Shown: positions 1 through 64,000 of the stretch, one piece after another
How the letters are laid out: each line of letters begins with the position of its first letter
Position numbering within the stretch: position 1 is the first letter of the stretch
The notes under the pieces: generated by a model
Databases searched by the model: none
The model's input: only the letters and a program-made list of their open reading frames with translations
Told to the model about the DNA's origin: nothing
Program-made: the position numbers and the translations under genes
From: Eubacteriales bacterium
GTDB taxonomy: Bacteria > Bacillota > Clostridia > Oscillospirales > JAAYXM01
Assembly (NCBI GenBank): GCA_045636865.1
Contig: JAZTYJ010000025.1
Coordinates: 10,679 to 74,678, forward strand
Length of the DNA stretch: 64,000 bases
Direction: 5' to 3'

Positions 1-617
1 TCTCTTGATTATATTTTTAAGTTCATCCGGCGAATAAAGCTCAAGACGCATTATAACTCCGAATCGGTCTCGAAGCGGTGAGGTAAGCTGGCCTGCGCGC
101 GTCGTAGCTCCGATGAGCGTGAATTTATGAAGACCAAGTCTCACGCTCCTTGCAGAAGGGCCTTTGCCGATGATGATGTCAAGTGCATAGTCCTCCATCG
201 CAGGATAAAGAACCTCTTCTATGCTTCGGTTGAGCCTGTGAATTTCGTCTATGAAGAGAATGTCATTTTCATTGAGGCTCGTAAGAAGTGCCGCAAGATC
301 CCCCGTTTTTTCTATGGCAGGGCCTGAGGTTGTTCTTATATTTACGCCCATTTCATTTGCGATAATCGTTGCAAGAGTCGTTTTGCCGAGTCCCGGAGGA
401 CCGTAGAGCAAAACATGGTCAAGTGATTCCCCTCTTCCGCGCGCCGCCTCGATATAAACAGAGAGCATATCCTTAACCTTATCCTGTCCCGTATACTCCG
501 AGAGATATTTCGGGCGGAGAGTGTTTTCATTATCGTCGCGGTTTGTGAGCATGGATGAAACCATTCTCTCTTCTTCCATATACTCTGACGGTGAAGGGTT
601 ATTGAATTCAATACTCA
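1..617 (-). CDS. ruvB: Holliday junction branch-migration helicase RuvB (C-terminus cut by window edge)
   Basis: Absent from the ORF track because it runs off the edge. Minus-strand translation from ATG 615-617 gives [19 protein letters not shown]...[22 protein letters not shown] (Walker A)...[16 protein letters not shown] (Walker B)...[22 protein letters not shown]. Lies directly upstream of ruvA. Confidence 0.9.
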
Positions 618-631
618 TAAAAAATCACCCG

Positions 632-1231
632 CTATCTCATTAGCCTTGCAAGAGCAAGCTTTATAATATCTTCTGTGTTCATTCCCGATGTATCCGCACC
701 ACGGATAGCCGCAGATATCTCATCTTTTCCGTAGCCGAGAGCAAGAAGTGCTTCAAAAGCTTCAGAATCCGATGCCGTGCTTGGTGCGACAAATGACGAT
801 GCACCGACATTTGAAACATCAAAGCTTCCTTTTGCAACCTTGTCGCGAAGCTCAAGAATTATTCTTCCCGCAAGCTTCTTTCCCACTCCGTTTGCCGCAA
901 CAATAGGCTTTTCGTCACCCATCGTAACTGCACGAACCAGAGTCGAAGTATCTGCCGCAGAAAGAATTGAAACGGCAACTTTCGGCCCTACTCCGGAAAT
1001 TGAAACAAGCAGACGGAACATCTCAAGCTCTTCACGGTCATAAAATGCAAAAAGCTCAAGCGCATCCTCGCGCACATTGAGGTGTGTATAAAGCTTTACC
1101 GATTTTCCGACCGTAAGACGCGATAGCGTCTGAAGTGATGCGTTGCATCCGAAACCAACGCCGCCAACATCAAGAACTACCGACGAGCTCCCAATTTCAT
1201 CAACAGTTCCGCTTAAATAGCTAAACATCAA
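632..1231 (-). CDS. ruvA: Holliday junction DNA-binding protein RuvA
   Basis: 199 aa: MFSYLSGTV...VVLDVGGVGF...LLVSISGVGPKVA (HhH). Sits in ruvC-ruvA-ruvB order. Confidence 0.9.
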   Translation of the reverse strand: MMFSYLSGTVDEIGSSSVVLDVGGVGFGCNASLQTLSRLTVGKSVKLYTHLNVREDALELFAFYDREELEMFRLLVSISGVGPKVAVSILSAADTSTLVRAVTMGDEKPIVAANGVGKKLAGRIILELRDKVAKGSFDVSNVGASSFVAPSTASDSEAFEALLALGYGKDEISAAIRGADTSGMNTEDIIKLALARLMR

Positions 1232-1244
1232 ATTCCCTCCGAAA

Positions 1245-1727
1245 TTACAAATTCATAAGCAGGCTTCCGATGCTGTTTGCATGGCACAGCGCGATAGCAA
1301 GCGCGTCTGCCGCATCATCGGGCTTTGGAATTTTCGAAAGCCCTAAAAGCCTTTTTGTCATATCCATAATCTGTTGTTTTTCTGCTCTGCCGTATCCGAC
1401 GACAGACATTTTAACCTGAAGCGGTGTGTATTCATAAACGGAAACGCCGCATTTGACGCACGCAAGCAGAATCACTCCCCTTGCCTGACTTACGTTTATC
1501 GCCGTTTTTTCGTTTGTGTTGAAATAAAGCTTTTCAATCGCAACGTGGTCAGGGCGAAAAACCGAGAGCAGCTCGCACATATTGTCATATATTTCAGCAA
1601 GTCTGTCTTCTATCTTCCTTCCCGCTTCCGTTCTTATCGCACCGTAGGAAAGCGGTTTCATACCGTTTGTGTCGATAACGCCGTAGCCGACAATTGCATA
1701 TCCCGGATCTATTCCCAAAACGATCAT
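1245..1727 (-). CDS. ruvC: crossover junction endodeoxyribonuclease RuvC
   Basis: 160 aa: MIVLGIDPGYAIVGYGVI...AIEKLYF...DAADALAIALCH (RNase H-like acidic residues). Its start overlaps the stop of the upstream gene by 4 nt. Confidence 0.9.
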   Translation of the reverse strand: MIVLGIDPGYAIVGYGVIDTNGMKPLSYGAIRTEAGRKIEDRLAEIYDNMCELLSVFRPDHVAIEKLYFNTNEKTAINVSQARGVILLACVKCGVSVYEYTPLQVKMSVVGYGRAEKQQIMDMTKRLLGLSKIPKPDDAADALAIALCHANSIGSLLMNL

Positions 1728-3601
1728 CGGCGTTTCCCCCTTTTCTTCCCGCCGCCTCGTTCAAACGGGCGCGCGGCATCGGGTGCTTTTCTGTTCGGAA
1801 TCTTCTCACGGTCAGGCTTTATAAGGCAACGTTTTGCCTGACCTATAAGGTCATATCTTCCCGTCTTTTCGAGAGCCTTCTTGACGAGTGCGCGGCACTC
1901 GGGACGTCGCCATTGAAGAAGCGCTCTCTGCATAGCCTTCTCCTCCTGGCTTTTGGGCACAAAAACCTTTTCCATTGTCATCGGGTCAAGCTCCGTATAA
2001 TACATACACGTTGCGATTGTTCCCGGTGTCGGATAAAAATCCTGCACCTGCTCAGGCATATGACCGATGCTGTTTAAATATTCCGCAAGCGAAACTGCAT
2101 CTGAAAGCGTGCAGCCCGGATGCGAAGAAATAAGATACGGAACAAGAAACTGATTTTTCTTATACTCTGCATCAAGGTCAAAAAACTTTTTATAGAATCT
2201 TCGAAAAACGTCAAAATACGGCTTTCCCATATATTTGAGAACACTGTCGCACGAGTGCTCGGGAGCTACCTTGAGCTGACCGCTTATGTGGTAACGGACA
2301 AGCTCTCTGAAAAACTCATCGGACTTGTCTGCCATTACATAATCATATCGTACACCCGAACGGATGAACACTTTTTTGACCTTTGGTAGTTCACGAAGCT
2401 TTTTAAGGAGAGAAATATAGTCCGTATGGTCAACCTTCAAGTTTTTACACGGGCGCGGTGCAAGACAGTTTTTCTTGCACATTCCCCTCTCCTTCTGCCC
2501 GTCACACGAGCAGTCACGGAAGTTTGCGGTAGGGCCTCCGACATCGTGAATGTATCCCTTGAAACCGGTCATCTCCGTAAGCTTTTTTGCCTCTTCAACC
2601 ACAGATTCGTGGCTTCTCGTGCTTATCATCCTTCCCTGATGGAAGGCAAGAGAGCAGAAGTTACAACCACCAAAGCAACCGCGGTTGTGAATAATCGAAA
2701 ACTTCACCTCTTCGATAGCCTTGATACCACCGAGCTTTTCGTATGCCGGATGGTAGTCCCTCATATACGGAAGACCGTAAACGTGATCAAAACGCTCCGT
2801 TGTTATCGGATACGGTGGCGGTGTCTGCACGACATAAGTATCTCCGTGCTTCTGCGCCACTGCGCGACCGCGTATCGCATCTTGTTCATCCTGCTCAATC
2901 TTTGCGGCGATTGCATATTTTCGCTTATCCTTTGAAACCTCATCATATGACGGTGCGGTAACAAAAGGATATATGCAGTCGTCAAGTGTCTTGCTTTTGT
3001 AAACCGTTCCTCTTATGTTTTTTATTTCGGAAATCGGAACACCTGCCGCAAGATTTTCCGCGAGTGTTACGATAGTGTCCTCTCCCATTCCGAACATAAG
3101 CAGGTCCGCCCCCGACTCTATGAGCTCGGATTTGCGGACAGCATCATCCCAATAATCATAATGCGCAAAACGGCGAAGCGAAGCTTCAAGCCCCCCTGCC
3201 GCTATGGGAACATCGGGAAATGCACGTCTTACAGCCTTGCAGTAGGTTGAAAGTGCACGGTCAGGTCGCTTGCCCATAACACCTCCGGGTGTATAGTCAT
3301 CCCTGCGGCGTCGATTTTTCGCAACCGTATAATGTGCAACCATCGAGTCGATATTTCCGCCCGTTACTAAAACTCCGAGACGCGGTTTTCCGAATTCGCG
3401 GAAGGAGTTTAAGTCTGTCCAGTCAGGCTGTGAAAGAATTGCAACGCGATATCCCTCATCTTCAAGCACGCGCGAAATAACCGCGACACCGAAACTCGGG
3501 TGGTCAACGTACGCATCCCCCGTGATGTAGAGGAAGTCGTACCATTCCCACCCTAATTTCTTCATATCTTCAGGACTTACAGGCAAAAACCCATTCTGCA
3601 T
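1724..3601 (-). CDS. YgiQ-family (UPF0313) radical SAM protein
   Basis: N-terminus FLPVSPEDMKKLGWEWYDFLYITGDAYVDHPSFGVAVISR and a radical-SAM cluster motif RGCFGGCNFCS. Start trimmed to ATG 3601 (MQNGFLP); the longer track ORF begins at a GTG inside ftsK. Confidence 0.85.
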   Translation of the reverse strand: MQNGFLPVSPEDMKKLGWEWYDFLYITGDAYVDHPSFGVAVISRVLEDEGYRVAILSQPDWTDLNSFREFGKPRLGVLVTGGNIDSMVAHYTVAKNRRRRDDYTPGGVMGKRPDRALSTYCKAVRRAFPDVPIAAGGLEASLRRFAHYDYWDDAVRKSELIESGADLLMFGMGEDTIVTLAENLAAGVPISEIKNIRGTVYKSKTLDDCIYPFVTAPSYDEVSKDKRKYAIAAKIEQDEQDAIRGRAVAQKHGDTYVVQTPPPYPITTERFDHVYGLPYMRDYHPAYEKLGGIKAIEEVKFSIIHNRGCFGGCNFCSLAFHQGRMISTRSHESVVEEAKKLTEMTGFKGYIHDVGGPTANFRDCSCDGQKERGMCKKNCLAPRPCKNLKVDHTDYISLLKKLRELPKVKKVFIRSGVRYDYVMADKSDEFFRELVRYHISGQLKVAPEHSCDSVLKYMGKPYFDVFRRFYKKFFDLDAEYKKNQFLVPYLISSHPGCTLSDAVSLAEYLNSIGHMPEQVQDFYPTPGTIATCMYYTELDPMTMEKVFVPKSQEEKAMQRALLQWRRPECRALVKKALEKTGRYDLIGQAKRCLIKPDREKIPNRKAPDAARPFERGGGKKRGKRR

Positions 3602-3609
3602 AAGACTTT

Positions 3610-6075
3610 TTACATTTCCTCTCTGCGCATTTTCATTTCGTTCCACTCATCACGCGTAATGAGAATTTTTCTCGGCTTTGAGCCTTCAAACTCGCCGACG
3701 ATTCCGCGCTCTTCCATCTGATCGATGATTCTTGCCGCGCGCGAATATCCAAGCTTGAGCCTTCGCTGAAGCAGCGAGGTTGACGCCTGACCGGATTCGA
3801 CCACGACGTCGATTGCCGCAGAGAGCATCTCGTCTGCGTCCTCATCATCGGCAAACGCATCTGCCGCGCCTTCGTTCTTTTCTACCTGCTTTTCAATCTG
3901 ATCCATAACATCCTGTGAATACTCTGCAGTACTTCCCTGCTTTACGTATTCGACAACTGCCTCAACCTCATCCGAAGAAATAAAGCATCCCTGAACACGA
4001 ATAGGCTTTGATGCTCCCATCGGCTCGTAAAGCATATCACCTTTACCGATAAGTTTTTCAGCACCCATACTGCCGAGAATGATATTTGACTCAATTTTTG
4101 ACGCGACCGCAAATGCAATCCGTGACGGAATGTTTGACTTGATAACGCCTGTGATGACATCAACAGACGGACGCTGTGTCGCGATGATAAGATGCATTCC
4201 CGCAGCACGTGCCATCTGACTGAGTCGCATAATGGAGTCTTCAACATCCTTCTTTGCAACAACCATAAGGTCAGCAAGCTCGTCAATAACGACAACAATG
4301 CTCGGCATAGGCTCTGCATCTCCGGTTTTTGCAACCGCCTTGTTATATGCCTTCATATCTCGCACACCGCGTTCAGAAAACATCTTGTATCTTCTCATCA
4401 TTTCAAAAACTGCCCACTGAAGCGCACCTGCTGCTTTTTTCGGGTCCGTAACAACAGGGATAAGAAGATGCGGAATACCATTATATCCTACAAGCTCTAC
4501 CATCTTCGGGTCGATCATAATGAGTCGGACCTGCTCCGGCGTTGAGCGATAAAGCAAGCTTACGATAATCGAGTTTATGCAGACCGACTTACCTGAACCT
4601 GTCGTACCCGCAATGAGCATATGCGGAAGCTTTGAAATATCGCACACCATACACTTGCCTGAAATATCTTTTCCGAGAGCAAACGAAACATCGCTTTCGT
4701 TTTTCATAAACTCTTCAGACGCGATAACCTCCGATATATTTACCATCTGTGTATTCTGGTTCGGAACCTCAATTCCTATGAGCGGTTTTCCCGGAACCGG
4801 TGCAATAACTATGCCCGATGCGCTGAGAGAAAGCGCAATATCATCTGCAAGTGATGTAATCTTTGCAAGCTTTACACCTGCATCAGGCTGAACTTCAAAG
4901 CGCGTTACCGATGGGCCTCGGACGATGTTTACAACCTTGATATCAATACCAAAATTTCTTACCGTCTCACGAAGCTTTATGCCCATATTCTGAAGTTCTG
5001 TTGATGCCGCCGCAACGTTTGACACCTTCGGTGCATCAAGAAGCGATATGGGGGGATATGAATAAATCTTTTTGTTTTCTACGTTTTCAACCTCGCCGCC
5101 GAGGACACTCTCTGCAGTTTCAAGAAGCTCTTTGTTTTTTTCTTCTTCCTGCTTCGAGCTTTTTTCTATCGCATCCAGAATATCCTGTGTAAATACTTCT
5201 TCGCTATCCTCTGGCTCATCAACAGGTGTCTCATCGGGAACAGCCTCTTCCTCTGCTACAACTTCAGCAGGTGTTTTTACATTGCTCGGCGGAAATACAT
5301 ATGCAGGAACCTCTTCTTCCTCCTCTTCCACGTGGTCATCGTCAAGCGGAATATCGATTGATGCGCGTTTTTTCGGTGATTTTTTCGGTTCATTTTTAAC
5401 TACGGGCTCTTCAACAAATTCCTCTTCCTCTTCTTCATCGTCTTCATCATATTCCACTTCATGATGCATATTTGCAAAGAGGTTTTTGAGGAAATCATAT
5501 ACTCCCATAACTGTAACATTGAATGCAACAAGAAGCACAAACAATGTTGCCGCGACAAATAAGATTGCCGTTGCTATGGGGTTTATCCATTTCATGAGGA
5601 GAGCCGTAGGAAACCCTGCAAGAACTCCACCGCCGGTAAGCATTATTCCGGACTCAACCATACTTTTCCATACAAGATCAGTCGTTCCCACAAGCGAGTG
5701 TGCCGTTGCACCTACAAAATACGGAACGAGAAGCGTCGCTATAACCCTTCCCTTTATCGGCTTTCCGCGGCAGATCATGAGAAGCACGCCCACCATTACA
5801 AGCGCAAAAGGCAAGAGCATAAATCCGACACCTATCGCCGAGCTCATAAGATTTCTTAAACCTTCAATAACTACTCCTTCTGCACCGAAAAGGGCAAAGA
5901 ATGCAAGCAATGCAATTGCAAACACAACTATCGCCCATCTCTGATTAAGCTGCGCACGTCTTTTCTGCGTTATGCGCGTATTCGACGGCTTTCTCGAAGA
6001 TGACTTTCTTCTTGTCGAGCTTGTACTTTTTCTCACAGCCTTCGACTGCGTTGTTTTTTTCTTTTTCTGCGCCAT
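3610..6075 (-). CDS. ftsK: DNA translocase FtsK/SpoIIIE
   Basis: Basic N-terminus, 4-5 TM segments, acidic linker, motor domain with [13 protein letters not shown] (Walker A) and [10 protein letters not shown] (Walker B), and a C-terminal winged-helix gamma domain [21 protein letters not shown]. Start set at ATG 6075 (MAQKKKK). Confidence 0.9.
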
Positions 6076-6185
6076 TATGTACACCTCAAAATAATTTAAA
6101 ATCGTCCTTTTAGGGCAATGTATATTTTTACACAAATATATTATAACACAAATAAAATCAAATTGCCAGTAGTTATTTTTGCATA

Positions 6186-6216
6186 GCAAAAGAGCAGATC
6201 TGAATCTGCTCTTTTT
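6186..6216 (-). terminator. intrinsic terminator after the acyl-CoA ligase fusion gene
   Basis: Hairpin AAAGAGCAGAT-ctga-ATCTGCTCTTT flanked by A/T runs, 12 nt below the stop at 6228. Confidence 0.6.
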
Positions 6217-6227
6217 GCCGATATTCT

Positions 6228-8702
6228 TTACTTTTCAATGCCGAGGAGACCGAGGGATTCCTCACGCATTTTATATTTGAGAATTTTCCCTGCAGCATTC
6301 ATCGGGAAGTTCTTTACAAACAGGAAGTATCTCGGAACCTTGTGGCGGGCGATATGCTCGTTACCAAACTCGCGCATTTCAGCTTCATCCGCCTCCACGC
6401 CGTCGTGAAGGATAATCCACGCACAGCACTCCTCGCCGTACTTCTTGTCCGGAACACCGATAACCTGAACGTCGCGAACCTTCGGGTTTGTGAGATAGAA
6501 TTCTTCAATTTCACGCGGGTAGAGGTTTTCACCACCACGGATAATCATATCCTTGAGTCGTCCCGTAACCTTGTAATAGCCGTCGGGAGTTCTGCAACAG
6601 ATATCGCCCGAATGGAGCCATCCGTCTTTATCTATCGTCTGCGCTGTTGCCTGCGGCATCTTGTAATATCCCTTCATAATATTGAAACCGCGTGCTACAA
6701 ACTCTCCGCTTTCACCGTCGGGGAGCTCTTCTCCCGTTTCGGGATCAATTATCTTACACTCAACACCGGGGAATGCGCTGCCGACAGTTTCAACTCTGTG
6801 GTCGATATCTTCGTTAACCTCGCCCATCGTACATCCGGGAGACGCTTCGGTCTGACCGTAAACGCTGATGATTTCCTTCATATTCATCTCATCTGCCGCG
6901 CGACGCATAAGATCTGCCGGACAGTTTGCGCCTGCCATAATTCCCGTGCGGATATATGAGAAATCGGTCTTTGCGAAATCGGGATGGTTGAACATCGCGA
7001 TAAACATAGTCGGAACGCCGTTGAAGCACGTTATATGCTCATCATTTACACATGCAAGCGACGACTTCGGTGAGAAATACGGCATCGGACAGAGCGTTCC
7101 GCCGTGTGTCATCATAGATGTCATTGAAAGAACCATTCCGAAACAATGGAACATCGGAACCTGAATCATCATGCGGTCTGCCGTTGAGAGATCCATTCTG
7201 TCTCCGATAGTTTTGCCGTTGTTGACAATATTTCTGTGAGTGAGCATAACGCCCTTCGGAAATCCCGTTGTGCCGGACGTGTACTGCATATTACATACAT
7301 CGTCGGGCTTTACAAGTGATGCACGGCGGCGCACCTCTTCCTTCGGGATCTCGTTTGCGCGGTCAAGCATCTGCTCCCAGTTGAGGCATCCCGGCATATC
7401 AAAACCTACCGTTACGATATTGCGAAGGAACGGAAGCTTCTTTGCATAAAGCGGCTCGCCCGGCTGCATCTCTGAAAGTTCAGGACAAAGCTCCTGCATA
7501 ATTTCGCGATAGTTTGTATCCTTGCAGTCTTCAATCATAACGAGTGTATGAGTATCCGACTGACGAAGAAGGTATTCGATTTCGTGAATTTTGTATGCAG
7601 TATTGACGGTTACGAGCACCGCGCCGATTTTCGTTGTCGCCCAGAAGGTTATAAACCACTGCGGGACATTTGTTGCCCAGATAGCAACGTGGTCGCCTGC
7701 CTTTACACCGAGAGCAATGAGAGCCGCTGCCGCTTCATCAACATCCGCGCGGAATTCCGAATAAGTTCTCGTATAATCAAGTGTGGTGTATTTAAAAGCA
7801 TACTGGTCGGGATACATATCGACCATCGTATCAAGAACCTCCGAAAAGGTCTTGTCAATTACCTTATATTTCTCCCACACAAAAGTTCCTGTTTTCGCTC
7901 TGTTATAGTAAACAGGCTTTGAAACCTTCTTCTCTCCGCCGCTTTTTGCAATGTAATTTAAAAAGTGGGTGAGAACAATGTCGGCATCGTCAATCTCATC
8001 GTTCCACGCAACAGAGATAAAACCGTCGTAATTGAGTGATGAAAGTGCGGAGATAACTTCTCCTACAGGAAGAGTTCCCTCTCCGATGAGAACGTTTTTA
8101 CCGTCCTTGCGGTCACCGAGACGAACATATTTAATGTATGCACCGAGGTTTGTGATGGTATCCTCGGCACTTTCGCCGCCGTCAAAATACGTCTCGCGCA
8201 CATCCCAGGCAGCACCAAGAACCGCGCTTGAGAAGTAGTTTATGATATCAAGGACATTCTCCGTATGAGAAAGATAATCGGATGTTGAGAGAAGAAGCTT
8301 TACATCTGTCCCCTCTGCTCGCTCAATTGCCGGCGAAAGCTTTTCTGAAAGCTTTTCCAGATCAGGCTTTTTCTCAACGTGAACAATAACCCCCGAAACA
8401 CCTGCGCCGCGAGCCATATCCACATATCGCTTAACCGCTTCGGCATCTGCATTCTCCGAATCAAGCGCATGCGGATAAATGAGAGCAGAAACCTCAAGTC
8501 CGCGGTTTATGAGCTTGCGTTTTGAATCAGACACGCTTCCGCTGCGAAGGATGCTGTCGTGATGACGGACTCTCTCGCCGTCTGCATCGTAGATTTCAAA
8601 ACCCGAGAATCCGTAATCGTATGCATATTTGCAGAGATCAAGGAATGACGGACGTGATACGTTTTTTGTTGAAAATGTGAGTTTCATCTTAATTCTCCTC
8701 AA
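6228..8702 (-). CDS. fusion protein: xylose-isomerase-like TIM barrel (sugar-phosphate isomerase/epimerase family) + AMP-dependent acyl-CoA synthetase/ligase
   Basis: Residues ~1-260 ([10 protein letters not shown]...[10 protein letters not shown]...VHVEKKP...VRLGDRK) look like an AP-endonuclease-2/TIM barrel. Residues ~290-824 carry the adenylation motifs [18 protein letters not shown]-like [34 protein letters not shown] and GKILK. Confidence 0.8.
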
Positions 8703-10080
8703 AGACGATCTTGTTCAGCGCATTGATGTACGCGCGTACACTCGCCGCAACGATGTCAGTTGAAATTCCGTTTCCTGAATAGAGCTTTCCCTGACTGCGA
8801 AGACGGACAATAGCTGAACCGAGAGCCTCCTTGCCCTCCGTTACTGCCTGAATCTGGAAATCGTCGAGTTCATAGTGATATCCTATGCTGTTTTCTATTG
8901 CACGGAAAACAGAGTCGATCGGACCGTCACCCGTGCTGACTCCGCAGAGAAGTTCGTTTCCGCAACGGAGTGTAACCTGCGACATCGAGCTTGTGAGATT
9001 GCCGCAATTTGTTGTGTAGCTCTCAAGGTGATATTTCGACGGAGCCTGCATGGCAAAGCTTGCGATAAGGGCTTCAAGTTCTCTTGCGGCTACGCTGTCT
9101 TTCTTCTCACAGACTTTCTTGAGCTCTGCAAAAACGGTTCCGCAATCCTCATCCGAAAGGTCATATCCCAGAATCTTTGCGGCATCAGCAACCTCGGAGA
9201 GTGTGCTTTCAAAAGTGAGAAGAATTGAGCTTCGTGAGCCGTCTGCATCCTCATCGGTCTTCGGTGTGTCATGTGAAATTCTTTCAAGAAGCTCGCGGGT
9301 ACTTGTATGCACCTTCGTGCTCTTTAAGTCTGTATATGCATCAAATGCCTCGCCCCTGCGACTTATTGCATCTGAAATCGCACCTGTTGCAAGCACCTTA
9401 TCGCCTGCAAGGGCACACTTAATTCCTTCTGCACCTGCGCGGACAGCTGAAAGAGCGATTGCAACCGCCATATCGAGGCTGTCTGAAACCTGAACAAAAA
9501 CAGGAGTCTTAACCTTTGCGGTGATTTTTGCAACAAGCTCTGCCATTTCTTCGGGGAGAACCATTCCCGCGCTGTCGCAAAGAGTAACTTCCTTTGCACC
9601 TGCATTTACTGCCTCCGCAACACAACTCTCAAGGAAATCGTAATCTGCGCGCGTTGCATCAAGTGCAACAAACTCAACATCAGCACAATACTTGAGTGCC
9701 TCTCCTACAAGAGCTGAAATCTTCGGAAGCATCTTTTCTGCCTTGATGTGGTATGTATATTCCATAGCGACGGTAGATGTCGGAACAACTACCTGAAGGC
9801 GCGGCTTTTCCGCATCCTTTATGCATTCCCAGGCGGTCGCAACCTCATCCTCCGAAAAGCCTACAGGGATTGCAACCGTGCAACCCTTGACGGTTGATGC
9901 GATTGTCTTATAGATTATTGTATCCTCACGTAAATTTTTGATAGGAGCCAACTCAATAGCATCTGCGCCGAGAGCATTTGCAGCAGAAGCAATTGCAGTT
10001 TTCTCACGGAAAAGCAAAGCTACCTCGCGGCTCTGCGCAAGCTCCTTTAAAGTGATGTCAGAAATGTAGATTTTTTTCAT
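8689..10080 (-). CDS. 2-isopropylmalate synthase/homocitrate synthase homologue with degenerate catalytic motifs and an intact LeuA-type C-terminal regulatory domain
   Basis: Collinear with LeuA, but DTTLRDGEQ is replaced by DITLKELAQ and the HxH metal site (VHTHDD) by VQVSDS. The C-terminus TGDGPIDSVFRAIENSI...GKEALGSAIVRL...GISTDIVAASVRAYINALN matches the LeuA allosteric domain. ATG 10080 has RBS GGGG 8 nt upstream; the track start at 10098 is a TTG. Confidence 0.75.
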   Translation of the reverse strand: MKKIYISDITLKELAQSREVALLFREKTAIASAANALGADAIELAPIKNLREDTIIYKTIASTVKGCTVAIPVGFSEDEVATAWECIKDAEKPRLQVVVPTSTVAMEYTYHIKAEKMLPKISALVGEALKYCADVEFVALDATRADYDFLESCVAEAVNAGAKEVTLCDSAGMVLPEEMAELVAKITAKVKTPVFVQVSDSLDMAVAIALSAVRAGAEGIKCALAGDKVLATGAISDAISRRGEAFDAYTDLKSTKVHTSTRELLERISHDTPKTDEDADGSRSSILLTFESTLSEVADAAKILGYDLSDEDCGTVFAELKKVCEKKDSVAARELEALIASFAMQAPSKYHLESYTTNCGNLTSSMSQVTLRCGNELLCGVSTGDGPIDSVFRAIENSIGYHYELDDFQIQAVTEGKEALGSAIVRLRSQGKLYSGNGISTDIVAASVRAYINALNKIVFEEN

Positions 10081-10124
10081 TTTGAAAGCCCCTTTCAAAT
10101 TTATATCTGCAAAATTTTATCAAA

Positions 10125-10405
10125 CCAACAAAAAAACGCTTTCGTCTCATTGTCGATTCAAAGAGACGAAAACGTTAAGTTCAAAACTGTTTCCGCGGTA
10201 CCACTCTTTTTCACCCTTACGGATGCACTTTGGATGCCAACACATCTTAACTCTGTTACGGGAGTGCCCGTCTGCCCCTACTGCAAGTTCACGGCAGCCG
10301 CTCAACGGTGAGTTCTGCAAGTCTTCCCCGATGTCTCGCACCACCCGACATCTCTCTCGAGGCGAAAGAATTTTGCATACTATTCCGCATCACTGCGTTT
10401 ACAAT
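10125..10405 (-). promoter_or_regulatory. T-box riboswitch leader, specifier CUC (leucine)
   Basis: Minus-strand elements:
- AGTA S-turn half, AGAGAG bulge and GGTGGTGCGA distal loop;
- specifier loop GAA-CUC-A (codon is the complement of 10310-10312);
- T-box sequence AGAGTGGTACCGCGG (complement of 10193-10207);
- terminator TTTTCGTCTC-n14-GAGACGAAAGCGTTTTTTT ending ~10130. Confidence 0.85.
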
Positions 10406-10411
10406 AATGGA

Positions 10412-10440
10412 ATTTTACCACAGTAGAATATAAAAGTCAA
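10412..10440 (-). promoter_or_regulatory. sigma-A-type promoter of the T-box operon
   Basis: Minus strand: TTGACT, 17 nt, TAAAAT, with a TG at the extended -10 position. Confidence 0.6.
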
Positions 10441-10471
10441 GACTTTTTCAGAAAGAATTTCCGAAAAAGTC
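10441..10471 (-). terminator. terminator after putP
   Basis: GACTTTTTC-n13-GAAAAAGTC hairpin between the putP stop and the T-box promoter, with T-rich flanks. Confidence 0.55.
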
Positions 10472-10484
10472 TTGTTTGTTTTTA

Positions 10485-12017
10485 TTAGTCGTCTATTTCG
10501 TTGTTTGTTGCATTTTCAAAAATTGCCAAAACTTCAGCTGACGGCTTTTTGTCGATAAGTGTTACAACTACCGCCGCAATTGCACCGATTATAAAGCCCG
10601 GTATAATCTCATAGATTCCTGTTGCTGCTGTGAGTGTTGCACCGTTAATCGGGAGCCACAACCAGAGCATATCAACCAAAGCACCGACTACGATACCTGC
10701 AACCGCACCCTTGTATGTAAAGCGTTTCCAGAAAAGTGAGAACAAAACTGCAGGACCGAATGCCGCGCCGAAGATACCCCATGCGTTTGAAACGAGGTCC
10801 ATAATAGCCTGTGCCGCATCACCTTCGCTGCTTGCGATAAAGTATGCAACAACTGCGATAACAATAACTATAAAGCGGCTTACCCAGAGCATTTCCTTGT
10901 TTGATGCGTTCTTTCTGATAATCGGCTTATAGAGGTCGCTTGCAAATGAAGATGCCGCAACAAGAAGCTGTGAGTCGGCAGTTGACATTGATGCCGCGAT
11001 AATTGCAGCAAGCAAAAGTCCTGCGATAAATGCCGGGAATACATCACGGGCAAGCTCGACAAATATCAATGACTGCTGACCGTTTTCAAGCAATACCTTT
11101 GAAAGGTCTGTGCCGTTTGAATATACAAACATTCTGCCGAGATACGCAATTACAACTGCTGCGCCGAGTGAAAGAATAACCCAGATAATTGCAACCGTTG
11201 CTGATTTTTTTACCATTGACGGCTTTTCGATTGCCATAAATCTTACGATGATATGCGGCATACCGAAATAACCAAGACCCCAGCCAAGACCTGAAACAAT
11301 ATCCTTCCAGCTTGCGTTCATAAAGCTTGCGACAAACTCAAACTCTTCGCCGTTCGGACCGTGATAAATCGTCGTAAGCGCTGCAGGATCAAGATCTTTT
11401 GCAAAACCTATGACAATAGGCACGATAAGTAGTGCCGCAAGCATAAGAAGTCCCTGGAAGAAGTCCGTCCAGCAAACTGCCTTGAATCCGCCGAGGAATG
11501 TGTATGCAAGAACGATTACTGCAAAAATGATCATCGCAGTTGACTTTGAGAGAGCGGGAACAAGCGTTGTGAAGACGTCTGAACCTGCAACGAATGCTGA
11601 TGCAACGTAGATCGTAAAGCAAACCAAAAATACTACTGCACAGATGATGCTCAAAGTATGGCTCTTTGAAAGAAAACGATTTGAAAGATACTGTGGAAGC
11701 GTGATAGCATCTCCTGATGCCTTTGAGAACTTACGGAGTCTCTTTGCCACGATAATCCAGTTTGCAGCAGTACCTATTGCAAGACCGATACCAATCCAGG
11801 CCTGACCGAAACCGAATGCCAGAATGCTTCCGGGAAGACCCATCAAAAGCCATGCGCTCATATCCGATGCTTGAGCACTCATAGCGGTTACCCACGGACC
11901 CATTGATCTGCCGCCGAGGAAGTAATCCTTTTCTGTTTCACTCTTTGACTTGAAGAAGAACCAAACACCTATAGCAACCATTGCTACAAAGTACAATGCA
12001 AATGCTAAAATATCCAT
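10485..12017 (-). CDS. putP: sodium/proline symporter (SSS family)
   Basis: 510 aa, ~13 TM. N-terminus DYFLGGRSMGPWVTAMSAQASDMSAWLLMGLPG is typical of PutP. Confidence 0.8.
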   Translation of the reverse strand: MDILAFALYFVAMVAIGVWFFFKSKSETEKDYFLGGRSMGPWVTAMSAQASDMSAWLLMGLPGSILAFGFGQAWIGIGLAIGTAANWIIVAKRLRKFSKASGDAITLPQYLSNRFLSKSHTLSIICAVVFLVCFTIYVASAFVAGSDVFTTLVPALSKSTAMIIFAVIVLAYTFLGGFKAVCWTDFFQGLLMLAALLIVPIVIGFAKDLDPAALTTIYHGPNGEEFEFVASFMNASWKDIVSGLGWGLGYFGMPHIIVRFMAIEKPSMVKKSATVAIIWVILSLGAAVVIAYLGRMFVYSNGTDLSKVLLENGQQSLIFVELARDVFPAFIAGLLLAAIIAASMSTADSQLLVAASSFASDLYKPIIRKNASNKEMLWVSRFIVIVIAVVAYFIASSEGDAAQAIMDLVSNAWGIFGAAFGPAVLFSLFWKRFTYKGAVAGIVVGALVDMLWLWLPINGATLTAATGIYEIIPGFIIGAIAAVVVTLIDKKPSAEVLAIFENATNNEIDD

Positions 12018-12098
12018 TCTTTAATCAAACCCCTTTTCATATTTTTCATATAAAAATCAGTATATCACAAAAAGAAACTTTTGCCAATAGTAAAATTT

Positions 12099-12136
12099 AA
12101 AAATCCCGAACTCCGAGCTTCGGAGTTCGGGATTTT
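12099..12136 (-). terminator. bidirectional intrinsic terminator
   Basis: AAAATCCCGAACTCCGA-gct-TCGGAGTTCGGGATTTT, immediately below the AGCS stop. Confidence 0.75.
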
Positions 12137-12138
12137 AA

Positions 12139-13566
12139 TTACTTATCCTTATTTGAATCTGATGATTTCTTAACGAGCTTTGAGAGAGCGACGAGTGCAA
12201 GAACGTTCGGGATAACCATAAGGTAGTTGAAGAAGTCTGTGAGCTCCCAGACGAGGTCGTTTGAAAGAAGTGTTCCGAGGAAGATGAACACGATTGCAAT
12301 TACTGAATAGATGACAACTGCAACCTTGCTGTTCTTGAAAAGATACTGAACATTGATCTTACCAAAGAAGTTCCAGCCGATAATTGTTGAGTATGCAAAG
12401 AAGAGAAGGCATATCGCAACAAACGCACTACCAAAACCTGTGCCGAAAACGCTTCCCATAGCCATCTGCATAGCATTTGTCTTTGCGATTCCGTTTGCAG
12501 AAATTGCATCCAGATAATTTGCGCTTGAGAGAAGACCGCCCTCACCAACGTAGAGAGTTGAGATGACAACAAGAGCTGTCATTGTGAGAACAACGAATGT
12601 GTCTACAAACACGCCTACCATAGCAACAACACCCTGGTCGTGCGGCTTCTTGACATCTGCCATCGCGTGAGCATGCGGAGTTGAACCCATACCTGCTTCA
12701 TTTGAGAAGAGCCCGCGCTTTGCACCCTGGCTGATGGCAGTCTTGAGAGCAACACCAATAGTTGCACCGAGAATAGCATCCGGCTTGAATGCATACTTGA
12801 AGATTGCCGCAAATGTTGCCGGGATGTACTGGATTCTTGCAATAATAACTACAAGACCACCGAGAAGGAAGAGAACTGCCATAATCGGAACGAGCTTTTC
12901 TGTAACTGATGCGATTCTCTTGATGCCACCGATGAAGATGAATGCAGAAACAACTGCAATAACAATACCGATAATCCAGCCCCACTGTGTGTAGTCAACA
13001 TTTACAGCGCTGCAAGCGGCCTCTGCGATTGAGTTTGACTGAACCATTGAACCAAAGAAGCCAAGAGCAACTGTGATTGCAAGAGCAAAGAATACTGCAA
13101 GGAATGTTCCGAAGCCGTTCGGGAACGCTTTTTTGATGTAGTAAACCGGACCGCCGTGGATTTCGCCGTTTGCATCAACCTCTTTTGTCTCCTGAGCGAG
13201 AACTGCTTCAGCGTAGATTGTTGCCATACCGAGGAATGCGATGATCCACATCCAGAAGATAGCACCTGGACCACCGACGAGGATAGCGCCTGATGCACCA
13301 ACGATGTTACCTGTACCTACCTGTGCTGCAACAGCAGTTGCAAGAGCCTGGAATGAGGTAAGACCTGCACCGTCACTCTTACCAAAGAGCTTAATGTTTC
13401 CAAAAACACTCTTCATACCTTCACCAAAGCAACGAATCTGAACGAAACGTGTTTTGAATGTGAAGAAGAGACCTACTCCAACGAGGAGCACGATGAGAAT
13501 GTAGTCCGCGAGAAAGCCGTTGGCTGTCTGGACCATTGCGAGAAGTGAGTCAAGAAATGCCTGCAT
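12139..13566 (-). CDS. alanine/glycine:cation symporter (AGCS family amino-acid carrier)
   Basis: MQAFLDSLLAMV...GLFFTFKTRFVQIRCFGEGMK...SFQALATAVAAQVGTGNIVG is typical of AGCS carriers. Start at ATG 13566 with AGGAGG RBS; the track ORF carries a spurious 21-aa extension. Confidence 0.85.
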   Translation of the reverse strand: MQAFLDSLLAMVQTANGFLADYILIVLLVGVGLFFTFKTRFVQIRCFGEGMKSVFGNIKLFGKSDGAGLTSFQALATAVAAQVGTGNIVGASGAILVGGPGAIFWMWIIAFLGMATIYAEAVLAQETKEVDANGEIHGGPVYYIKKAFPNGFGTFLAVFFALAITVALGFFGSMVQSNSIAEAACSAVNVDYTQWGWIIGIVIAVVSAFIFIGGIKRIASVTEKLVPIMAVLFLLGGLVVIIARIQYIPATFAAIFKYAFKPDAILGATIGVALKTAISQGAKRGLFSNEAGMGSTPHAHAMADVKKPHDQGVVAMVGVFVDTFVVLTMTALVVISTLYVGEGGLLSSANYLDAISANGIAKTNAMQMAMGSVFGTGFGSAFVAICLLFFAYSTIIGWNFFGKINVQYLFKNSKVAVVIYSVIAIVFIFLGTLLSNDLVWELTDFFNYLMVIPNVLALVALSKLVKKSSDSNKDK

Positions 13567-13632
13567 AATTTTTCCTCCTAAAAAATAAAAAAAGTTATCG
13601 CCTGCGATAACTCTGAAAACGCACAACATGAC

Positions 13633-13790
13633 ACCTTTTTAAAAGTGTTGTGCTTTTCTCTGTTCTTTTGCCTGAGAGATTCAGCGAAAATTCGCCTTAC
13701 ACCTTCGGCACCCATTTAAGAGATTCTCCAGAGTTCCCTCCCCTTTCAGTTTCTTTCGATTCTGAAAGTTTCACAGGGCAATATTAAATT
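13633..13790 (-). promoter_or_regulatory. glycine riboswitch (one clear aptamer plus expression-platform hairpin)
   Basis: The minus strand reads CTCTGGAGAATCTCTTAAATGGGTGCCGAAGGTGTAAGGCGAATTTTCGCTGAATCTCTCAGGCAAAAGAACAGAG. This matches the conserved CUCUGGAGA...GCCGAAGG...CUCUCAGGCAAAAGGACAGAG core. It is followed by GCACAAC...GTTGTGC-GTTTTC. Confidence 0.8.
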
Positions 13791-13796
13791 ATCGTA

Positions 13797-13825
13797 AGTA
13801 TAGCACAACATTTTGCATAATGCAA
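13797..13825 (-). promoter_or_regulatory. promoter of the glycine riboswitch/AGCS unit
   Basis: Minus strand: TTGCAT, 17 nt, TATACT. Confidence 0.55.
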
Positions 13826-13857
13826 CACTTTTTTGCAAAAAAATCCGTTTTTATTTA

Positions 13858-14637
13858 TTATCCGAGCACAACGTCGAGGATCATCATAAGCGAAAAACCG
13901 ACAGCAAACATAATCGTTCCGATGTTTGAGTGTTCACCCTCCGACATTTCTGGGATAAGCTCTTCAACGACAACATACAACATCGCACCTGCCGCAAAGC
14001 TTAAGAAATACGGAAGTAACGGAAGGACAAGTCCTGCCGCAACAACGGTTAAAAGTGCGCCAATCGGCTCTACAACACCTGATGCAAAACCGTATAAAAA
14101 CGATTTTTTTCGACTCATTCCTTCGTTTTTAAGCGGTAAGGATATTATCGCGCCCTCGGGAAAATTCTGAATCGCTATTCCTATTGATAGTGCAAGTGCA
14201 CCTGCGCCGGAAACCGAAGCTTCGCCGTGAACAACTCCTGCAAGCACGGCGCCGACCGCCATACCTTCCGGCAGGTTATGAAGCGCAACCGCAAGAGCGA
14301 GCATCGAAGACCTTTTGAAATTTGACTTTATACCCTCGCACTCACCTTCGCTTCCGTGGATGTGCGGTATAATCTTATCAAGCAAAAGCAAAAACAAGAC
14401 GCCGAGCCAGAAACCGACAGTTGCCGGCACGAACGAAAACGAGCCGAGTCCTTCCGACTGTTCAAACGACGGAATTATAAGGCTCCAGACGGATGCCGCG
14501 ACCATAACTCCCGCCGCAAACCCCATAAGAGCGCGTTTTATCAAGCTGTTGAGATTTCCCTTTACAAAGAAAACACACGCAGAACCAAGAACGGTTCCGA
14601 AAAGCGGAATCATTATTTCTCTTATAACTTCGCCCAT
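13858..14637 (-). CDS. ZIP-family divalent metal (zinc) transporter
   Basis: 259 aa multi-TM protein with ALHNLPEGMAVG and AIQNFPEGAIISLPL motifs. Confidence 0.8.
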   Translation of the reverse strand: MGEVIREIMIPLFGTVLGSACVFFVKGNLNSLIKRALMGFAAGVMVAASVWSLIIPSFEQSEGLGSFSFVPATVGFWLGVLFLLLLDKIIPHIHGSEGECEGIKSNFKRSSMLALAVALHNLPEGMAVGAVLAGVVHGEASVSGAGALALSIGIAIQNFPEGAIISLPLKNEGMSRKKSFLYGFASGVVEPIGALLTVVAAGLVLPLLPYFLSFAAGAMLYVVVEELIPEMSEGEHSNIGTIMFAVGFSLMMILDVVLG

Positions 14638-15357
14638 TTATCTCTTCTCCTTTTCTTCAACGCTAACAACACAAAGCACATCTCCGCACACTCTGAAGCG
14701 GACATCAAGCCCCGCAAATGACATACCGTATACGCGCGCCTCATCCTCCTGATACGACGGACGAGGGTCCTGCGAAAGACATCCGACAAGAGCTTTTCGC
14801 TTGTCGCCAGGAACAGCTTTTAAAAGTTCCTCCGGAAAATCCACCGCAAGAACTTTCTTTTCAACAGTTTCGGTGTATCCGCCTGCCGCATCCGCATGAC
14901 AATCGGCATACGGAACATACGGTTTTATATCGTATATCGGTGTCATATCAAGAAGGTCTGCACCGCTTACAATCAATACGGTGCCGTCTTTCTCCGTCGC
15001 TTCAACACCCTCAAGGCGCACAGATGAAAGTCCGAGACTGTTCGGGCGAAACGGCGATCGGCTTGCAAAAACACCGATGCGACGATTCCCTCCGAATCTC
15101 GGCGGACGAACTGTCGGTGACCACTCGTCTCTGTGTGCTTTTGAAAAATCGAATATCAGCCAGAGATGCGAAAATCCCTCTATCTCACGCAGAGCCTCCT
15201 CGCATCTGTACTCTTCTTCGAAAACGATTTTCCCCAAAAGTTCCGGCACAAGTCCGCTCTGCCTCGGGATTCCGAACTTTTCGGAAAAGTCCGTTCTTAT
15301 GTACGCAACAGGTCGGATTTTTCTTTCTTTTTCCACAGGATACATCGCCTTAATCAA
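14638..15357 (-). CDS. trmO: tRNA (t6A37-N6)-methyltransferase TrmO/TsaA family
   Basis: VAYIRTDFSEKFGIPRQSGLV...FSHLWLIFDFS...PPRFGGNRRIGVFASRSPFRPN. The start could instead be the internal ATG at 15345. Confidence 0.75.
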   Translation of the reverse strand: MIKAMYPVEKERKIRPVAYIRTDFSEKFGIPRQSGLVPELLGKIVFEEEYRCEEALREIEGFSHLWLIFDFSKAHRDEWSPTVRPPRFGGNRRIGVFASRSPFRPNSLGLSSVRLEGVEATEKDGTVLIVSGADLLDMTPIYDIKPYVPYADCHADAAGGYTETVEKKVLAVDFPEELLKAVPGDKRKALVGCLSQDPRPSYQEDEARVYGMSFAGLDVRFRVCGDVLCVVSVEEKEKR

Positions 15358-15694
15358 GAAGAATGAGAGCCATAAAGTTCAGGTTTTCCTCGCCCGTGTT
15401 CTTAAGGCCGTGACCGCTTCCCGACGGAGTCATTGTTATGCTTCCCGGAAGAATTTCGATTTCTTCACCGTTATCGTTATAAACGCCGCTGCCCGAGAGT
15501 ATGTAATACATTTCGCTCTCACCCTCGTGGATGTGATACGGAACCTCTTCCCCCGGCAAAAGCTCAATAAAGCCGTACATTCTTATCTTTTCATTCTGCT
15601 CTGAAAATGCCGCAAGGTTTGATTTGTAAAATGCGGGCGCACCTTTTGAGTTATTCTCTGCAACCTTGTTTATGTTTTCTTTTTTAATAATCAT
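15350..15694 (-). CDS. cupin domain protein
   Basis: 114 aa with the two-His cupin motif PYHIHEGESEMYYILSGSG...GSGHGLKNTG. Confidence 0.6.
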   Translation of the reverse strand: MIIKKENINKVAENNSKGAPAFYKSNLAAFSEQNEKIRMYGFIELLPGEEVPYHIHEGESEMYYILSGSGVYNDNGEEIEILPGSITMTPSGSGHGLKNTGEENLNFMALILLD

Positions 15695-15708
15695 CTTTCT
15701 CTCTCCTT

Positions 15709-16209
15709 TTACTTTTTGAGTTTAATCTTGTCCGGTGAAACGTGTTTTCTTACATATCCCAAAAACTCCGCCTTTGCATCGTCTGACTCAAAGCTTCGCT
15801 TGGGGAAATAAAACGCCTTGCGTTTTGTGAGGAAAACATAGTAGCTCTCCTCCGATTCTCTCACGGCATAAACATCCGACCACGGAAGACGCGTTTCTCC
15901 CGAATTTGATATCTGCAGTATTTCGTCGTCATTAACCGTGAGATCAAGCTCGCTTGATGCTCCGAATGCAGCAAAGCGTCTGTCCGCACGCCTTTTAACA
16001 CTTTTCTTCTGAATAAACCAGACAAGCGGATATATCGCAATTGCAATAACGATGCCTATAATAACTCCGAGAAGTCCCGAAACGGCACTTCCGAGCGAAA
16101 GGCCTATCGCAAGGGATATGCAAACCCCGAGAAAGCGCGATATCGCCTTTGCCTGAAACCAACAGAGACCGCTGTAATCCTCCGCGAGAAAATCCGTTTT
16201 AAAATTCAT
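15709..16209 (-). CDS. membrane protein, YcxB-like (uncharacterised)
   Basis: 166 aa with two central TM helices followed by a soluble tail. Tentative family call made from architecture only. Confidence 0.35.
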   Translation of the reverse strand: MNFKTDFLAEDYSGLCWFQAKAISRFLGVCISLAIGLSLGSAVSGLLGVIIGIVIAIAIYPLVWFIQKKSVKRRADRRFAAFGASSELDLTVNDDEILQISNSGETRLPWSDVYAVRESEESYYVFLTKRKAFYFPKRSFESDDAKAEFLGYVRKHVSPDKIKLKK

Positions 16210-16221
16210 ATCTTTCTCTCC

Positions 16222-18264
<2,043 letters not shown>

Positions 18265-18279
18265 TTAAAAGACTTTTTA

Positions 18280-18933
18280 TCACTTCTCACTTAAAAACTT
18301 TGGTATCTCTCCAACTATGACCGTTTCCGCGATGCATATGTCCGTATCAACAAACGTTCCTATTTCTCGCCCTGCAAACATCATCCCCACCTGAACTTTA
18401 AAATTTATAAGTACGCGGTAGTTTGTCTGATTTATCCCCGCCTCGGTAAAGGAAGTTAAAACCTCACTGTCAACTCCCGAAACCCAGTACACGTGAACAT
18501 TGATTTTCGGTCCTCTGCCCGTGAGAAAATCTATCCCCGTAAGGCTTCCGAGAGGAACCGAAACCACATCGTCCGTTCTCTTGAGCATAATCTGTGACAG
18601 CTCGTTTGAAATCCGTAGCTTTAAGAGATTGAGTTTCTTTGTATCACCGGTTATTGAAGTTATCCTCCCGCTGTCATCGCGCTCAATTTTGACTATGTCG
18701 TCATAATCATCTTTCATAATCTCGCGCTCTGCCACCTCTCCGATTATGTCGTATGCAATGCTGTCAAGCTCCGACTGTGCAACCTCGCGCAACATTGTCG
18801 ACATTTTCCCGAAAGAGAGAAAGAGTAAAATAAAAAATAACGGAATAACAGGAATGAGCAATGCCCATTTTTTGATTATCTTCTTTCTACGTCTTCTCCT
18901 CGGTTTTATTTCAAGGCGCAACCTAACCACCAC
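18280..18933 (-). CDS. yunB: sporulation protein YunB
   Basis: Basic N-terminus plus one TM, then ...VKIERDDSGRITSI...VPLGSLTG...FLTGRGPKI...TNYRVLINFKV, the pattern characteristic of YunB. Confidence 0.65.
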   Translation of the reverse strand: MVVRLRLEIKPRRRRRKKIIKKWALLIPVIPLFFILLFLSFGKMSTMLREVAQSELDSIAYDIIGEVAEREIMKDDYDDIVKIERDDSGRITSITGDTKKLNLLKLRISNELSQIMLKRTDDVVSVPLGSLTGIDFLTGRGPKINVHVYWVSGVDSEVLTSFTEAGINQTNYRVLINFKVQVGMMFAGREIGTFVDTDICIAETVIVGEIPKFLSEK

Positions 18934-19021
18934 CGCACAAATGATATAGAATTATATTTTGAAAACTCTCCTTTTATTTCAGATTGTGCTACCCGTAAGT
19001 TAATTTTTTATTTCTTTTCTA

Positions 19022-19050
19022 TTGACTTTTCACCCCGTAATCTGTATAAT
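19022..19050 (+). promoter_or_regulatory. consensus promoter of the tRNA-Asp/tRNA-Thr unit
   Basis: TTGACT (19022-19027), 17 nt, TATAAT (19045-19050), 18 nt before tRNA-Asp. Confidence 0.75.
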
Positions 19051-19068
19051 ATCAAAGGTACAAATTCT

Positions 19069-19145
19069 GGCCCGGTAGTTCAGTTGGTTAGAACGCTAGC
19101 CTGTCACGCTAGAGGTCGTGGGTTCGAGCCCCATCCGGGTCGCCA
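19069..19145 (+). tRNA. tRNA-Asp (anticodon GTC), CCA encoded
   Basis: Hand-folded cloverleaf: acceptor GGCCCGG/CCGGGTC, anticodon arm CTAGC-CTGTCAC-GCTAG, T-arm GTGGG-TTCGAGC-CCCAT. Confidence 0.9.
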
Positions 19146-19152
19146 TTTTTTT

Positions 19153-19230
<78 letters not shown>

Positions 19231-19232
19231 CT

Positions 19233-19275
19233 AAAACCCCTGTAACCGCAACGGTTACAGGGGTTCTTGTTTTAT
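19233..19275 (+). terminator. intrinsic terminator after tRNA-Thr
   Basis: AACCCCTGTAACCG-caa-CGGTTACAGGGGTT followed by CTTGTTTTATT. Confidence 0.8.
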
Positions 19276-19348
19276 TCTGAAGTTGTGCAGTTAGCGGAGT
19301 TTGTATAACGATTGTATAACAAATGTGTTTTTCAGTATCAAAATACAT

Positions 19349-20272
19349 TTATCTAACAAAACCACTTTCTTGTAATCTTTGATCCAGGTGGTCAAATACA
19401 TACTGGTATTTATCAAGACTGACGCCCGATATATTGGCATATGCCTTTTGAATTATGTCAGGCAAACTTTCGATATCTCTCGCTTTGTATTTATTATCGC
19501 GATTAAGTCTTCCTTCTGCGCCCATACTATGTATCGTTCGTGAACCCATCTGATATATTTCTATTGTCTCTATTTTCTTTGTGGAAGAATTAAGAATTGA
19601 ATTCAAGAAAGCTTTATCGTTGACACTTGGCATAATAATATAATCAGGCTTTAAACGTTCAATATCAGAACGGATATATTCATGAGAATCACTCAGAAAA
19701 CTAATATTGCCTGCGTAGTCTTTATTTATGTTTTTCTTTTCTTTTTTCAGTGCTTCTCTGTCGGATAGGTTTGGATTTTCCCTGACTATGCGCTGGTATT
19801 CAGTTTCTATACTGAATTTCCCGTAATTACCAAATGCGATTGTTTCATAAAACGCACGAGGTTCATCCACAGTCTCTCCTCTTATAATTCCAGCAAGATA
19901 CATAACCGCAGTTGCCAGGCTTCCTCTGTTCATCGGAGTTATGTGAACATTCGGAAAGAACGGTGTTGCATTCAAAAAGGACTCTTCAAAACATTTGCGG
20001 TGTCGATTCTCCGCCTGTGTGTCATCATCCAGCCACGGACGATTGGTTTCCTCACCACAACAATAATCAGTCAGAACCTCTGCACTCGCATAAACAAGGA
20101 TTCTCTTTTCTTGTTCAGCATAATACTTGCCTACAAACGGAATTGTCGGCACAACCATTTCACTTCTTTTGCCCTCGCGTATTTTATGAACTGCCCATTT
20201 TGGAAGTCCAGCCTGCTGTATTTTTCTATAATCATCAAGCAACTCGTTTATTATCTGTTCGTAAGTATTCAT
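19349..20272 (-). CDS. hypothetical protein, distant UDG-fold-like paralogue (last gene of the 4-gene operon)
   Basis: 307 aa: ...PTIPFVGKYYAEQEKRILVYASAE...IERLKPDYIIMPSVNDKAF. It shares the pattern [aromatic pair]-x-(K)R-hydrophobic strand-E and L(K/R)P-x-x-hydrophobic strand with the 239-aa and 224-aa neighbours. Confidence 0.3.
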   Translation of the reverse strand: MNTYEQIINELLDDYRKIQQAGLPKWAVHKIREGKRSEMVVPTIPFVGKYYAEQEKRILVYASAEVLTDYCCGEETNRPWLDDDTQAENRHRKCFEESFLNATPFFPNVHITPMNRGSLATAVMYLAGIIRGETVDEPRAFYETIAFGNYGKFSIETEYQRIVRENPNLSDREALKKEKKNINKDYAGNISFLSDSHEYIRSDIERLKPDYIIMPSVNDKAFLNSILNSSTKKIETIEIYQMGSRTIHSMGAEGRLNRDNKYKARDIESLPDIIQKAYANISGVSLDKYQYVFDHLDQRLQESGFVR

Positions 20273-20289
20273 CCTCTTATTCCCTCTCT

Positions 20290-21009
20290 TTAATCATCAA
20301 GCAAAAAAGTTTTAAATATGTTATTTGCGTGATTAAAACTATCCTCTCTGCTCCAACCCGGTCTTGACGGATGATAGGAATTCGCAAAAATCGTTGATTC
20401 TCTTTCAAAAAAGCGAACACCGTTCTTTATCTTTTCTTCAGCATCGTTTACAAATACTTTCTTTGCAAAATCGAATGTTCCTCCACACAATACCAATGTC
20501 GGTTTCAACTCACTCAACTGATGCTTCAATATCTCTCTGCGCTGACTATTATCAAGATATTTATCCATCTCATTCCAGTCAGTACTTTCTGTGCCCCAAC
20601 TCTTTTTGAGATTAACAATCGATACATTCAGCAGCGATCCACACAATTTATCGTCAACTATTATTCCGTTTTCGTCGATTAACTCAACTACTTCCGGCAT
20701 TCTTTTTTCATCAATACATATATTGAACATTCTCGACCACATGGCTATATTCCTGTAAACAGAACGATAAAGAGGTTCTTCCTGCAGAGCCTGCTTATAA
20801 ACCCAATCCATATAATTCCAATCAGTCAGAACATCGTTTCTATCACCATTATTGTCGTTTCCATTTGTCTCTTTCAGCAAGAGCATCAATCTTTTATCCC
20901 GCGAAAAGAAGTGCTCGCTTACTACCCCATCGAAACATATTCCGTTATTCGGATTGTTATCTGTGATAATCTCTCTGTGCTGCTTCAAATATTCCTTAAA
21001 CACAATCAT
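20290..21009 (-). CDS. hypothetical protein with uracil-DNA-glycosylase-superfamily-like motifs
   Basis: 239 aa: KRLMLLLKETNGND (position of UDG motif A), ELKPTLVLCGGTFDF and ANSYHPSRPGW (HPS-type motif B). Motif-level inference only. Confidence 0.35.
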   Translation of the reverse strand: MIVFKEYLKQHREIITDNNPNNGICFDGVVSEHFFSRDKRLMLLLKETNGNDNNGDRNDVLTDWNYMDWVYKQALQEEPLYRSVYRNIAMWSRMFNICIDEKRMPEVVELIDENGIIVDDKLCGSLLNVSIVNLKKSWGTESTDWNEMDKYLDNSQRREILKHQLSELKPTLVLCGGTFDFAKKVFVNDAEEKIKNGVRFFERESTIFANSYHPSRPGWSREDSFNHANNIFKTFLLDD

Positions 21010-21073
21010 CTTCCTTTCGCAACTATTTCATTTTAATTATATCACACCTGCTGTTTTTTTCAAGAAAAGCATA

Positions 21074-21427
21074 TCACACAACATATCCCTCGTTACACAT
21101 ATGGCACTGGTAGTGTTCATCATATGAAAGGATATATTTTTTGTCTTTATACACATCTGTTACCCTGTCTATATCTCGCTCCATGCATCTGTCGTAATAG
21201 ATAAGATATGTATCATCGCTCTTTCGGTAAACCACGCGACCTCTGGGGAAGTAGTCAAAATCAACACCGAATTCCTTTGCATAGTTCTTCTGCCAGATGA
21301 GGTTATGGCTGTATGGATAGTTTTTAAAATCCCCATACTCCTCCGCATCCGCAAGCGAACAAGAGTGAAACAAAAGCCCACCTTCTACAAAAAAGAAAAG
21401 CGCAGGTCCGATTTTGTTATTATTCAT
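21074..21427 (-). CDS. hypothetical protein (117 aa)
   Basis: AAGGAG RBS. Sequence FFFVEGGLLFHSCSL...YGDFKNYPYSH...DYFPRGRVVYRK...CHMCNEGY. No family recognised. Confidence 0.4.
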   Translation of the reverse strand: MNNNKIGPALFFFVEGGLLFHSCSLADAEEYGDFKNYPYSHNLIWQKNYAKEFGVDFDYFPRGRVVYRKSDDTYLIYYDRCMERDIDRVTDVYKDKKYILSYDEHYQCHMCNEGYVV

Positions 21428-21458
21428 ATTCTTCTCCTTTCACTTTTTAACGTATGAT

Positions 21459-22253
21459 TCAAGACAAATTTCTTCTTTTTCTTTCTTTGTTCCATTTTTT
21501 GATTACATCCTGATGTTCCGGTTTTTCAGAAAGCGTTTTATATGCTATTTGCAAAAACTCACGGTCACCCAGTCCGCCTTCTTGAAAATCATGCAAAAAC
21601 ATTCCGCACGCAGTATAAGGATCTTCAAAACCTGATGAAACTTCGCAGATATATTTTGTCAAGTTTCCGACTTCGGAGTTTATGTCCAAATAGTATTCTA
21701 CCGTTTTTTTATCTATCAAGTAGCGAGACAAGTCAATTGTTTTATGATTGCAAACCAACTCGCAATATGCACTGTGTGAACCGAAAACATCAATCACTTT
21801 GATTTCCTTAGCCAAGAAACTGTGATTCCCTTCACAAACTATGACACGAGTTATTTCTTTCGCCAATTTTTCTTGTTCAATATACGCCTGCATCGTAAGT
21901 TGCCAAATTTGAGAAACATAACAATCATACTGTAGAAGAATTATTTCTGCCCCTTTCATTTCTAAAAGTTTTCGCAATTCAGATGCATTTTCACGCTCAT
22001 ACTCCTCGACAGTATATTCACCATACAGTGCACCACTTAACGCATCTGCCCTCATCCTTATAAATTCTTCGGACAGTATTTCCGGAGTAGCCGATCCTAC
22101 CGCCATATAATCGTAAAGGTAAATGACCTTTGTTTGATCCAAACCCTTTATTCGACAAAGGTCCCCCTTCATACTATCGCCATCAACTAAAAAAACTGCA
22201 TTGTCATACTTTTGAGCTAATTCTTCAACTACGTTTTCCAATGTTTTTTTCAT
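21459..22253 (-). CDS. hypothetical protein (264 aa), first gene divergent from the WYL regulator
   Basis: Start at ATG 22253 (MKKTLENV) with a GGGGTGG RBS. No family recognised. Confidence 0.4.
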   Translation of the reverse strand: MKKTLENVVEELAQKYDNAVFLVDGDSMKGDLCRIKGLDQTKVIYLYDYMAVGSATPEILSEEFIRMRADALSGALYGEYTVEEYERENASELRKLLEMKGAEIILLQYDCYVSQIWQLTMQAYIEQEKLAKEITRVIVCEGNHSFLAKEIKVIDVFGSHSAYCELVCNHKTIDLSRYLIDKKTVEYYLDINSEVGNLTKYICEVSSGFEDPYTACGMFLHDFQEGGLGDREFLQIAYKTLSEKPEHQDVIKKWNKERKRRNLS

Positions 22254-22307
22254 ATCATTCCACCCCTTCATTTTTAATTTGGCATATATATAAATATCAT
22301 ATTTAGC

Positions 22308-22341
22308 TGTACAAAAATCTGTACATATGCTATGATATAAT
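22308..22341 (+). promoter_or_regulatory. divergent promoter/operator region with tandem CTGTACA boxes
   Basis: The palindromic hexamer TGTACA occurs at 22308-22313 and 22320-22325 (12-bp phasing). It overlaps a TGTACA-17nt-TATGAT promoter 30 nt before the WYL gene RBS (AAGGAG 22351-22356). Confidence 0.4.
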
Positions 22342-22364
22342 AGAAATCGAAAGGAGCGATTATT

Positions 22365-23342
22365 ATGCTTACAGACCGTGCAAATGCCATTTGTCTTCTC
22401 GAAATTCTGCGTGAATTTTCAGACGAGGAACACATCCTCCCCATGCGCGAGATTATACCTAAAATGAATCTTCTCTACGGAATCACCCCGGACAGAAGAA
22501 CTGTTTACAGCGCAATATCCCTGCTCACCGAACTTGGACACGATATTTCTACATATGAAGAAAACGGAATCGGATACTATCTGCGTAGCCGTGAATTTGA
22601 GAAATCAGAAATTCACCTTCTCAGCGATGCAGTGTATTCATTTCCTTTTATCTCTCCGAAGCAGACGGACGAACTTGTCGGAAAATTACAAAAACAACTC
22701 AGTGTTCATCAGCGAAAGAGCTTTAAGCACCTGACAATCGCAAAAAGCGAGAAGAAGACGGATAACCGTCAGGTATTTCTCAACATTGAGTGTCTCGACG
22801 AGGCAATCGACACAGGCAAACAAGTAAGCTTTACATACCTGCAATACGACTTGGATAAAAAACAGCATCCACGCCGCGAAAAACCTTATGTAGTAAACCC
22901 TTATGAACTTATATACACAAATGAACATTATTACCTTATCTGCAACTACGTCGGACACGATAACACAAGTTTTTACCGAATTGACAGAATGTGCGATATA
23001 AAGATACTCGAAACTAAGATTGATAAGAAAACGAGTGATCTCTCCGATTTTCGCAATGCAACTTATGCATTTGCGAGTGAACCTGAGAGAATTGTTCTCC
23101 ATTGTGATAAGTGGATGATTGATGAAGTTATCGACAAATTCGGAACGGATATTTCCATCACAAAGCTTGACGAGGAAAAAATATCGGTAAGCTTCACAGC
23201 TCCCTCAACCGGAATCAAGTTCTTTGCGTTGCAGTATCTGCCCTATATGGAAGTCATAAAACCCGAATGGATAAGGAGCGAGATTGATGAGGACTTACAG
23301 AAAGTTTTGCACCGGAGAAAAAACTCTTCTGAGAATAAATAA
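22365..23342 (+). CDS. WYL-domain transcriptional regulator (wHTH-WYL-WCX architecture, BrxR/CapW-like)
   Basis: 325 aa. N-terminal wHTH (ICLLEILREFSDEEHILPMREI...DRRTVYSAISLL). Central WYL-type region (VSFTYLQYD...PYVVNPYELIYTNEHYYLICNY...FYRIDRM). C-terminal extension. Confidence 0.75.
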   Translation: MLTDRANAICLLEILREFSDEEHILPMREIIPKMNLLYGITPDRRTVYSAISLLTELGHDISTYEENGIGYYLRSREFEKSEIHLLSDAVYSFPFISPKQTDELVGKLQKQLSVHQRKSFKHLTIAKSEKKTDNRQVFLNIECLDEAIDTGKQVSFTYLQYDLDKKQHPRREKPYVVNPYELIYTNEHYYLICNYVGHDNTSFYRIDRMCDIKILETKIDKKTSDLSDFRNATYAFASEPERIVLHCDKWMIDEVIDKFGTDISITKLDEEKISVSFTAPSTGIKFFALQYLPYMEVIKPEWIRSEIDEDLQKVLHRRKNSSENK

Positions 23343-24165
23343 AGACGGATATGACGATGTAACCGGCGGCGGACACATTTATAATGAATTCAAGTTTTCT
23401 CTGACCGAAAAACTTGCCATTGTTTCAAAGGGCGGCAAATTCGGAATTCTTCTTATCCGAGAAGCACTCAACAAGGACTCAAAAGACATTTCCGAGAACA
23501 CCTTGACTGTATGTCAATGTAAATACGACAACATATGCATTATCGGAAATTACGGAGAAGATTTTTGTGATTTCCAATTGTATCAAAATGGCAAATGCGG
23601 GCTCGGCAGAGTTCGCATTACAACAGATGGACTTTACACTAAAGCTGAATTTTGTGAATTGCTGCCCTGCAAATACAAAACAGAACGCAATGAAGAATGG
23701 GCATTTATATGGCAATATTCCGATGATTGTGACTATATAAAATACTACCATAACGAAACACACGAAATCTCTGAAGAATACACCACGATACATATCAAAG
23801 CAGGTTTTCTCATCTGCCTTTACGAGGACCAAGATTTGATAACCCTTGTGCATGAACGGACAAACAAAAAGCTATTTACATGTGAGGCACATGTTGTTGA
23901 ACACCTCGCATCATACGCAGAAGGAGAAGTATTCCTCTTCAACAACTTCGATTCCGTCTTTCTCGTTTTCTGCAACACAAAAGAAATGCAGGCATATGCA
24001 ACCAAGGATTTCTCGGACATCCGTGCCGAAGTAACCTGCGATATGTTTGATAAATACCTGACCTGTCTTTCGTACAAAACGAACGAAGAGTGGTACACTC
24101 TTCCGCAAACAGGTAGTGTCATCTCGCAAAAGGATATATCGGGATCGTCACCTATTCACAAATAA
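23287..24165 (+). CDS. hypothetical protein with WG/KWG-like repeats, overlapping the regulator 3' end
   Basis: AAGGAG RBS 8 nt before ATG 23287, with a 56-nt overlap onto the WYL gene. Repeats of the type KGGKFGIL and NGKCGLGRV are present. Confidence 0.45.
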   Translation: MRTYRKFCTGEKTLLRINKDGYDDVTGGGHIYNEFKFSLTEKLAIVSKGGKFGILLIREALNKDSKDISENTLTVCQCKYDNICIIGNYGEDFCDFQLYQNGKCGLGRVRITTDGLYTKAEFCELLPCKYKTERNEEWAFIWQYSDDCDYIKYYHNETHEISEEYTTIHIKAGFLICLYEDQDLITLVHERTNKKLFTCEAHVVEHLASYAEGEVFLFNNFDSVFLVFCNTKEMQAYATKDFSDIRAEVTCDMFDKYLTCLSYKTNEEWYTLPQTGSVISQKDISGSSPIHK

Positions 24166-24230
24166 AGCACCCCTGTGCAGACATTTGCACAGGGGGTTCG
24201 TGTATAATTGTATATGGGAGGTGTAGCAGA

Positions 24231-24905
24231 ATGAATATTTCAGGACCACAACATCGACAGATGCCTTATGAGATGGCAGAAGCATACAGAGAGCTTTTTC
24301 GCATGGTAAAAAAAGAGTTTCCCGCAGAAACTCTTACATACACCTTCCCCGTTATGGGAAGCTACTATAACGAACATATCCAAATCTCCCGACTCACTCC
24401 GTTTGAGGGCGAAGATTATCCCGCAAATGACGAAGAGGCGATGCGGTATATTGAGCCCGCAGTACGACTTATGGTTATCGGTGAACACAAAATAAAGCAG
24501 ACAAAACTTACATCGAAAACTGCCGAAGAATTTTCCCGCTCCGCAGGAGATTTTATTTGCTATACAAATTACATAGCGCATTGTAGCATTGACCAAAACC
24601 ACGTTCCCGAATATCCCGGACGGATTATAGAAAAACTCAAACCCACTTCTGCACTCAACAATAAGTGGCATGAGCATATTCTTTGGTATAATCCGTTCGT
24701 TTTTGAATCTCCCGAAAACAAATCAACAAACAAGCAACTGCAGAAGCATCAGCTCCCACTTTGTCAGAAACTTCTCACTTTACATATTGACTTCTTCCGT
24801 CCTACCCATATTCTTTTTTTGGATGGATGCGAGCAATTTGCAGATGCATTTGCCGATAACAGACAGTTTATCAAAAAAATCACGAAAGCGTCTCTGCAGG
24901 CATAA
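24231..24905 (+). CDS. hypothetical protein, third UDG-fold-like paralogue
   Basis: 224 aa with GGGAGGTG RBS. FPVMGSYYNEH...VRLMVIGEHK...FFRPTHILFLDGCEQF parallels the 239-aa and 307-aa proteins. Confidence 0.3.
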   Translation: MNISGPQHRQMPYEMAEAYRELFRMVKKEFPAETLTYTFPVMGSYYNEHIQISRLTPFEGEDYPANDEEAMRYIEPAVRLMVIGEHKIKQTKLTSKTAEEFSRSAGDFICYTNYIAHCSIDQNHVPEYPGRIIEKLKPTSALNNKWHEHILWYNPFVFESPENKSTNKQLQKHQLPLCQKLLTLHIDFFRPTHILFLDGCEQFADAFADNRQFIKKITKASLQA

Positions 24906-24983
24906 AAACAGTCCCACGTACGGCGTGGCTTCTTAGGGAGAATTCGGTTTTGACTTGCTATTTTCCGCTTATAGTGCACAAAA

Positions 24984-25019
24984 AAAAATACGGACATACG
25001 CCGGTATGTCCGTATTTTT
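24984..25019. terminator. bidirectional terminator
   Basis: AAAAATACGGACATAC-gccg-GTATGTCCGTATTTTT. Confidence 0.75.
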
Positions 25020-25098
25020 AAATTTCTCTAAGACAAAAAACATCTGATCCTAAACTGCTTCGCACCCTGAAATCATAAGTTTGAGTGCAGAACAAGGG

Positions 25099-25134
25099 AA
25101 AAATCTCTCAACCCTGACGGGTTGGGAGATTTTT
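25099..25134 (+). terminator. second terminator hairpin
   Basis: AAAAATCTCTCAACCC-tgac-GGGTTGGGAGATTTTT. Confidence 0.7.
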
Positions 25135-25348
25135 CAACGCAGTTATGTGCCAAAATCTATGGCGACATTTTTGTTTTCACAGCAAATTCAGAAACTGTTC
25201 CTGATCTATTGATTGTGAACGTTTTTTTTGCTATAATAATCACAAAAGTTACAAAAGAATTTTTCTGTCATACACTTTATACCAAAGATGATATAAAACC
25301 CTTTTGTCGCTGATAAAATGACAACTGTAAAAGGACTGATACACTGAT

Positions 25349-27562
25349 ATGAAAAACAAAACACACTCATCCCGCAATTCACTCAGAATAATAAGCCTTA
25401 TTATGATGTTTTTTATGCTGCCTTCCCTTTTACCCTCAGCATATGCTCAGAACGCCTGGAACATGAGTGCCTTTCTCAAAAACTATCCTGACTCACATTT
25501 TAATCTGAACAATGAACCTAACCGCGTTATGACAATCGAAGAATTTATCGCTTTAACACATACATATTCCTATTATGGCGCAGGCGCAGAAAACGTTACC
25601 GTAGTTGACAAAAACGGAAAATCGCCCTCTGCCTGGTGCGGGAAATATGTTCAAGCAGAGGCCAACAAAAAAGTCTTTGACCCCGAGCGCATATCGTGGA
25701 ACGACCCGGTTACACTCGCTTTTGCAGCCCAGTTTATGGTGCGCTCAAAAGGTAAATACTCATACGACGCTAACAATCTCTACACTTTCTCCGGTACACA
25801 AAACCTCTCGGCAGACGATATATTGTATTTATGCGCTGCTGTTGATTACGGTTTGATTCCTTACAAACCCGGAATGGACGTTTCCGTAAAAATACTGCGC
25901 CGCGATGCACGGAAATATGAAATTCCGACTACACTTCCACCGATCAAACCTACCATAGCAGGAAACGCAAACTCCATGCGGGAACTGAACGCATATTTTA
26001 TTGACTGCTATTGGGACACTCAACAAAAAAAAGAACAACTGAACAAGTTAAAGCAGGCAAGCGAATACATAACTATGGTCACCTTCTTCTCGTCTTATAT
26101 AAACGGTGAAAGCGTTACTGACAACAATCGTTTTCTTGGTTGTTATATAGAGAATTCCAATGAAAATTCCAAAAAAGACCCTCAACTGGATGCAATACAG
26201 TTCTGCAAAGAAAACGGAAAGCTTGCCTTACTTGGAGTATGCAACGCATTAGGTAACGGCTTCCCCGCTTCGACAACAAAGGAGATGCTTGAAAGTGAGG
26301 GGAATATGCAGACCGCTATAAAAGAAATAATGGCTGCTGTTAAACAATACGATTTGGACGGCGTTAATTTAGGAATCGAAATCTCAGACCCGGCATTCAG
26401 TAATATGAGAAACAATTATTCCACATTTGTAAGACGCCTCTCTGAAGCACTCCATAAACAGAACAAAGTTCTTATGGTAAGCGTCGGTGCATATTTCACA
26501 GACAAACAAGAGGGTTCATCGATTTATGATTATTCAGAAATCGGTAAGTCCGCAGATTATGTGCACATCATTCTTTACGACGACTTCAACGACACCGGCT
26601 ACCCATATCGCGGAACCCACGGCCCCATCAGCAACATCGTCAGAATCGGGCGTTGTCTGAGATATGCAGCAGCTAAAATGGATCGAAGCAAAATTCTTTT
26701 AGGAACCGGAACTTTTGCAATAGATTTTAATCTGACCGCCAGAACAGCTAAAGACATCAACTATGCAGAAGCCACCGCCCTTTATCAGAACTCCGGCGCG
26801 CAGGTTGTTTACGATAATGCTGACAATGCGGCCGGCGCATATTTCGAATACACCGATTCCTCCTCAAACAAGCACAGAGTATATTGGGAAACCGGAAAAA
26901 CCGCTGCACAAAGAGCAAATATAGTCAAAGACTACAACCTGGGCGGATTCAGTGTATTCAATCTCAACGACAATAACGAACCCGTGTATAAAGCTTTGGA
27001 TGCAATATCTTCTTTCAAGCCTGAAGTAACTCACGCCATAGCAAGCGGACTTGTTCCCATCAACCTGAGAAGCAATTACGACAAACCTATCCTACGCCGT
27101 GAATTCTGTTCTGTAATCGTCAAGTTCATAGAAAGCAAATCCGGAATGAGTTCTGAAAAATTCATTGAGTCGAAGGGCAAAAATATTGTTTCTTCTGCTT
27201 TCACCGATACAAAAGACGAGAATGTTCTGATCGTTAATGCACTCGGTATTGTAGGTGGATACGGCAACGGAAAGTTCGCTCCCGACAAAACGATTTCCCG
27301 CCAGGAAGCCGCTGTTATGCTTATGAGGCTTGCAAAAGTTATGGGATTTGAGAAACCCAACAGCACACCGATAACATTCAAAGAATCCGCCACGCTCCCC
27401 TCTTGGGCGAAGCAAGGTGTCGACTTCATTTCAGCTTGCATCGACTCTAAAAACGCAAAAAGAGTTATGGGTGGCACCGGAAACAATATGTTTTCACCGC
27501 AAGGAACATATACAAGAGAACAAACATTTATGTCAATCTTCCGCTTGTACAACGCTTTTTAA
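25349..27562 (+). CDS. secreted GH18-like (chitinase-fold) protein with SLH cell-wall-anchoring domains
   Basis: Signal peptide (MMFFMLPSLLPSAYAQ). GH18-like barrel whose DGxDxDxE motif reads DGVNLGIE. C-terminal SLH repeats (FTDTKDENVLIVNALGIVGGYGNGKFAPDKTISRQEAAVMLMRL; MFSPQGTYTREQTFMSIFRL). Confidence 0.65.
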   Translation: MKNKTHSSRNSLRIISLIMMFFMLPSLLPSAYAQNAWNMSAFLKNYPDSHFNLNNEPNRVMTIEEFIALTHTYSYYGAGAENVTVVDKNGKSPSAWCGKYVQAEANKKVFDPERISWNDPVTLAFAAQFMVRSKGKYSYDANNLYTFSGTQNLSADDILYLCAAVDYGLIPYKPGMDVSVKILRRDARKYEIPTTLPPIKPTIAGNANSMRELNAYFIDCYWDTQQKKEQLNKLKQASEYITMVTFFSSYINGESVTDNNRFLGCYIENSNENSKKDPQLDAIQFCKENGKLALLGVCNALGNGFPASTTKEMLESEGNMQTAIKEIMAAVKQYDLDGVNLGIEISDPAFSNMRNNYSTFVRRLSEALHKQNKVLMVSVGAYFTDKQEGSSIYDYSEIGKSADYVHIILYDDFNDTGYPYRGTHGPISNIVRIGRCLRYAAAKMDRSKILLGTGTFAIDFNLTARTAKDINYAEATALYQNSGAQVVYDNADNAAGAYFEYTDSSSNKHRVYWETGKTAAQRANIVKDYNLGGFSVFNLNDNNEPVYKALDAISSFKPEVTHAIASGLVPINLRSNYDKPILRREFCSVIVKFIESKSGMSSEKFIESKGKNIVSSAFTDTKDENVLIVNALGIVGGYGNGKFAPDKTISRQEAAVMLMRLAKVMGFEKPNSTPITFKESATLPSWAKQGVDFISACIDSKNAKRVMGGTGNNMFSPQGTYTREQTFMSIFRLYNAF

Positions 27563-27737
27563 TACCGATACACAGAGTCTCCGAGGCTTTTATCCCCGGA
27601 GACTCATTTCATTTATTTCGTATTTCCTCTCACTCGCTAAAGCAAATACCCTCAAGCTGTTTGTATGTAACAGCTTGAGGGTAACGATGTAAAAAACGGA
27701 TTGTTCTCGTTCCGGATTTACAGTTATTTATCGTCGT

Positions 27738-29123
27738 TTATCTTGCATCGAACCTTTCCATAAACGGCTCACATTCTTCAAGCGGAAGCGGTTTTGAATA
27801 ATACCACCCCTGAATATAGTCACAGTCTGATTCTGATACAAACTCATTCTGCTCTTTGGTTTCGACACCTTCACAAATAACCTTGATATTCAGACTATGC
27901 GCAAGAGCTATAATTCCCAAGAACAAGTCCCTTCCCTTTTTCGTTTCTGTCTTAAGAAGAATATCACGGTCAATTTTTACAACATCTATCGGATAATCAC
28001 AAAGATTTATAAGCGAAGTGTAGCCGCTTCCAAGGTCATCGAGATAAACATTGAAGCCGAGCTCCTTGCATTTTGCAACATTTTCCATTGCAAGATTTCT
28101 GTCTTTCTCCATGGCGTCTTCTGTAATCTCTATAACAAGCTTTGAGTTGTCAAACTCGTATTTACTCGAGATTGCGGTGAGGTTATCAACAAAGCTTTCT
28201 TCCGACAGAGTAATTCGTGTGAAGTTGCAGGAAATCGAAATATCCTTGCATTCCGTATCCTTCCACTTTTCAAGCTGACGGCAGACAAGCTCAAACATAT
28301 AGAAATCAAGCTTGCTGATAAGCCCTACCATTTCCATATTCTCGATATACATAGCAGGGCTCTGCAGTCCCTTATCCACGCTGTTCCATCTGGAAAGGGC
28401 TTCGGCAGATACTATCTTCTTTGTCTTATTATCGACAACGAACTGCAGATACATCTTGAATTCGTTGTTTTCAAAGCCTTTCAGGATGCTTTCCGTAATC
28501 TGCTTTTCTTCCTGAACAGAATTCATTGAATTTTTATCGCAAAATATAACCTGCTTTTCTGTACCAAAGATTCTGTTGCAATTTTTCCGCAGGTTAAAGA
28601 GCAGGAGCTCGCAGTTGCGGTCAGCTTCCGAAAGCGGATACACCGCCGCATAACAAGCAAGCTTTCCTCTTTTATCTCTTATGCCATCAAAAGCATTAAG
28701 CTTATTCATAAGCTCATTAAATCTCTTCTGAGCCTCTTCCTCTGTTTCCGACCGAAAAGCAAATGCAAAGCCGTTTTCGGTAATTCTTGCCGAAAAACTT
28801 CCGTCATCCGTACACTCTGACAAAACAGATGCAGCGTATTTGAGCGCATCTGCAAACGAGATCCCGCTTCTATCAGCCCTCAAAGATGCGATATCCAGAA
28901 CAATATATGCAACATAATAGGTGCTTCTGAGAATATCTCCTATGGTATATTTGAAATGGTATTTGAAAAACTGCAGATTTCCTATCCCTGTTTCACTATC
29001 TGTTACTTTATCTTCTTCGCTTTCCTTTTTCACCTGCCTTATCTTCGCAACCAAAACAGCTATCAGAACAAGCAATATCGGAATGAGCACGAATCTTATC
29101 AGAATCTTATCCATCGGATACAT
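27738..29123 (-). CDS. membrane-anchored c-di-GMP phosphodiesterase (degenerate GGDEF + EAL)
   Basis: One TM and a GGDEF-like domain lacking the GGDEF motif (ARITENGFAFAF). The EAL domain has EALSRW, EITED, DDLGSGYTSL, KIDRD, EGVETKEQ and QGWYYSKP. Start trimmed to ATG 29123 or 29114. Confidence 0.8.
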   Translation of the reverse strand: MYPMDKILIRFVLIPILLVLIAVLVAKIRQVKKESEEDKVTDSETGIGNLQFFKYHFKYTIGDILRSTYYVAYIVLDIASLRADRSGISFADALKYAASVLSECTDDGSFSARITENGFAFAFRSETEEEAQKRFNELMNKLNAFDGIRDKRGKLACYAAVYPLSEADRNCELLLFNLRKNCNRIFGTEKQVIFCDKNSMNSVQEEKQITESILKGFENNEFKMYLQFVVDNKTKKIVSAEALSRWNSVDKGLQSPAMYIENMEMVGLISKLDFYMFELVCRQLEKWKDTECKDISISCNFTRITLSEESFVDNLTAISSKYEFDNSKLVIEITEDAMEKDRNLAMENVAKCKELGFNVYLDDLGSGYTSLINLCDYPIDVVKIDRDILLKTETKKGRDLFLGIIALAHSLNIKVICEGVETKEQNEFVSESDCDYIQGWYYSKPLPLEECEPFMERFDAR

Positions 29124-29359
29124 CTCCCCTCTTTCAAGGACATTATATTCGTCGTGGTCTTGTATGATGTAACAAGCCCGACCGCAAATAAAAAACTGCA
29201 ACAACAGAAAGCCCTGCTTATGGGCCACTATTATTGCAGCTGGACTGGCATAGTATAAAACCTTAGCCTCTTTGCTTTGCGTCGCCGGCTTTCGCCGGGT
29301 TTGCCAAATATTCAATTTCTATCAGTTTATCACACTAAAGTTTTTCTGTCAAATATTAT

Positions 29360-31660
29360 TTAATCTTTTGCAAAAACCCAAAGGGTTTCGTTTGCGCGTT
29401 CATCCTCATCATTAAGCTTATATACAGTAAGAATAACGGTTTCACCATTGACCTTCTTGTAGGTGATTCTCGGAGCATTCCCTTCAATAAGCTGTTTTTT
29501 TATAGCATCATAATTCAGGAAACTTTCAACATATCTGTGAAAATCAGGGTGCACCATATCATTTATATACATCTCAAGAAGAGAAGAGAATTTATCTTCA
29601 TTCTCATTGTATCCAAGATATGCCGGCATAAGAATCCTGTGAGCTTTATTTGTGTCAAGAGAAACACGGTAGATTCCGTTATAGTGTTCCTTCACGACAG
29701 AAATCATTGTATCAATCTCACGGATTCCGGTCTTCGTTTGGACATAGCCGCTGTCTTCGTTTTTGACCGTACTCTTGTTTTCCTTGTTCTGGTAATAAGA
29801 AGCCTTTGCCTCATACATTCTCACCTCGGCCTCTCTTACCATTTCTTCGGTGTCTGTGTTCTGCGTTCTGTAAGATGTACCGATTGCGACATTATAATCC
29901 ATCGGCTTTAATCGTTCAACAAGAAGCTCTACTCCCTTCTGAATATCCGACGAATCTGTATCTTTTGCAAATACAAGGAATTCATCGCCGCCCATGCGAT
30001 ATATATTGTGGCCGTAGAATACCTCTTTCAAAGTGTTCGCAATAAATACAAGCATTTCGTCGCCTGCCGCATGGCCATATCTGTTATTGCGAAGATGAAG
30101 CTCGTTTACATCAATATAAACGCAGGAGAACTTGTACGGTTTTTCGCTGTCAAAATCGCAAATATCCCGCTTATAAACAACGCGATTGAGAACACCCGTG
30201 AGCGAGTCTGTCGTTGCAGCACGCTCTGTCTGGTTAAGATGTTTTTTGTTATAGAGCGCAATAGAGAAGCAAACTGCAATGTTTTCTGCAAGAAGCAAAG
30301 CATCTCTGCTCCTTGTTGGGTTGATTGCGCCAATAATAGAGATGTGATTGTCCTTACTTGTTACGGCAGCAAAAGAAACCTCTTTTATACCGTGAAATCT
30401 CAAGAATGTGAAAAAGCGTTTATTGGTTTCTGAAAGATGTTCATCCGGAACAATGCGCATAACATTCACGGTTGTTCCGCTCATCTTCCGAAGCTGCGCA
30501 GAATGATGCAACAACTCTTCGATAAAATACTTTCTGTCCTCACCCGTTAAGAGCTTACTCTCCTCCGTCGACAATATATAATGATAATCTTCGCCATCTG
30601 TATCAAAGAAGAAAGCCGACTGTGACTTCGCAAACAAACAAATCTTGCGGAGTGCTTCGGTTATATTGTTTTGCTGCTGATTGATTTCAAGGAGAGTCTT
30701 TCTTACATCAGACGAGCAGACAGTAACAGCATTTCTGCGTTTTTCGGCAGCCAGAATAAGCATTATATACAACGCCATCACAACAATCATTGCAAAGAAG
30801 GTGAGCAACAAGACCTTTGATATAGTATGTGTATCAGCAAATACCTGCGATTCATATCTCGCAAGAGTAATCTTCCAGCCAATATCCTCAATAGTAGAAT
30901 AATGAACATAGAGATTCTCTCCGTTATACGCCGAAACGAATGATGTGAACCCCTTATCGCTTTCCATCATCTCTTTATAGGAATAGCCATCGTTATATTT
31001 ACGGTCGCTGAGGAAGTTTATATTTCCGAGAGTTTCATGAAGCGAGTCAATAACAATGACACCATTTTCAAGGTCATGAACAAAAAGCTGAGCATCAAGC
31101 TCTTTTGCCATAAGGCTGTACCTTCTGTTTATAACCTCAGTATCGATGATACCGTACAATATACCGACAATCTCATCATTTACCTTTATCGGAACGGCAC
31201 TTCGGACAACTTCGTCACCTTCGGTTATGATAGACGGTACCCTTCCGCTTATGTACTTTCCCTTTGCGCTTTCCTCTTCAAAAGAAAGCTTGCCATTTAA
31301 GTCGAATTGTCTTCCGCGCGAAACAAATATGTTGTCAGGTGTCAAAATACCTATGCGCGAAAAAAGGCCTATAGGCTTAAAGGATTCAAAAACGCGGTCA
31401 TAGCTTTCGCCATCAGCATAAAGCTTTGCGGCAAAGTTTGCCATAGTGATAAGATTTTCTCTGTCAGAGATCATCTGCAGTGTGAGATCGTCTTTAATCT
31501 GCTTCGTCTGGATATGGAGCATCTCATACGCCTCGTTTTCGGCCTTTGTATAAAAATAACTCACCATCGACAAGAATATCACACACAATAAAAATACCGC
31601 TGTAACTGTACCCAAAACATTACTCTGTCTTTGTTTTCTTTTCTCGTATGTTATCGCCAT
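29360..31660 (-). CDS. sensor diguanylate cyclase (TM-Cache-like-TM, GAF-like, GGDEF, C-terminal PAS-like domain)
   Basis: 766 aa. LTGVLNR...YIDVNELHLRNNRYGHAAGDEMLV...IYRMGGDEFLVFA shows an intact GGDEF. No RxxD I-site lies 5 residues upstream. Confidence 0.8.
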   Translation of the reverse strand: MAITYEKRKQRQSNVLGTVTAVFLLCVIFLSMVSYFYTKAENEAYEMLHIQTKQIKDDLTLQMISDRENLITMANFAAKLYADGESYDRVFESFKPIGLFSRIGILTPDNIFVSRGRQFDLNGKLSFEEESAKGKYISGRVPSIITEGDEVVRSAVPIKVNDEIVGILYGIIDTEVINRRYSLMAKELDAQLFVHDLENGVIVIDSLHETLGNINFLSDRKYNDGYSYKEMMESDKGFTSFVSAYNGENLYVHYSTIEDIGWKITLARYESQVFADTHTISKVLLLTFFAMIVVMALYIMLILAAEKRRNAVTVCSSDVRKTLLEINQQQNNITEALRKICLFAKSQSAFFFDTDGEDYHYILSTEESKLLTGEDRKYFIEELLHHSAQLRKMSGTTVNVMRIVPDEHLSETNKRFFTFLRFHGIKEVSFAAVTSKDNHISIIGAINPTRSRDALLLAENIAVCFSIALYNKKHLNQTERAATTDSLTGVLNRVVYKRDICDFDSEKPYKFSCVYIDVNELHLRNNRYGHAAGDEMLVFIANTLKEVFYGHNIYRMGGDEFLVFAKDTDSSDIQKGVELLVERLKPMDYNVAIGTSYRTQNTDTEEMVREAEVRMYEAKASYYQNKENKSTVKNEDSGYVQTKTGIREIDTMISVVKEHYNGIYRVSLDTNKAHRILMPAYLGYNENEDKFSSLLEMYINDMVHPDFHRYVESFLNYDAIKKQLIEGNAPRITYKKVNGETVILTVYKLNDEDERANETLWVFAKD

Positions 31661-31742
31661 TTTCTGTATCTTCTTTCTTTATTTATAATCAAATACAACT
31701 TTACTTCTACATTATACTACATTTTTCACTAAAAAACAACAC

Positions 31743-31774
31743 AAAAAAGCACCGCCGTACAGCGGTGCTTTTTT
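31743..31774 (-). terminator. terminator ending the pel/CotH/VTC/DUF4956 operon
   Basis: AAAAAAGCACCGC-cgtaca-GCGGTGCTTTTTT, 11 nt below the DUF4956 stop. Confidence 0.8.
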
Positions 31775-31784
31775 CGTTTCAAAT

Positions 31785-32456
31785 TTATCCGTGATATTCA
31801 CCATTGTACTGAATGAGCGTGACATCCTCTACACCCTCAACAGCCCGAATTTTCTCAAGAATGAATGTATCGTTATTCTTGCAGTAAACCTCAACTGCCA
31901 TCTCAACAACATCTTTTCTGACAGTTTTTGATTTAATGAAATACTTCATCTTGCCAAACGCGCGAATGATGTTATCTCCTGCTTCATCTGTAACATAATG
32001 AATAACCGCTATGTAAATTCTTCCTTTGAGCTGGTGCTTGTTGAAGATTATTATTATGAGCACCATAACAACAGCGGCAATAAGCACGAGCAGGTACATA
32101 TTTGCGCCCGCTGCGATACCGGATGTTATCGCCCAGAAAAGATAAAGAAGGTCAAGCGGATCCTTTACCGCAGTTCTGAAGCGGACGATCGAAAGAGCAC
32201 CGACCATACCAAGAGATATTACGACATTCGTACTGATTGCAAGTGTTATGACCGCTGTCATAATCGTCATACCGATAAGCGTTACAGCAAAGCTTTTTGA
32301 ATAAATAACACCTGTGTAGAACTTCTGATAAGTCAGGTATATAACCGCACCGATTATAATGGCGGTTATAAGACCAAGCGCAATATTTGTAAGGCTTAAT
32401 CCGTCAAATGCACCCGACTCCAGTATTGATTTTTTTATAACATCCTGAACACTCAT
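31785..32456 (-). CDS. DUF4956-family membrane protein
   Basis: 223 aa: 4-5 N-terminal TM helices (FRTAVKDPLDLLYLFWAI) plus a soluble C-terminal domain. Sits in the usual VTC/CotH neighbourhood. Confidence 0.65.
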   Translation of the reverse strand: MSVQDVIKKSILESGAFDGLSLTNIALGLITAIIIGAVIYLTYQKFYTGVIYSKSFAVTLIGMTIMTAVITLAISTNVVISLGMVGALSIVRFRTAVKDPLDLLYLFWAITSGIAAGANMYLLVLIAAVVMVLIIIIFNKHQLKGRIYIAVIHYVTDEAGDNIIRAFGKMKYFIKSKTVRKDVVEMAVEVYCKNNDTFILEKIRAVEGVEDVTLIQYNGEYHG

Positions 32457-32469
32457 TTTTTATCTCTCC

Positions 32470-33192
32470 TCAATTTTCATACCAGTATTTTGTGAACGCA
32501 TTCATATATTCGGTCTTCTCATAGCAGAGAACATATTTTGATACTGCTGTAAACTCCGAGGCGCGGTCTGGGAGTATCTCACGGACACCCTGTGGAAGAA
32601 ACTCCGTGAACTTGACCTCCATAACGCACTTCCCCGGTTCAAGCACAGGAAGCGTCGGGAGTGTCGCATCAAATATGTCGAAACTTCCGACTGCGGCGCG
32701 GACATCCATATCAAAGGTTATTCTTACAGTACCCTCATCGGCTATCCATGGCTCGCGGTCGTAATCTACTGTTACTCTCGGCCGCATAACATTCGATACA
32801 CACTCAAAATAGAATTCATTCAAAAGACTTTTGTCACTCTCCAGCAGGAAACCGTAATCTCCGTCTAAAATCTTATAAACCTCGTCGCGTGTAAGCGATG
32901 CCGCTTCTTTGAATATATAGCTTCCGTACTTTTTCTTTCTCTCAAGCTTGATGCTTGAATCAGAACAGTTATAGATTCGGATGCGGTATTTTTTTCGCTG
33001 CAGGAATCCGCCTTCCTTTTCTTCGTAGGCAGTATCGTAATAATCGTCAAAATAGAGACTCCGTATCATATATCCGCCGTTTTTTGCATGTTTATCAAGC
33101 GTAAGATACGGTGAAAGTCGTCTGCATATTACCTCTTTCTGAGCAGTATCAATAAGATACTTCCACTCGTTTCTGTATCGCTCAGCCTTCAT
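32470..33192 (-). CDS. VTC-domain protein (polyphosphate-polymerase-like triphosphate tunnel fold)
   Basis: MKAERYRNEWKYLI...YMIRSLYFDD...KYRIRIY...MEVKF are alternating charged beta-strands typical of CYTH/VTC tunnels. ATG 33192 overlaps the cotH stop by 11 nt and has a GGAGGA RBS. Confidence 0.65.
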   Translation of the reverse strand: MKAERYRNEWKYLIDTAQKEVICRRLSPYLTLDKHAKNGGYMIRSLYFDDYYDTAYEEKEGGFLQRKKYRIRIYNCSDSSIKLERKKKYGSYIFKEAASLTRDEVYKILDGDYGFLLESDKSLLNEFYFECVSNVMRPRVTVDYDREPWIADEGTVRITFDMDVRAAVGSFDIFDATLPTLPVLEPGKCVMEVKFTEFLPQGVREILPDRASEFTAVSKYVLCYEKTEYMNAFTKYWYEN

Positions 33193-34945
33193 ATGCATCC
33201 TCCACGACATTGCCGTCTGCATCTATATAGAAGCACTTTGTACCGTATTTCTTTCCGCCGTCGATATAGTAATAGTCAAAGGCGGTCTGGGTGTATCCGC
33301 TCTTGTTCGTCGCCGTTACTCTTACGAAGTACTGGCCTCGCGGAAGCATATCTATTTCAGTAGTCGGGAGCGGAACATCCTGCTTATCAAGTATGAGATT
33401 CCTGAAGTCGTAATCTCTTGCAACCTGTATGTCATAAGTAATCGGCTCAGCATCAAAATCAAACGAACTCTGGCTTGAGATTATAAGCTTATCACCTTTT
33501 TTTCTCGGTGCGTCAATAAAAAACGGCATCGGCTTTTCAAATGACGCCTTATAGAGGTTGTAGTTCAAATCAATCTCTGACGAAAGTCCCGCTACAACTC
33601 TGTCATACTGCGCAGATGTAAGCGGAAGATGAAGAATGTCGGGGTAAGAATAGACATACGGTTTTACAATAGAGGCATATCGCTTTGACATACTGTCTAT
33701 TTTCGATTTTGTAAGGTAATTTGCTTTAAGATCTTCTATTGCAGCATCAAGCGCCTTTCTGTATTTTTCGCTCTTGAGCGCTCTCTGGAACAGAACATTG
33801 CCCCAGTAGTTGCTGACGCCCGTTTCCCACTCTGCATAAGAAACTCTGTTCATCTCGGAATACTCGGTTTTGTTCAACATACCGTCGTTATCCCATGATA
33901 TAAAGTACCACTTATCAAGATTGAGCGGACTGTATATGTAAACATTTCGGCTCTGAGTATCAGCATTTCCCGTAAGAATATGGAACGCCATCCAGTAGCT
34001 TAAGTTTTCGATATCAAAATACTTATCAAGAACTTCATCAACAGGCTTTGAGAAATCGTTTACTTCCTCAAGCATTTTTATAAGCTTTCCATGGTCATCG
34101 CTGCCCTTTGTTTCTATAAGTTCTTCAAACGCCGCCTCGTCGAATGTCGAGTCTTCCTTCATTTTGATTATATCTTCGTATCTGTAAAACTCAAATACAT
34201 TTATCTTGTAAAGATGAGCGTTTGCATCAAGTCCATGAACCTTGAGTGCCTTTTTGTTCAGCTGTTCAACATAGGTGTAGATACCGTAATCGGTAAATTC
34301 ATTGTTGCCACCCTTCGTTGTATCCTTTACATAAAGATGGACAAACTTTGTGCGAAGTCCCATCATCTGCGGAATCTCCGAAATAAGGTCATAAGCCATC
34401 TTGTTGCGGAAACGGAGACCTTCGTTGACATGCTTATTGAGCGGAATGGAGGTATTCCCCATCCACATACCTTTATTGTCCTTAAGGCTTATCTTATAGT
34501 TCTTCACAGACTGGCGGCTCGACGTCTGACCTCGGATCTGTATTGTGCAGTTCGGCGAGACCTGCCCGTAACCAAGCTTTCCGGGAAGCGGACCTGACTC
34601 GTCTCCAATCTGCAAAAGACCCTCTACCTTATATCTTTCAACTCCCATATCCTCATAATCGAATACGGAATATGTGTTTATCTCACTCCAGGTGTGGTTC
34701 GTTTTTTCGCCATCGTTGCCTTCAGAAACGGTAAGATACATTGTTACAACATCTTCAGGCTTATCGACCGCGTACAAATCAGGCTTATCGCGAAGCTTAT
34801 ATTTTTCATTGTACTCAAGATCAGGCACATAAACACTTTCCGTGTTTTCGGGAAGCGCCTCCTCCTGCGGCAGAACTTCGGCGCAGCCTGATAAAAGGAT
34901 GCCGAGTATTATCACCAAAGGGATTATTCTGAACGTCTTTTTCAT
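33182..34945 (-). CDS. CotH-family kinase-like lipoprotein
   Basis: Lipobox LLSGC at the N-terminus, then a CotH-type core (...NKHVNEGLRFRNKMAYDL...YWMAFHILTGNADTQSRNVYIY...WYFISWDNDG). Its start overlaps the pelG stop (ATGA). Confidence 0.7.
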   Translation of the reverse strand: MKKTFRIIPLVIILGILLSGCAEVLPQEEALPENTESVYVPDLEYNEKYKLRDKPDLYAVDKPEDVVTMYLTVSEGNDGEKTNHTWSEINTYSVFDYEDMGVERYKVEGLLQIGDESGPLPGKLGYGQVSPNCTIQIRGQTSSRQSVKNYKISLKDNKGMWMGNTSIPLNKHVNEGLRFRNKMAYDLISEIPQMMGLRTKFVHLYVKDTTKGGNNEFTDYGIYTYVEQLNKKALKVHGLDANAHLYKINVFEFYRYEDIIKMKEDSTFDEAAFEELIETKGSDDHGKLIKMLEEVNDFSKPVDEVLDKYFDIENLSYWMAFHILTGNADTQSRNVYIYSPLNLDKWYFISWDNDGMLNKTEYSEMNRVSYAEWETGVSNYWGNVLFQRALKSEKYRKALDAAIEDLKANYLTKSKIDSMSKRYASIVKPYVYSYPDILHLPLTSAQYDRVVAGLSSEIDLNYNLYKASFEKPMPFFIDAPRKKGDKLIISSQSSFDFDAEPITYDIQVARDYDFRNLILDKQDVPLPTTEIDMLPRGQYFVRVTATNKSGYTQTAFDYYYIDGGKKYGTKCFYIDADGNVVEDAYEG

Positions 34946-36402
34946 TTCTTATCTTCCTCCAGCACATCTTCAAGAAATACTTTCATTTTTCGGAATACTC
35001 CTGATTTGTCCTCGCTTACAAGCGGTTGAACTGCAAGTATATAATACGGCAGGCGTTTCGTAAAATAATCGAGCCTGAGAGTCGCAACTATCAGAAACGC
35101 CATTGATGCAAGAAGGAACCCGAAGCCGTAATAAACCTGTGGCAGGAACAGCGATATCACCGAGAATACAACCGAGCATACCGCAAAGATTCCTGTTGCA
35201 AAAAATGCGCCTTTATAGTCAGTAAAATACAAAAGCATAAGCATTGTCATATTGCCGATGGCGTAAAGCCCATATCCTACACAGAGGGTTCTGAAATATC
35301 CTCTCATCATCTCATTGAATCCAAGCGGCAGGATATCGAGCAAAAATCCACCTGCGGCGATGAAGATAGCCGTACAGAGAAGCTGTTTTATGGCAGTATA
35401 GAGTGTTTCTGTCTTTAGTGTATCAAGCATCTCCTTCTCTGCCTGAAGAATATCTTTCACCGTACCTTTATCGTTATATAAGCTGTAATGGTTACGATAC
35501 TTTCCGTAGAAATTCACTTCAACCGATACAACAAAGTTTACCGTTGTTATAAGCGTTGTCATAAACGCCAGAAGTGCCGGCACATCGTGTTCAGGTGCGC
35601 CGTAGAAAAGCCCGTGAACCTTTACACCTACTTTTGAAAACCACATTATGACAAGATGTGCAAACATTCCGATATTCACAAAGAAACCCGCCAGCGTCAG
35701 ATGCAGATATTCATCCACCCACTCAAGGAAAACAAATGCTCCGACATCAGATTTCGGGAAATACTTATGCAGAAGCACAAGATTCCAGATAACCATAACG
35801 CCGTAGCCCACCGTTATGGAAAGAAGAAGCATCTCTATTACATACGATTTGAAAATAAGAGTCAGAATAAAACCGAGCACGAATATTACAAGTATCGCAG
35901 TAAGATACGAAAGAAAGATTCCTTTATAATCTTTTATTGCAGTCAGATAGCTCATCGCATTCCACACGATTATCATTTCATTGAAGAATATGAACATAAG
36001 AACCGAGCACATAAGATTTGCGCCTGAAAACGCGAGAAAGATCGTCCACAGCACACTTCCTACGGTCATCATAAGTGCGCTGCTTCCCCAGAATGACGGA
36101 AGGACTGCGCTCTTTTTCTCTTCATAGAGCATATCTGCAGTAAATCGCGTTATGGTCATTGAGAAGAAGGAGGTAACGGTAATTGATGCAAGCAGAGTAT
36201 AGGTTATCATACATATCAGAAGCTCTCTTGTTGCGGTTTCGACCCCCGCTCTTGCGCAAAGGAACATTATACCGAGCAGCAGAATGACTCCCAGAAGCAT
36301 CGGTCCCGAACAGATAACCGTAGCATAACCGTATGCTTTGACTGAGTTTAAGATTCCCTTTTTCTGAAAGAGCTTTCTGAGTTCAAACCCTATGCCTGCC
36401 AA
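34942..36402 (-). CDS. pelG: Pel exopolysaccharide export/flippase-like protein PelG
   Basis: MAGIGFELRKLFQKKGILNSVKAYGYA... is the hallmark PelG N-terminus, followed by ~12 TM segments. Confidence 0.8.
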   Translation of the reverse strand: MAGIGFELRKLFQKKGILNSVKAYGYATVICSGPMLLGVILLLGIMFLCARAGVETATRELLICMITYTLLASITVTSFFSMTITRFTADMLYEEKKSAVLPSFWGSSALMMTVGSVLWTIFLAFSGANLMCSVLMFIFFNEMIIVWNAMSYLTAIKDYKGIFLSYLTAILVIFVLGFILTLIFKSYVIEMLLLSITVGYGVMVIWNLVLLHKYFPKSDVGAFVFLEWVDEYLHLTLAGFFVNIGMFAHLVIMWFSKVGVKVHGLFYGAPEHDVPALLAFMTTLITTVNFVVSVEVNFYGKYRNHYSLYNDKGTVKDILQAEKEMLDTLKTETLYTAIKQLLCTAIFIAAGGFLLDILPLGFNEMMRGYFRTLCVGYGLYAIGNMTMLMLLYFTDYKGAFFATGIFAVCSVVFSVISLFLPQVYYGFGFLLASMAFLIVATLRLDYFTKRLPYYILAVQPLVSEDKSGVFRKMKVFLEDVLEEDKK

Positions 36403-37817
36403 CCTTCTTCAACCTCCTTATAAAGATTTCTGTATTTTCCGAGCATTATCGGATATCTGTAATGCTCGTATGCTCTCTTTTTTCCTATTTCGCCCATCGT
36501 GAGCCTTAACTCACGCGACTCGCACATAATTTCCATCTTGTCAGCGAGCTGTTCTCTCTGCATAGGCGGTACACAGTATCCTGCAACACCGAAGGTATCA
36601 CCAGGACTTCCTTCGAGAAGCTCACGGCAGCAGCCCACTTCTGTAGTTACGCACGGTCTTCCTGCTGCAAACGACTCAAGTACCGACAGAGGCTGTCCTT
36701 CGGAGATGCTTGTAAGTATCGTAAAGTCAAGCTTCTCAAAATACTCAACAACATTTACTCTTCCCGGCATTATAACCTTATCGTCTATGCCAAGCTGGGT
36801 GATGAGGTCGCGGCATTCCTGCGCGTACTCTTCATCATCAACGCCTCCCATTATGTGAAGCCTTACATTATCCATTCGCGTTGAGAGTTCAAAGAATGAA
36901 TATATCATAGTTTTAATATCCTTAATTGGTGCAAATCGTACAACAGCACCGATATCAACATATCCGTCGTCTTCCTTTATCGGGATATCACAGAATCTCT
37001 CGTAACTTATTCCGTTTTCTATAACATAACATTTTTCTCTCGGACATCCCATTTCAACCTGAGTTTCCCTTGCTCGTGTAAAGAGCGAGGTTACGCGGAA
37101 AGCCCGGTCATATATGAGATCTGAAAGCATATAGAAGAACTTTACCCATTGCCCCTTGAACGCCTTTCCAACCCATTTCGCACGAATTATTTCTTCTTCT
37201 CTTTCGCGGGTATATATACCATGTTCTGTAAGTAAAACGGGTTTATTCTTTATATAGCCGCCAAGGCACGCAAGAAGACCTCCATATCCCGTTGAAATAG
37301 CATGGTAACAGTCTGCCTCCGGAATTTCGCTACCCATAAGGTACAGAACAGGCAAAAGCCTTGATCGAACCGAATGGAATGCATCCGAAAAGGCGGTATA
37401 CGGAAATTCTGTCTGGCAAATTTCTATGAGAGTTTTCAAAAAGTGTTCACTTTTCAAATAACTCATCGGGTTTATCTTCTTTTTATGGTACATATCAAAG
37501 AGAAGTTCCCAGTCAGGCTTATCAGAAAATACAAGTCTTCTGAGCGCTTCGTTTTCTTTCTCCGAGAAGGTATGGTTAAACACCTTGTTTGGTTTAACTC
37601 TCAAGGCGTCATCAAGAAACACCTGCTTCACTTCCACAACATTCGGCGGAAGCTTATATACGAACTTGTCCTTGTCCTCAGCTTTTGCGCCTATAACCCA
37701 AAGAACAAATTCGTGCTCAGGCATCTCTGTTATATACTGATGTGCCCAGGTGGACACACCGCCGTTTATGTAGGGGTAGCACCCCTCAAGCACCATACAA
37801 ATTCTCATTGTTTTCAC
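36390..37817 (-). CDS. pelF: GT4 glycosyltransferase PelF
   Basis: MRICMVLEGCYPYINGGVSTWAHQYI (DUF3492/PelF N-terminus). C-terminal GT1/GT4 motif SISEGQPLSVLESFAAGRPCVTTEVG. Confidence 0.8.
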   Translation of the reverse strand: MKTMRICMVLEGCYPYINGGVSTWAHQYITEMPEHEFVLWVIGAKAEDKDKFVYKLPPNVVEVKQVFLDDALRVKPNKVFNHTFSEKENEALRRLVFSDKPDWELLFDMYHKKKINPMSYLKSEHFLKTLIEICQTEFPYTAFSDAFHSVRSRLLPVLYLMGSEIPEADCYHAISTGYGGLLACLGGYIKNKPVLLTEHGIYTREREEEIIRAKWVGKAFKGQWVKFFYMLSDLIYDRAFRVTSLFTRARETQVEMGCPREKCYVIENGISYERFCDIPIKEDDGYVDIGAVVRFAPIKDIKTMIYSFFELSTRMDNVRLHIMGGVDDEEYAQECRDLITQLGIDDKVIMPGRVNVVEYFEKLDFTILTSISEGQPLSVLESFAAGRPCVTTEVGCCRELLEGSPGDTFGVAGYCVPPMQREQLADKMEIMCESRELRLTMGEIGKKRAYEHYRYPIMLGKYRNLYKEVEEGWQA

Positions 37818-37822
37818 CAGAA

Positions 37823-39682
37823 TTATTTTAAATTGATTGTAACCGTTTCTTTTTCTGCGCGAAGGAGATACAGATTCCCCGTGAGGTGGGTAAGACTGCC
37901 GCCGTCAACGCTTTCATATTCTCCCTCATTGAAGCGAACAAAGAAATATCCCTCATCGTAGAAGTTTCCGATTTTCAGAACGAGTTCATCTTCCGTTCTT
38001 TCTTTTTCAACATTGATTGCCGCATATCTCTGCACCGCAGCCGATGTCTCAGACCCTGTAAGGTTTCTGATCATCGGAGCCGAGGTATAGAGATAATCAA
38101 GATATTCACCAAAGCTTTTCGAAAGACTTCTCCACCCCTTTTCCGCACCTCGCTCCGGGTCAAGCGCATCGTCAGGGTGCGTAAAGTGACTGTTTATAAA
38201 ATGCATATTAAGCTCTGAAACAAGTGCAAGCTCCATAAACGGAGTAAGCTCACAGCCCGAAATAACTCGTGGCTGATGCACTCTTCCATCAGGCAAAACC
38301 TCAAACTCCTGCACACAGCCGAACTTAAAATCGCCGTCAGGAAAATAGATTCCCGATATCGTCTTTATATGTGGATATGTATCAAGCAGAAAAGACTCTC
38401 CAACACTTGACATAATGTTTGAAGGTGGAACATAAAGCGATACATCAACACCCGGGAAAAGTCTGTCGCAAAGGTCAACAAGCGAATCAAACGCGCTCTT
38501 CATCGCCCTCTCACTTTCCCATGTTTTATAATCGTACAATCCCTCGTAGTCGCACTCACTCATACAAAGCGGCTGATGGTTATAACCATGATATCCGACC
38601 TCACCACCCTGACGGAGAAGCATATTTCCAAAATTCAGGAATGTTCCCTCATCCGGCTCCGACGGGGTTGTTCCGTCAACCTCATCGTCATAGCCCGTGA
38701 TTGCAAGCCCTGTGTATTTCATGCCGTACTTATCGGCAAAGTCCATCATTGCAGGCCACCAGATATTGACATAAAAGTCTCTTGTTGTTGCACCGAAATC
38801 ACGCATTATATATTCGTTACTTCCCTGCGGAATCTGCGACGGGAAGTCGTCGAGATAGAATGTTGACGCATTTATAACGGGGTAAACGAACACATCATCC
38901 ATAAGACTTAAGGCTGCCGCGTAGAATCCTCGCGTAACCCTTTCGCAAAGGCCTGTGTTATTTACAACAAACTTGCCTTTTCCGTATTCCGTTTCCCATA
39001 TAAGCGGTGCGCGACTTTCATTATCAACCCAGGCATGAATCTTCGCTCTGTTCTCGTCAAGGCGAACAGCCCATACCGAATCGTAGCCGTCTTCAACAAT
39101 AAAACTTCTGCCTCCGCCTACCATAAAACCATCTTCAATATAAATGCCTTCAAGATGTGCATTCTCCCAGGAAGCTTCAAGGATGCCGAGTGCACCCTCA
39201 AGCACGGATACATATATGTCTCTCTTAAGCGTAAGCGCAAACATTACAGCGCCACCGTCATATACCCAATCCCGCAATGTAATAATATTTTCGCCGACAG
39301 GTTCAAGATCAGTCAAAAGCACAATCACCTTATCGTACTTTGACAAATCAGGGAAGGCGTTTTCCGACAAATCGCAAGCATCACACCCTACCTTCATATC
39401 AGAGAGTATTGTCGGAAATTCATCGAGCGCATCGCGACTTTCAGGCTGTGTTGCATCAAACAGAACAAGTGTATTTTTCTCAATCCACTCGTTTGCCTCA
39501 CGCTTTGTGACAACACTTTCCTCTTCCATAAACCCGAGCGAGTTTTTATTGTAATTGTACTGTATTCCGCTTCGCTCAACAAAAAGAACAACTGCCATAA
39601 GCGCAAACATCAGCGCAACTACCAGCATACCGTTATATCTGAATTTAAGAAACCGTTCTTTTAGTTCTTTTAATTTTTCCAA
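37823..39682 (-). CDS. DUF2194 protein (Gram-positive PelA deacetylase-type, PelA_DA-like)
   Basis: N-terminal TM, then a large extracytoplasmic domain with a CE4-like HGYNHQP motif. Its position between the pelE-like gene and pelF matches the Gram-positive pelDEA(DA)FG order. Confidence 0.6.
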   Translation of the reverse strand: MEKLKELKERFLKFRYNGMLVVALMFALMAVVLFVERSGIQYNYNKNSLGFMEEESVVTKREANEWIEKNTLVLFDATQPESRDALDEFPTILSDMKVGCDACDLSENAFPDLSKYDKVIVLLTDLEPVGENIITLRDWVYDGGAVMFALTLKRDIYVSVLEGALGILEASWENAHLEGIYIEDGFMVGGGRSFIVEDGYDSVWAVRLDENRAKIHAWVDNESRAPLIWETEYGKGKFVVNNTGLCERVTRGFYAAALSLMDDVFVYPVINASTFYLDDFPSQIPQGSNEYIMRDFGATTRDFYVNIWWPAMMDFADKYGMKYTGLAITGYDDEVDGTTPSEPDEGTFLNFGNMLLRQGGEVGYHGYNHQPLCMSECDYEGLYDYKTWESERAMKSAFDSLVDLCDRLFPGVDVSLYVPPSNIMSSVGESFLLDTYPHIKTISGIYFPDGDFKFGCVQEFEVLPDGRVHQPRVISGCELTPFMELALVSELNMHFINSHFTHPDDALDPERGAEKGWRSLSKSFGEYLDYLYTSAPMIRNLTGSETSAAVQRYAAINVEKERTEDELVLKIGNFYDEGYFFVRFNEGEYESVDGGSLTHLTGNLYLLRAEKETVTINLK

Positions 39683-40557
39683 AATGCTATAGCCTCCTTA
39701 ACCCGTCTGGAAACAAACATTTTCTTGGACTGTATATCAGAAATCAATTCTCTTATCTTATCAGCCATCTTCATCTGGGAATAGTATTTGAGCTTGAGCA
39801 GTATTATTTCCTCAAAGTCACCGTACAATTCATCTGCCTTGGCAAGTATCTTCCCTGCCGTGCCGTAATTTTCAAGAGCAAATTCATTTTCGAAGTAATT
39901 TATGTAATCTTCCATCGTCTCCACACTTTTTAGCTTCTTTGAGACGAGCTGTGAATAGAGGTTTCTGTTCATTATCTCAACCTGACCCGAAAGGAGCTTC
40001 TGCTCGAGCACTAACCACAGAAAGTCACAGTAGCCGGAATGAACATCAATATCATCAGGGTTTTCTGCATATTCGCGGCTGAGTTCCCGGAGTTTCTCAT
40101 CGTTTTCCTTTGAGATTTCCACCATCGCAGTAACAGCATAATGGACAACTTCGGGGTCTTTGTTATTTCCCGCTTTCTGCAGAAATTCGACATATTCCGC
40201 CGGATTGTCATTCAACACATCCATTATTATCTCGCGGCGAACCTTCGGCGAATTTATGATAAGCGCCTCTTCGATTGCAACAAGTGCATCGTCATTTTTC
40301 TTTTCTTCAACTGCAATTCCTTTGTAAAGCGCAGAGTCAAGCTTCATTTTCTGCACACCGACGGCAATGGTGTCGTCTTTTTCAAATACTACCTGGAAGT
40401 GCAAGAACATAACCGCCATAAATCCCCAGAACGGAAGGCACAGCACCACGAAAAACATATATTTATGGACTTTTAAAAACTTGAAATGAGTTCCTAAGAA
40501 TGTAAAAATGCACAAAAGGATATGTATAAAAATCAAAACAACAGCCAAATGATTCAT
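39670..40557 (-). CDS. PelE-like membrane/TPR-like protein
   Basis: Two N-terminal TM helices plus a helical-repeat C-terminus. Called by position between pelD and pelA(DA); sequence-level assignment is weak. Confidence 0.45.
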   Translation of the reverse strand: MNHLAVVLIFIHILLCIFTFLGTHFKFLKVHKYMFFVVLCLPFWGFMAVMFLHFQVVFEKDDTIAVGVQKMKLDSALYKGIAVEEKKNDDALVAIEEALIINSPKVRREIIMDVLNDNPAEYVEFLQKAGNNKDPEVVHYAVTAMVEISKENDEKLRELSREYAENPDDIDVHSGYCDFLWLVLEQKLLSGQVEIMNRNLYSQLVSKKLKSVETMEDYINYFENEFALENYGTAGKILAKADELYGDFEEIILLKLKYYSQMKMADKIRELISDIQSKKMFVSRRVKEAIAFWKN

Positions 40558-40571
40558 ACATATCCCTCCTT

Positions 40572-43352
40572 TTATTTTATATTGATTTCCAGATCAAGAT
40601 TCTCAAATCTTGGCAGGATGAACTCAAGGTCATCCTTTGTCGCCTGCGCGAGAAGAATACCGAGTTTCCCTTCTTCGATTTCACCCAAGATATCGTTTGC
40701 TCGGATTTTACCCGATAGCATTTTGTCAACCTCTGCGTATGAATGCCCCTTTACGCCAATCTCCATAAACTCATAGGCAAAAACTTTTCTTTCTGCCATA
40801 TCCTTGAAGTTTAAGTAAACCTTGTCAAACTCTTCTCTGTGCAGAATGTGTGTTCCCTGCATATACTGGTTTTCGTATAAATGCTGATTGTAGTCATACG
40901 CGCGAAGAAGCGAAATTTCAACAAGATCGCGCAAAATCTTGAACAGGTTCACATAGTAAAGCGAGTTCTGCTCGGGCTTCACATGCCAGATGAAAATCAA
41001 GAGCTCAAGCTTGTCACGTCTCCAGACTCCTGCTGCATACATCGGCAGATTCGGCAGAAATTCCGTATTTCTCCAAATCTCATCATTTTTTATCTCATCG
41101 AGAATCGGCTTATATGTGTCAAGCGATATCGACCTTGAAACCGCGCTCAATATATCTCTCGACGACACTTCAAGTCGACCGAATGCACTCTTGTCGTTTA
41201 TTGAATATACGCTGAGGCTCTTGTTCTCAAGCGTATCCTCAAAGGTATCCATAATCTTGAGATAAAGCTTGTGCGGCTCAACGGTATCGAGCTTTCTCGT
41301 AACATCGAAGATTTTTCCGAAGCTGTCCTTTGAACCTATAATCTGCTTTTTGAGGTCACGCTTTTCGTCAAATGTATCCTGATAAAGCTCACGTGTAAAC
41401 TCAAGCTTTTCTTCAAGGAGACCTATCTGTTCATTGGCGAATCTTATTTTATCGTCCTTAGTAAGGCGAACATACCCTGAAACTGCTCCGACCAGGAAAA
41501 AGTAAACAAACGCAAACCAGTTCGAGGGTTCATAGAATATTGTAAGCCAGCTCGTTCCTGAAACAATCTTCGCAATAAACCACGCAACCGACGAAAGCCC
41601 CGCTGCAAAAAGTCCGGAGTAAAGACCATGAACGGTTGCAACTATAACGATAAACGCCATTCTGAAATCGACTATCGAGAACATTACCGATGAGCCCGTT
41701 GCGAGATTTAAAAGCTCCGTGATAATGAACATAAGCGCAATTTCCACAGCCTTTATTATGGGACTATGCTCCCCCAACCACTTTCTGACCCTACTCCAGA
41801 AATCCGTTACCTTGAGATTTTTTTCGACAAGGAATTTTTCATATTCTTCTTCGATGTCGTCTATAATAGATATTCTCGAAAACCAACCGTATTCATTTCG
41901 AAGTGCTGTGTTCTTTATCTCAAGAAGCGCCCCTTCTTCTTCGCCTGTGTACTTTACACGAAGAGACGGGTTTAATTCCGAAATCTTCCTCATCACATCA
42001 CCAAATGTGATATTGAACTCATCGCTTACATTGAGCGTGCCGATTCCTTCCTGCCAGTTTTCAAGGAAGCGCGCAACAAGAACCGAAACATCGTGCATAG
42101 AGATAAAGAAAGCGCCTGAGCCTTCTGTTTCCTTTAACGTAACAGTTCCTTTTTCCATATCGGCAAAAGCTCTGTTCAGGAAGTCACCCTCAAGCATTCC
42201 GCTGTACAGGTGAGGAATTCTTACAATCTTTATATCAACACCAAAATGCTTTGTATAGAATTCGCAAAGATTCTCCTTTGACAGCGTAATAACGCTTATG
42301 TCCTTTTTATTTGAATATGCACCGTCAAGAGACGAGAAATATATAACCTTTGCATCTTTTTGGTATTTTGCAGTATGTCCCAATATCTCACGCAGTTTTT
42401 CCGTATCAGGAGCTTCTTCCGAACGGTATGTAAGCTCCCTTGCAAAGAATACAACAACGTCAAAATCGTATGTCTCAAATATTCTATCATAAGGAATCTG
42501 CTTTCCGTTATAAACCTTGACTCTTCCCTTTGATTTTAGATGCGTCTCCCCTGCGATGAGTATATTATTATTTTCAAAAGTATCTTCTATGAATTTTTCC
42601 GTGACATAACCTGTATTTCCCACAAGTAAAATTCTTTTTGTTGTAAGAGTATTCGGATCTGTAACGATGCTGTTCTTGCTTGCAAGCTGTTCTCTTATCT
42701 CAAGAAGGTCGTTGTTGTTAACAACGTTGAGAAGACACTCAACCAGAAAATCGTCAAACGCGCCGCTCATGCCGTTTGAAATCATCTCTATCGCAACATC
42801 CTGAGAGAAGGCATCCTTATAGCTTCTTGTGCTCGTGAGCGCATCAAAAGCGTCAGCCATCGCGACAATGCGTGCAGCGATGGGTATCTCTTCTCCTTTC
42901 AAGCCTTCAGGATAACCTGTTCCATCTATTCTCTCGTGATGATATTTTGCAATATCCTTCGCGTGTTTTATGATTTTTTCATCAATGTCCAATGAAATTC
43001 CATCAATCATTTCATTGCCAAAAATCGTATGTTTTTTTACTATATCATATTCTATCGAAGAAAGCTTACCCGGAAAATTGAGGATACTTTCCGGAATTTT
43101 ACTTTTTCCTATATCGTGAAGTGAGGATGCGATTGACATATACCTTATGTCTTCTTCTGACAAAACATATTTATCTGTTACATTATTAAGCTCACGAAGC
43201 ATAAGCTCTGTGAGCATTCTTACATGATAAATATGAAAACCCGTTTCACCATTGAGCATCTCAGGGATGTTGTCGCTTGAAACATCAACAACTTCAAGAT
43301 ATTTTCTCTCGTCTTCATTATTCAGCACAAGAAGAGGGTTTACTGATGCCAT
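40572..43352 (-). CDS. pelD: tripartite fusion: HD-GYP phosphodiesterase domain + SDR/epimerase-like domain + PelD-like module (4 TM, GAF-like, degenerate GGDEF)
   Basis: - HD-GYP: SLHDIGKSKIP...KYHHERIDGTGYPEGL...ADAFDALTSTRSYK.
- Rossmann-type: ILLVGNTGYVTEKF, with LSK in place of the YxxxK tyrosine.
- Hydrophobic block at residues ~540-640.
- C-terminal GAF/GGDEF-like region lacking a GGDEF motif (RANDILGEIEEGKLGILL). Confidence 0.7.
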   Translation of the reverse strand: MASVNPLLVLNNEDERKYLEVVDVSSDNIPEMLNGETGFHIYHVRMLTELMLRELNNVTDKYVLSEEDIRYMSIASSLHDIGKSKIPESILNFPGKLSSIEYDIVKKHTIFGNEMIDGISLDIDEKIIKHAKDIAKYHHERIDGTGYPEGLKGEEIPIAARIVAMADAFDALTSTRSYKDAFSQDVAIEMISNGMSGAFDDFLVECLLNVVNNNDLLEIREQLASKNSIVTDPNTLTTKRILLVGNTGYVTEKFIEDTFENNNILIAGETHLKSKGRVKVYNGKQIPYDRIFETYDFDVVVFFARELTYRSEEAPDTEKLREILGHTAKYQKDAKVIYFSSLDGAYSNKKDISVITLSKENLCEFYTKHFGVDIKIVRIPHLYSGMLEGDFLNRAFADMEKGTVTLKETEGSGAFFISMHDVSVLVARFLENWQEGIGTLNVSDEFNITFGDVMRKISELNPSLRVKYTGEEEGALLEIKNTALRNEYGWFSRISIIDDIEEEYEKFLVEKNLKVTDFWSRVRKWLGEHSPIIKAVEIALMFIITELLNLATGSSVMFSIVDFRMAFIVIVATVHGLYSGLFAAGLSSVAWFIAKIVSGTSWLTIFYEPSNWFAFVYFFLVGAVSGYVRLTKDDKIRFANEQIGLLEEKLEFTRELYQDTFDEKRDLKKQIIGSKDSFGKIFDVTRKLDTVEPHKLYLKIMDTFEDTLENKSLSVYSINDKSAFGRLEVSSRDILSAVSRSISLDTYKPILDEIKNDEIWRNTEFLPNLPMYAAGVWRRDKLELLIFIWHVKPEQNSLYYVNLFKILRDLVEISLLRAYDYNQHLYENQYMQGTHILHREEFDKVYLNFKDMAERKVFAYEFMEIGVKGHSYAEVDKMLSGKIRANDILGEIEEGKLGILLAQATKDDLEFILPRFENLDLEINIK

Positions 43353-43423
43353 AACTTTTCATCCTCCTTTCACAAAATTAAAATAATTATATTTTTGTAT
43401 GCAAACTTTATTCTTGATATATT

Positions 43424-43452
43424 ATTATAAAACATTTTTTGATTTTTTTCAA
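43424..43452 (-). promoter_or_regulatory. promoter of the pel operon
   Basis: Minus strand: TTGAAA, 17 nt, TATAAT, ~70 nt upstream of the pelD-fusion ATG (RBS AAAGGAGGA). Confidence 0.6.
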
Positions 43453-43478
43453 CACCCACCGTTATATTATGACAATAA

Positions 43479-43513
43479 AATCCCTATGATAGAACAAAAC
43501 TATCATAGGGATT
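43479..43513 (-). terminator. terminator after the 60-aa gene
   Basis: AATCCCTATGATAG-n7-CTATCATAGGGATT followed by TTTATT on the minus strand. Confidence 0.7.
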
Positions 43514-43516
43514 CAT

Positions 43517-43699
43517 TTAACGTTTTAACTTTGTTTTACTTTGCCTTTTTCTCATGTTGCACGATTTCCCGTTATCAAAGACACCGATGAAAGTTTTGTC
43601 TGTAATCTTCAACTCATTGGCATGAGTTGCTGTGTGAACTTCGTGGTGAAGTCCAGGGTTTCTCGTCTGATTATTATTTACATAGTAAAGCTGATACAT
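43517..43699 (-). CDS. small conserved-looking hypothetical protein (60 aa)
   Basis: Strong RBS AGGAGGT 8 nt before the ATG, plus its own terminator. The MYQLYYVNNNQT...HHEVH...IGVFDNGKSC pattern recalls a widespread family of small YYVN...HEVH proteins (recollection only). Confidence 0.55.
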   Translation of the reverse strand: MYQLYYVNNNQTRNPGLHHEVHTATHANELKITDKTFIGVFDNGKSCNMRKRQSKTKLKR

Positions 43700-43817
43700 T
43701 GTAATTTACCTCCTGCCACTCAAAAGCAGCTTTATATTTTAGTATCTATGTGAACTAAAACATGAAAAAACTTGCCTATTCAACGACGCTCCTTCCCGGC
43801 AAAATTCCCCGAAGACA

Positions 43818-43932
43818 TTGACAAGCAAGTTCAAATATGATAAAATTACAAAACCTTGGTAATCAATCATTAACTTGGTTGATGCCTTCAAAGCTCCGAC
43901 GATATTGGCGTGTTGTCGGAGTTTTGCTTTTT
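43818..43932 (+). ncRNA. candidate ~80-nt small RNA (promoter to terminator unit)
   Basis: TTGACA (43818-43823), 17 nt, TAAAAT (43841-43846). An internal hairpin ATCAA..TTGAT is followed by terminator CTCCGAC-n14-GTCGGAG-TTTTGCTTTTT (43894-43932). No RBS/ORF lies in between. Confidence 0.4.
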
Positions 43933-44239
43933 CACATTTCAAGCATCCTCACTATACCATAGTTACCAGTTTTTTGTCAAGCGATTTCCACAACATATTA
44001 CATATAATATATATATAGTATACAACATCTTGTGTTTTTTCATTTATTTGTACCATCTTTCAAATTCACAACCTATTTTCCTCTTCTGTGTTGACTGCTC
44101 ACCTCTTGTTCAATTTTTGTTTAACAACGAGATTTTGGCAGATGCAAGATATTCGTTATAATCGTTTTGGTTTTTGTGTGTTTTGGTGATATATCAAGAC
44201 ATTTCACCCGCGAAAAGTTAGTGAATTTTTCGCAGGCCA

Positions 44240-44288
44240 CCTTGGTAAGGATGAGGTCGGCGGTTCAAATCCGCCTAACAGCTCCAAA
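44240..44288 (+). repeat. 49-bp direct repeat, copy 2: orphan 3' half of tRNA-Thr (putative attR)
   Basis: Identical to 19182-19230. The upstream sequence cannot form the acceptor, D or anticodon 5' strands, so this is a fragment and not a tRNA. Confidence 0.9.
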
Positions 44289-44325
44289 AGCCTTGGAAAC
44301 GTAATGTTTCCAAGGCTTTTTGTTT
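44287..44325 (+). terminator. terminator following the tRNA remnant (probably the original tRNA-Thr terminator)
   Basis: AAAAGCCTTGGAAAC-gtaat-GTTTCCAAGGCTTTTTGTTTG. Confidence 0.75.
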
Positions 44326-44332
44326 GTTTTTG

Positions 44333-44392
44333 GAGAAAATTCATGACCTCATCCCTGAATGCGAAATTCAACGAAGGGATAAGGTCATACTT
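44333..44392. repeat. ~60-nt palindromic repeat element, copy A
   Basis: GAGAAAATTCATGACCTCATCCCTGAATGCGAAATTCAACGAAGGGATAAGGTCATACTT. It contains the internal hairpin ATGACCTCATCCCT/AGGGATAAGGTCAT and is near-identical to 48601-48660. Confidence 0.8.
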
Positions 44393-44540
44393 TTTTGTTG
44401 ATTTATGAACAAAAAAGGGATATAACATAATTACCACATAAAACATTGCAAATTTTACTTTAAATGCAGAGAGGTTTCTGTCTCTGCATTTGAAAAGATT
44501 ATATAGAAAAACGGCTGTGACTTTTCACAGCCGTTTTTTA

Positions 44541-45350
44541 TTACTTTCTTGAATCTACAACTTTGCGGATGCTCCAGTCGTTCTCTTCGAGAAGACTCTC
44601 TGCCTCTTCTTCGCTTACACCGAGAATATCAGAAACAATAAAGAGCATTCTTCTTGTAAGCTTTATGTTTGTCGGGCGCAAGTTTATCATGAGATTTTCA
44701 TAAACATAGCCGCACTTTATCATGACACTTGTTGATATCATATTAAGGATAAACTTTTGCGCTGAACCTGCCTTCATTCTGGTAGAACCGGTTATTACCT
44801 CTGCCCCCGTATCCGGAACAATTGAGATATCTGCTACCTGATCCGTGAGCGAACCTTCGTTTGATGTTATGCCGACAGTAAGACAGCCTTTTTCCTTTGC
44901 ATACTTCATCGCATCTACAACATATGCCGCATTTCCTGCAACAGAGATTCCGACTACGGTATCCTTTTCATTGATATTGTACTTTGAGAGATCTGCGATA
45001 CCGTCTGCTCCACTATCCTCGTTTCCTTCACCTGCGATTGCAAGGCACTTTTCTCCACCTGCAATTATTCCGATTACTCTGTCTTTATTGAGGCCGAATG
45101 TCGGAGGGCATTCTGCCGCGTCAATGATTCCGAGTCTTCCTGATGTTCCGGCGCCCATATAGAAGATTCTGCCGCCGTCCTTGAATCTTTCAGATATTGC
45201 ATCAATCGCCTCGGCAACACTTGCAAGAGTTGCATCTACCGCTTTTACGGCATTCATATTCTCTTCGTTGATGAGCTTTACCATCGAAAGGGTGTCCATC
45301 TTGTCAATATTGATACTCTTTGGGTTTCTTGATTCTGTTCTTGATCTCAT
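44541..45350 (-). CDS. murQ: N-acetylmuramic acid 6-phosphate etherase MurQ
   Basis: TESRNPKSINIDKM...GRIFYMGAGTSGRLG (SIS)...GSTRMKAGSAQK. The start may be 45350 or 45368. Confidence 0.85.
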   Translation of the reverse strand: MRSRTESRNPKSINIDKMDTLSMVKLINEENMNAVKAVDATLASVAEAIDAISERFKDGGRIFYMGAGTSGRLGIIDAAECPPTFGLNKDRVIGIIAGGEKCLAIAGEGNEDSGADGIADLSKYNINEKDTVVGISVAGNAAYVVDAMKYAKEKGCLTVGITSNEGSLTDQVADISIVPDTGAEVITGSTRMKAGSAQKFILNMISTSVMIKCGYVYENLMINLRPTNIKLTRRMLFIVSDILGVSEEEAESLLEENDWSIRKVVDSRK

Positions 45351-45354
45351 TTTA

Positions 45355-46515
45355 TCACTCTCCCTCATTCAAAACCTTTTCGTATTCCCATTTGAATTTT
45401 TCTTTAAGTTTATCAGCACTTATGCCCAAAAGCTTACAGCAGAGAACACACGCACCGAGCACCTGCGGATTTTCTGCAATTATACAATTAATCTCAGGGT
45501 GTACCTTCTTCTTTACAGCTTCAGAAAATTTCTTATTTTTATAAAGCGAGCCTGCAAGGATCAGAGTTTTGCACTCTCTGTTTTTTTCATATGCCGTGTT
45601 TATAAGATACGCAATGCGGTCAACATTCTCGCATATTATCCGATCCGCAGCTGCATCGCCATTTTCCCACGCTTTAAAAACAAGCTTAGAAAAAGACGCA
45701 ATATATGACACATCTTTGTTATAAAACTCCGGAAGAATGCTTATCATTTGGTCTGTTCCAAGCCACTCTGTAACAAGCCCGGTTATCATCGATTTTTCTC
45801 CGATACCTTCACTCTCTTCAAGTGCCGTTTTTATGGCTTCTCTGCCGATATCATATCCACTTCCCGCTTTATCAAACAGAACTCCGTATCCGCCGTACTT
45901 TTTAATTTCACCACTCTTATATGCAAACGTGACATTTCCAGTACCGCTTATTGTTCCGAGGCAATTTTCTTCATCCGTTGTACAGGCGATGACATTGAGC
46001 ATATCGCTCGCACACCTTATCTTTATCATCGAAAAAAAGTTTTTAAGCCGATTTTTTATGTACTCTGCATTACCACCTGTCAGGTATCCCGAACCGCCAA
46101 TAAATATGCCTTTTACATTCGGCTTTGTTGCAAGACATGTCTTTATTCCATTTTTAAGCCTTTCACAGACCTCGTCACGTCCGTAAAAATTCGGGTTTGT
46201 CCCGTCTCCTACAAATCTTTTAAAAATCGTCCCGCTCTCACCAAAGAGGATATACTCGGTTTTTGTACCGCCACCATCAATACCTATCATAGCCTTTTCA
46301 CTATCTTCAGAATGCCCGACGAGCACATCAACACTGCATCCGAGAAGTTCTGCAAGCAAGCAAAGCTTGTCTATTTCAGGAACCGCCACGCCTCTCTCCC
46401 ACTTTGAAATCGCCTGATAGCTGACAAACATTTTTTCTGCAAGTTCTTTCTGAGATATACCTTTCATTTCTCTATGTTTTTTGATGTTATATGCAAGAAC
46501 GCTGATATCGAACAC
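45355..46515 (-). CDS. XRE-type HTH fused to a BadF/BadG/BcrA/BcrD-type sugar kinase (MurK/GlcNAc-kinase-like)
   Basis: N-terminus ISQKELAEKMFVSYQAISKWERGVAVPEIDKLCLLAELLG (Cro/C1 HTH). Then GIDGGGTKTEY, TISGTGNV and GGYGVLFDKAGSGYDIGREA (ASKHA phosphate/adenosine motifs). Confidence 0.7.
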   Translation of the reverse strand: MFDISVLAYNIKKHREMKGISQKELAEKMFVSYQAISKWERGVAVPEIDKLCLLAELLGCSVDVLVGHSEDSEKAMIGIDGGGTKTEYILFGESGTIFKRFVGDGTNPNFYGRDEVCERLKNGIKTCLATKPNVKGIFIGGSGYLTGGNAEYIKNRLKNFFSMIKIRCASDMLNVIACTTDEENCLGTISGTGNVTFAYKSGEIKKYGGYGVLFDKAGSGYDIGREAIKTALEESEGIGEKSMITGLVTEWLGTDQMISILPEFYNKDVSYIASFSKLVFKAWENGDAAADRIICENVDRIAYLINTAYEKNRECKTLILAGSLYKNKKFSEAVKKKVHPEINCIIAENPQVLGACVLCCKLLGISADKLKEKFKWEYEKVLNEGE

Positions 46516-46517
46516 AA

Positions 46518-48452
46518 CTACTCCTCCTTCATAAAGAGTTTTGAAGCGTATTCGTCCGCCGGAACAAAGAGTTTTCCTCCAACTGCTTCATACTTTTCTC
46601 CTGTAAAGAGTTCTTCGTAAACTCCGTCTTCGCGCACATTAAGAACCGTATCCACAAATGAATATACGCCTACAAGTCGGTCACTTACATATACAGGATC
46701 CGTATCCGAATAGATATGAACGCCTGCGACGCGACAGATTTCTCTTAAAACCTTTGCATCCAGAAGACCTATTGCGCTGTAAACAGAAATATAGTCTTTG
46801 CACTTTTTATAACCGAGTGCCATCTTTCCGCAGTCATAATCAACAATCGAAACGGCATCTTTATCGTTTATGAAGAAATACGGTGACGGCAGGATTTCTC
46901 CGGTCTTTACCGACGGTCGCTCATTCATAACTTCAATTTCCAAATCGGTGATTTTCTTCATCTTATCAATTCCGCCGTTTAAATAATCAGGCGCATACAT
47001 CCACAAGAGTGTTTTTCCTTCTTTTTTGAGTTTTTCAACTCTCTCAAAATTTTCTGTTTTCAATGCAAACGGAATCAAAAATACAACGAGCTTATACTGT
47101 GAAAAATCGATTTTACTCATGTCTCCCTCTGAGTACAAATCAAACGGCGCACCAAGTCGCATATATCCTTCGCGCTGACTAAAGAGGAGAAGATCGTGGA
47201 TATTGTTGTTTTTATTTGCACCGTACATCGCCTCAGGTGACCCGATGACTGCGACCTCGGCACAGGATTTTCTGGGAAACGCTGAAATTCGGTCTGTTAT
47301 CTTTATCATATCCGAAATCGCGCCCATCATCGCATCACTTCTGTACCATCCCTCAAACATATCAAACCACCAAAGGGCAGAATTGTTTGATGTGCAGAGC
47401 ATAAAATCACGGCGCATAAGGTCAACAGCTTCTCTGTCTGTCTTGCAGTAATATCCTGCCCCCTCAAGAGCAAAGTCCTGAGAGAGGTATGTTCTCTGGT
47501 CATATTCGTAAAAATACAGCTTGTCGTTTGCATCAAGTGATTTGAAAGTGAGCATAAATGCGCTCGTAGAATCCGGCTCACGGAATCCGTAAGACGCAGG
47601 GGACGAAATCATATTTATATCCTTGCTATGGAAAATCTTTTCATATGCAAGGTGTCCCGCATCATTTACGAAATTCTGAAACTCAAAAAGATATCCGAAA
47701 TAAAGACCGAGGAGCTTTTTATGGTTTATTATTGTCTGCACTTCTTTTGCAAAAAGAAGAATTGTATCAGCAATAAGCTCTGCATGCGCGCGCTGATAGA
47801 GCACTACCTCATCGTCATCATAAAAAGACACGTCCGCAGGCAGATTCAATCTCTCCTTTGACGGAATCTGCGCATCGGGATTTCCAGTATATTCTTTAAA
47901 ATACTTTTCCTTTATCGGATGTGAAGCCTGAAAGTCCTGATAACAGAACCATTCCGTACCTTTACCGCAGAGCATAAAATAGCCGTAAATACACTCGCCA
48001 TACTGCTCCTCAATATGCCTTACTACAGCTTTAAGGTAGTCGATAGTTGCCGCTCTCCACTCAGGATCTGCAATCGCCTGAGAAAGGTGAGTAAAGCTTC
48101 TTGGAAAATTTTCGTGAGTTTCATGCCACCAGTCCCTTGTATCCAGGTGTATCATCACTGCGTAATAACAGCCGGGTGCACTCTTCATAAAAAGCTCTAT
48201 CTGCTCATCAATCGGTGTAAAGTCATACTTTCCCTTTCCAAACCACGTTTCACCGTATATTGAATACGGCACCTCATAATGGCATTTAAGGCCGCTGACA
48301 AGAAGTGTAAAAAGCTTTACACCTGCTTCTGCAAATTCCGATATGTTTCTCTCTGTTGGTCTGAAGCTTTTAAACGAAAGCGGTTCATATAACTTTCCGT
48401 CAATATCAACTTTCAGAACTCCGTTTTCGCGTCGTAAGGATGCAACCATCAC
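46518..48452 (-). CDS. hypothetical glycoside-hydrolase-like protein (644 aa)
   Basis: Long clean ORF in the sugar cluster. TIM-barrel-like N-terminal half (FKSFRPTERNISEFAEAGVKLFT...). Family not recognised with confidence. Confidence 0.3.
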   Translation of the reverse strand: MMVASLRRENGVLKVDIDGKLYEPLSFKSFRPTERNISEFAEAGVKLFTLLVSGLKCHYEVPYSIYGETWFGKGKYDFTPIDEQIELFMKSAPGCYYAVMIHLDTRDWWHETHENFPRSFTHLSQAIADPEWRAATIDYLKAVVRHIEEQYGECIYGYFMLCGKGTEWFCYQDFQASHPIKEKYFKEYTGNPDAQIPSKERLNLPADVSFYDDDEVVLYQRAHAELIADTILLFAKEVQTIINHKKLLGLYFGYLFEFQNFVNDAGHLAYEKIFHSKDINMISSPASYGFREPDSTSAFMLTFKSLDANDKLYFYEYDQRTYLSQDFALEGAGYYCKTDREAVDLMRRDFMLCTSNNSALWWFDMFEGWYRSDAMMGAISDMIKITDRISAFPRKSCAEVAVIGSPEAMYGANKNNNIHDLLLFSQREGYMRLGAPFDLYSEGDMSKIDFSQYKLVVFLIPFALKTENFERVEKLKKEGKTLLWMYAPDYLNGGIDKMKKITDLEIEVMNERPSVKTGEILPSPYFFINDKDAVSIVDYDCGKMALGYKKCKDYISVYSAIGLLDAKVLREICRVAGVHIYSDTDPVYVSDRLVGVYSFVDTVLNVREDGVYEELFTGEKYEAVGGKLFVPADEYASKLFMKEE

Positions 48453-48600
48453 GATTCCTCCCAGGTATTTTTATACCTTTATATTAACACAGTGACTCAA
48501 GTCAGACAATAATCTCAAAAGTTTAATTGTCTTTTCTAATTCTACCACAGGTTGATTTATTTTTCAACTTCACAAAAATTCACTCAACAGTTGTTTTTGC

Positions 48601-48660
48601 GAGAAATACTATGACCTCATCCCTGAATGCAAAATTCAACGAAGGGATAAGGTCATACTT
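48601..48660. repeat. ~60-nt palindromic repeat element, copy B
   Basis: GAGAAATACTATGACCTCATCCCTGAATGCAAAATTCAACGAAGGGATAAGGTCATACTT. Confidence 0.8.
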
Positions 48661-48683
48661 ATGCAAGAAATTACGTTTTAAAA

Positions 48684-50015
48684 TTAATCGTCTGTCTCTG
48701 TAACAATGCCGAGTGCCTGAGCCATAAACCTAAGCTCAACATTCTTATGGCCGATAACAAAGCAACCGTGGTGAGAATAGAGCTTGTTTATAAATTTGTG
48801 TCCGTCCTTAACGCGAACAATACCACCGTTTCTGCAGTCTGAACCCGGATACTGTGCATATCCTTCAAGCTCTGCCTCTACAGTCAAAAGGCTCTTGAGG
48901 TTCGGATGAATCTTTACAAGTGTAACATGTCCCTTCGGGAGGTCACCGTCCACTACCATAGCATTGTCATTTACCATTGCAAGAACTTTCGGCTTAACTT
49001 CCCAACGTGAGCACATTTTTCTCGGAGCAAATCCCATATATCCGCAATGAACGAGAAGCATTGTGTCTTCAGGATTCGGAACATCCGGGAATGATGTTAT
49101 TCTCTCATGCTTGAGAGCCGCCATACCGATAAGAACCGGATAAATATTTGTCATCATTACATCCTGCTTCAATGCCCGGTTGACGATATACTGTGTAAAC
49201 ATTGTCATTGTATCTGCTTCGCAGGCCCATAATGTATCATCATCTTCATACATAAGGTTATATGCAAGGCAGGGTGTTGTGTCGATGTAAATAGATTCGT
49301 TGAGGCAGTTTACTGCAATGCACTTTATGTTTTTGTCCTCGTCAGCTGCTTCTCTTAAAACCATATAAAGCTTTACTGCTGAACGAAGTTGCTTTTCGTT
49401 GAGCTGTGTGTAGTTGATTTTCTTCTGCTCAATTACTGCATCAACTTCATTGTCCGGAATTGACATTGCACGTTTTGCAAGCTCTTTGTAGCTTCTGACT
49501 TCAATGGTAATGCCGAAGTGCTCCTTAAGGTCGTTCATCCAGCTTTCTTCCCACCAATAGAAGCGCTTGTTGATTTCAGGCTGCTGTGTAATTACCGGAA
49601 CGCCGGGGTTATCCTGATAAACAACAAATTTTGCAGTTTTCATTTCGCGTCTGAGCGCTAATGCGCGAAGTGCTATGCGAGTATACTCAAGCTTATACGG
49701 TGTGATGAGCTCGACATCATGCGAACGAAGAAATGCTATCATTTCCCAGTCCCACATATTTACTGTTCCGAACTCAGATGTAACAATCATAATCGGTTTA
49801 TTGATAGCCCTGAATTTGTCGAGGCTACGATATGCAACGCCCATGAGAACCGGGAAAAGAACGCCGTCACAATCCTCAGGAATTTCAGTTCCCAATTCTA
49901 CCGGAGACAAAAACTCCGCTTCCTCTCCAACGAGCCCCTCAAGGCTTTTGATCTGCGCCTCAAACTCTTCATCTTTATAACCAGGGAAATAAATCGGTAC
50001 TATTCTTGCTTTCAT
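48684..50015 (-). CDS. putative sugar isomerase (FucI/AraA-like fold), uncertain
   Basis: 443 aa cytosolic protein divergent from an AraC regulator. Weak resemblance to the L-fucose/L-arabinose isomerase family. Confidence 0.3.
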   Translation of the reverse strand: MKARIVPIYFPGYKDEEFEAQIKSLEGLVGEEAEFLSPVELGTEIPEDCDGVLFPVLMGVAYRSLDKFRAINKPIMIVTSEFGTVNMWDWEMIAFLRSHDVELITPYKLEYTRIALRALALRREMKTAKFVVYQDNPGVPVITQQPEINKRFYWWEESWMNDLKEHFGITIEVRSYKELAKRAMSIPDNEVDAVIEQKKINYTQLNEKQLRSAVKLYMVLREAADEDKNIKCIAVNCLNESIYIDTTPCLAYNLMYEDDDTLWACEADTMTMFTQYIVNRALKQDVMMTNIYPVLIGMAALKHERITSFPDVPNPEDTMLLVHCGYMGFAPRKMCSRWEVKPKVLAMVNDNAMVVDGDLPKGHVTLVKIHPNLKSLLTVEAELEGYAQYPGSDCRNGGIVRVKDGHKFINKLYSHHGCFVIGHKNVELRFMAQALGIVTETDD

Positions 50016-50146
50016 ATTTCACGCTTCCTTCCTTAATTATTTTGAATTAAGCCGTCTCTCTGGAAAAAGTATAGCATATTTAAGATGTCTGTGATATAAT
50101 AAATGAAACAAAAAATATCAAGTTTTTACGATTTGGGTGAATTTGG

Positions 50147-51025
50147 ATGAATACGTTTCTTGAGCAGCCTTTTACGATAGACGGTATTAAAAGCCAGATA
50201 CATTGTCTCGACAGAAAAATGAAACCGTCGGATAATTACATTCAGGAAAACCACAATTATCATTATCACGATTATATAGAGCTTCTTTTTTCTTTGGATT
50301 CCGAAGCAGTTGTCTGGATAAACCAGGAAAGCTTCAATTTCACAAACGGTGATATGCTGATTGTAAATTCAAACGAGCCTCATCGCTTGTCCTTCCTCGG
50401 TCCGTCACACTATATAGTCGTTAAAATCGCACCGGAACTTCTTTATTCCGACGGAAACTCTCTTTTTTTATCCAAATATCTCCTTCCGTTTTTAAAAGAA
50501 AATCCATATAAGCAAACTTTCAAAAGCGAAAATTTTAGAAACCTCGACTTATCAAGCTGTTTTGAAGGCATAATGAAGGAATGGAACGAAAAAAAGCCCG
50601 CTTACGAGCTTGCGATATATTCAATTATTTTGAGAATCTTCACCGAGGTTTTCAGGCACCATTCCCTGAACAACCCCGCATCACTTAAAATCAATATAAG
50701 CGAGCGTTTAAGGCACACACTTGTATATATATCAGAAAATTTTGACACCATAACAGAGAAAGATGCAGCAAACTACTGCAACTACAGTTGTAATTATTTC
50801 TCTCACGTTTTCAAAAAGACTTTCGGCAAAAATTTCCATGATTATATAACTGCCCTGCGGCTGAGCGAGGCTGAAAAGAAGCTCATTTCTTCTGATTGTG
50901 ACATTACAGAAATTGCGCTTTCTTCAGGTTTTTCTTCGGCAAGTCATTTTATTTCTCAATTTAAGAAAACGCGCGGTATTACGCCTTACCAATTCAGAAA
51001 GAAATACATCAGCTCCTCTTTTTAA
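50147..51025 (+). CDS. AraC-family transcriptional regulator (cupin sensor + HTH)
   Basis: C-terminus ITEIALSSGFSSASHFISQFKKTRGITPYQFRKK. N-terminal cupin-like domain (HYHDYIELLF). Confidence 0.85.
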   Translation: MNTFLEQPFTIDGIKSQIHCLDRKMKPSDNYIQENHNYHYHDYIELLFSLDSEAVVWINQESFNFTNGDMLIVNSNEPHRLSFLGPSHYIVVKIAPELLYSDGNSLFLSKYLLPFLKENPYKQTFKSENFRNLDLSSCFEGIMKEWNEKKPAYELAIYSIILRIFTEVFRHHSLNNPASLKINISERLRHTLVYISENFDTITEKDAANYCNYSCNYFSHVFKKTFGKNFHDYITALRLSEAEKKLISSDCDITEIALSSGFSSASHFISQFKKTRGITPYQFRKKYISSSF

Positions 51026-51260
51026 AATTCACCCACACGCCTTCAACTATCGGATAAAAGGATATGACTTTGTGTCAGTGCGCAAACACAGAAGCATAGT
51101 GTTTTCAGAGTGGTCGTTGTTTTCACGAAAAAACGCGCTTTATTCTGTTGCACATATCCTCAAAAGCTGTTATGATTATTGTAACGAACGGAGTTGCATA
51201 ATCCATTATGTAAACGGATAATATTCTTACTGTATCTTTAATTGCATATGAGGTTGTAAA

Positions 51261-51596
51261 ATGAACAATAAAAACAAATTTGTATTATCAATTATCGGAG
51301 TAGTTGTGAGCATTGCATTGCTCGTTATAATCGCGATACTCGCAGAAGAATCGGTGATAAGGGAAACTTCTGCAATCGTGCTCATCGTTATTTCTGAAAT
51401 TCTGCTTTTAGTTGCAGTTTTCTTTGCCGCAAAGGTTGACTATGAAACAGGCGTTTACGAATGCAGGAACTGCCATCATATATTCAAGCCAAAATTCATG
51501 GCATATTTGCTTGGTCCGCACAGCTTGACAACAAGATCTCTCAAATGCCCCGAATGCGGCAAATCAACCTGGTGCAAGAGAAGAAGTGCTAAGTAA
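51261..51596 (+). CDS. small membrane protein with C-terminal zinc ribbon
   Basis: Two TM helices, then CRNCHH...CPECG. Confidence 0.45.
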   Translation: MNNKNKFVLSIIGVVVSIALLVIIAILAEESVIRETSAIVLIVISEILLLVAVFFAAKVDYETGVYECRNCHHIFKPKFMAYLLGPHSLTTRSLKCPECGKSTWCKRRSAK

Positions 51597-51708
51597 GGAG
51601 ATAATTGGTATAGTCTAAAAATAATTCGCGAAATTTACAAAGTACAATATGAGGTGAATTAAATGAAAATAAGTTTTGATAAAAATAAATCTATAAGGAG
51701 TTGCAACT

Positions 51709-51897
51709 ATGGCAAAAAGTAAGTGGGTAGCGTTTTTCTTGTGTTTATTTCTCGGATATTTAGGAATACATAAATTTTACGAGGGCAGAGTTTTACTTGG
51801 GATTGTATATCTATGCACATGCGGTCTTTTCGGAATAGGCATAATTTTTGACCTGATTTCGTTATTCTTCAAACCGAATCCATATTATCCGGGATAA
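51709..51897 (+). CDS. TM2-domain small membrane protein
   Basis: KWVAFFLCLFLGYLGIHKFYEGR..GI.YL.TCGLFGIG is a typical TM2 signature. Confidence 0.6.
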   Translation: MAKSKWVAFFLCLFLGYLGIHKFYEGRVLLGIVYLCTCGLFGIGIIFDLISLFFKPNPYYPG

Positions 51898-51937
51898 AAC
51901 TGCAAACGCAAAACAAGTGCCAAAACATCCAAATTTC

Positions 51938-51969
51938 AAAAGCCTTGAAGCTTTCGCTTCAAGGCTTTT
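51938..51969. terminator. bidirectional terminator hairpin (repeat family copy 1)
   Basis: AAAAGCCTTGAAGC-tttc-GCTTCAAGGCTTTT. Confidence 0.75.
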
Positions 51970-51978
51970 GGTTTAATT

Positions 51979-53358
51979 TTATACTTTTTTCAAGAATATA
52001 ATCTGCTCGGGAGGTACTGTAAACACACTTCCGCGCGCGCCGCATCTTCGGTCTTCCCACTCATCCGTAAGCTCTGCTTCCCACGGTGTCTTTCCGATGT
52101 TTGAAAATACAAGGTACTGCTCTTCATTTGAGAACAAGGATGCAATAATCTCATCCGGCACTTTGGGATTTTTAAGCAACGTTGTTTCGTGAAGCTCTAT
52201 ATGCGCAACGGTATCGTCTTTTACCATAGGGAGATATAACTGCAGATACTCTCCGTATCTGTCCACCAAGTCATCCGGATCGGGAATTGATGAAAATTCA
52301 CCGTGTGTATACGGACCATTCGGATGTTCTTTTCCCCACTTTGCTGCATTTCTCCAGAACTGAACTATCGATTTTTCTCCCGGATTATTCATATCAACAT
52401 CATACCACGGAACATCAGCAGTTGTCTTATCGCGAGTTAAGCGTCTGCCGTGATTTAAGCAAGTAAACTGCATATACGGAATAGAAAGAACAAACGGATA
52501 GTCCGGACCGAATTCAGTCTGGGTCTTTCTGTCAACAAGATTTATAATGTAAGGCATATATGCTTTACCCTTAAGAAGATCTGCACTTGACCCGATATTT
52601 TCTCCGATCATCAGATAGTCATACACACGCTCTTTGCAAGGCGGATAGTAATTCTCTCCAATATGCAAAATCGCTGTTCCTCCACGACTCTTTATGCCAT
52701 GGTAAAGCTGTGAGTAAAAGTCCTCAGCATATGGGTCATACGGAAAATCCTCAGGCTGGAAACGAGTACCGTATTTTTCAAGATGCTCGCGGCTTAAACG
52801 GAACATTTCATCCGGCGCATGATCATCATAAAGTCCGTCAACACCATACTCGTCCATAACGTTCATTGCCTTGTCATAGAGATATCCGCGCCACTCAGCA
52901 CTCTCAAGACTGCAGTTACCATATTTAAAATACTGACCAGAGAGATATATCTCCTGTTTTGCAAATTCCGGTCGGAAATCGGGGTCGTAGATGTGAAAAT
53001 ATCCCGCTGATATGTACGGCAAAATCTTAAGTCCGAAGGAATGGCACATATCTATGAATTTGCGAAATCCTTTTTCATCATGTGTAGTAAATTTATCTGC
53101 GCCAAATAAGCGAATCGCATCGTTCCACTCCTCGTGAACCTTTATATATGTGATGCCGAGTTCTGAATACTTTTTGAGTGTTTCATAATCATATTCCGTA
53201 GGCTCTATTGAGAACTTAAGCGGATATTCCCCCAAAAAGTACGACACATTTCCGGGATGATAATCGTAAATACGATGTTCATACAGACAATCTTTTACCG
53301 CTTCTCGTGCATGTTTCAGATTGTCCATACGTTTTCTTTGAAGTTCAACAGAAGTCAT
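51979..53358 (-). CDS. hypothetical TIM-barrel glycosidase-like protein
   Basis: Start at ATG 53358 (MTSVELQ) with AAGGAG RBS. ...GITYIKVHEEWNDAIRLFGADKF...GLKILPYISAGYF. Family uncertain. Confidence 0.35.
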   Translation of the reverse strand: MTSVELQRKRMDNLKHAREAVKDCLYEHRIYDYHPGNVSYFLGEYPLKFSIEPTEYDYETLKKYSELGITYIKVHEEWNDAIRLFGADKFTTHDEKGFRKFIDMCHSFGLKILPYISAGYFHIYDPDFRPEFAKQEIYLSGQYFKYGNCSLESAEWRGYLYDKAMNVMDEYGVDGLYDDHAPDEMFRLSREHLEKYGTRFQPEDFPYDPYAEDFYSQLYHGIKSRGGTAILHIGENYYPPCKERVYDYLMIGENIGSSADLLKGKAYMPYIINLVDRKTQTEFGPDYPFVLSIPYMQFTCLNHGRRLTRDKTTADVPWYDVDMNNPGEKSIVQFWRNAAKWGKEHPNGPYTHGEFSSIPDPDDLVDRYGEYLQLYLPMVKDDTVAHIELHETTLLKNPKVPDEIIASLFSNEEQYLVFSNIGKTPWEAELTDEWEDRRCGARGSVFTVPPEQIIFLKKV

Positions 53359-53457
53359 TTCAAAGCTCCTTTCAGCACCTTTTTTTATTCGAATTAATTC
53401 TATCACAGCACTTTCTTTTGTCAATAAAAAATCCCTCTTCACTCCGCACAGAATACA

Positions 53458-53488
53458 TAAAAGCCTTGAAGCTTTCGCTTCAAGGCCT
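53458..53488. terminator. hairpin nearly identical to 51938-51969 (repeat family copy 2)
   Basis: AAAAGCCTTGAAGC-tttc-GCTTCAAGGCCTT. Confidence 0.6.
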
Positions 53489-53586
53489 TTATGTTATTCT
53501 TCTGATATTTTAAACATCTTCTTAAGTATTCCGACCATTGATTTTGGTGCTTTGACAACTACTACCTTCATTCTGCGACACCTCCG

Positions 53587-53733
53587 TCATATAAGTATCA
53601 GCACGCCTATCGTAATAAGCAGGACGCACAATACAAACACAAGAAAGCTCGACGGAAATACTACTCCGCAAAGAATGCCTGCGGCTATTGCAATTGCACA
53701 CAGGATATATCCACCGCCGCTTTTTCTGCACAT
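53587..53733 (-). CDS. possible 48-aa two-TM membrane peptide (below ORF-track size cut-off)
   Basis: Own translation: MCRKSGGGYILCAIAIAAGILCGVVFPSSFLVFVLCVLLITIGVLILI*. It is more protein-like than the overlapping 69-aa track ORF. The RBS is weak. Confidence 0.35.
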   Translation of the reverse strand: MCRKSGGGYILCAIAIAAGILCGVVFPSSFLVFVLCVLLITIGVLILI

Positions 53734-53813
53734 TGAAAATATCACCGCCTCTTTCTTTCCTTTTGCTACATTTTACGCAAAAAGAACAGAAAGGGTGAGT
53801 TGTCCGCAGTTAT

Positions 53814-55616
53814 CTATTTGTCCAAAAGCAATTTAAGCTCCGAAAGAGCTCCTGCCATATCTGCTATGACAGAACGCGCCGCATCTCCTTTTTCAAGGTC
53901 AACCCCTGCATCCTTTAGGAGCTCAAGTGGATATTTCGAGCTTCCGCCGCAAAGAAATTCCATATACTTCTTTGCCGCATCGGAAGATGAGATAACAAGA
54001 TCTTTTATCTTCGTAGCCGCGGCAAAGCCTGTTGCATACTGATAAACATAAAAACTTCTGTAAAAATGCGGAATGCGCGCCCATTCATAAGATATATTCT
54101 CATCAAGCTCACAGACTGCGCCGTAATACTTCTTATTGAGATTTCCGTACATCTCGCACAACGACTCAGCGGTAAGCGCCTCACCGTTTGCATATGCAGA
54201 GTGCGCCAGCTTCTCAAATTCCGCAAACATTGTCTGGCGGTAGAACGTTGTCCTTATCGCCTCAAGGCGTCTTCCGAGAAGGTATGCACGGCGTTTTCCC
54301 GTTGCACTTTTGAGAAGGTATTCAAGAAGCAAGTTTTCGTTAACCGTGCTTGCAACCTCGGCTACAAATATCTTATAATCGCGGTATATCGACGGTTGAA
54401 CTTTATTCGTATAGTACGAATGCATCGCGTGTCCCATCTCGTGAGCAAGCGTAAAGACATCCTCCGTCTTTCCCTGATAATTGAGAAGAACATACGGATG
54501 CACCGTCTTATCCCCCCACGAATATGCACCCGGGGTTTTTCCGCGATTTTCGTATACGTCTATCCAACCTTCAGAAAAAGCGCGTTTCATATCTTTTATA
54601 TACTCTTCCCCAAGCGGAGCAACTGCGGAAAGCACCATCTCACACGCCTCTTCATACGGGATTTCTTCATTCTCGTCGGAAACAAGCGGTGTGTATAAAT
54701 CATACATACAGAGCTTATCAAGCCCAAGGCCCTTTTTTATGAGGACAAGATAATCAGAAAGCACGGAAATGCCGTCGTTTACGTCTTTTATGAGATTGTC
54801 ATAAACACTTTCCGGAATAAAGCTTCCTGAAAGCTTCATCGCAATTGAACTTTCGTATTTTCGTGCTTTTGCATAGAAACTGTCACTCTTTACATTTGTC
54901 GAATACATCGCTGCAAAGGTGTTTTTGTATTTTTTGTACTGCTCGTACATCGCATCATACGCCGACTTGCGAAGAGTTCTGTCCGCGCTTTCGATAAAGC
55001 TTCCGTAGCGGCCGTGCGTGAGCTCGTGGAGATTTCCGTCCTTGTCCTCCACCTTTGAAAAGCTCATATCTGCATTGTTCATCGCAGAAAAAATATCGTG
55101 TGCGCCATCGCCCATATTTGATGACATCGCAAGAAGCTTTTCACTTTCAGCATCAAGAACGTGCTCCGCTTCGCGGAAGAGATTTTCAAAAAACTGTCTA
55201 TATATGGCAAGCACGCTTTCTTCTTCCATATACTCTGAAACCTTTTCTTTTCCGAGCGCAATCAACTCCGGCTCAAAAAAAGAGCACGCGCTCATAACCG
55301 CGCTCTCAAGCTCGCCTGTGCGATCGCTCATTGCGCGGTATCTAGAAACGGTGTTGTCTTCATCTCTTCTCATACAAGCATAAACGATAACCGAAAGGAG
55401 CATATCCCCCATCTCGTCAAGCTCTCTTATTGCACCAAGGAGAGATTTAGCGCAAAGTCCAATCTTCCCCTCAAATTGCGAAAAACGTTCAGCGCGCTCG
55501 CGTACGTCCGAAAACGCCTTTTCCCAAGCTTCGTCGTTTTCAAATATATCTTCAAGATGCCATTTGTATTTAGCCTCTATATCTTTTCTTTCTTTGATTT
55601 CCTGCAAAGTTTCCAC
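53814..55616 (-). CDS. pepF: oligoendopeptidase F (M3B family)
   Basis: 600 aa with HEMGHAMH zinc motif and FAEVAST.. downstream Glu. Confidence 0.85.
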   Translation of the reverse strand: METLQEIKERKDIEAKYKWHLEDIFENDEAWEKAFSDVRERAERFSQFEGKIGLCAKSLLGAIRELDEMGDMLLSVIVYACMRRDEDNTVSRYRAMSDRTGELESAVMSACSFFEPELIALGKEKVSEYMEEESVLAIYRQFFENLFREAEHVLDAESEKLLAMSSNMGDGAHDIFSAMNNADMSFSKVEDKDGNLHELTHGRYGSFIESADRTLRKSAYDAMYEQYKKYKNTFAAMYSTNVKSDSFYAKARKYESSIAMKLSGSFIPESVYDNLIKDVNDGISVLSDYLVLIKKGLGLDKLCMYDLYTPLVSDENEEIPYEEACEMVLSAVAPLGEEYIKDMKRAFSEGWIDVYENRGKTPGAYSWGDKTVHPYVLLNYQGKTEDVFTLAHEMGHAMHSYYTNKVQPSIYRDYKIFVAEVASTVNENLLLEYLLKSATGKRRAYLLGRRLEAIRTTFYRQTMFAEFEKLAHSAYANGEALTAESLCEMYGNLNKKYYGAVCELDENISYEWARIPHFYRSFYVYQYATGFAAATKIKDLVISSSDAAKKYMEFLCGGSSKYPLELLKDAGVDLEKGDAARSVIADMAGALSELKLLLDK

Positions 55617-55701
55617 TCCCTAACAAGCATAAAAATTTTTAATCACCAAATAATATTAATCATATCACACTTTGAAATAAATATGCAAGGAGTTTTGATT
55701 T

Positions 55702-56166
55702 ATGGTTTGTGTCTCGATCTTCGAAAACGAAGATTTTTCTCTTTCGCGATCTCTTCTTCAGCATATCGACTGTGCCATAATAACAAACCCGCGCAATTTC
55801 AAAACCGACGTTGCTTTGATTTCAACTACGTTTTCGAAGAAAAAACTATCAATAAAATCAGATATCGCAATAGTTCCCGACTCACTTAACAAAGACACTC
55901 TCTCTTCAATTTCGGCAAAAAGCGTAATCTCCTACGGGCTCTGCCGAAAAAACACCGTTACGGCATCAAGCCTCATCGGCTCAAAGCTCGGCATTTCACT
56001 ACAGCGAAAAATCCCGGATGTATGCGGTCATATTATTGATGAACAGGAGCTCTTTGTTGACATTGACCGCGGTATGCATACCGAAGATGCGCTTGGAGTC
56101 GTATCTGCCATGCTCGCGCTCGGAATAAATCCGGAGCATATTTCGGAAAAGTTTATCTCCTCTTAA
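55702..56166 (+). CDS. hypothetical protein (154 aa)
   Basis: AAGGAG RBS. No family recognised. Confidence 0.4.
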   Translation: MVCVSIFENEDFSLSRSLLQHIDCAIITNPRNFKTDVALISTTFSKKKLSIKSDIAIVPDSLNKDTLSSISAKSVISYGLCRKNTVTASSLIGSKLGISLQRKIPDVCGHIIDEQELFVDIDRGMHTEDALGVVSAMLALGINPEHISEKFISS

Positions 56167-56243
56167 AAGTTTCTGTGTCATATTACACTATCTTTTTTAA
56201 TATATTTTATCGATAAACTCAAATTTACTTTCAGAGGTGTAAT

Positions 56244-56852
56244 ATGGAAAATTCAACACAAAACATTCTCACTTTATGTGGAAAAGTAGACGATTACCCC
56301 GTTTTCTCGCACGAATCGCACGATATAAAGTTTTTTAGCTTTACACTGCTTACCAAGCGGCTTTCGGGCGCATTTGACAAAATCCCGGTAATAGCCAACG
56401 AAGACGTGCTCTCCAAAGCCGACATTTACCTCGACAGATTCATAAGGATAGATTCAACGCTTCGCTCCTTTAACAAAAAAAGTGCAAACGGAAACAAGCT
56501 CATCATTTCCGCTCTTGCAAAAGAAATTATTGAATGTGACGCAGAAGAGTATGAAAACACGCTTGAGCTTACGGGAACGGTGTGCAAAACCCCGACTTAC
56601 CGCAAAACACCCTTGGGGCGCGAAATCTGCGATCTTATGCTTGCAACAAACAGAAAGTACGGTCGTTCCGATTATCTTCCTCTTATTTTGTGGGGGCAGA
56701 ACGCGCGTCGTGCTGCTGATCTCTGCACCGGACATATGATAAACCTTCTCGGCCGTCTTCAGAGTCGCGAATACATAAAGGTCATCGACGGAACTGAAAG
56801 CATCCGCACAACGTACGAGGTATCAGTCTCCGCATTTGAAAAGATTATGTAA
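56244..56852 (+). CDS. SSB/PriB-like protein with two OB-fold-like halves
   Basis: The second half LELTGTVCKTPTYRKTPLGREICDLMLATNR...LPLILWGQNARRA...INLLGRLQSREY resembles the single-stranded DNA-binding OB fold. The first half repeats the LTLCGKV... pattern. Confidence 0.45.
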   Translation: MENSTQNILTLCGKVDDYPVFSHESHDIKFFSFTLLTKRLSGAFDKIPVIANEDVLSKADIYLDRFIRIDSTLRSFNKKSANGNKLIISALAKEIIECDAEEYENTLELTGTVCKTPTYRKTPLGREICDLMLATNRKYGRSDYLPLILWGQNARRAADLCTGHMINLLGRLQSREYIKVIDGTESIRTTYEVSVSAFEKIM

Positions 56853-56939
56853 TGGGCGGGCATCTCTTTAATGAAATCAAATATTCCCATCTTATCCGTT
56901 ATTCAAAGTTATCATATGTATAATTAAGTCAAACAAAAA

Positions 56940-56973
56940 CCATCAGTTGCAAGTTTTACAACTGATGGTTTTT
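56940..56973. terminator. bidirectional terminator
   Basis: CCATCAGTTG-n9-CAACTGATGG flanked by A5/T5 runs. Confidence 0.7.
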
Positions 56974-57170
56974 GGCTCCCCCTGTTGGACTTGAACCAAC
57001 GTCCTGTTGCGGTGCCCGACGATTCGGCTCATCCGAGCCTCACTTGTCGACCGCTGCCACTCCTTTTTCCTCGCTTCATCGCCCACCGGGCGCGCTCGGA
57101 AACGTCCCCCTGCGGGTTTGCTTTGCAAACTGAATTAACCGCAGAGTCGTTCGTTGGCAAGGTCAAAACA
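56973..57170 (-). ncRNA. unclassified GC-rich structured RNA candidate with tRNA-like 3' module
   Basis: ~200 nt with no credible ORF, bracketed by two terminators and much more GC-rich than its flanks. Nested helices: CTGCGG..CCGCAG, GCGCCC-ggt-GGGCG, GCGGTCGAC..GGCTC-ggat-GAGCC..GTCGGGCACCGC. The minus-strand 3' end is GTTGG-TTCAAGT-CCAAC-AGGGGGA-G-CCA, i.e. T-arm-like plus acceptor-like plus CCA. Confidence 0.4.
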
Positions 57171-57175
57171 AACAA

Positions 57176-57213
57176 TAAAAAACAAGGTGCACGATTGTGT
57201 ACCTTGTTTTTTT
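57176..57213. terminator. bidirectional terminator after the aldehyde dehydrogenase gene
   Basis: 11-bp stem ACAAGGTGCAC-gatt-GTGTACCTTGT flanked by A and T runs. Confidence 0.75.
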
Positions 57214-57238
57214 GGAAGAACCGAACGGTTTAGATGCC
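57214..57238 (+). repeat. 25-nt repeat, copy 1
   Basis: GGAAGAACCGAACGGTTTAGATGCC matches 60699-60723 at 23/25 positions. Each copy immediately follows a terminator hairpin. Confidence 0.7.
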
Positions 57239-57243
57239 GTTCA

Positions 57244-58626
57244 TTATTTTAAGAAAATATGTAAAAGTTTCTCATAAAGCTTGTTTTTATACGGCTGATA
57301 GCGCATTGGCAAATCAAGCCAGGTCTTTTTATCCATAACTGATTTGTAGTGAGAAAATGCTTCAAATCCGTCTTTGCCGTGATATGAACCCATACCGCTT
57401 TCGCCAACACCGCCAAAGCCCATTTCGCTTGTTGCGAGGTGAACCACTACATCATTTATGCAACCTCCGCCGTAAGAAAGCTCTTTTGTAACGCGGTTAA
57501 TGTGCTTTTTGTTGCTTGAAAACAGATACAATGCAAGGGGCTTATCTTTGTCTTTTAATTCATCAACCAAGTTGTCAAAGTCATCAAATGTAAGTATCGG
57601 CATAATAGGTCCGAAGATTTCTTCTCCCATAACCGCATCATTTTCTGTTACATTATCCATAACAGTTGGTGCAATTTGGTGAGTTTTGCTGTTTGTTTCT
57701 CCACCGATAATAACTTTATCTTTATCTATAAGTCCACAAAGTCTTTCAAAATGTCTTTCGTTGATTATCTTACCGTAATCTTTGTTTTCTAACGGAGTAT
57801 CACCATATTGCTTCTTTATTTGCTTTACAACTTCGTCTATAAATTTATCCTTTATAGAACTTTCGCAAAGAATGTAGTCGGGTGCAACACAGGTCTGACC
57901 GCAGTTTAAATATTTACCGAACACAATCCTTTTTGCCGCAAGTTTAATATTGGCACTATCATCTACGATACACGGGCTTTTGCCACCAAGCTCCAATACA
58001 GCAGGTGTTAAATGCTCGGCAGTTTTACGAAGAACTTCTTTGCCAACCTCCTGGCTTCCCGTGAAGAAAACAAAATCAAACTTCTGCTCTAAAAGTGCTT
58101 GATTTTCTGCTCTGCCTCCCGTTACAACTGCGACATATTCAGGGTCAAAACATTCTGTTATGATTTTCTCTATAATCTTGCTTGTTGCAGGAGAATATGC
58201 ACTTGGTTTAACAATTGCTGTGTTACCTGCTGAAATAGCATCTGCAAGTGGATCAATGGTCAAAAGGAAAGGATAATTCCACGGACTCATAATAAGAGTA
58301 TTGCCATAAGGAACAGGTTGTTTAAAGCTATGGGATGCAAAGTTCGTAATTGGAGTAGCAACTGTTTTTCGCTTTGCAAATCTTTTTGTATGACGAATCA
58401 TATATGAAATCTCGGAAAGAACAAGGCCGCTTTCACACATAAAACCTTCAAAATGGCTTTTCCCCAAATCCATTTTCAAGGCATCATTTACTTCGTTTTG
58501 GTATTTCTTTATGGTTGCGTAAAGTTTTTTAAGCTTTTCAATACGGAATTTAACCGGAATTGTAGCACCGCTTTTATAATATTTCCTCTGCTTTTCAAGC
58601 AGGCTGTTTATTTGTTCACTTGTCAT
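57244..58626 (-). CDS. aldehyde dehydrogenase (ALDH3/YwdH-like)
   Basis: ELGGKSPCIV and the catalytic Cys context NCGQTCVAPDY. Start at ATG 58626 (MTSEQIN). Confidence 0.85.
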   Translation of the reverse strand: MTSEQINSLLEKQRKYYKSGATIPVKFRIEKLKKLYATIKKYQNEVNDALKMDLGKSHFEGFMCESGLVLSEISYMIRHTKRFAKRKTVATPITNFASHSFKQPVPYGNTLIMSPWNYPFLLTIDPLADAISAGNTAIVKPSAYSPATSKIIEKIITECFDPEYVAVVTGGRAENQALLEQKFDFVFFTGSQEVGKEVLRKTAEHLTPAVLELGGKSPCIVDDSANIKLAAKRIVFGKYLNCGQTCVAPDYILCESSIKDKFIDEVVKQIKKQYGDTPLENKDYGKIINERHFERLCGLIDKDKVIIGGETNSKTHQIAPTVMDNVTENDAVMGEEIFGPIMPILTFDDFDNLVDELKDKDKPLALYLFSSNKKHINRVTKELSYGGGCINDVVVHLATSEMGFGGVGESGMGSYHGKDGFEAFSHYKSVMDKKTWLDLPMRYQPYKNKLYEKLLHIFLK

Positions 58627-58627
58627 T

Positions 58628-59836
58628 TTATTTACTCCAATCTGCAATCATATAATAAAAGTTTTCTAACTCTTTTCTTGTCATAAGCTTTGGTACAGGA
58701 TAAAGAGGATTAGCTTCCTTTTCAGCGTATTTTGCCATCAACGGAATATCTTCTTTTTTGATTCCATTTAATTTATCAGGAATACCCATGTCTTTATTCA
58801 ACTTCTTTACTGCTGCAATAAACTTTTTCGCACCTGTTTCATAAGAATCCTTTTTATCACAAATTCCTGCAACCGAGCCAAGCTTATGGAGTTTTTTATA
58901 CACACTTTCCCCGTAAGTTTCAAGGACATAAGGCATAATTACCGCATTAGCAAGACCGTGAGGTGTTCCGTATTTCCCGCCGAGAGAATGTGCAATAGCA
59001 TGAACATATCCTACATAAGATTTTGAAAAGGCAACACCGGCATTGTAAGCTGCATGAAGCATGTTTTCTCTTGCTTTATGATTTGTTCCGTCTTTATAGG
59101 CTTCTTCTACATTATCAAAAATAAGCTTTACCGCCGTAAGTGCAAGCTTTCTTGTTTCTTTTGTTGTTGAACGTCCGATATATGCTTCAACGGCATGCGT
59201 AAGAGCATCCATTCCCGTTGTTGATGTCAAATGCGGCGGTAATGTATATGTAAGAGAAGCATCAAGCACTGCATAGTGGGGGATCAAAGGAAAGCTCATA
59301 AGAGCATATTTATGTTGTTTTTCGCTATCCGTGATAATAGATGCCAAGGTTACTTCACTTCCCGTTCCAGCTGTAGTAGGAACAGCAATTAGTGTTGGCA
59401 ATTTGCGCAGCACTCGAAGAATTCCTTTCATTTGTCCTACAGTTTTCTTAGGATATGCAACTCTTGCTCCGACTGCTTTTGCACAATCCATTGAGGAACC
59501 TCCGCCGATAGCAATAAGGCAGTCGCAATTATTTGATTTGTAAACCGACAATGCTTCTTCAACATTTTTAACTGTGGGATTAGGCATAGTTTTATCATAC
59601 ACCTTATAATGAACCTTGCTCTTTTTTAACGCTTCTTCAAGGGGTGAAACAAGTCCGTTGTTTACAATTCCTTTATCTGTAACGATAAGCACAGATTTAA
59701 CATTTTCTTTTTTCAATACACCATCAAGATCTGCACATGAACTAATAATTTCCGGTTCTCTGTACGGAAGAATGGGCAATGCAATACGGAATGCCGTTTG
59801 AAACACACGACAGAATGCTGATTTAATAAAAAACAT
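58628..59836 (-). CDS. iron-containing alcohol dehydrogenase
   Basis: IAIGGGSSMDCAKA and the His cluster HAIAHSLGGKYGTPHG. Confidence 0.85.
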   Translation of the reverse strand: MFFIKSAFCRVFQTAFRIALPILPYREPEIISSCADLDGVLKKENVKSVLIVTDKGIVNNGLVSPLEEALKKSKVHYKVYDKTMPNPTVKNVEEALSVYKSNNCDCLIAIGGGSSMDCAKAVGARVAYPKKTVGQMKGILRVLRKLPTLIAVPTTAGTGSEVTLASIITDSEKQHKYALMSFPLIPHYAVLDASLTYTLPPHLTSTTGMDALTHAVEAYIGRSTTKETRKLALTAVKLIFDNVEEAYKDGTNHKARENMLHAAYNAGVAFSKSYVGYVHAIAHSLGGKYGTPHGLANAVIMPYVLETYGESVYKKLHKLGSVAGICDKKDSYETGAKKFIAAVKKLNKDMGIPDKLNGIKKEDIPLMAKYAEKEANPLYPVPKLMTRKELENFYYMIADWSK

Positions 59837-59868
59837 AACTATTTCCTTTCTATTATTAATATAACTCT

Positions 59869-59883
59869 AGCACACAGTGTGCT
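59869..59883. promoter_or_regulatory. palindromic operator AGCACACAGTGTGCT upstream of the ADH-ALDH operon
   Basis: Perfect 15-bp palindrome 33 nt upstream of the ADH start. An identical copy lies upstream of tetR. Confidence 0.65.
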
Positions 59884-59928
59884 GTATATTTTTAAAATAG
59901 AGAAAACCTCTCTATTTTAAAAATTATA

Positions 59929-60507
59929 TTAATTCTTTAATCCATCTAAAATAAATTTAAAACCATATCTGTATCGCTTTATCGCTTCGTCCAACGAAAG
60001 TTTTCTGCCAATTGCATCAGTATTAAATCCACGGATAAAACACCAGATTGCATAACTTGTCATATCTGTGTCAACCTTTTTAACATACCCCTTACCAATG
60101 GCATAATTAAGTATCTTCTTGATTTCTTCTATCCACCATTGATAATTACTATCAGTAACAGAATCGTTTTCAAAAACATAATGTGCAAAATTCATCCTTG
60201 TTTCATAGGAAATGATAAGAGTTTTTTCAACTTCATCCATTATTTGTTCAAAAAAATCCAATTCTTCATTAAAATTAAATTTCAAACTCTCCCTAATTTT
60301 TAACACAGATCGTTCGGAAATTATATCAAGAACTTCTTCAATATTGTGAAAACGATTATAAAAAACTCTGTTTGTTATACCAAGGTATTTTAAGATTTTA
60401 CGCACGCTTATATTATGCGCATTTTCAGATAAAGTTAATTTCTCAACAGCTTCTATTATTTGTTCAGACATCTCATCATAAATCAACTTATCACAGGTAT
60501 TAGTCAT
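59929..60507 (-). CDS. TetR/AcrR-family transcriptional regulator
   Basis: HNISVRKILKYLGITNRVFYNRFHNIEEVL (TetR HTH). Start trimmed to ATG 60507 because the operator palindrome lies inside the longer track ORF. Confidence 0.8.
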   Translation of the reverse strand: MTNTCDKLIYDEMSEQIIEAVEKLTLSENAHNISVRKILKYLGITNRVFYNRFHNIEEVLDIISERSVLKIRESLKFNFNEELDFFEQIMDEVEKTLIISYETRMNFAHYVFENDSVTDSNYQWWIEEIKKILNYAIGKGYVKKVDTDMTSYAIWCFIRGFNTDAIGRKLSLDEAIKRYRYGFKFILDGLKN

Positions 60508-60524
60508 AAGAACACCCCTTGTCC

Positions 60525-60539
60525 AGCACACAGTGTGCT
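60525..60539. promoter_or_regulatory. second copy of operator AGCACACAGTGTGCT (tetR autoregulation site)
   Basis: Identical 15-bp palindrome 18 nt upstream of the tetR ATG. Confidence 0.65.
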
Positions 60540-60698
60540 GATTCATATTACCATATTATTCATTAATTGTCAATAGCTTTGTTATTCTCAATTGCTCAAA
60601 ATCACATTAAAATCATACGCTGAATCAATTTAACAATTCTTTATATACATAAAAAAACAGAACGATTTAGAATGTCATCTAAATCGTTCTGTTTTGGT

Positions 60699-60723
60699 GG
60701 AAGAGCCGAATGGTTTAGATGCC
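60699..60723 (+). repeat. 25-nt repeat, copy 2
   Basis: GGAAGAGCCGAATGGTTTAGATGCC, preceded by the hairpin ACAGAACGATTTAGA-n5-TCTAAATCGTTCTGT. A more diverged third copy (GAAGCGAACAATTTAGATAC) lies at ~60789-60810. Confidence 0.7.
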
Positions 60724-61070
60724 ACCTCTGAAAGCCTTATTTTATCAGGCTTTTCGGACATCATCCTTTTTAGTCAGAACTAAGGAGTGAAGCGAACAAT
60801 TTAGATACACTTCGTCAAAACGCAATACTATCAAGGGTTTGTGGAGGAAATTCAAATGAAACAAAATCTTTAAGGAGGATAGATACCAAAATTAGATTTA
60901 TAAGAATCAAGACTGTTCGTTAGAATTTGTTACTTAATACTAATCCTATATATTCTTTCCTATTATTAACGGTCGAAAGGAAGCATTGTTTCCTCTCGAC
61001 CGTTGTTCGTGCAATATTTATTTAGTCGATGGTTCGAATTGGAGACGTGTCACCAACAGATATAAATGAT

Positions 61071-61526
61071 TTACTGCAGGCTCATTCCTTCGTCCTGATC
61101 CTGCTCTTCAACACATGCATCTTCAAATTCCATTCCGTAATTCTTTATGGAATTCATATCTTCGACCATCTCTATATGATTCGAGTCAAAATTGTCTGAT
61201 GGGCATTTCAATGTAATGCCTTTATCTCTGAATGTTCGGAGAGCTGCTAGTGTATCTTCGAGATTTCTACTAAAATTTTTCATTGATACACTGGCTATCA
61301 TATCTACTTCACCTGCATCAACCATTTCCATAACCTTTTGGTATCCCGGTCGATCTAAAAGTGGAGTTGTTGCAGAACAGTCATCAGAGAATTCAGCGAC
61401 TATAGTATACTCAGAATACTGCCCTATCTCTTCTTCCAATTCAGAAATCTTATCTAAATGAAGCTTTCTTGTTTCTTCATTAAGCGAAACATAACAGTCA
61501 TAAATTACAACTCTGCATTTATCCAT
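61071..61526 (-). CDS. serine-recombinase (resolvase) catalytic-domain-only protein
   Basis: 151 aa: VVIYDCYVSLNEE (YxxVS nucleophile context), DRPGYQKVMEMVDAGEVDMI, NFSRNLEDT. There is no C-terminal DNA-binding domain. Confidence 0.55.
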   Translation of the reverse strand: MDKCRVVIYDCYVSLNEETRKLHLDKISELEEEIGQYSEYTIVAEFSDDCSATTPLLDRPGYQKVMEMVDAGEVDMIASVSMKNFSRNLEDTLAALRTFRDKGITLKCPSDNFDSNHIEMVEDMNSIKNYGMEFEDACVEEQDQDEGMSLQ

Positions 61527-61916
61527 ACAATTCCCTCCGTTTCCTATTTATATTATATCACAAGTTATAAACAATGCAATTTACATTATCTACAATTTTC
61601 TCATTCAAGTTTATTGCTCATCTTTTAATCGCTTGGTGTGCTGCCGATGTCCGGCTGTGACATTTCAAAGCAAACAAGCTAGGACTACTATAAAACCCAT
61701 TAGGGAGACTTTGAATGCACAATCGGCAGCACACAAGCTTCGAATAAAAGGAGAAACTTTATAATAAGGATGATTTTCCTGAAATGCTGACTGCCCAAAG
61801 AACACTACGAGAGCTAAAGGAGATGGGGTATGAATGAACCCAAAAAAATTCTCTGTGTATTCACCATCAGCACTCAAGGATAGCGAAGTATCCTTACCAT
61901 AAAGTTAATGGCATAG

Positions 61917-62663
61917 TTATTGCGTTTTGAAATACTCTTTTATAATTCTTCTGTAAAACTCCAAAATCAAGACACGTTCCATATGCTTATCAAAATGAGT
62001 ATAGATTCCAGGTTTTCTATCTTTGTACTTCAAAACATCGTAGAAATAATCAACAAACATTTCCTTCGCAGACCTTTCGACAGTTCTGCTTGTTGGAATA
62101 TACCTGTTGATTTCGTGGTGTATGTATTCAGCATCAAACTTTTTACTGATTACTCTGTATAAGGTCGTGCCTATTAAATTTGCGATATACTTCTCTTTAT
62201 CTTCCTGAATATTGATTTTTGGAAGGAAAACATTTATGACATCATTCTTTTCTTTAACGCACAGTTCAACACAACCACTGATCATAGGAAGTTCCGCTAT
62301 ATTTAATGTACCTTCTGCCTCCATGCAGGACAGCACTTCACACTTGCTTTCACATTCGTCCAAAACCGCCTCAAATTCTTCTTTAGTAATCTGTTCGGTT
62401 TCTTCTTCGTCTGTTTCTGCAAACATTCTACAATTGCTCACAAACTCGTACAATGCTTCGACTACTTCATCTCCATCTTCTGCAACAACCATATATGATG
62501 AAAGAATTGTTAAATAGTCATTACCTGTCGCATCTTCGAGCTTTGCTTTTAATTCCATGCATTCGTCATCATTATCTCTCAGCAGGGCATTTTTGCAGAA
62601 TTCATCCGCAGCATCTATCAATTCTGATAATGACCTTGCGTTTAATATATTATTGATAGTCAT
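61917..62663 (-). CDS. hypothetical protein, tandem paralogue 1 (248 aa)
   Basis: Collinear with the 62695-63441 product (ILNA.., QIT.EEF...EC..CE, N(V/I)FLP, KYI...IG..(L)Y). Confidence 0.45.
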   Translation of the reverse strand: MTINNILNARSLSELIDAADEFCKNALLRDNDDECMELKAKLEDATGNDYLTILSSYMVVAEDGDEVVEALYEFVSNCRMFAETDEEETEQITKEEFEAVLDECESKCEVLSCMEAEGTLNIAELPMISGCVELCVKEKNDVINVFLPKINIQEDKEKYIANLIGTTLYRVISKKFDAEYIHHEINRYIPTSRTVERSAKEMFVDYFYDVLKYKDRKPGIYTHFDKHMERVLILEFYRRIIKEYFKTQ

Positions 62664-62694
62664 AAACTTTCTCCTTTCACTACATTTATCAATC

Positions 62695-63441
62695 TCATTT
62701 TTTTGAATTATAAATTATATTTGAAATAATCACTCTCAAGTGATTTGCCACCTTACCTGCATCTCTTTTGGGTACAAAGCATTCCTCTGCGTTTTCATCA
62801 AAAAGAAACATATCATAAAAACAAATCTTATACAGTTCCTGCGTAGTCAGGTTACTTTCCCTTATCTTTTTCGAATTATTTCTTAAATTCTTGCATATTC
62901 GGAAACTTCCCGATCTTTGCACTTCAAGTTCGTAGATTAATAGGCCGATAAATTCGCCTATATATTTCCTTATATTTGTTTCTGTCGGTACACGAGGTAA
63001 AAATATATTCAAGGTTTTGTCTACTATCAGATAGCAGTTCTCTTGACTATATACTCCCTTGTCCGTTTCAATTATATTTAAATTATAAACTTCTGAAAGC
63101 AGTTCTTTTAATTCACAATATTCACTGCATTCTTCTACTATTTCCATGAACTCTTTCTCTGTAATCTGAATTGTTGTTTCCTTTTTTACATTATGGAAAG
63201 CTTCACAATCTACTTCAAATGTAATAAGGCTATCCATAAACTCCTCACCGTCATTACATGGTGGCAAATATGAATATAACCACCTGTGGATTGCACTATC
63301 AGTTTTTTTCTTCAACGCATCCATTAGCAAATGTAAAATATCATCACTTTCTCTTTCATTAAACCCAAACCAGAAATCACTTACAGTTCGGATCAAACCA
63401 GGGATTGTCTTTGCATTTAATATTCTTTCTATAAGATCCAT
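62695..63441 (-). CDS. hypothetical protein, tandem paralogue 2 (248 aa)
   Basis: Same length and motif order as 61917-62663. Confidence 0.45.
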   Translation of the reverse strand: MDLIERILNAKTIPGLIRTVSDFWFGFNERESDDILHLLMDALKKKTDSAIHRWLYSYLPPCNDGEEFMDSLITFEVDCEAFHNVKKETTIQITEKEFMEIVEECSEYCELKELLSEVYNLNIIETDKGVYSQENCYLIVDKTLNIFLPRVPTETNIRKYIGEFIGLLIYELEVQRSGSFRICKNLRNNSKKIRESNLTTQELYKICFYDMFLFDENAEECFVPKRDAGKVANHLRVIISNIIYNSKK

Positions 63442-63483
63442 ATATATTTCCTCCCTCGAAACAAAAACAGCCTTTCGGCTGTT

Positions 63484-63690
63484 TCATCTTTTCTTTATAT
63501 ATTCGTATTCATATTCGGACACGCTGTGCGCCCATTTCACTCTGTTTCTGTATTCCTCTTCCATTAGTTCGAGCCGGATTGCTTCTGTCACTATATCATT
63601 CGAGTCATTCATTATTTCAAGGCTCTCAAAGGTTATTACCTCACCGTATTCTTTGTCGTAAATTATAATGATTTCGTACATTCCTCTCAT
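63484..63690 (-). CDS. small hypothetical protein (68 aa)
   Basis: Lies directly downstream of the recombinase stop. Acidic and helical. Confidence 0.35.
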   Translation of the reverse strand: MRGMYEIIIIYDKEYGEVITFESLEIMNDSNDIVTEAIRLELMEEEYRNRVKWAHSVSEYEYEYIKKR

Positions 63691-63703
63691 GATGTATCAC
63701 CTT

Positions 63704-64000
63704 TTACAAGTTCGTTGTAAGGGTTACTGTGTTCATCAGAGTGATTTCGACCTTTTCCTCTGACAGTATTCTTACTCTGCTAACAAGCTTCCTTGCTACA
63801 TCGTCATCATACTCTTCATACTTGAATGGCATTTGTGAGATCATATCGAATATCTCTCTTATCTCGCCTGAGTGTGCATTTTCAATTTGTTGTTTTGCTC
63901 TTGCTGAGTTGAGTTTTTCTTGCAGGTTTCTTACCTCATCGTGCTTTTCTTTGCACTTACGGTCTATTTCTGTTCTGCTTTCTCTGTTCTCTACGCACTG
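63704..64000 (-). CDS. large serine recombinase, C-terminal end (N-terminus beyond the window)
   Basis: Own translation: ...EIDRKCKEKHDEVRNLQEKLNSARAKQQIENAHSGEIREIFDMISQMPFKYEEYDDDVARKLVSRVRILSEEKVEITLMNTVTLTTNL*. This is the coiled-coil plus 'FDD..VR.L(I/V)..I.V.....I.I' tail typical of TndX/CcrB/phage-type serine integrases. Confidence 0.55.
   Translation of the reverse strand, partial: QCVENRESRTEIDRKCKEKHDEVRNLQEKLNSARAKQQIENAHSGEIREIFDMISQMPFKYEEYDDDVARKLVSRVRILSEEKVEITLMNTVTLTTNL

Follow-up and report, generated by a model that had tools for sequence, protein, structure and literature searches.

A leucine T-box precedes a LeuA homologue lacking its catalytic residues and an acyl-CoA ligase that may activate isovalerate for leucine synthesis in gut Clostridia

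The window (the whole 64-kb stretch of DNA that was analysed) carries on its minus strand a two-gene operon with its own promoter, a T-box leader and two terminator-like hairpins. Its features, in the direction of transcription, are:

10412 to 10440, minus strand: sigma-70-type promoter (TTGACT, 17-nt spacer, TAAAAT, extended -10 TG; 10 of 12 consensus matches), immediately 5' of the T-box leader
10159 to 10402, minus strand: T-box leader (RF00230), with a CUC (Leu) specifier at 10312-10310 and the T-box sequence AGAGUGGUACCGCGG at 10207-10193
10129 to 10176, minus strand: intrinsic terminator of the T-box, a hairpin (10176-10135) of 14+3 pairs in the centroid structure, followed by UUUUUUU
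8689 to 10080, minus strand: gene 1, encoding a LeuA-derived protein of 463 aa, with a degenerate HMGL-like TIM barrel (about residues 1-270), a linker and a LeuA_dimer regulatory domain (330-458)
7893 to 8687, minus strand: gene 2, N-terminal xylose-isomerase-like TIM barrel (residues 1-265), metal ligands replaced (E->S, HH->RE, H->R, E->A)
6228 to 7892, minus strand: gene 2, AMP-forming acyl-CoA ligase domain (residues 266-819), all ANL core motifs intact
6185 to 6219, minus strand: operon-ending hairpin (-19.1 kcal/mol, z -4.65; none of 200 shuffles folds as well)

The leader is a Leu (CUC) T-box with a promoter and a terminator ahead of the two genes. A leucine T-box had been called from a GAA-CUC-A specifier loop, a T-box sequence and a terminator, and this is confirmed by the Rfam covariance model RF00230, which matches 10402-10159 (minus strand) with 122.8 bits (E 1e-26; curated gathering score 93) over model positions 1-219 of 219. 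The covariance-model alignment places CUC, followed by a purine, at 10312-10310 of the GAA-CUC-A loop. Related leaders have CUG, AUC or GUA in this column, and there too a purine and a closing helix that covaries follow immediately 3'. The UGGU bulge of the T-box sequence is present in 69 of 69 orthologous leaders. The terminator and the aligned antiterminator share a strand (the 5' arm of the former, the 3' strand of the latter), so the two structures are mutually exclusive. Uncharged tRNA-Leu(GAG) would pair both with the specifier CUC and with the UGGU bulge, stabilising the antiterminator and allowing read-through into the operon. The promoter has a counterpart in the related locus L007 that matches the consensus at 12 of 12 positions, and the hairpin at 6219-6185 sits between the operon and a promoter-like site of ftsK (6169-6140).

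The Leu T-boxes that Bacillus and Clostridia carry ahead of leuS and ilv-leu share all of these properties: a full model match, CUC followed by a purine, the UGGU bulge and competing terminator and antiterminator. They differ in what they control, since the genes here encode an acyl-CoA ligase and a LeuA-derived probable non-enzyme rather than an aminoacyl-tRNA synthetase, a canonical biosynthetic enzyme or a transporter.

The arrangement was compared across 147 related loci from gut Clostridia MAGs, the locus being the unit of comparison. The gene for the LeuA-like protein and that for the ligase, with its degenerate TIM barrel, occur together and adjacent in all 142 testable loci. A T-box is present at 124 of 139 loci, and of 140 T-box motifs upstream of the pair (some of them from overlapping loci) the specifier is CUC in 128, CUG in 4, CCC in 2 (L001 and L021) and unresolved in 6. 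The pair therefore does co-occur with Leu T-boxes in other Clostridia, as the original prediction proposed should be checked, with CUC or CUG in 132 of the 140 motifs; the switch between the synonymous codons CUC and CUG shows that leucine identity is under selection. In ten loci that lack a T-box there is a conserved leader ORF of 34-36 codons, containing an Ile/Leu run of the ILLINAIIILL type and followed by a terminator. In this sub-clade the T-box is replaced by an Ile/Leu-rich leader-peptide attenuator.

The 14-nt overlap once reported between the genes (8689-8702) is an artefact of choosing the first TTG (8702) as the start of gene 2; the genes are really 1 nt apart. The start codon of the ligase gene is the ATG at 8687, with GAGGAG as ribosome-binding site ahead of it, and the junction reads ...GAGGAGAAT TAA G ATG AAA CTC. 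This start is preferred because MKL is the conserved N-terminus of gene 2 in 68 orthologues and the genes are spaced 4-10 nt apart in other loci.

Gene 1 matches PF00682 (HMGL-like, 104 bits) and PF08502 (LeuA_dimer, 108 bits), the same barrel and C-terminal domain, including the GxGPxD(A/S) loop, as in LeuA (PDB 3EWB, 3RMJ and 1SR9; leucine-bound 3FIG). A typical LeuA is longer by about 50 residues, however, and gene 1 falls far below every NCBIfam LeuA equivalog cut-off, reaching about half of any of them (best NF002086, 274 bits against 532; others lower). The suggestion that it lacks the catalytic residues of LeuA is borne out by alignment with 3EWB and 3RMJ, where DTTLRDGEQ becomes DITLKELAQ, HxH(D/N)D becomes QVSDS, EDATR becomes LDATR and NGxGERAGN becomes AGDKVLATG. 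All 78 aligned orthologues have other residues in place of the metal ligands (Asp, His, His) and of the catalytic Arg and Glu: R80 is replaced by K, D81 mostly by K (E in gene 1 itself), E218 by L, H285 by Q and H287 by S. In the AlphaFold2 model the barrel is mostly at pLDDT >90 and the regulatory domain is poor (pLDDT about 40-65); the best Foldseek matches are isopropylmalate and methylthioalkylmalate synthases (3EWB, TM 0.89).

T-boxes commonly precede leuA, and with its catalytic residues gone gene 1 might be taken for a decaying leuA pseudogene with the T-box as its relic. The conservation pattern refutes this, leaving it practically no probability. Full-length intact ORFs of 461-464 aa, 45-88% identical, occur in about 147 genomes and show the same replacement residues throughout, coupling to the ligase is strict and half of the positions of the regulatory domain (50%) are invariant, so purifying selection rather than decay is at work. 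Within the protein, conservation is highest in that domain, which keeps a GDGPIDS loop, and lowest in the barrel (21% invariant). Gene 1 could therefore plausibly be a leucine sensor, and its pattern of loss and retention suggests a LeuA paralogue that would be no enzyme, its metal site gone and its leucine-binding regulatory domain kept.

It is unlikely that the LeuA-like protein has gained a new, metal-independent activity towards a precursor of leucine or towards what the ligase makes; it might, for instance, bind or convert isovaleryl-CoA or pass it to the oxidoreductase. LeuA barrels do bind acyl-CoA, the modelled barrel is confidently folded (pLDDT >90), and its invariant DxTL, DATR and STVxMEY motifs, together with a replacement consensus of K12, L140, Q197 and S199, do not resemble random decay. 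However, every known metal or catalytic residue of the DRE-TIM metallolyase family is replaced in gene 1, and the low conservation of the barrel relative to the regulatory domain also counts against such an activity. The degenerate LeuA is probably a regulatory partner of the ligase.

Gene 2 encodes a protein of 819 aa in which Pfam finds both modules of the fusion recognised at the outset: an AP_endonuc_2 TIM barrel (residues 20-231; PF01261, 59.5 bits) and an acyl-CoA ligase, comprising AMP-binding (289-675; PF00501, 321 bits) and AMP-binding_C (PF13193, 56 bits). The degeneracy of the barrel is a feature that had been missed. Its model (pLDDT 91.5) matches AsbF, ketose 3-epimerases and UlaE in Foldseek (TM 0.72-0.79, probability 1.00), and it shares the fold of these AP_endonuc_2 enzymes. 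In contrast to them it is fused to a ligase and, in alignment, lacks the four canonical ligands of the Glu/Asp/His/Glu metal site: LLIETNG is changed to LLLSTSD, WDVHHP to WDVRET, VHVKDS to VRLGDR and VSLEW to ISVAW. Two arginines stand in place of histidine ligands and are invariant across 68 orthologues. The ligase domain by comparison is shown by its motifs to be an intact AMP-forming acyl-CoA ligase: A3, A5, A7, A8 and A10, including AAGK, are readable in the translation, and 73% of its positions are invariant in the 68 orthologues. It fits no subfamily of known substrate (closest NCBIfam PRK12583, 674 bits, under the cut-off of 832) and lies near no characterised short-chain ligase, its best PDB match being a fatty-acyl/feruloyl-CoA synthetase pair (270 bits). 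Its substrate is predicted here from regulation and gene neighbourhood.

Relatives of the ligase that retain an intact TIM metal site are distant, with the barrel fused or adjacent. The five aligned (L082, L083, L086, L087 and protein P0363) have no LeuA-like gene, no T-box was found in any of the 10 loci scanned, and they occur in varied contexts, for example with an AraC regulator or a rhamnosidase. These contexts, and the proximity of the ligase to generic fatty-acyl ligases, would suit a substrate that has nothing to do with branched acids: the ancestral TIM-ligase module may process a sugar-acid or keto-acid, with leucine control being incidental or serving some other leucine-linked need. 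Such a substrate is unlikely given that Leu-specific control is kept in 124 loci and that, judged by alignment, it is exactly the leucine-controlled clade that has lost the TIM metal site. The gene neighbourhoods described below also count against it.

One pointer to a pathway comes from nine loci in which a branched-chain aminotransferase gene (NF009897, 505 bits; cut-off 307) lies no more than 150 nt downstream of that of the ligase (6-37 nt for the six distances measured) and is itself followed, in one operon, by genes for a P-loop protein, a ferredoxin and VorB-type oxidoreductase subunits (alpha subunit: NF005507 VorB, 536 bits against 399). The Ile/Leu-rich leader is present in at least eight of these loci; in L022 the upstream sequence is too short to tell. 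Both enzymes are encoded within about 6 kb of the pair in only 15-17 of the 147 loci. No 2-oxoacid:ferredoxin oxidoreductase or branched-chain aminotransferase is encoded in the 64-kb window; the oxidoreductase, which was to be sought nearby in the genome, is adjacent to the pair in those 15-17 loci and shares its operon in nine.

A second pointer is the presence, next to the Leu pair in 43 loci, of HTH-cupin::ligase genes under Ile and Val T-boxes, with the specifier AUC (Ile) in 40 cases, plus six with a truncated gene, and GUA (Val) in 12. Their ligase domain matches MacsMa (PDB 3ETC) with E 1e-199, and their best NCBIfam match is MbcS. MacsMa and MbcS carry out the chemistry proposed for gene 2, ATP-dependent activation of C4-C5 branched acids, with MacsMa preferring 2-methylbutyrate (PMC10455477). 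The Leu-controlled ligase is of a different type, from another ANL subfamily, with about 23-25% identity to the MacsMa-like genes and a degenerate TIM barrel in place of the HTH-cupin at its N-terminus. Characterised-type branched-acid ligases next door under parallel T-boxes, and an aminotransferase and VorB-type oxidoreductase in one operon with the pair, both argue against a substrate outside the branched acids.

In Staphylococcus aureus, MbcS has a role in branched-chain lipid synthesis. The Leu-controlled ligase might accordingly supply isovaleryl-CoA as a primer for iso-branched fatty acids and not for leucine, scavenging free isovalerate when leucine is scarce and its catabolism, the usual source of the primer, fails, with the Ile and Val ligases doing likewise for anteiso and iso-even primers. 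Besides the MbcS matches of these neighbours, it is in keeping with this that the aminotransferase and oxidoreductase, run oxidatively, would also give branched acyl-CoA; isovaleryl-CoA is common to both fates, so that the two roles are compatible. As the main purpose of the operon this is nevertheless quite unlikely. The genes under T-box control are typically ones that replenish charged tRNA, and no fatty-acid synthesis genes were seen among the neighbours examined. Moreover, where the aminotransferase and oxidoreductase share the ligase operon (nine loci), an Ile/Leu-rich leader attenuator precedes them in at least eight; they would then be switched on by a shortage of Ile and Leu, and this makes no sense for enzymes consuming them.

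The favoured explanation, which we consider probable, is that a ligase induced by leucine starvation activates isovalerate for leucine synthesis by reductive carboxylation and, with less confidence, that the dead LeuA is a non-catalytic feedback partner. Isovalerate, and perhaps other short branched acids, would be converted to the CoA thioester by the gene 2 ligase; a VorB-type 2-oxoacid:ferredoxin oxidoreductase would carboxylate this reductively to 2-oxoisocaproate, from which a branched-chain aminotransferase would form leucine. Going by the related loci, these last two enzymes are presumably encoded elsewhere in relatives of the source genome, outside the window. Salvage by a ligase activating isovalerate or another branched acid under leucine starvation had been inferred in the original prediction. 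It gains strong comparative support from the conserved Leu specifier, the leader attenuator, the aminotransferase/VorB operon and the MacsMa-like neighbours under Ile and Val T-boxes. The accompanying statement that the operon contains no functional leucine-biosynthesis enzyme holds in that no canonical leucine enzyme is present, but the ligase probably starts an alternative route to leucine.

Rumen bacteria, in Allison's work, are reported to use isovalerate and 2-methylbutyrate for leucine and isoleucine synthesis. The use of both acids for this purpose is established for gut anaerobes (PMC10658910). The pathway proposed here is the one by which rumen bacteria and methanogens make Leu, Ile and Val through reductive carboxylation, and the co-located oxidoreductase and aminotransferase genes correspond to it. 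The pseudoenzyme partner would be an element additional to the classical scheme. No earlier gene assignment was found for the activating enzymes and regulation of this route in gut Clostridia, nor any prior description of a T-box-controlled combination of a dead LeuA with a TIM-barrel::ligase fusion.

How gene 1 might act is suggested by HisZ and HisG, in which a dead histidyl-tRNA synthetase paralogue regulates ATP phosphoribosyltransferase. Both systems would have a dead, end-product-recognising paralogue beside the first committed enzyme as its presumed regulator; they are not homologous, and the likeness is one of analogy. By this analogy gene 1 may be a non-catalytic partner of the ligase, most likely exerting leucine end-product feedback on the committed step, for which the degenerate TIM barrel of gene 2 could be a docking or ligand-binding module.

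More tentatively, uncultured gut Clostridia might possess a three-channel salvage system of isovalerate, 2-methylbutyrate and isobutyrate ligases, in which the amino acid to be made can be read from the T-box specifier: CUC for Leu, AUC for Ile and GUA for Val. The leucine ligase would then have recruited a pair of dead TIM-barrel enzymes for allosteric feedback by leucine: a LeuA paralogue of which only the leucine-binding domain works, and a fused sugar-isomerase-like barrel with arginines for metal ligands. If this is true, it would represent a new pseudoenzyme-regulated committed step, analogous to HisZ-HisG.

The operon is read from the reverse strand behind a full-length T-box leader. 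The Rfam search confirms this element, first proposed as a leucine T-box from sequence alone, and the covariance-model alignment places CUC at the specifier position. As the terminator hairpin and the antiterminator share a strand, the T-box is of the transcription-attenuation type.

Features of the T-box operon (window positions)
10440-10412, reverse strand: promoter TTGACT-17-TAAAAT with TG extension, upstream of the T-box
10402-10159, reverse strand: full-length T-box leader (Rfam 122.8 bits, gathering score 93, E 1e-26)
10312-10310, reverse strand: specifier CUC in the loop GAA-CUC-A
10207-10193, reverse strand: T-box sequence AGAGUGGUACCGCGG
10176-10135, reverse strand: 14+3-pair hairpin and U-run, one strand common to the antiterminator
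10080-8689, reverse strand: gene 1, 463 aa, LeuA-like (HMGL-like and LeuA_dimer domains)
8687 (start ATG), reverse strand: gene 2, 819 aa (xylose-isomerase-like TIM barrel, AMP-binding ligase, C-terminal domain)
6219-6185, reverse strand: strong hairpin between the operon and ftsK (z -4.65)

The start of gene 2 is ATG 8687, which is preceded by a GAGGAG ribosome-binding site at 8 nt and by the gene 1 stop codon at 1 nt. The 14-nt gene overlap of the original prediction is an artefact of an in-frame upstream TTG (8702), which is not the start. The 1-nt junction suggests translational coupling.

Upstream of the operon lie a sodium:solute symporter gene (10485-12017) and then a glycine riboswitch with a sodium:alanine symporter gene; neither belongs to the unit. 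The first symporter was considered as an isovalerate importer of the operon and rejected, as it is the proline symporter PutP (TIGR02121, 521 bits; cut-off 515.5). It is separated from the operon by its own terminator hairpin (10474-10438) and is not a conserved partner of the gene pair, a distant homologue being present in one related locus only (L015).

Other riboswitches in the window
13741-13650, reverse strand: single glycine-riboswitch aptamer (53.7 bits), before a sodium:alanine-family symporter (region 12139-13741)
29315-29232, reverse strand: c-di-GMP-I riboswitch (63.7 bits), directly upstream of an EAL phosphodiesterase gene

Glycine riboswitches usually consist of a tandem aptamer pair; here one aptamer alone is found at gathering score. 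A GGDEF-domain gene lies just upstream of the c-di-GMP-I riboswitch/EAL unit (region 27738-31660, reverse strand), and together these could be a c-di-GMP feedback circuit.

Gene 1 encodes a LeuA homologue without catalytic residues, as had been predicted. Its score reaches roughly half the cut-off for any LeuA equivalog, and alignment to the LeuA structures 3EWB and 3RMJ shows that the metal and catalytic set is gone: DTTLRDGEQ is replaced by DITLKELAQ, HxH(D/N)D by QVSDS, EDATR by LDATR and NGxGERAGN by AGDKVLATG. The replacements are uniform in 78 aligned orthologues (Arg80 to K, Asp81 mostly to K, Glu218 to L and two histidines to Q and S), indicating that the catalytic loss is old and fixed rather than decay. 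The conservation pattern excludes a decaying pseudogene. Invariant positions make up 21% of the barrel and 50% of the regulatory domain, where the GDGPIDS loop, equivalent to the GxGPxDA loop in LeuA regulatory domains, is invariant or nearly so. The AlphaFold2 model of the regulatory domain is poor; that of the barrel is confident and nearest to isopropylmalate synthases (3EWB, TM 0.89), and a new enzymatic role for this barrel is possible.

The domain search also bears out gene 2 as a fusion of a TIM barrel to an acyl-CoA ligase. The TIM domain has a confident fold (pLDDT 91.5) resembling AsbF, UlaE and ketose 3-epimerases (TM 0.72-0.79). Its canonical Glu/Asp-His/His/Glu metal site is absent, the two histidines being replaced by two arginines that are invariant in 68 orthologues. 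The ligase domain keeps all ANL core motifs and has 73% of its positions invariant across 68 species-level genomes. Identity across orthologues is 85-93% for the ligase domain, 58-78% for the TIM domain and 61-72% for the LeuA-like protein. Thus, catalytic sites have been lost in both extra barrels, with the ligase motifs intact.

Distant relatives keep the TIM metal site, with the barrel fused to or encoded beside a ligase of 49-65% identity. The 50%-identity protein representatives searched with the TIM domain were mostly contig-end fragments, and their use was limited to finding such fused relatives. The LeuA-like gene is missing from the five that were aligned (loci L082, L083, L086 and L087 and protein P0363), so the LeuA-like partner occurs together with a TIM barrel that has lost its metal site. 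No T-box was found at any of ten scanned loci of the intact-site relatives. In L082-L088 (for example L083, 6998-9520) and the proteins P0363 and P0332, the intact barrel is either an N-terminal fusion or a separate gene downstream of the ligase. The contexts of this distant TIM and ligase combination, called here the ancestral module, are unrelated and include an AraC regulator and a rhamnosidase. P0343 (776 aa), another relative from the representative search, combines a degenerate TIM site with loss of the ligase P-loop (PTYRFDGDVCAVML instead); the entire fusion may be inactive in this copy.

In the scanned species-representative genomes at least 592 stretches match the family motifs, and two scans gave 147 unique loci. 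A locus search with the single homologue from L093 matched itself alone, and an alignment query was used instead. All 147 loci come from MAGs, with no cultured carrier among them, and most derive from the guts of ruminants and other animals. By label the set comprises Oscillospiraceae, Acutalibacteraceae, Christensenellaceae and Ruminococcaceae, plus a few Lachnospiraceae or Spirochaetales. Carriers of the pair include the assemblies with contigs JAZRPO010000004.1, JAFQSU010000017.1 and JBGVEN010000015.1.

Gene and leader content of the related loci
TIM::ligase directly after the LeuA-like gene: 142 of 142 testable loci
T-box motif upstream of the pair: 124 of 139 loci with enough upstream sequence
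Conserved leader ORF in place of the T-box: 10 loci
Neither T-box nor leader ORF: 5 loci (L093, L099, L136, L169, L170)
Aminotransferase directly after the ligase: 9 loci
Aminotransferase within about 6 kb: 17 loci
Oxidoreductase within about 6 kb: 15 loci
HTH-cupin::ligase gene in the locus: 43 loci

The pairing of the LeuA-like gene with the TIM::ligase is therefore strict, and its expected co-occurrence with leucine T-boxes in other Clostridia is seen in most of this set, the specifier being mostly CUC. All sampled T-boxes were confirmed by Rfam, with scores at or near the gathering score. Read at the position fixed by the Rfam alignments, the specifiers of 140 motifs preceding the pair, with some of the loci overlapping, were CUC in 128, CUG in four and CCC in two, with six not read. 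The synonymous CUC/CUG change demonstrates selection for leucine identity, and leucine is the amino acid that the specifier names.

The CCC (Pro codon) specifiers stand in Rfam-confirmed T-boxes before the pair in L001 (~1250-1494) and L021 (~2586-2832). They could reflect sequencing or consensus error, mismatch tolerance or a real change of specificity. One 256-kb contig contains two copies of a stretch of 13 kb or more (L056 and L059; JAFUKG010000032.1, 34699-48066 and 208161-221528), with oxidoreductase, aminotransferase, T-box, pair and flanks in the same gene order and opposite orientation. The second copy reflects either a large inverted duplication or an error of assembly.

In the T-box-less loci L010 (5744-5965), L019, L029, L031, L047, L061, L062, L120, L123 and L125, a promoter, a leader ORF and a GC-rich hairpin with U-run precede the LeuA-like gene. 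The ten leader ORFs have 34-36 codons; their core is rich in Ile/Leu, with runs of the type ILLINAIIILL, and their NSAxCRV tail is conserved (for example MSTALFMAYILLINAIIILLGEHRMNSAICRVCK and MNSLTVFTSVIILINAIIILLAESSDNNSAFCRVLM); the leader peptide MSTALFMAYILLINAIIILLGEH... likewise bears the Ile/Leu run. Synonymous differences between loci demonstrate translation of the ORF. Leader-peptide attenuators are unusual in Clostridia. Leader ORF and terminator here look like ribosome-mediated attenuation by Ile/Leu supply.

The leader ORF accompanies an extended operon of pair, aminotransferase and VorB-type 2-oxoacid:ferredoxin oxidoreductase. Nine loci have a branched-chain aminotransferase (BCAT) gene no more than 150 nt behind the ligase gene (6-37 nt in six measured), and after it come genes for a P-loop protein, a small 2x[4Fe-4S] ferredoxin and oxidoreductase subunits. 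The leader ORF is present in at least eight of these nine, the upstream sequence of L022 being too short for a call, and a T-box motif in none. Both enzymes score above cut-off, the aminotransferase with NF009897 (505 bits, cut-off 307) and the oxidoreductase alpha subunit with the VorB model NF005507 (536 bits, cut-off 399). An oxidoreductase near the pair, which the original prediction proposed to look for, is present within about 6 kb in 15 of the 147 loci; in the 64-kb window tblastn found neither oxidoreductase nor aminotransferase.

In L007 the pair has its own leucine T-box, and a perfect promoter of its own serves the aminotransferase-oxidoreductase operon downstream (region 9836-10090). 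Behind this promoter lie a small ORF rich in Ile (MNFMTIINIITVISIIIIGGIIINIGNKNNAVCHV) and a hairpin with U-run. No T-box or other Rfam element matched this BCAT leader.

A second type of ligase (HTH-cupin::AMP-binding, about 767 aa) is encoded by one or two genes in the 43 loci and has its own T-boxes. The specifier is AUC (Ile) in subfamily 1 (40 cases, plus six with the gene truncated by a contig end) and GUA (Val) in subfamily 2 (12 cases). The Ile T-box of L154 is confirmed by Rfam (98.2 bits, aligned ...AUC-A...). Examples are L154 9753-9992 (Ile) and ~1975-2190 (Val); further HTH-cupin::ligases lie next to the Leu pair in L146, L100, L110, L117, L118, L129, L137, L138, L145 and L148. 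All three T-box classes, read directly and from Rfam alignments, place the codon immediately before a purine and a covarying closing helix (Leu GCGG/CCGU, Ile GAGG/CCUC, Val GAAA/UUUC). RNAalifold of stem I of the three leader classes recovered the distal helix alone, because MAFFT misaligned the 5' side.

The ligase domain of the HTH-cupin proteins matches the branched short-chain acyl-CoA ligase MacsMa (PDB 3ETC, E 1e-199), and the best NCBIfam model is MbcS. MacsMa prefers 2-methylbutyrate (PMC10455477). The close kinship of this 2-methylbutyrate ligase with an enzyme under an Ile T-box validates a rule by which the amino acid derived from the activated acid can be read from the specifier. 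By this rule isovalerate is the predicted substrate of the Leu-controlled ligase, and the Leu pair with the Ile and Val ligases would provide three ligases, one per branched-chain amino acid.

In L044, L046, L051, L063, L065, L075 and L079 a PaaK-like phenylacetate-CoA-type ligase is encoded just upstream of the Leu T-box pair, in several of them next to an ACT-domain-pair protein. These may form one more module for salvaging acids into amino acids, in which a ligase is again paired with a partner that binds amino acids.

In the proposed route, uncharged tRNA-Leu would induce the operon, the ligase would activate isovalerate, and a VorB-type oxidoreductase and BCAT, presumably encoded elsewhere in this genome, would finish the route to leucine. 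The catabolic direction (leucine to isovalerate) is rejected, as the AMP-forming ligase reaction is effectively irreversible and starvation-induced control argues for synthesis. Supply of branched-chain lipid primers is possible as a second fate of isovaleryl-CoA, but fits less well than leucine synthesis with starvation-induced co-expression of aminotransferase and oxidoreductase.

More tentatively, the LeuA-like protein may act as a leucine sensor and regulatory partner, either docked on the degenerate TIM domain or cooperating with it, as suggested by its highly conserved regulatory domain, the 1-nt junction and its co-occurrence with TIM metal-site loss. By analogy, the fused cupin sensor-like module of the Ile/Val ligases and the ACT-domain proteins paired with nearby PaaK-like ligases may be parallels. 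The leucine-binding domain of a dead LeuA may have been redeployed to control another committed step, a testable pseudoenzyme case.

The need of rumen and hindgut anaerobes for branched volatile fatty acids, and their conversion to leucine, isoleucine and valine, has been known for about 60 years; the classic demonstrations in rumen bacteria are reportedly those of Allison and co-workers. Gut anaerobes use isovalerate and 2-methylbutyrate for leucine and isoleucine synthesis (PMC10658910). The searchable literature gave no prior description of a T-box-controlled acyl-CoA ligase, a LeuA pseudoenzyme or isovalerate reductive-carboxylation genes, which is absence of evidence only. With the T-box specifier as a label, each ligase can be matched to the amino acid that it serves. 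To our knowledge, no genes have so far been assigned to the activation of branched acids in the dominant uncultured Clostridia. Such an assignment would improve predictions of auxotrophy and cross-feeding in gut and rumen metabolic models, and would be relevant to branched-chain fatty acid feeding of ruminants.

Follow-up and report, generated by a model that had tools for sequence, protein, structure and literature searches.

A LeuA-like pseudoenzyme encoded behind a leucine T-box as a candidate leucine-sensing partner of a putative isovalerate-CoA ligase in Clostridia

The window, i.e., the whole 64,000-nucleotide stretch of DNA that was analyzed, carries on its minus strand a T-box leader, a gene for a LeuA-like protein and, directly downstream, a gene for a fusion of a TIM barrel with an acyl-CoA ligase (Table 1). 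The LeuA-like protein is ~50 residues shorter than LeuA and matches Pfam HMGL-like (PF00682) over residues 9-232 with 104 bits and Pfam LeuA_dimer (PF08502) over residues ~336-464 with 108 bits (profile positions 2-130 of 131), both at E = 1e-30. The accessory region has lost subdomain I but still has a helical part resembling subdomain II (LGYDLSxED...). The model secondary structure of the regulatory domain comprises two beta-beta-beta-alpha units, whose helices have GDGPID and GxSTDI at their N-termini. A TTG at 10098 was rejected as start in favor of the ATG at 10080, because relatives share this start methionine and an AAAGGGG ribosome-binding site lies ~8 nt 5′ of the ATG. An identical protein (P0005) was present in the database. 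Relatives are named “hypothetical protein” by NCBI, and our literature search found neither a published description of them nor a paper joining “isopropylmalate synthase” with “pseudoenzyme”.

Table 1. Features of the LeuA-like locus, in window coordinates.
Feature	Position	Strand	Basis
LeuA-like pseudoenzyme gene	8689-10080	minus	ORF and translation; 463 aa plus stop; ATG start, MKKIYISD...
Degenerate DRE-TIM (HMGL-like) barrel, residues 1-265	9286-10080	minus	Alignments, AlphaFold2, Foldseek
Shortened accessory region, residues 266-335	9076-9285	minus	Alignment gap opposite HxSGIHQDG; low model confidence at 271-281
LeuA-type allosteric (regulatory/dimerization) domain, residues 336-463	8692-9075	minus	Pfam LeuA_dimer, model secondary structure
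T-box leader RNA	10159-10402	minus	Rfam RF00230, 122.8 bits vs. gathering score 93, E = 1e-26, full-length
Probable intrinsic terminator	10130-10171	minus	Stem TTCGTCTC / GAGACGAA, then seven-T run; direct reading
Partner gene, 819-aa TIM barrel-ligase fusion	6228-8687	minus	Domain searches; directly downstream of LeuA-like gene
Xylose-isomerase-like TIM barrel, partner residues 1-255	7923-8687	minus	
ANL acyl-CoA ligase, partner residues 276-819	6231-7862	minus	

In the leader, window positions 10312-10310 form the specifier codon, CUC (Leu), as read off the cmscan alignment (GAA-CUC-A), and the conserved T-box sequence GAGUGGUACCGCG is found around 10207-10195; a tRNA-Leu(GAG) is encoded in the same genome. 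The Rfam match shares its 3′ end with the 5′ arm of the downstream hairpin, and this hairpin probably acts as the T-box terminator. Of 79 related loci, 70 have a T-box core 5′ of the LeuA-like gene, and 69 of these 70 leaders have a Leu codon in the specifier column (CTC in 68, CTG in 1). No T-box was detected in the distant family members (31-47% identity), either by motif or by Rfam at the gathering score, and closer loci with BCAT-VOR downstream (L002, L005, L006, L010, and L012) were likewise without one; the direct link to leucine is therefore shown only for the closer subfamily.

The start codon of the partner gene lies 1 nt past the stop of the LeuA-like gene (TAA-G-ATG), and its GAGGAG ribosome-binding site is inside the end of that gene. 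The fusion stands immediately 3′ of the LeuA-like gene in every locus with downstream sequence (about 96, i.e., ~78 of 80 genome-contig loci plus 18/18 of the distant members with 31-47% identity). Within the partner, mean identity is 89% for the ligase part and 67% for the N-terminal barrel, which also looks non-catalytic. Complex prediction for the full-length LeuA-like protein with this barrel, using a 34-row alignment for each, gave 0.37 compared to 0.39 for one unrelated control, a result that speaks neither for nor against binding. No LeuA-like protein fused to a ligase (812-2315 aa) was found at E ≤ 1e-30, which is weak evidence.

The protein was aligned with E. coli K-12 LeuA (NC_000913, b0074) and 113 relatives, and residues were counted across the family in 105 diverse representatives. 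The alignment placed DITLKELAQ opposite DTTLRDGEQ (E. coli 9-17), ALDATR opposite CEDAGR (140-145), and VQVSDSLD opposite VHTHDDLG (201-208), exactly the substitutions written down in an earlier sequence-only reading of this DNA. That reading also listed GIGERAGN (231-238) as substituted; the motif is indeed lost, but it faces a 4-residue gap and then GDKV, so that a deletion followed by unrelated residues describes it better. The register was identical in HMMER alignments to the solved structures 3EWB, 3RMJ, and 6E1J, and the catalytic residues are replaced: the divalent-metal ligands Asp (of LRDGEQ), His, and His (of HxH) are Glu, Gln, and Ser, the substrate Arg of LRDG is Lys, and the Glu of EDAxR is Leu. 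Across the 105 members, the RDG Asp is retained in only 8, neither HxH histidine ranks within the seven most frequent residues of its own column, and the GERAGN loop lacks its first four residues (GIGE) in 93 members at the first column and in 103-104 at each of the other three. A deletion of ~30 residues, absent from the earlier reading, takes out the accessory subdomain I (E. coli HSSGIHQDG, 295-303) in all 105; in LeuA this subdomain caps the active site and bears the residue equivalent to M. tuberculosis His379 (role described in PMC9860122).

The closest sequence relatives are LeuA and not CimA, but with the NCBIfam LeuA models the protein reaches at best 275 bits (NF002086, cut-off 532), it reaches 249 with TIGR00973 (cut-off 599), and it is far below the cut-offs of all CimA, NifV, and HCS models. 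The pattern of catalytic loss holds across > 100 clusters at 50% identity and is neither chance nor a single-genome oddity. The earlier statement that this protein cannot be a Claisen-condensing, LeuA-type enzyme is strongly supported by such scores, and because the metal ligands, the substrate Arg and Glu, the GERAGN loop, and subdomain I are lost family-wide. The AlphaFold2 model (mean pLDDT 89, ≥ 93 over most of the barrel, low at residues 271-281 in the accessory region) had as best Foldseek matches methylthioalkylmalate (MAM) synthase at the top, M. tuberculosis LeuA, and 3EWB (TM 0.91, rmsd 1.8 Å), and by this model the LeuA fold is retained in the pseudoenzyme.

The best-conserved part of the protein is the regulatory domain, with a mean pairwise identity among 67 orthologues of 81%, compared to 62% for the barrel and 57% for the accessory region; of the 71 positions conserved at ≥ 85%, 50 lie after residue 300 and 21 in the barrel. 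As had been noted from the letters, the C-terminal signatures GDGPIDSVF, GKEALGSA, and STDIVAASVRAYINALNK are retained, in register with the regulatory domain of LeuA. Leucine bound to M. tuberculosis LeuA is reported to have its carboxylate between the N-termini of two helices (PMC11057210), and both corresponding motifs (GDGPID, GxSTD) are kept in the family; the E. coli mutation G462D disrupts or abolishes leucine feedback (PMC6345581), and the equivalent G421 is Gly in 104/105 members. Judged by these helix-cap motifs and the G462 position, the residues framing the ligand site are 93-100% kept, though the family has diverged to ~35% identity. The regulatory domain also has family-specific invariant residues absent from canonical LeuA (YELDDF 403-408, LR 427-428, Y434, and G438), and therefore the ligand could differ or a partner surface could be formed. 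Of 300 sampled Clostridia genomes, 60 have an intact full-length frame, as do at least 591 species genomes, and the gene is under purifying selection; the counts given here overstate independence, because the compared genomes are related.

Relatives come from rumen and gut MAGs, and at many loci the same cluster includes a branched-chain aminotransferase (BCAT), a ParA-like gene, and VOR delta/alpha/beta/gamma genes. The source genome, which is 91% complete, yielded no LeuB or LeuC equivalog, its sole HMGL-like gene is the LeuA-like one, and its contig C4 carries T-box(Ile)-ligase and T-box(Val)-ligase modules, ilvE, and VOR. The accessory protein in these parallel Ile and Val modules is an HTH-cupin and not an enzyme relic, and the analogy is therefore one of position only. 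The sequence-only reading did not include this pathway context, i.e., the T-box, BCAT, VOR, and the missing LeuA and LeuB of the genome. In the survey of 300 Clostridia genomes, no LeuB match was found in 53 of the 60 carriers of the LeuA-like gene, compared to a LeuB match in 155 of the 240 genomes without it. About 5-7 of the 60 carriers also have LeuB, and the route is therefore not strictly a replacement. This distribution suggests that about one-fifth of the sampled Clostridia genomes use the locus in place of the isopropylmalate pathway.

We propose, as a reading that we hold to be about evenly poised, that an isovalerate-CoA ligase works in an isovalerate-carboxylation route to leucine with the LeuA-like protein as its non-catalytic, leucine-sensing partner. 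Uncharged tRNA-Leu would switch on the two-gene unit through the T-box, with the LeuA-like gene transcribed first. The ligase, whose putative substrate is isovalerate, would form isovaleryl-CoA, ketoisovalerate:ferredoxin oxidoreductase (VOR) would reductively carboxylate this to 2-ketoisocaproate, and the branched-chain aminotransferase IlvE would convert the latter into leucine, so that the isovalerate route would stand in for the missing isopropylmalate pathway. The LeuA-like protein probably serves as a leucine sensor, because it is encoded behind a leucine-starvation RNA switch and always before the acyl-CoA ligase. By binding leucine and physically contacting the ligase, it would either exert fast end-product feedback on the ATP-costly first step or impose leucine-dependent assembly on it. 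The candidate leucine-sensing or scaffold subunit postulated in the sequence-only reading would fit the Leu T-box, the invariant adjacency, the conservation of the regulatory domain, and the near-universal G462 equivalent. A more specific version, in which the whole LeuA body was recycled as a detachable leucine sensor that, together with the degenerate TIM barrel fused to the ligase, gates the isovalerate-CoA ligase, is tentative and falls somewhat short of even.

Alternatively, the ligase could need the protein as an obligatory scaffold, either structural or activating, or the protein could be an adaptor that passes isovaleryl-CoA to VOR, in each case without any leucine sensing and with its regulatory domain as a dimerization or docking module. 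In favor of this, the two genes always occur together at close spacing, Pfam describes LeuA_dimer as a dimerization plus allosteric domain, the invariant family-specific surface residues could build a protein interface, and the seemingly non-catalytic barrel of the partner suggests a structural assembly. Pure docking, however, needs neither the two helix caps nor the G462 equivalent that the family keeps, and Leu T-box control makes leucine the natural effector, so we regard the scaffold or adaptor role as unlikely. Related regulatory domains bind different effectors, as that of citramalate synthase binds isoleucine (PMC9860122), and the family-specific residues could have retuned the pocket toward 2-ketoisocaproate, isovalerate or isovaleryl-CoA, or another branched-chain amino acid. 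A sensor for such a ligand is nevertheless quite improbable given the Leu specifier in nearly all leaders, the Ile and Val T-box modules with their own ligases in the same genome, and an origin closest to LeuA and not to CimA.

A new, metal-independent activity of the barrel, for example on an acyl-adenylate, an acyl-CoA or, together with the partner barrel, a keto acid, would be compatible with an intact and confidently folded barrel, with a few conserved family-specific polar residues (E107, Y108, and K113), and with the ancestral D8, D141, R144, and D169, which are kept. Yet the conserved barrel positions (21/71) are mostly fold determinants shared with LeuA, the former active-site positions are variable, the conserved positions include no fixed new set of polar residues, the MEY motif (E107/Y108) also occurs in the active LeuAs of Neisseria and Listeria, and the active-site lid (subdomain I) is lost; we consider such a neo-enzyme very improbable. 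That the gene is a decaying, functionless relic, as the lost catalytic residues and the NCBI name might imply, has next to no probability and is already contradicted by the conservation data, namely intact frames in hundreds of species genomes and > 100 clusters, a regulatory domain that is strongly conserved across orthologues, and fixed gene order and spacing. The leucine-sensing partner remains our preferred reading.

With the short bacterial form of LeuA/IPMS (E. coli b0074; 3EWB, 3RMJ, 1SR9/3FIG; DRE-TIM metallolyases) the pseudoenzyme shares the domain order of HMGL-like TIM barrel, helical linker, and C-terminal allosteric domain with a twice-repeated beta-beta-beta-alpha unit, along with clear homology, the predicted fold, the ligand-site motifs, and the feedback-resistance glycine. 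It differs from LeuA in the missing metal ligands, substrate Arg and Glu, GERAGN loop, and subdomain I, in scoring about half the NCBIfam cut-offs, and in being encoded beside an acyl-CoA ligase instead of leuBCD, mostly in genomes without LeuB. The closest functional analogy to the proposed role is HisZ, a paralogue of histidyl-tRNA synthetase without catalysis that is the end-product-sensing subunit of the short-form ATP phosphoribosyltransferase HisG. The HisZ-HisG complex and histidine binding are experimentally established. Both would be enzyme paralogues without catalysis that sense for a non-homologous first enzyme, but fold and ancestry differ, and the ligand and partner binding of the LeuA-like protein are putative. 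MAM synthase (6E1J), which stands beside the truncated IPMS forms, is likewise a LeuA offshoot with a changed domain make-up, but in the opposite sense, as it kept catalysis and lost the regulatory domain. Leucine synthesis by carboxylation of isovalerate, established for rumen bacteria since the 1960s (Allison, Bucklin & Robinson 1966, as cited in PMC7356843), resembles the proposed route in its sequence of activation, reductive carboxylation, and transamination and in the rumen/gut habitat, whereas the 1966 work defined a labeling pattern and not genes. The literature searched on isovalerate carboxylation held general statements only, with no paper tying a T-box to an isovalerate ligase or VOR, and neither an accessory LeuA-like protein nor Leu T-box control of the activating enzyme was found in it.

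Many fiber-degrading rumen and gut bacteria need branched short-chain fatty acids as growth factors, yet the genes behind the activating enzyme of the isovalerate route and behind its control are poorly defined. The locus offers a testable gene set, consisting of the Leu T-box, the dead LeuA, the barrel-ligase fusion, IlvE, and VOR. If the detachable-sensor version is true, the isovalerate-carboxylation route to leucine would for the first time be defined by its genes and their regulation; the route would replace the isopropylmalate pathway in a large share of the Clostridia of gut and rumen and work beside T-box-controlled Ile, Val, and aromatic modules of the same logic. The family would also be a clear-cut example of how an allosteric enzyme survives as a sensor once its catalysis has become useless. 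For annotation and metabolic modeling, carrier genomes should not be scored as leucine auxotrophs, and the gene should not be named LeuA.

The open reading frame of the LeuA-like protein follows an AAAGGGG ribosome-binding site, and an upstream TTG at 10098 was rejected as start because relatives share the Met at 10080 and this ribosome-binding site precedes that ATG. Pfam recognized an HMGL-like barrel (residues 9–232, 104 bits) and a LeuA_dimer allosteric domain (residues 336–464, 108 bits), while the NCBIfam models for LeuA, CimA, NifV and homocitrate synthase all matched far below their curated cut-offs (top model NF002086, 275 bits vs. a cut-off of 532).

Features in the window and in two further loci of the same genome (both outside the window)
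Feature	Location	Strand	Evidence
LeuA-like ORF, ATG 10080 (MKKIYISD...) to TAA 8689, 463 aa	8689-10080	-	ORF and translation
Fusion protein gene, 819 aa	6228-8687	-	
Xylose-isomerase-like barrel of the fusion (N-terminal)	7923-8687	-	pLDDT 89, confident fold
Terminator-like hairpin and T-run, after the T-box	10130-10171	-	Read in sequence
T-box leader, same strand as the LeuA-like gene	10159-10402	-	Rfam, full-length match, 122.8 bits, E = 1e-26
Sodium:solute symporter (SSF) gene, directly upstream of the Leu T-box	10485-12017	-	
Glycine riboswitch aptamer, ahead of a Na:alanine symporter gene	13650-13741	-	Rfam
c-di-GMP-I riboswitch	29232-29315	-	Rfam
T-box, specifier AUC (Ile), then HTH-cupin-ligase, 790-aa frame	L091:1934-11486 (contig C4), order 1		
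T-box, specifier GUA (Val), then HTH-cupin-ligase, 762-aa frame	L091, order 2		
ilvE	L091, order 3		508 bits, over cut-off
ParA-like gene	L091, order 4		
VOR delta/alpha/beta/gamma	L091, order 5		VorB model 556 bits, over cut-off
T-box, specifier UAC (Tyr), then acyl-CoA ligase, SSF symporter, IOR-like oxidoreductase	L092:402-7991 (contig C23)		

The product of E. coli K-12 leuA (NC_000913, b0074) served as reference in a multiple alignment that also comprised the query, a further 104 representatives of the family and eight LeuA relatives of greater length, of which three are canonical and five partly degenerate. The sequence-only reading had matched the catalytic motifs by hand, and its register held: DITLKELAQ stands in the place of DTTLRDGEQ, ALDATR in that of CEDAGR and VQVSDSLD in that of VHTHDDLG, and GIGERAGN, likewise given as altered, faces a gap of four residues and then GDKV. 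The register was identical in HMMER alignments to the solved LeuA catalytic domains 3EWB, 3RMJ and 6E1J; therefore, the metal-binding Asp of RDG is replaced by Glu and the two metal-binding His by Gln and Ser. Among the substrate residues, Arg is changed to Lys and the Glu of EDA to Leu. A deletion of ~30 residues, unremarked in the earlier reading, removed the accessory subdomain I (E. coli HSSGIHQDG); IPMS depends on the accessory domain for its activity, and His379 and Tyr410 (M. tuberculosis numbering) belong to subdomain I (PMC9860122). Across the 105 family representatives, the RDG Asp is retained in eight, neither His column has His among its seven commonest residues, the GERAGN gap is found in 93 at the first of its four columns and in at least 103 at each of the other three, and the subdomain I gap in all. 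With catalytic ligands, GERAGN and subdomain I lost family-wide, the alignments agree with the earlier claim that the protein would be incapable of Claisen condensation. It cannot function as a LeuA-type synthase and is very probably a non-catalytic LeuA relic. The C-terminal allosteric signatures described as retained are indeed present and aligned with the LeuA regulatory domain.

An exhaustive profile-free search recovered over 100 clusters (50% identity), all of them 455–480 aa long with a full-length match, and genuine LeuAs (~500 aa) emerged only below ~200 bits. When one genome was scanned for each species, at least 591 had a relative; the best 80 are metagenome-assembled genomes (MAGs) of Clostridia from gut, faeces and rumen, belonging to Acutalibacteraceae, Oscillospiraceae, Christensenellaceae and 'Eubacteriales'. 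Of 300 genomes sampled evenly from this class, 60 (33 of 178 genera) carried the gene. Named members are labeled 'hypothetical protein' by NCBI, the databases give the family no name, and our literature search found no paper describing it. The search of representatives also returned five half-degenerate LeuA relatives of ~500 aa (P0240, P0249, P0252, P0265 and P0267), most of which keep GERAGN; all five lack HxSGIHQDG, part of RDGEQ is missing in four and part of HxH in three, and the set may represent intermediates or else another lineage of pseudo-LeuA.

The fusion gene starts 1 nt past the LeuA-like stop (TAA-G-ATG) and has its ribosome-binding site, GAGGAG, within the end of the LeuA-like gene; it encodes a xylose-isomerase-like TIM barrel followed by a complete ANL acyl-CoA ligase (nearest NCBIfam model PRK12583, 'fatty acid CoA ligase family'). 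It lies directly downstream in every locus with downstream sequence, i.e., ~78 loci among 80 from genome contigs and 18 of 18 distant members (31–47% identity), with a mean identity of 89% in the ligase part and 67% in the barrel. A search for single chains that join the LeuA-like protein to the ligase, weak evidence on this point, found none. The LeuA-like protein is expressed with, and only with, one particular acyl-CoA ligase. The barrel of the fusion resembles UlaE, AsbF and sugar 3-epimerases (TM 0.7–0.77); it has Arg, Arg and Ala where the MJ1311 family has His, His and Glu (HMMER alignment), as well as, in the window's copy, Ser134 where ≥ 90% of orthologues have Glu, and may be a second non-catalytic barrel.

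The specifier of the T-box leader is CUC, a leucine codon (GAA-CUC-A in the cmscan alignment), and the genome encodes tRNA-Leu(GAG). The T-box core motif was located upstream of LeuA-like orthologues in 70 of 79 loci, and the aligned specifier column of these 70 leaders reads CTC in 68, CTG in one and CCC in one, with differing flanking bases. No T-box was detectable at distant family members or in one closer subgroup of loci. In the closer subfamily, uncharged tRNA-Leu controls the expression of both the LeuA-like gene and the ligase.

The LeuA-like gene is the only HMGL-like gene in the genome (1.65 Mb, 91% complete). The single Iso_dh-family gene had its top score with isocitrate dehydrogenase and fell well short of the leuB cut-off, and the single aconitase-family gene is no LeuC but a 784-aa PRK11413 hydratase. 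LeuB (TIGR00169) was found in 162 of the 300 sampled genomes, with strong matches in only five carriers of the LeuA-like gene (G017, G065, G075, G106 and G164) and weak ones in two (G137 and G223), which leaves 53 of 60 carriers without it, vs. its presence in 155 of 240 non-carriers (cross-tabulated by hand); as the sampled genomes share ancestry and the sampling is incomplete, this contrast is a trend rather than a statistic. The inverse pattern recurs in several families, e.g., f8 (LeuA-like gene in 11/11, LeuB in 2/11), and f27 has LeuB in 10/10 genomes and the LeuA-like gene in 0/10. The gene occurs mostly in genomes without the isopropylmalate pathway but with branched-chain aminotransferase (IlvE) and ketoisovalerate:ferredoxin oxidoreductase (VOR).

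In many loci, the pair is clustered with the aminotransferase, a ParA-like protein and four VOR subunits, often together with further ligases; in the genome studied here, this cluster (L091) is on a separate contig. Its 790- and 762-aa frames each consist of an XRE-type HTH, a cupin and an AMP-binding ligase. In the relative L002, HTH-cupin (183 aa) and ligase (565 aa) are separate genes; therefore, the fused arrangement suggests that the HTH-cupin acts together with the ligase itself. The Tyr T-box locus (L092) has a PaaK-like ligase (432 aa) and a 142-aa gene in addition to its IOR-like 2-oxoacid oxidoreductase (579 + 191 aa), and seems to apply this salvage logic to an aromatic amino acid. 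An 86%-identical copy of the window's SSF gene is located downstream of the ligase in another locus (L032), and the Tyr module has its own SSF gene; the window's symporter may import the carboxylic-acid precursors. Rumen bacteria have long been known to synthesize leucine by isovalerate carboxylation (Allison et al. 1966, cited in PMC7356843), and the LeuA-like gene is likely part of such a route (isovalerate to isovaleryl-CoA, 2-ketoisocaproate and leucine).

In an AlphaFold2 model built on a 54-sequence alignment (mean pLDDT 89), the (beta/alpha)8 barrel is complete and is followed by a helical linker and two units of beta-beta-beta-alpha, with a short low-confidence stretch (residues 271–281) where subdomain I would be, and the model's top Foldseek matches were MAM synthase, full-length M. 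tuberculosis LeuA (including leucine-bound 3FIG) and isolated LeuA barrels (3EWB, TM 0.91, rmsd 1.8 Å). Mean pairwise identity among 67 orthologues is 62% in the barrel, 57% in the linker and 81% in the regulatory domain, and 50 of the 71 positions conserved at ≥ 85% in the wider family fall after residue 300. Purifying selection acts strongly on the protein, above all on its allosteric domain; a functionless relic, contradicted by this conservation, is scarcely credible. A neo-enzyme in the intact barrel is highly improbable: most conserved barrel positions determine the fold and are common to LeuA (D8, T10, S102, D141, A142, R144, G161, D169, P176), the few family-specific ones (F24, P100, E107, Y108, K113) do not stand in for the missing active-site residues, active LeuAs of Neisseria and Listeria have MEY as well (HMMER alignments), and no new fixed catalytic set is apparent among the family-conserved positions.

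GDGPID and GxSTDI in the regulatory domain are 93–100% conserved and cap the N-termini of two helices in the model (387–399 and 443–462); in M. tuberculosis LeuA, leucine is reported to occupy pockets at the dimer interface, its carboxylate lying between the N-termini of two helices (PMC11057210). G421 (Gly in 104 of 105 members) aligns with E. coli G462, whose change G462D is used as a mutation disrupting allosteric feedback (PMC6345581). The family-specific invariant residues YELDDF, LR, Y434 and G438 could serve as a contact surface for the partner or retune the pocket. A leucine-independent scaffold or activator seems unlikely beside the retained ligand-site motifs of LeuA; a sensor of another ligand is more doubtful still. 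A leucine-sensing subunit of an isovalerate ligase, the full mechanism, has in our judgment an even chance of being right: the partner would activate isovalerate, and the relic would bind both leucine and ligase, providing rapid feedback on the ATP-consuming entry step. By analogy, the pair would resemble HisZ with HisG.

The family touches on two known themes, the reshuffling of LeuA-family domains and pseudoenzymes as regulatory subunits, and is a new variant of both. With Ile, Val, Tyr and Leu T-box-ligase modules in its genome, the organism appears to use carboxylic acids as starting material for several of the amino acids that correspond to them, each such route apparently opening with a ligase under a T-box specific for that amino acid.

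Follow-up and report, generated by a model that had tools for sequence, protein, structure and literature searches.

A gene module of ~5.5 kb that adjoins two tRNA genes in the window (the whole 64-kb stretch of DNA that was analyzed) can be read, with moderate confidence, as an anti-phage base-excision system of the Brig kind under WYL control. Structural models confirm that two of its proteins, g239 and g307, adopt a very divergent form of the uracil-DNA glycosylase (UDG)-superfamily fold. The anti-phage role is suggested by genomic context together with the precedents of Brig1, Brig2, and Brig3, and we likewise infer the glycosylase activity, its substrate, the ssDNA ligand, and the sign of regulation.

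Organization and Borders of the Module

The seven open reading frames of the module, the gaps between them, and a 56-nt overlap had been described in a first-pass annotation, and all were recovered when the coordinates were re-checked on the sequence. The layout also bears out the proposal that a WYL regulator lies divergent from an orphan-gene operon, whose minus-strand genes are separated by gaps of 17, 64, and 31 nt. The first-pass remark that none of the six non-regulator proteins matches a nameable family was upheld at the profile level: none gave a significant match in Pfam, NCBIfam, PHROGs, or PADLOC. In the PADLOC search for known defense systems, the WYL gene was the sole match.

On the left, outside the module, lie tRNA-Asp (19069-19145, plus strand), tRNA-Thr (19153-19228, plus strand), and a terminator 3' of the latter (19235-19265, plus strand). 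On the right, a bidirectional hairpin terminator with a 16-bp stem (24984-25019) closes the module 3' of g224, and a second hairpin lies at about 25109-25124. Nucleotide homology to another copy of the module, at locus L009, starts at position 19348, exactly at the g307 stop, and ends at 24817, near the end of g224. The GC content of the module is 0.37-0.40 vs. 0.43-0.51 for the 5 kb upstream. The idea that the module occupies one end of an island was not supported: housekeeping genes, ligA among them, flank it on both sides, and a search for an att repeat and an integrase found none. No known defense genes occur close to the module within the window.

The set of genes recurs: four independent copies of the module were found, and WYL genes stand beside 307-type genes in further lineages. 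The recurrent set consists of 224 – 293 – WYL with 239 and 307 divergent from it, plus variable extras. It is present at L009/L010, L011, and L012, which represent at least three further metagenomic backgrounds and different chromosomal sites. The copy at L011 also encodes a Pol III alpha palm-domain protein. A WYL gene immediately precedes the g307 homologue at three loci (L013, L018, and L039); at L047 a single gene separates the two, with WYL again upstream. A g239 locus (L001) also contains a WYL gene. Most loci with g239 or g307 homologues lack g224 and g293. The sharp boundaries, the different chromosomal sites, and a near-invariant palindromic promoter region mark the module as mobile.

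Two Proteins with a UDG-Superfamily Fold and a Possible Third

The protein g239 (239 aa; 20290-21009, minus strand) displays a complete motif set. Its AF2 model is of high confidence (pLDDT 91.3, pTM 0.90), and the top 47 Foldseek matches in the PDB all belong to the UDG superfamily (UdgX, TM0511, and TDG/MUG); matches in BFVD are UDG-like domains. Among its motifs, LLKETNG (E47, N49) follows strand 1 and NLKKSWG (N133) follows strand 2; VLCGG is located at strand 3, and YHPS (H213, P214) comes behind the final strand. The SYHPSRPGW stretch noted in the first pass was located at residues 211-219, and its H213 and P214 are invariant in 28 homologues. E47/N49, N133, and H213-P214 are catalytic-type residues at canonical places that are invariant in homologues. 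The family comprises 60 clusters, found in metagenomes only (alignment A1). Homologues of g239 have neighbors of a conflict type, which encode AbiH and DUF4268 proteins (L007), Macro proteins (L001/2), Macro and ADP-ribosylglycohydrolase proteins (L045), and a beta-CASP nuclease (L049).

The last gene of the cargo operon encodes g307 (307 aa; 19349-20272, minus strand), whose model (pLDDT 94.4, pTM 0.92) matched UDG-superfamily structures in all of its top 50 Foldseek hits in the PDB (SMUG1, UdgX, and family 4). Its invariant residues are E65 in YASAE at the motif-A position, N149 and K152 in GNYGK, and Q241 in IYQM at the motif-B position; E65, N149, and Q241 are catalytic-type residues at canonical places (alignment A2). 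The motif-B residue is Gln, where most UDGs have His. The family has ~200 clusters. No more than 27 of 185,579 species genomes contain g307, and these are scattered over many phyla. It evolves fast between module copies. Neighbors of g307 homologues include a KAP NTPase, a ResIII helicase, SoFic, and WYL, and about two thirds of the distant loci have ordinary neighbors.

The two families are remotely related at the profile level, as hhalign aligned them co-linearly over 223 columns (P=0.0036), above all 40 shuffles. The proposed shared motif order holds for g239 and g307 in profiles and folds; pairwise BLASTP does not detect it. Foldseek E-values were ~1e-3, with target-normalized TM-scores of 0.4-0.58 and query-normalized TM-scores of 0.25-0.48, values that are modest because of large insertions. 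No module protein matched a UDG family in Pfam, even at E<=1.

A UDG fold had been proposed for three proteins. AF2 and Foldseek sustain it for g239 and g307, whereas for g224 (224 aa; 24231-24905, plus strand) sequence comparison supports it weakly. In hhalign, 42 N-terminal residues of g224 aligned with the g307 family (P=0.002), with a score that exceeded 40/40 shuffles, and co-linearity was kept when the alignment was extended; the comparison with the g239 family was not significant. The protein stops ~25 residues past the strand-3 equivalent and so lacks the motif-B strand, and in the alignment of its family (A3; 8 clusters) the motif-A position shows no conservation of an acidic residue. 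This orphan is possibly a C-terminally truncated UDG-fold relative of the 307-type protein.

Other Orphan Genes

The small Cys/His-rich orphan g117 (117 aa; 21074-21427, minus strand) had no match in Pfam or the PDB. Its invariant residues H20, C22, C80, H104, C107, and C110 may form a metal site, and a PRGRV motif is also present. The copy at L011 is 77% identical. At L014, g117 is fused in frame with a g307 homologue, which marks it as a partner to the 307-type protein.

The first gene of the cargo operon is the orphan g270 (21459-22253 or 22271, minus strand; 264 or 270 aa). The start at 22253 (264 aa) is favored because it has a Shine-Dalgarno sequence, AAGGGGTGG, upstream and the start at 22271 has none. 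Homologues of g270 were absent from the fetched loci, viral contigs, and the PDB. At L009, a 119-aa gene replaces g270 at the same place, and the position is a variable cassette position.

The orphan g293 (293 aa; 23284 or 23287-24165, plus strand) overlaps the WYL gene by 56-59 nt. It had been called WG-repeat-like, a label that was not supported, as neither g293 nor any homologue matched Pfam. Only 6 clusters were found among 1.84 billion representatives. Copies of g293 share 30-36% identity where the WYL proteins of the same modules share 78-88%, so that g293 is hypervariable between module copies. Directly 3' of its stop is a GC-rich 10-bp hairpin (24170-24208, plus strand) followed by TGTATAAT, which together may act as a processing or attenuation site plus an internal g224 promoter.

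The WYL Regulator and the Divergent Control Region

Profile matches identify the regulator (325 aa; 22365-23342, plus strand) as of the wHTH-WYL-WCX type (PF13280, E=1.5e-9; PADLOC WYL, 5.9e-27; WCX, 0.005; HTH, weak). Its assignment to a BrxR/CapW type was not borne out: the regulator profile (A6) found DriD (about 4e-10) and PafBC (5e-9) in the PDB, and neither BrxR nor CapW.

The divergent control region (22276-22364) contains an inverted repeat and promoter-like hexamers on both strands. The inverted arms ATATCATA (22294-22301) and TATGATAT (22331-22338) flank TGTACA-N6-TGTACA (22308-22325), and the region also holds an invariant TATAAT (22336-22341) and the ribosome-binding site of the WYL gene. 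The WYL-gene promoter has this perfect -10, but a good -35 at a distance of 17 nt is missing; 10 nt upstream there is a TGTACA half-site. About 95 bp are near-invariant in the window, L009, L011, and L012, with the limit of conservation on the cargo side. The motif occurs once in the 64 kb and is exact in L011 and L012. The region is a candidate operator with both promoters.

Comparison with Known Systems

Brig1 (PMC11078745), Brig2 (10.1101/2025.10.29.685425), and Brig3, which works with the modification-stripping hydrolase BapA (10.64898/2026.02.25.707755), are UDG-fold defense glycosylases. They excise modified bases, and the resulting abasic sites block invader replication. Like them, the UDG-fold proteins of the module are annotated as "hypothetical protein" and reveal a UDG-superfamily fold by structure only; they too are rare, horizontally spread, and in low-GC context, with neighbors of ADP-ribosyl-hydrolase type at the loci of their homologues. 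Brig3 also shows that a glycosylase operon with an accessory enzyme is possible. Comparison with Brig1 by hhalign gave no sequence relation (P 0.25-0.71). In contrast to Brig1 and Brig2, which act alone, and Brig3, which acts with BapA, the module joins two, perhaps three, different UDG-fold proteins with three more orphans and a WYL regulator of its own.

Among UDGs, the best structural matches of g239 and g307 are family 4 UDG/UdgX, SMUG1 (family 3), and MUG/TDG (family 2). In family 4 UDGs, the acidic residue of motif A lies within GE[AG]PG. Protein g239 shares with UDGs the acidic motif-A residue, the Asn after strand 2, and the HPS-type motif B. Differences are the large helical insertions, the Gln that replaces the motif-B His in g307, and a genomic context that is accessory rather than housekeeping; nor were cysteines noted in the pattern of an Fe-S cluster.

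The module regulator has WYL and WCX domains in common with the activators DriD and PafBC and the repressors CapW and BrxR. As with these, its own promoter region contains a palindrome, and it is predicted to control the divergent operon next to it. Its gene differs in being translationally coupled with the hypervariable g293. WYL regulators sense ssDNA (PMC11662680), and WYL control over toxic systems is known (PMC9122601).

Alternative Explanations

The main rival to the Brig-kind reading, which we consider unlikely, is a DNA-damage-inducible accessory repair module, in which an ssDNA-sensing activator like DriD or PafBC would switch on glycosylases that clean damaged or adducted host bases. 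DriD and PafBC, the relatives found by the profile in place of BrxR and CapW, are DNA-damage-response activators; the promoter, with its TATAAT, poor -35, and half-site 10 nt upstream, would suit an activator; UDG-fold enzymes are classically repair enzymes; and both the Pol III alpha palm-domain protein at L011 and the housekeeping flanks with ligA fit. However, the families are extremely rare among billions of proteins and have a patchy distribution, the module is sharply bounded and occupies different chromosomal sites, the partners vary (AbiH, Macro, ARH, nucleases), and g293 and g307 are hypervariable. Rarity, mobility, varying partners, and hypervariability characterize conflict systems more than repair genes. 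Quite unlikely is the processing of sugar- or ADP-ribose-modified DNA, in which the UDG-fold proteins would excise modified bases or recognize them for hydrolase partners. The cell, or a mobile element, would thereby be shielded from DNA-ADP-ribosylating toxins, or else sugar-modified phage DNA would be attacked. Homologues of g239 do adjoin Macro proteins, in two unrelated arrangements, and an ADP-ribosylglycohydrolase; ADP-ribosyl glycohydrolase (ARH) genes likewise adjoin Brig1 (PMC11078745) and Brig3 (10.64898/2026.02.25.707755), and Brig3 is paired with BapA. Yet the module in the window has no Macro or ARH gene, three contig families carry the whole association, and the ARH gene of the Brig3 locus is dispensable for defense (10.64898/2026.02.25.707755).

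An abortive-infection or toxin module appears very unlikely. De-repressed glycosylases would attack normal bases of any DNA and kill or arrest the infected cell, and the truncated g224 or g293 would be an inhibitor or antitoxin made along with the regulator. The predicted tight co-expression of the regulator with two orphans, one of them (g224) resembling a UDG-fold remnant without motif B, the AbiH neighbor at L007, and the precedent for WYL control of toxic systems (PMC9122601) are compatible with it, but g224 and g293 are missing from most loci with g239 or g307 homologues, and the Brig enzymes described so far act specifically on modified bases. Slightly less likely still, the UDG-fold proteins could be non-catalytic, DNA- or nucleotide-binding relatives of the fold with a role unrelated to base excision. 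The missing Pfam match, the modest TM-scores, the absence of the motif-B His from g307, and the loss of the whole motif from g224 point that way. Against it, the Glu, Asn, and His-Pro of g239 stay invariant at the three canonical positions in homologues down to 28% identity, which is difficult to account for unless selection acts on a pocket.

Proposed Mode of Action

As a WYL-controlled module of the Brig kind, the system would work as follows. The regulator, encoded at the conserved palindromic divergent promoter and co-transcribed with g293 and g224, would control the cargo operon, whose constant members are g239 and g307, with the small g117 as partner to g307. In the resting state, the regulator on the TGTACA-N6-TGTACA palindrome would set expression. 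Single-stranded DNA arising from phage replication or DNA damage would then bind the WYL domain and turn the operon on. Non-canonical (modified) bases of the invading DNA would be flipped out by g239 and g307 and cut from the strand, and the abasic sites would block its replication, as for Brig1, Brig2, and Brig3. Two different pockets would extend this defense to a wider range of modified bases.

Gene content and setting of the module

The seven genes make up a real regulator-centred mobile accessory module with predicted UDG-fold proteins. The regulator gene (WYL; 22365-23342, plus strand) encodes a protein of 325 aa. Downstream of it, on the same strand, lie g293 (starting at 23284 or 23287 and ending at 24165; 293 aa) and g224 (24231-24905; 224 aa), which are named, like the other non-regulator genes, by protein length. 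The minus strand carries a cargo operon of g270, g117 (21074-21427; 117 aa), g239 (20290-21009; 239 aa), and g307 (19349-20272; 307 aa), whose intergenic gaps measure 31, 64, and 17 nt. The 5' end of g293 overlaps the 3' end of WYL by 56 nt. The ORF list reproduced this layout as it had been described in a first-pass annotation made from the sequence alone. The longest ORF for g270 spans 21459-22271 (270 aa from 22271). However, AAGGGGTGG stands before the ATG at 22253, and nothing comparable stands before the one at 22271; the g270 coordinates of the first-pass annotation, which begin at 22253, are therefore preferable. An exact-sequence look-up of the 270-aa version returned nothing, and the real start is probably at 22253.

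To the left of the module, a pair of genes for tRNA-Asp and tRNA-Thr (19069-19228), the sole matches in an Rfam scan, stands beside a strong terminator (19235-19265). To the right, there is a hairpin with a 16-bp stem (24984-25019) and a second hairpin further on. The GC content of the module is 0.37-0.40, compared with 0.43-0.51 in the left 5 kb and 0.40-0.43 on the right. Other GC dips in the window, at 43001-44000 (0.34), 50001-52000 (0.36), and 60001-61000 (0.31), may be other acquired segments. Directly 3' of the g293 stop codon is a GC-rich 10-bp hairpin (24170-24208) that has no T-tract on the plus strand. Between this hairpin and g224 lies TGTATAAT, followed by a strong RBS, and the region may be an internal promoter or a processing site for g224.

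Is the module the tRNA-proximal end of an island, as was first proposed? The ten genes flanking it encode transporters, TrmO, YunB, a GH18-SLH protein, EAL and GGDEF proteins, DUF4956, and VTC, and the ORF list places LigA in the flanks as well. The module is thus an insertion standing by itself, not the end of a defence island. PADLOC matched the WYL gene alone. No integrase was found, nor, at the far side of the module, any att-like copy of the tRNA 3' end in direct repeat, so tRNA-targeted integration is not shown.

Two predicted UDG-fold families

None of the six non-regulator proteins has a match in Pfam, NCBIfam, PHROGs, or PADLOC, in keeping with the initial impression that they belong to no nameable family. 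In particular, g239, g307, and g224 do not match the Pfam UDG family (PF03167) at E<=1. Profiles of the g239 family (A1) and the g307 family (A2) found no UDG among PDB sequences. Against PDB chains, profiles A1, A2, and A8 gave nothing relevant, and the regulator profile A6 alone matched; single-sequence searches with g239, WYL, g293, and g270 also gave nothing relevant.

Evidence for a UDG fold comes from structure prediction. An AlphaFold2 model of g239 built from A1 reached a pLDDT of 91.3 and a pTM of 0.90, and its best 47 Foldseek matches in the PDB all belong to the UDG superfamily, among them UdgX, a Thermotoga family-4 UDG, and TDG/MUG (probability ~1.0, E ~2e-3, target-normalised TM <=0.58). 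In BFVD, the model matched phage UDGs and UDG-like domains fused to phage DNA polymerases. As modelled, g239 has the alpha/beta/alpha fold of the UDG superfamily with a central parallel sheet. The g239 family consists of 60 clusters found only in metagenomes, none of them named and none with a Pfam domain. The conserved blocks in A1 (n=5) are NGICFDG, LLKETNG, YRS.FRNIAMW, NLKKSWG, and VLCGG-TFDF ... YHPS.PGW. In the model, LLKETNG follows strand 1 (residues 41-45), NLKK follows strand 2, VLCGG forms strand 3, and YHPS comes after the last strand (206-210). E47, N49, N133, H213, and P214 do not vary among 28 sequences, down to 28% identity. Canonical UDGs present motif A, a specificity Asn, and motif B in that strand order. 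The predicted motif order of g239 is the same, with an HPS-type motif B, where the equivalence to UDG residues is taken from position in the model and not from a superposition.

The g307 family is larger (~200 clusters) and includes a few proteins from MAGs of Oscillospiraceae and Phascolarctobacterium. The AlphaFold2 model of g307 (pLDDT 94.4, pTM 0.92) likewise predicts a UDG fold, as all of its 50 best Foldseek matches in the PDB are UDG-superfamily members (SMUG1, UdgX, and family 4; probability <=0.99, E from 1e-3, target-normalised TM 0.33-0.56). Invariant residues in A2 include E65 in YASAE, located after strand 1, and N149 and K152 in GNYGK, located after strand 2. The last strand (235-239) is followed by an invariant Gln, Q241 in IYQM, and no motif-B His is found there. 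In other words, Gln replaces the motif-B His in g307. Family 2 UDG enzymes also lack this His, and the Gln of g307 therefore does not rule out activity.

The first-pass annotation had proposed that g239, g307, and g224 are three UDG-fold paralogues. Pairwise BLASTP among them found nothing significant, and kinship is visible at the profile and fold level only. The hhalign alignment of A1 with A2 was co-linear over 223 columns with the motifs paired (P=0.0036), and its score of 28.5 compares with a maximum of 21.2 in 40 column shuffles. Taken with the models, g239 and g307 are remotely related UDG-fold proteins, and for these two the proposal stands. It is uncertain for g224, whose family has 8 homologous clusters (profile A3). 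A3 aligned with A2 over the N-terminal 42 residues (P=0.002) with a score of 29.1, exceeding all 40 shuffles (maximum 22.1), and a relaxed alignment stayed co-linear as far as the helix-(K/R)P-strand element. The alignment of A3 with A1 was not significant (P=0.028, reached by 2 of 40 shuffles). g224 ends ~25 residues past the equivalent of strand 3 and therefore lacks motif B. In A3, the position following RLMV(I/V)G varies, and no conserved acidic residue occurs there. If g224 is a UDG-fold relative, it is a truncated one and probably inactive.

The most distant g224 homologue, P0188 (277 aa; L044:8541-11743), carries a C-terminal extension that is absent from the module copies, and genes for PDDEXK_4 nuclease-like and HD-domain proteins lie after it. 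The extension resembles the motif-B region of g239 by eye; in hhalign, only the helix-KP-strand segment aligned (P=0.006).

The remaining orphan proteins

No family match was found for g117 or g270, and relatives of g270 were absent from every locus and collection searched. g117 recurs in another copy of the module (L011, 77% identity). In a Christensenellales MAG (L014:751-2037), a g307 homologue carries a g117-type domain as an in-frame C-terminal fusion, giving a protein of 428 aa, and this Rosetta-stone fusion indicates a functional tie between g117 and g307. The invariant residues of g117 (H20, C22, C80, H104, C107, and C110) suggest a metal site.

An exhaustive search of 1.84 billion representatives found only six clusters for g293, none with a Pfam match. 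Its identity is 30-36% between modules whose overlapping WYL products are 78-88% identical. By this comparison, g293 is evidently a very fast-evolving or diversifying orphan. Two conserved GK[FC]G motifs are all that g293 offers for its initial description as WG-repeat-like, which was rejected at the profile level: PF14903 (WG_beta_rep) matched neither g293 at E<=1 nor any of four homologues at E<=0.01. In hhalign, g293 against a WG-motif-bearing neighbour protein selected by regular expression gave P=0.015. A match to a 2723-aa RTX protein was set aside as a repeat or composition effect.

The regulator and its candidate operator

Domain matches place the 325-aa protein among the wHTH-WYL-WCX regulators. 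Its WYL domain scored above the cut-off (PF13280, E=1.5e-9; PADLOC WYL, 5.9e-27). WCX fell below the cut-off (E=0.0052; 2.4e-7 in the L013 homologue), and the N-terminal HTH_11 reached only E=0.39. As a single sequence the protein had no match in the PDB. Profile A6, made from ten regulator homologues, found DriD, as fragments and full-length (7U02, 7TZV, and 8TP8, at ~4e-10), as well as PafBC (6SJ9 at 5e-9, also 7P5X). Neither BrxR nor CapW appeared at E<=1, and the earlier label of a BrxR/CapW-type regulator gives way to an affinity with DriD and PafBC. In regulators of the wHTH-WYL-WCX architecture, ssDNA is the ligand of activators (DriD, PafBC) and of repressors (CapW) alike (PMC11662680). 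By analogy, it is therefore a reasonable inference either way that the regulator acts as an ssDNA-triggered switch.

Where would such a regulator bind? The 93-bp divergent intergenic region contains the perfect inverted arms ATATCATA (22294-22301) and TATGATAT (22331-22338), which enclose TGTACA-N6-TGTACA (22308-22325), and promoter-like hexamers are present on both strands. A single TGTACA pair is present in the 64-kb window (expected number 0.11 when one mismatch is allowed), and it is exact at the equivalent position in module copies L011 and L012. Over the ~95 bp upstream of the WYL start, the four copies of the module are almost identical, and towards the cargo operon this similarity breaks off sharply. 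The sites bound by BrxR and CapW are palindromes of ~20 bp (PMC11662680, PMC9122601). The palindrome region looks as the operator of a dimeric wHTH protein would be expected to look and is a candidate operator. A -10 hexamer, TATAAT (22336-22341), is invariant. There is no good -35 at 17 nt, and the second TGTACA lies 10 nt upstream of the -10; the sign of regulation is therefore not readable from the sequence.

Module copies and mobility

Copies were sought by contig look-ups of homologues, tblastn, and HMM searches. The gene set co-occurs in three other backgrounds (percentages below are identities to the window). L009/L010 has g224 (64%), g293 (77%), and WYL (88%), with a cargo of a 119-aa gene, g239 (76%), and g307 (81%). 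L011 has g224 (66%), g293 (32%), and WYL (88%), with a cargo of g307 (41%), a 135-aa protein, a 367-aa PF07733 protein, g117 (77%), and g239 (81%). L012 has g224 (53%), g293 (36%), and WYL (78%), with g239 (75%) and g307 (42%) as cargo. On the 52-kb contig of L009, the module sits between amidohydrolase genes and DUF896/transketolase, with no adjoining tRNA. Blastn aligned the window with L009 at 19348-21142 and 22284-24817 only, such that DNA homology extends from the g307 stop codon almost to the end of g224, leaving out g270 and the greater part of g117.

The two extra genes inside the L011 cargo operon lie at L011:3935-5489. The 135-aa protein has weak, sub-threshold zinc-ribbon matches alone (best E 0.004), and the 367-aa protein is a stand-alone Pol III alpha NTPase/palm domain (PF07733, 1.3e-22). 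This domain is unusual outside the replicase.

Among phage and plasmid records, the sole DNA-level match was to the WYL gene, whose 5' two thirds (22362-23011) share 65% identity with MT838960.1, an unannotated 4.7-kb GenBank record named 'Bacteriophage sp.' from human faeces. At the protein level, g307 was unmatched in phage and plasmid records and g239 in plasmid records. In IMG/VR, no relative of g307 or g270 was found, and a single distant one of g239 (30% identity). The latter lies in an apparent proteobacterial CP4-57-type integrative element (L040:6670-14698) whose cargo includes a YfjP-like GTPase, an antirestriction protein, DUF932, YagK/YfjJ, a resolvase, and a weak WYL protein; the g239-like gene is absent from complete E. 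coli genomes. A scan of JGI metagenomes with the g239 profile found three distant relatives only.

Neighbours of g239 and g307 homologues

The partners of g239 homologues change between loci. In L001/L002, a WYL gene (28% identity), DUF6508, and Macro precede g239, which is followed by a VWA-like protein. In L045, the order is Macro, ArsC-like, a 147-aa protein, g239, a VWA-like protein, and then an ADP-ribosylglycohydrolase. Across L001:1649-4199 and L045:1026-5819, the flanks of g239 thus include Macro, ArsC/glutaredoxin-like, and small VWA-like proteins and an ADP-ribosylglycohydrolase. Elsewhere, g239 lies between AbiH and DUF4268 (L007), with two orphans beside a PRiA4-ORF3/SEC-C protein (L005), or with a 130-aa orphan opposite a beta-CASP nuclease (L049).

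Of 185,579 species genomes, 27 have a g307 homologue, and they are spread over Clostridia, Negativicutes, Bacteroidales, Treponema, Planctomycetota, Deltaproteobacteria, Acidobacteriota, and BRC1. A WYL gene lies immediately upstream of the homologue in L013, L018, and L039, and one gene upstream in L047/L048. Pfam and PADLOC searches of 96 neighbouring ORFs from 22 loci identified two KAP NTPases, two ResIII/DrmD-like helicases, two SoFic proteins, two to three WYL proteins, three WG-repeat proteins, and many ordinary metabolic genes. The defence flavour of these neighbourhoods is real but moderate. Pairs of genes for a MoxR-type AAA ATPase and DUF2201 (VWA-metallopeptidase-like) occur at L044:1820-4241 and L047:1-2292, a few genes from the distant g224 homologue (L044) and a g307 homologue (L047). 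Together with DnaB_C or DnaA fragments nearby, these pairs suggest a common mobile-element type.

Possible functions and significance

UDG-fold glycosylases that destroy phage DNA with modified bases were found only in 2024-2026 and are invisible to sequence-based annotation. Brig1, an enzyme of the UDG superfamily, cuts alpha-glucosyl-hmC out of T-even phage DNA (Nature 2024, PMC11078745), and Brig2 targets thymidine-modified phages (10.1101/2025.10.29.685425). Brig3 excises 5hmC, and its operon partner BapA strips glucose from glucosyl-hmC (10.64898/2026.02.25.707755). The g239 and g307 proteins share with the Brig proteins the UDG fold, in predicted models, and the type of context. Alignment of the Brig1 sequence, taken from the supplement of PMC11078745, with A1, A2, and A3 by hhalign revealed no relation (P=0.25, 0.41, and 0.71), and g239, g307, and g224 are therefore not members of the Brig1 family. 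ADP-ribosyl glycohydrolase genes lie near both the Brig1 and Brig3 loci (PMC11078745; 10.64898/2026.02.25.707755) as well as near g239 homologues, so the pairing of a UDG fold with an ADP-ribose hydrolase recurs across unrelated families.

What does the module do? The most likely reading, given an even chance, is that it provides ssDNA-gated expression of two specialised base-excision enzymes directed against non-canonical bases in invading DNA. Its main rival, which is kept alive by the affinity of the regulator to DriD and PafBC, holds that the module is a horizontally mobile, damage-inducible repair module; this seems rather unlikely. A more elaborate joint reading, which must be considered improbable, sees a multi-glycosylase system whose enzymes divide the labour between them and whose switch amplifies itself. 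Here, the E/N/H and E/N/Q pockets would excise different modified bases. The substrates may include ADP-ribosylated or glycosylated bases, as hinted at by the recurrent Macro/ARH partners of the g239 family and the Brig1 and Brig3 loci. g224, as a truncated UDG-fold paralogue, and the hypervariable g293, both produced along with the regulator, would serve as lesion or phage sensors or as inhibitors, and abasic sites and repair gaps would yield ssDNA sensed by the WYL regulator, closing a positive feedback loop.

Defence glycosylases with a UDG fold have been described before, as has the control of defence genes by WYL regulators. The locus adds two unannotated families with a predicted UDG fold (~60 and ~200 clusters, mostly from gut-type metagenomes), which travel together and share a dedicated WYL regulator, a conserved candidate operator, and orphan partners. 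If the enzymes are active, the locus would show that defence by glycosylases can involve several components and have its transcription gated by an ssDNA sensor, and the two families would bring new base-excision specificities and possible tools for mapping or editing modified bases. They would also come with a defined regulator-operator pair for the use of DriD/PafBC-type WYL proteins outside Actinobacteria and Caulobacter. If the module serves repair instead, it would exemplify base-excision repair that is damage-inducible and moves horizontally. What the module offers is new families, a multi-glycosylase architecture, and a clean candidate regulator-operator pair, all of which are directly testable.
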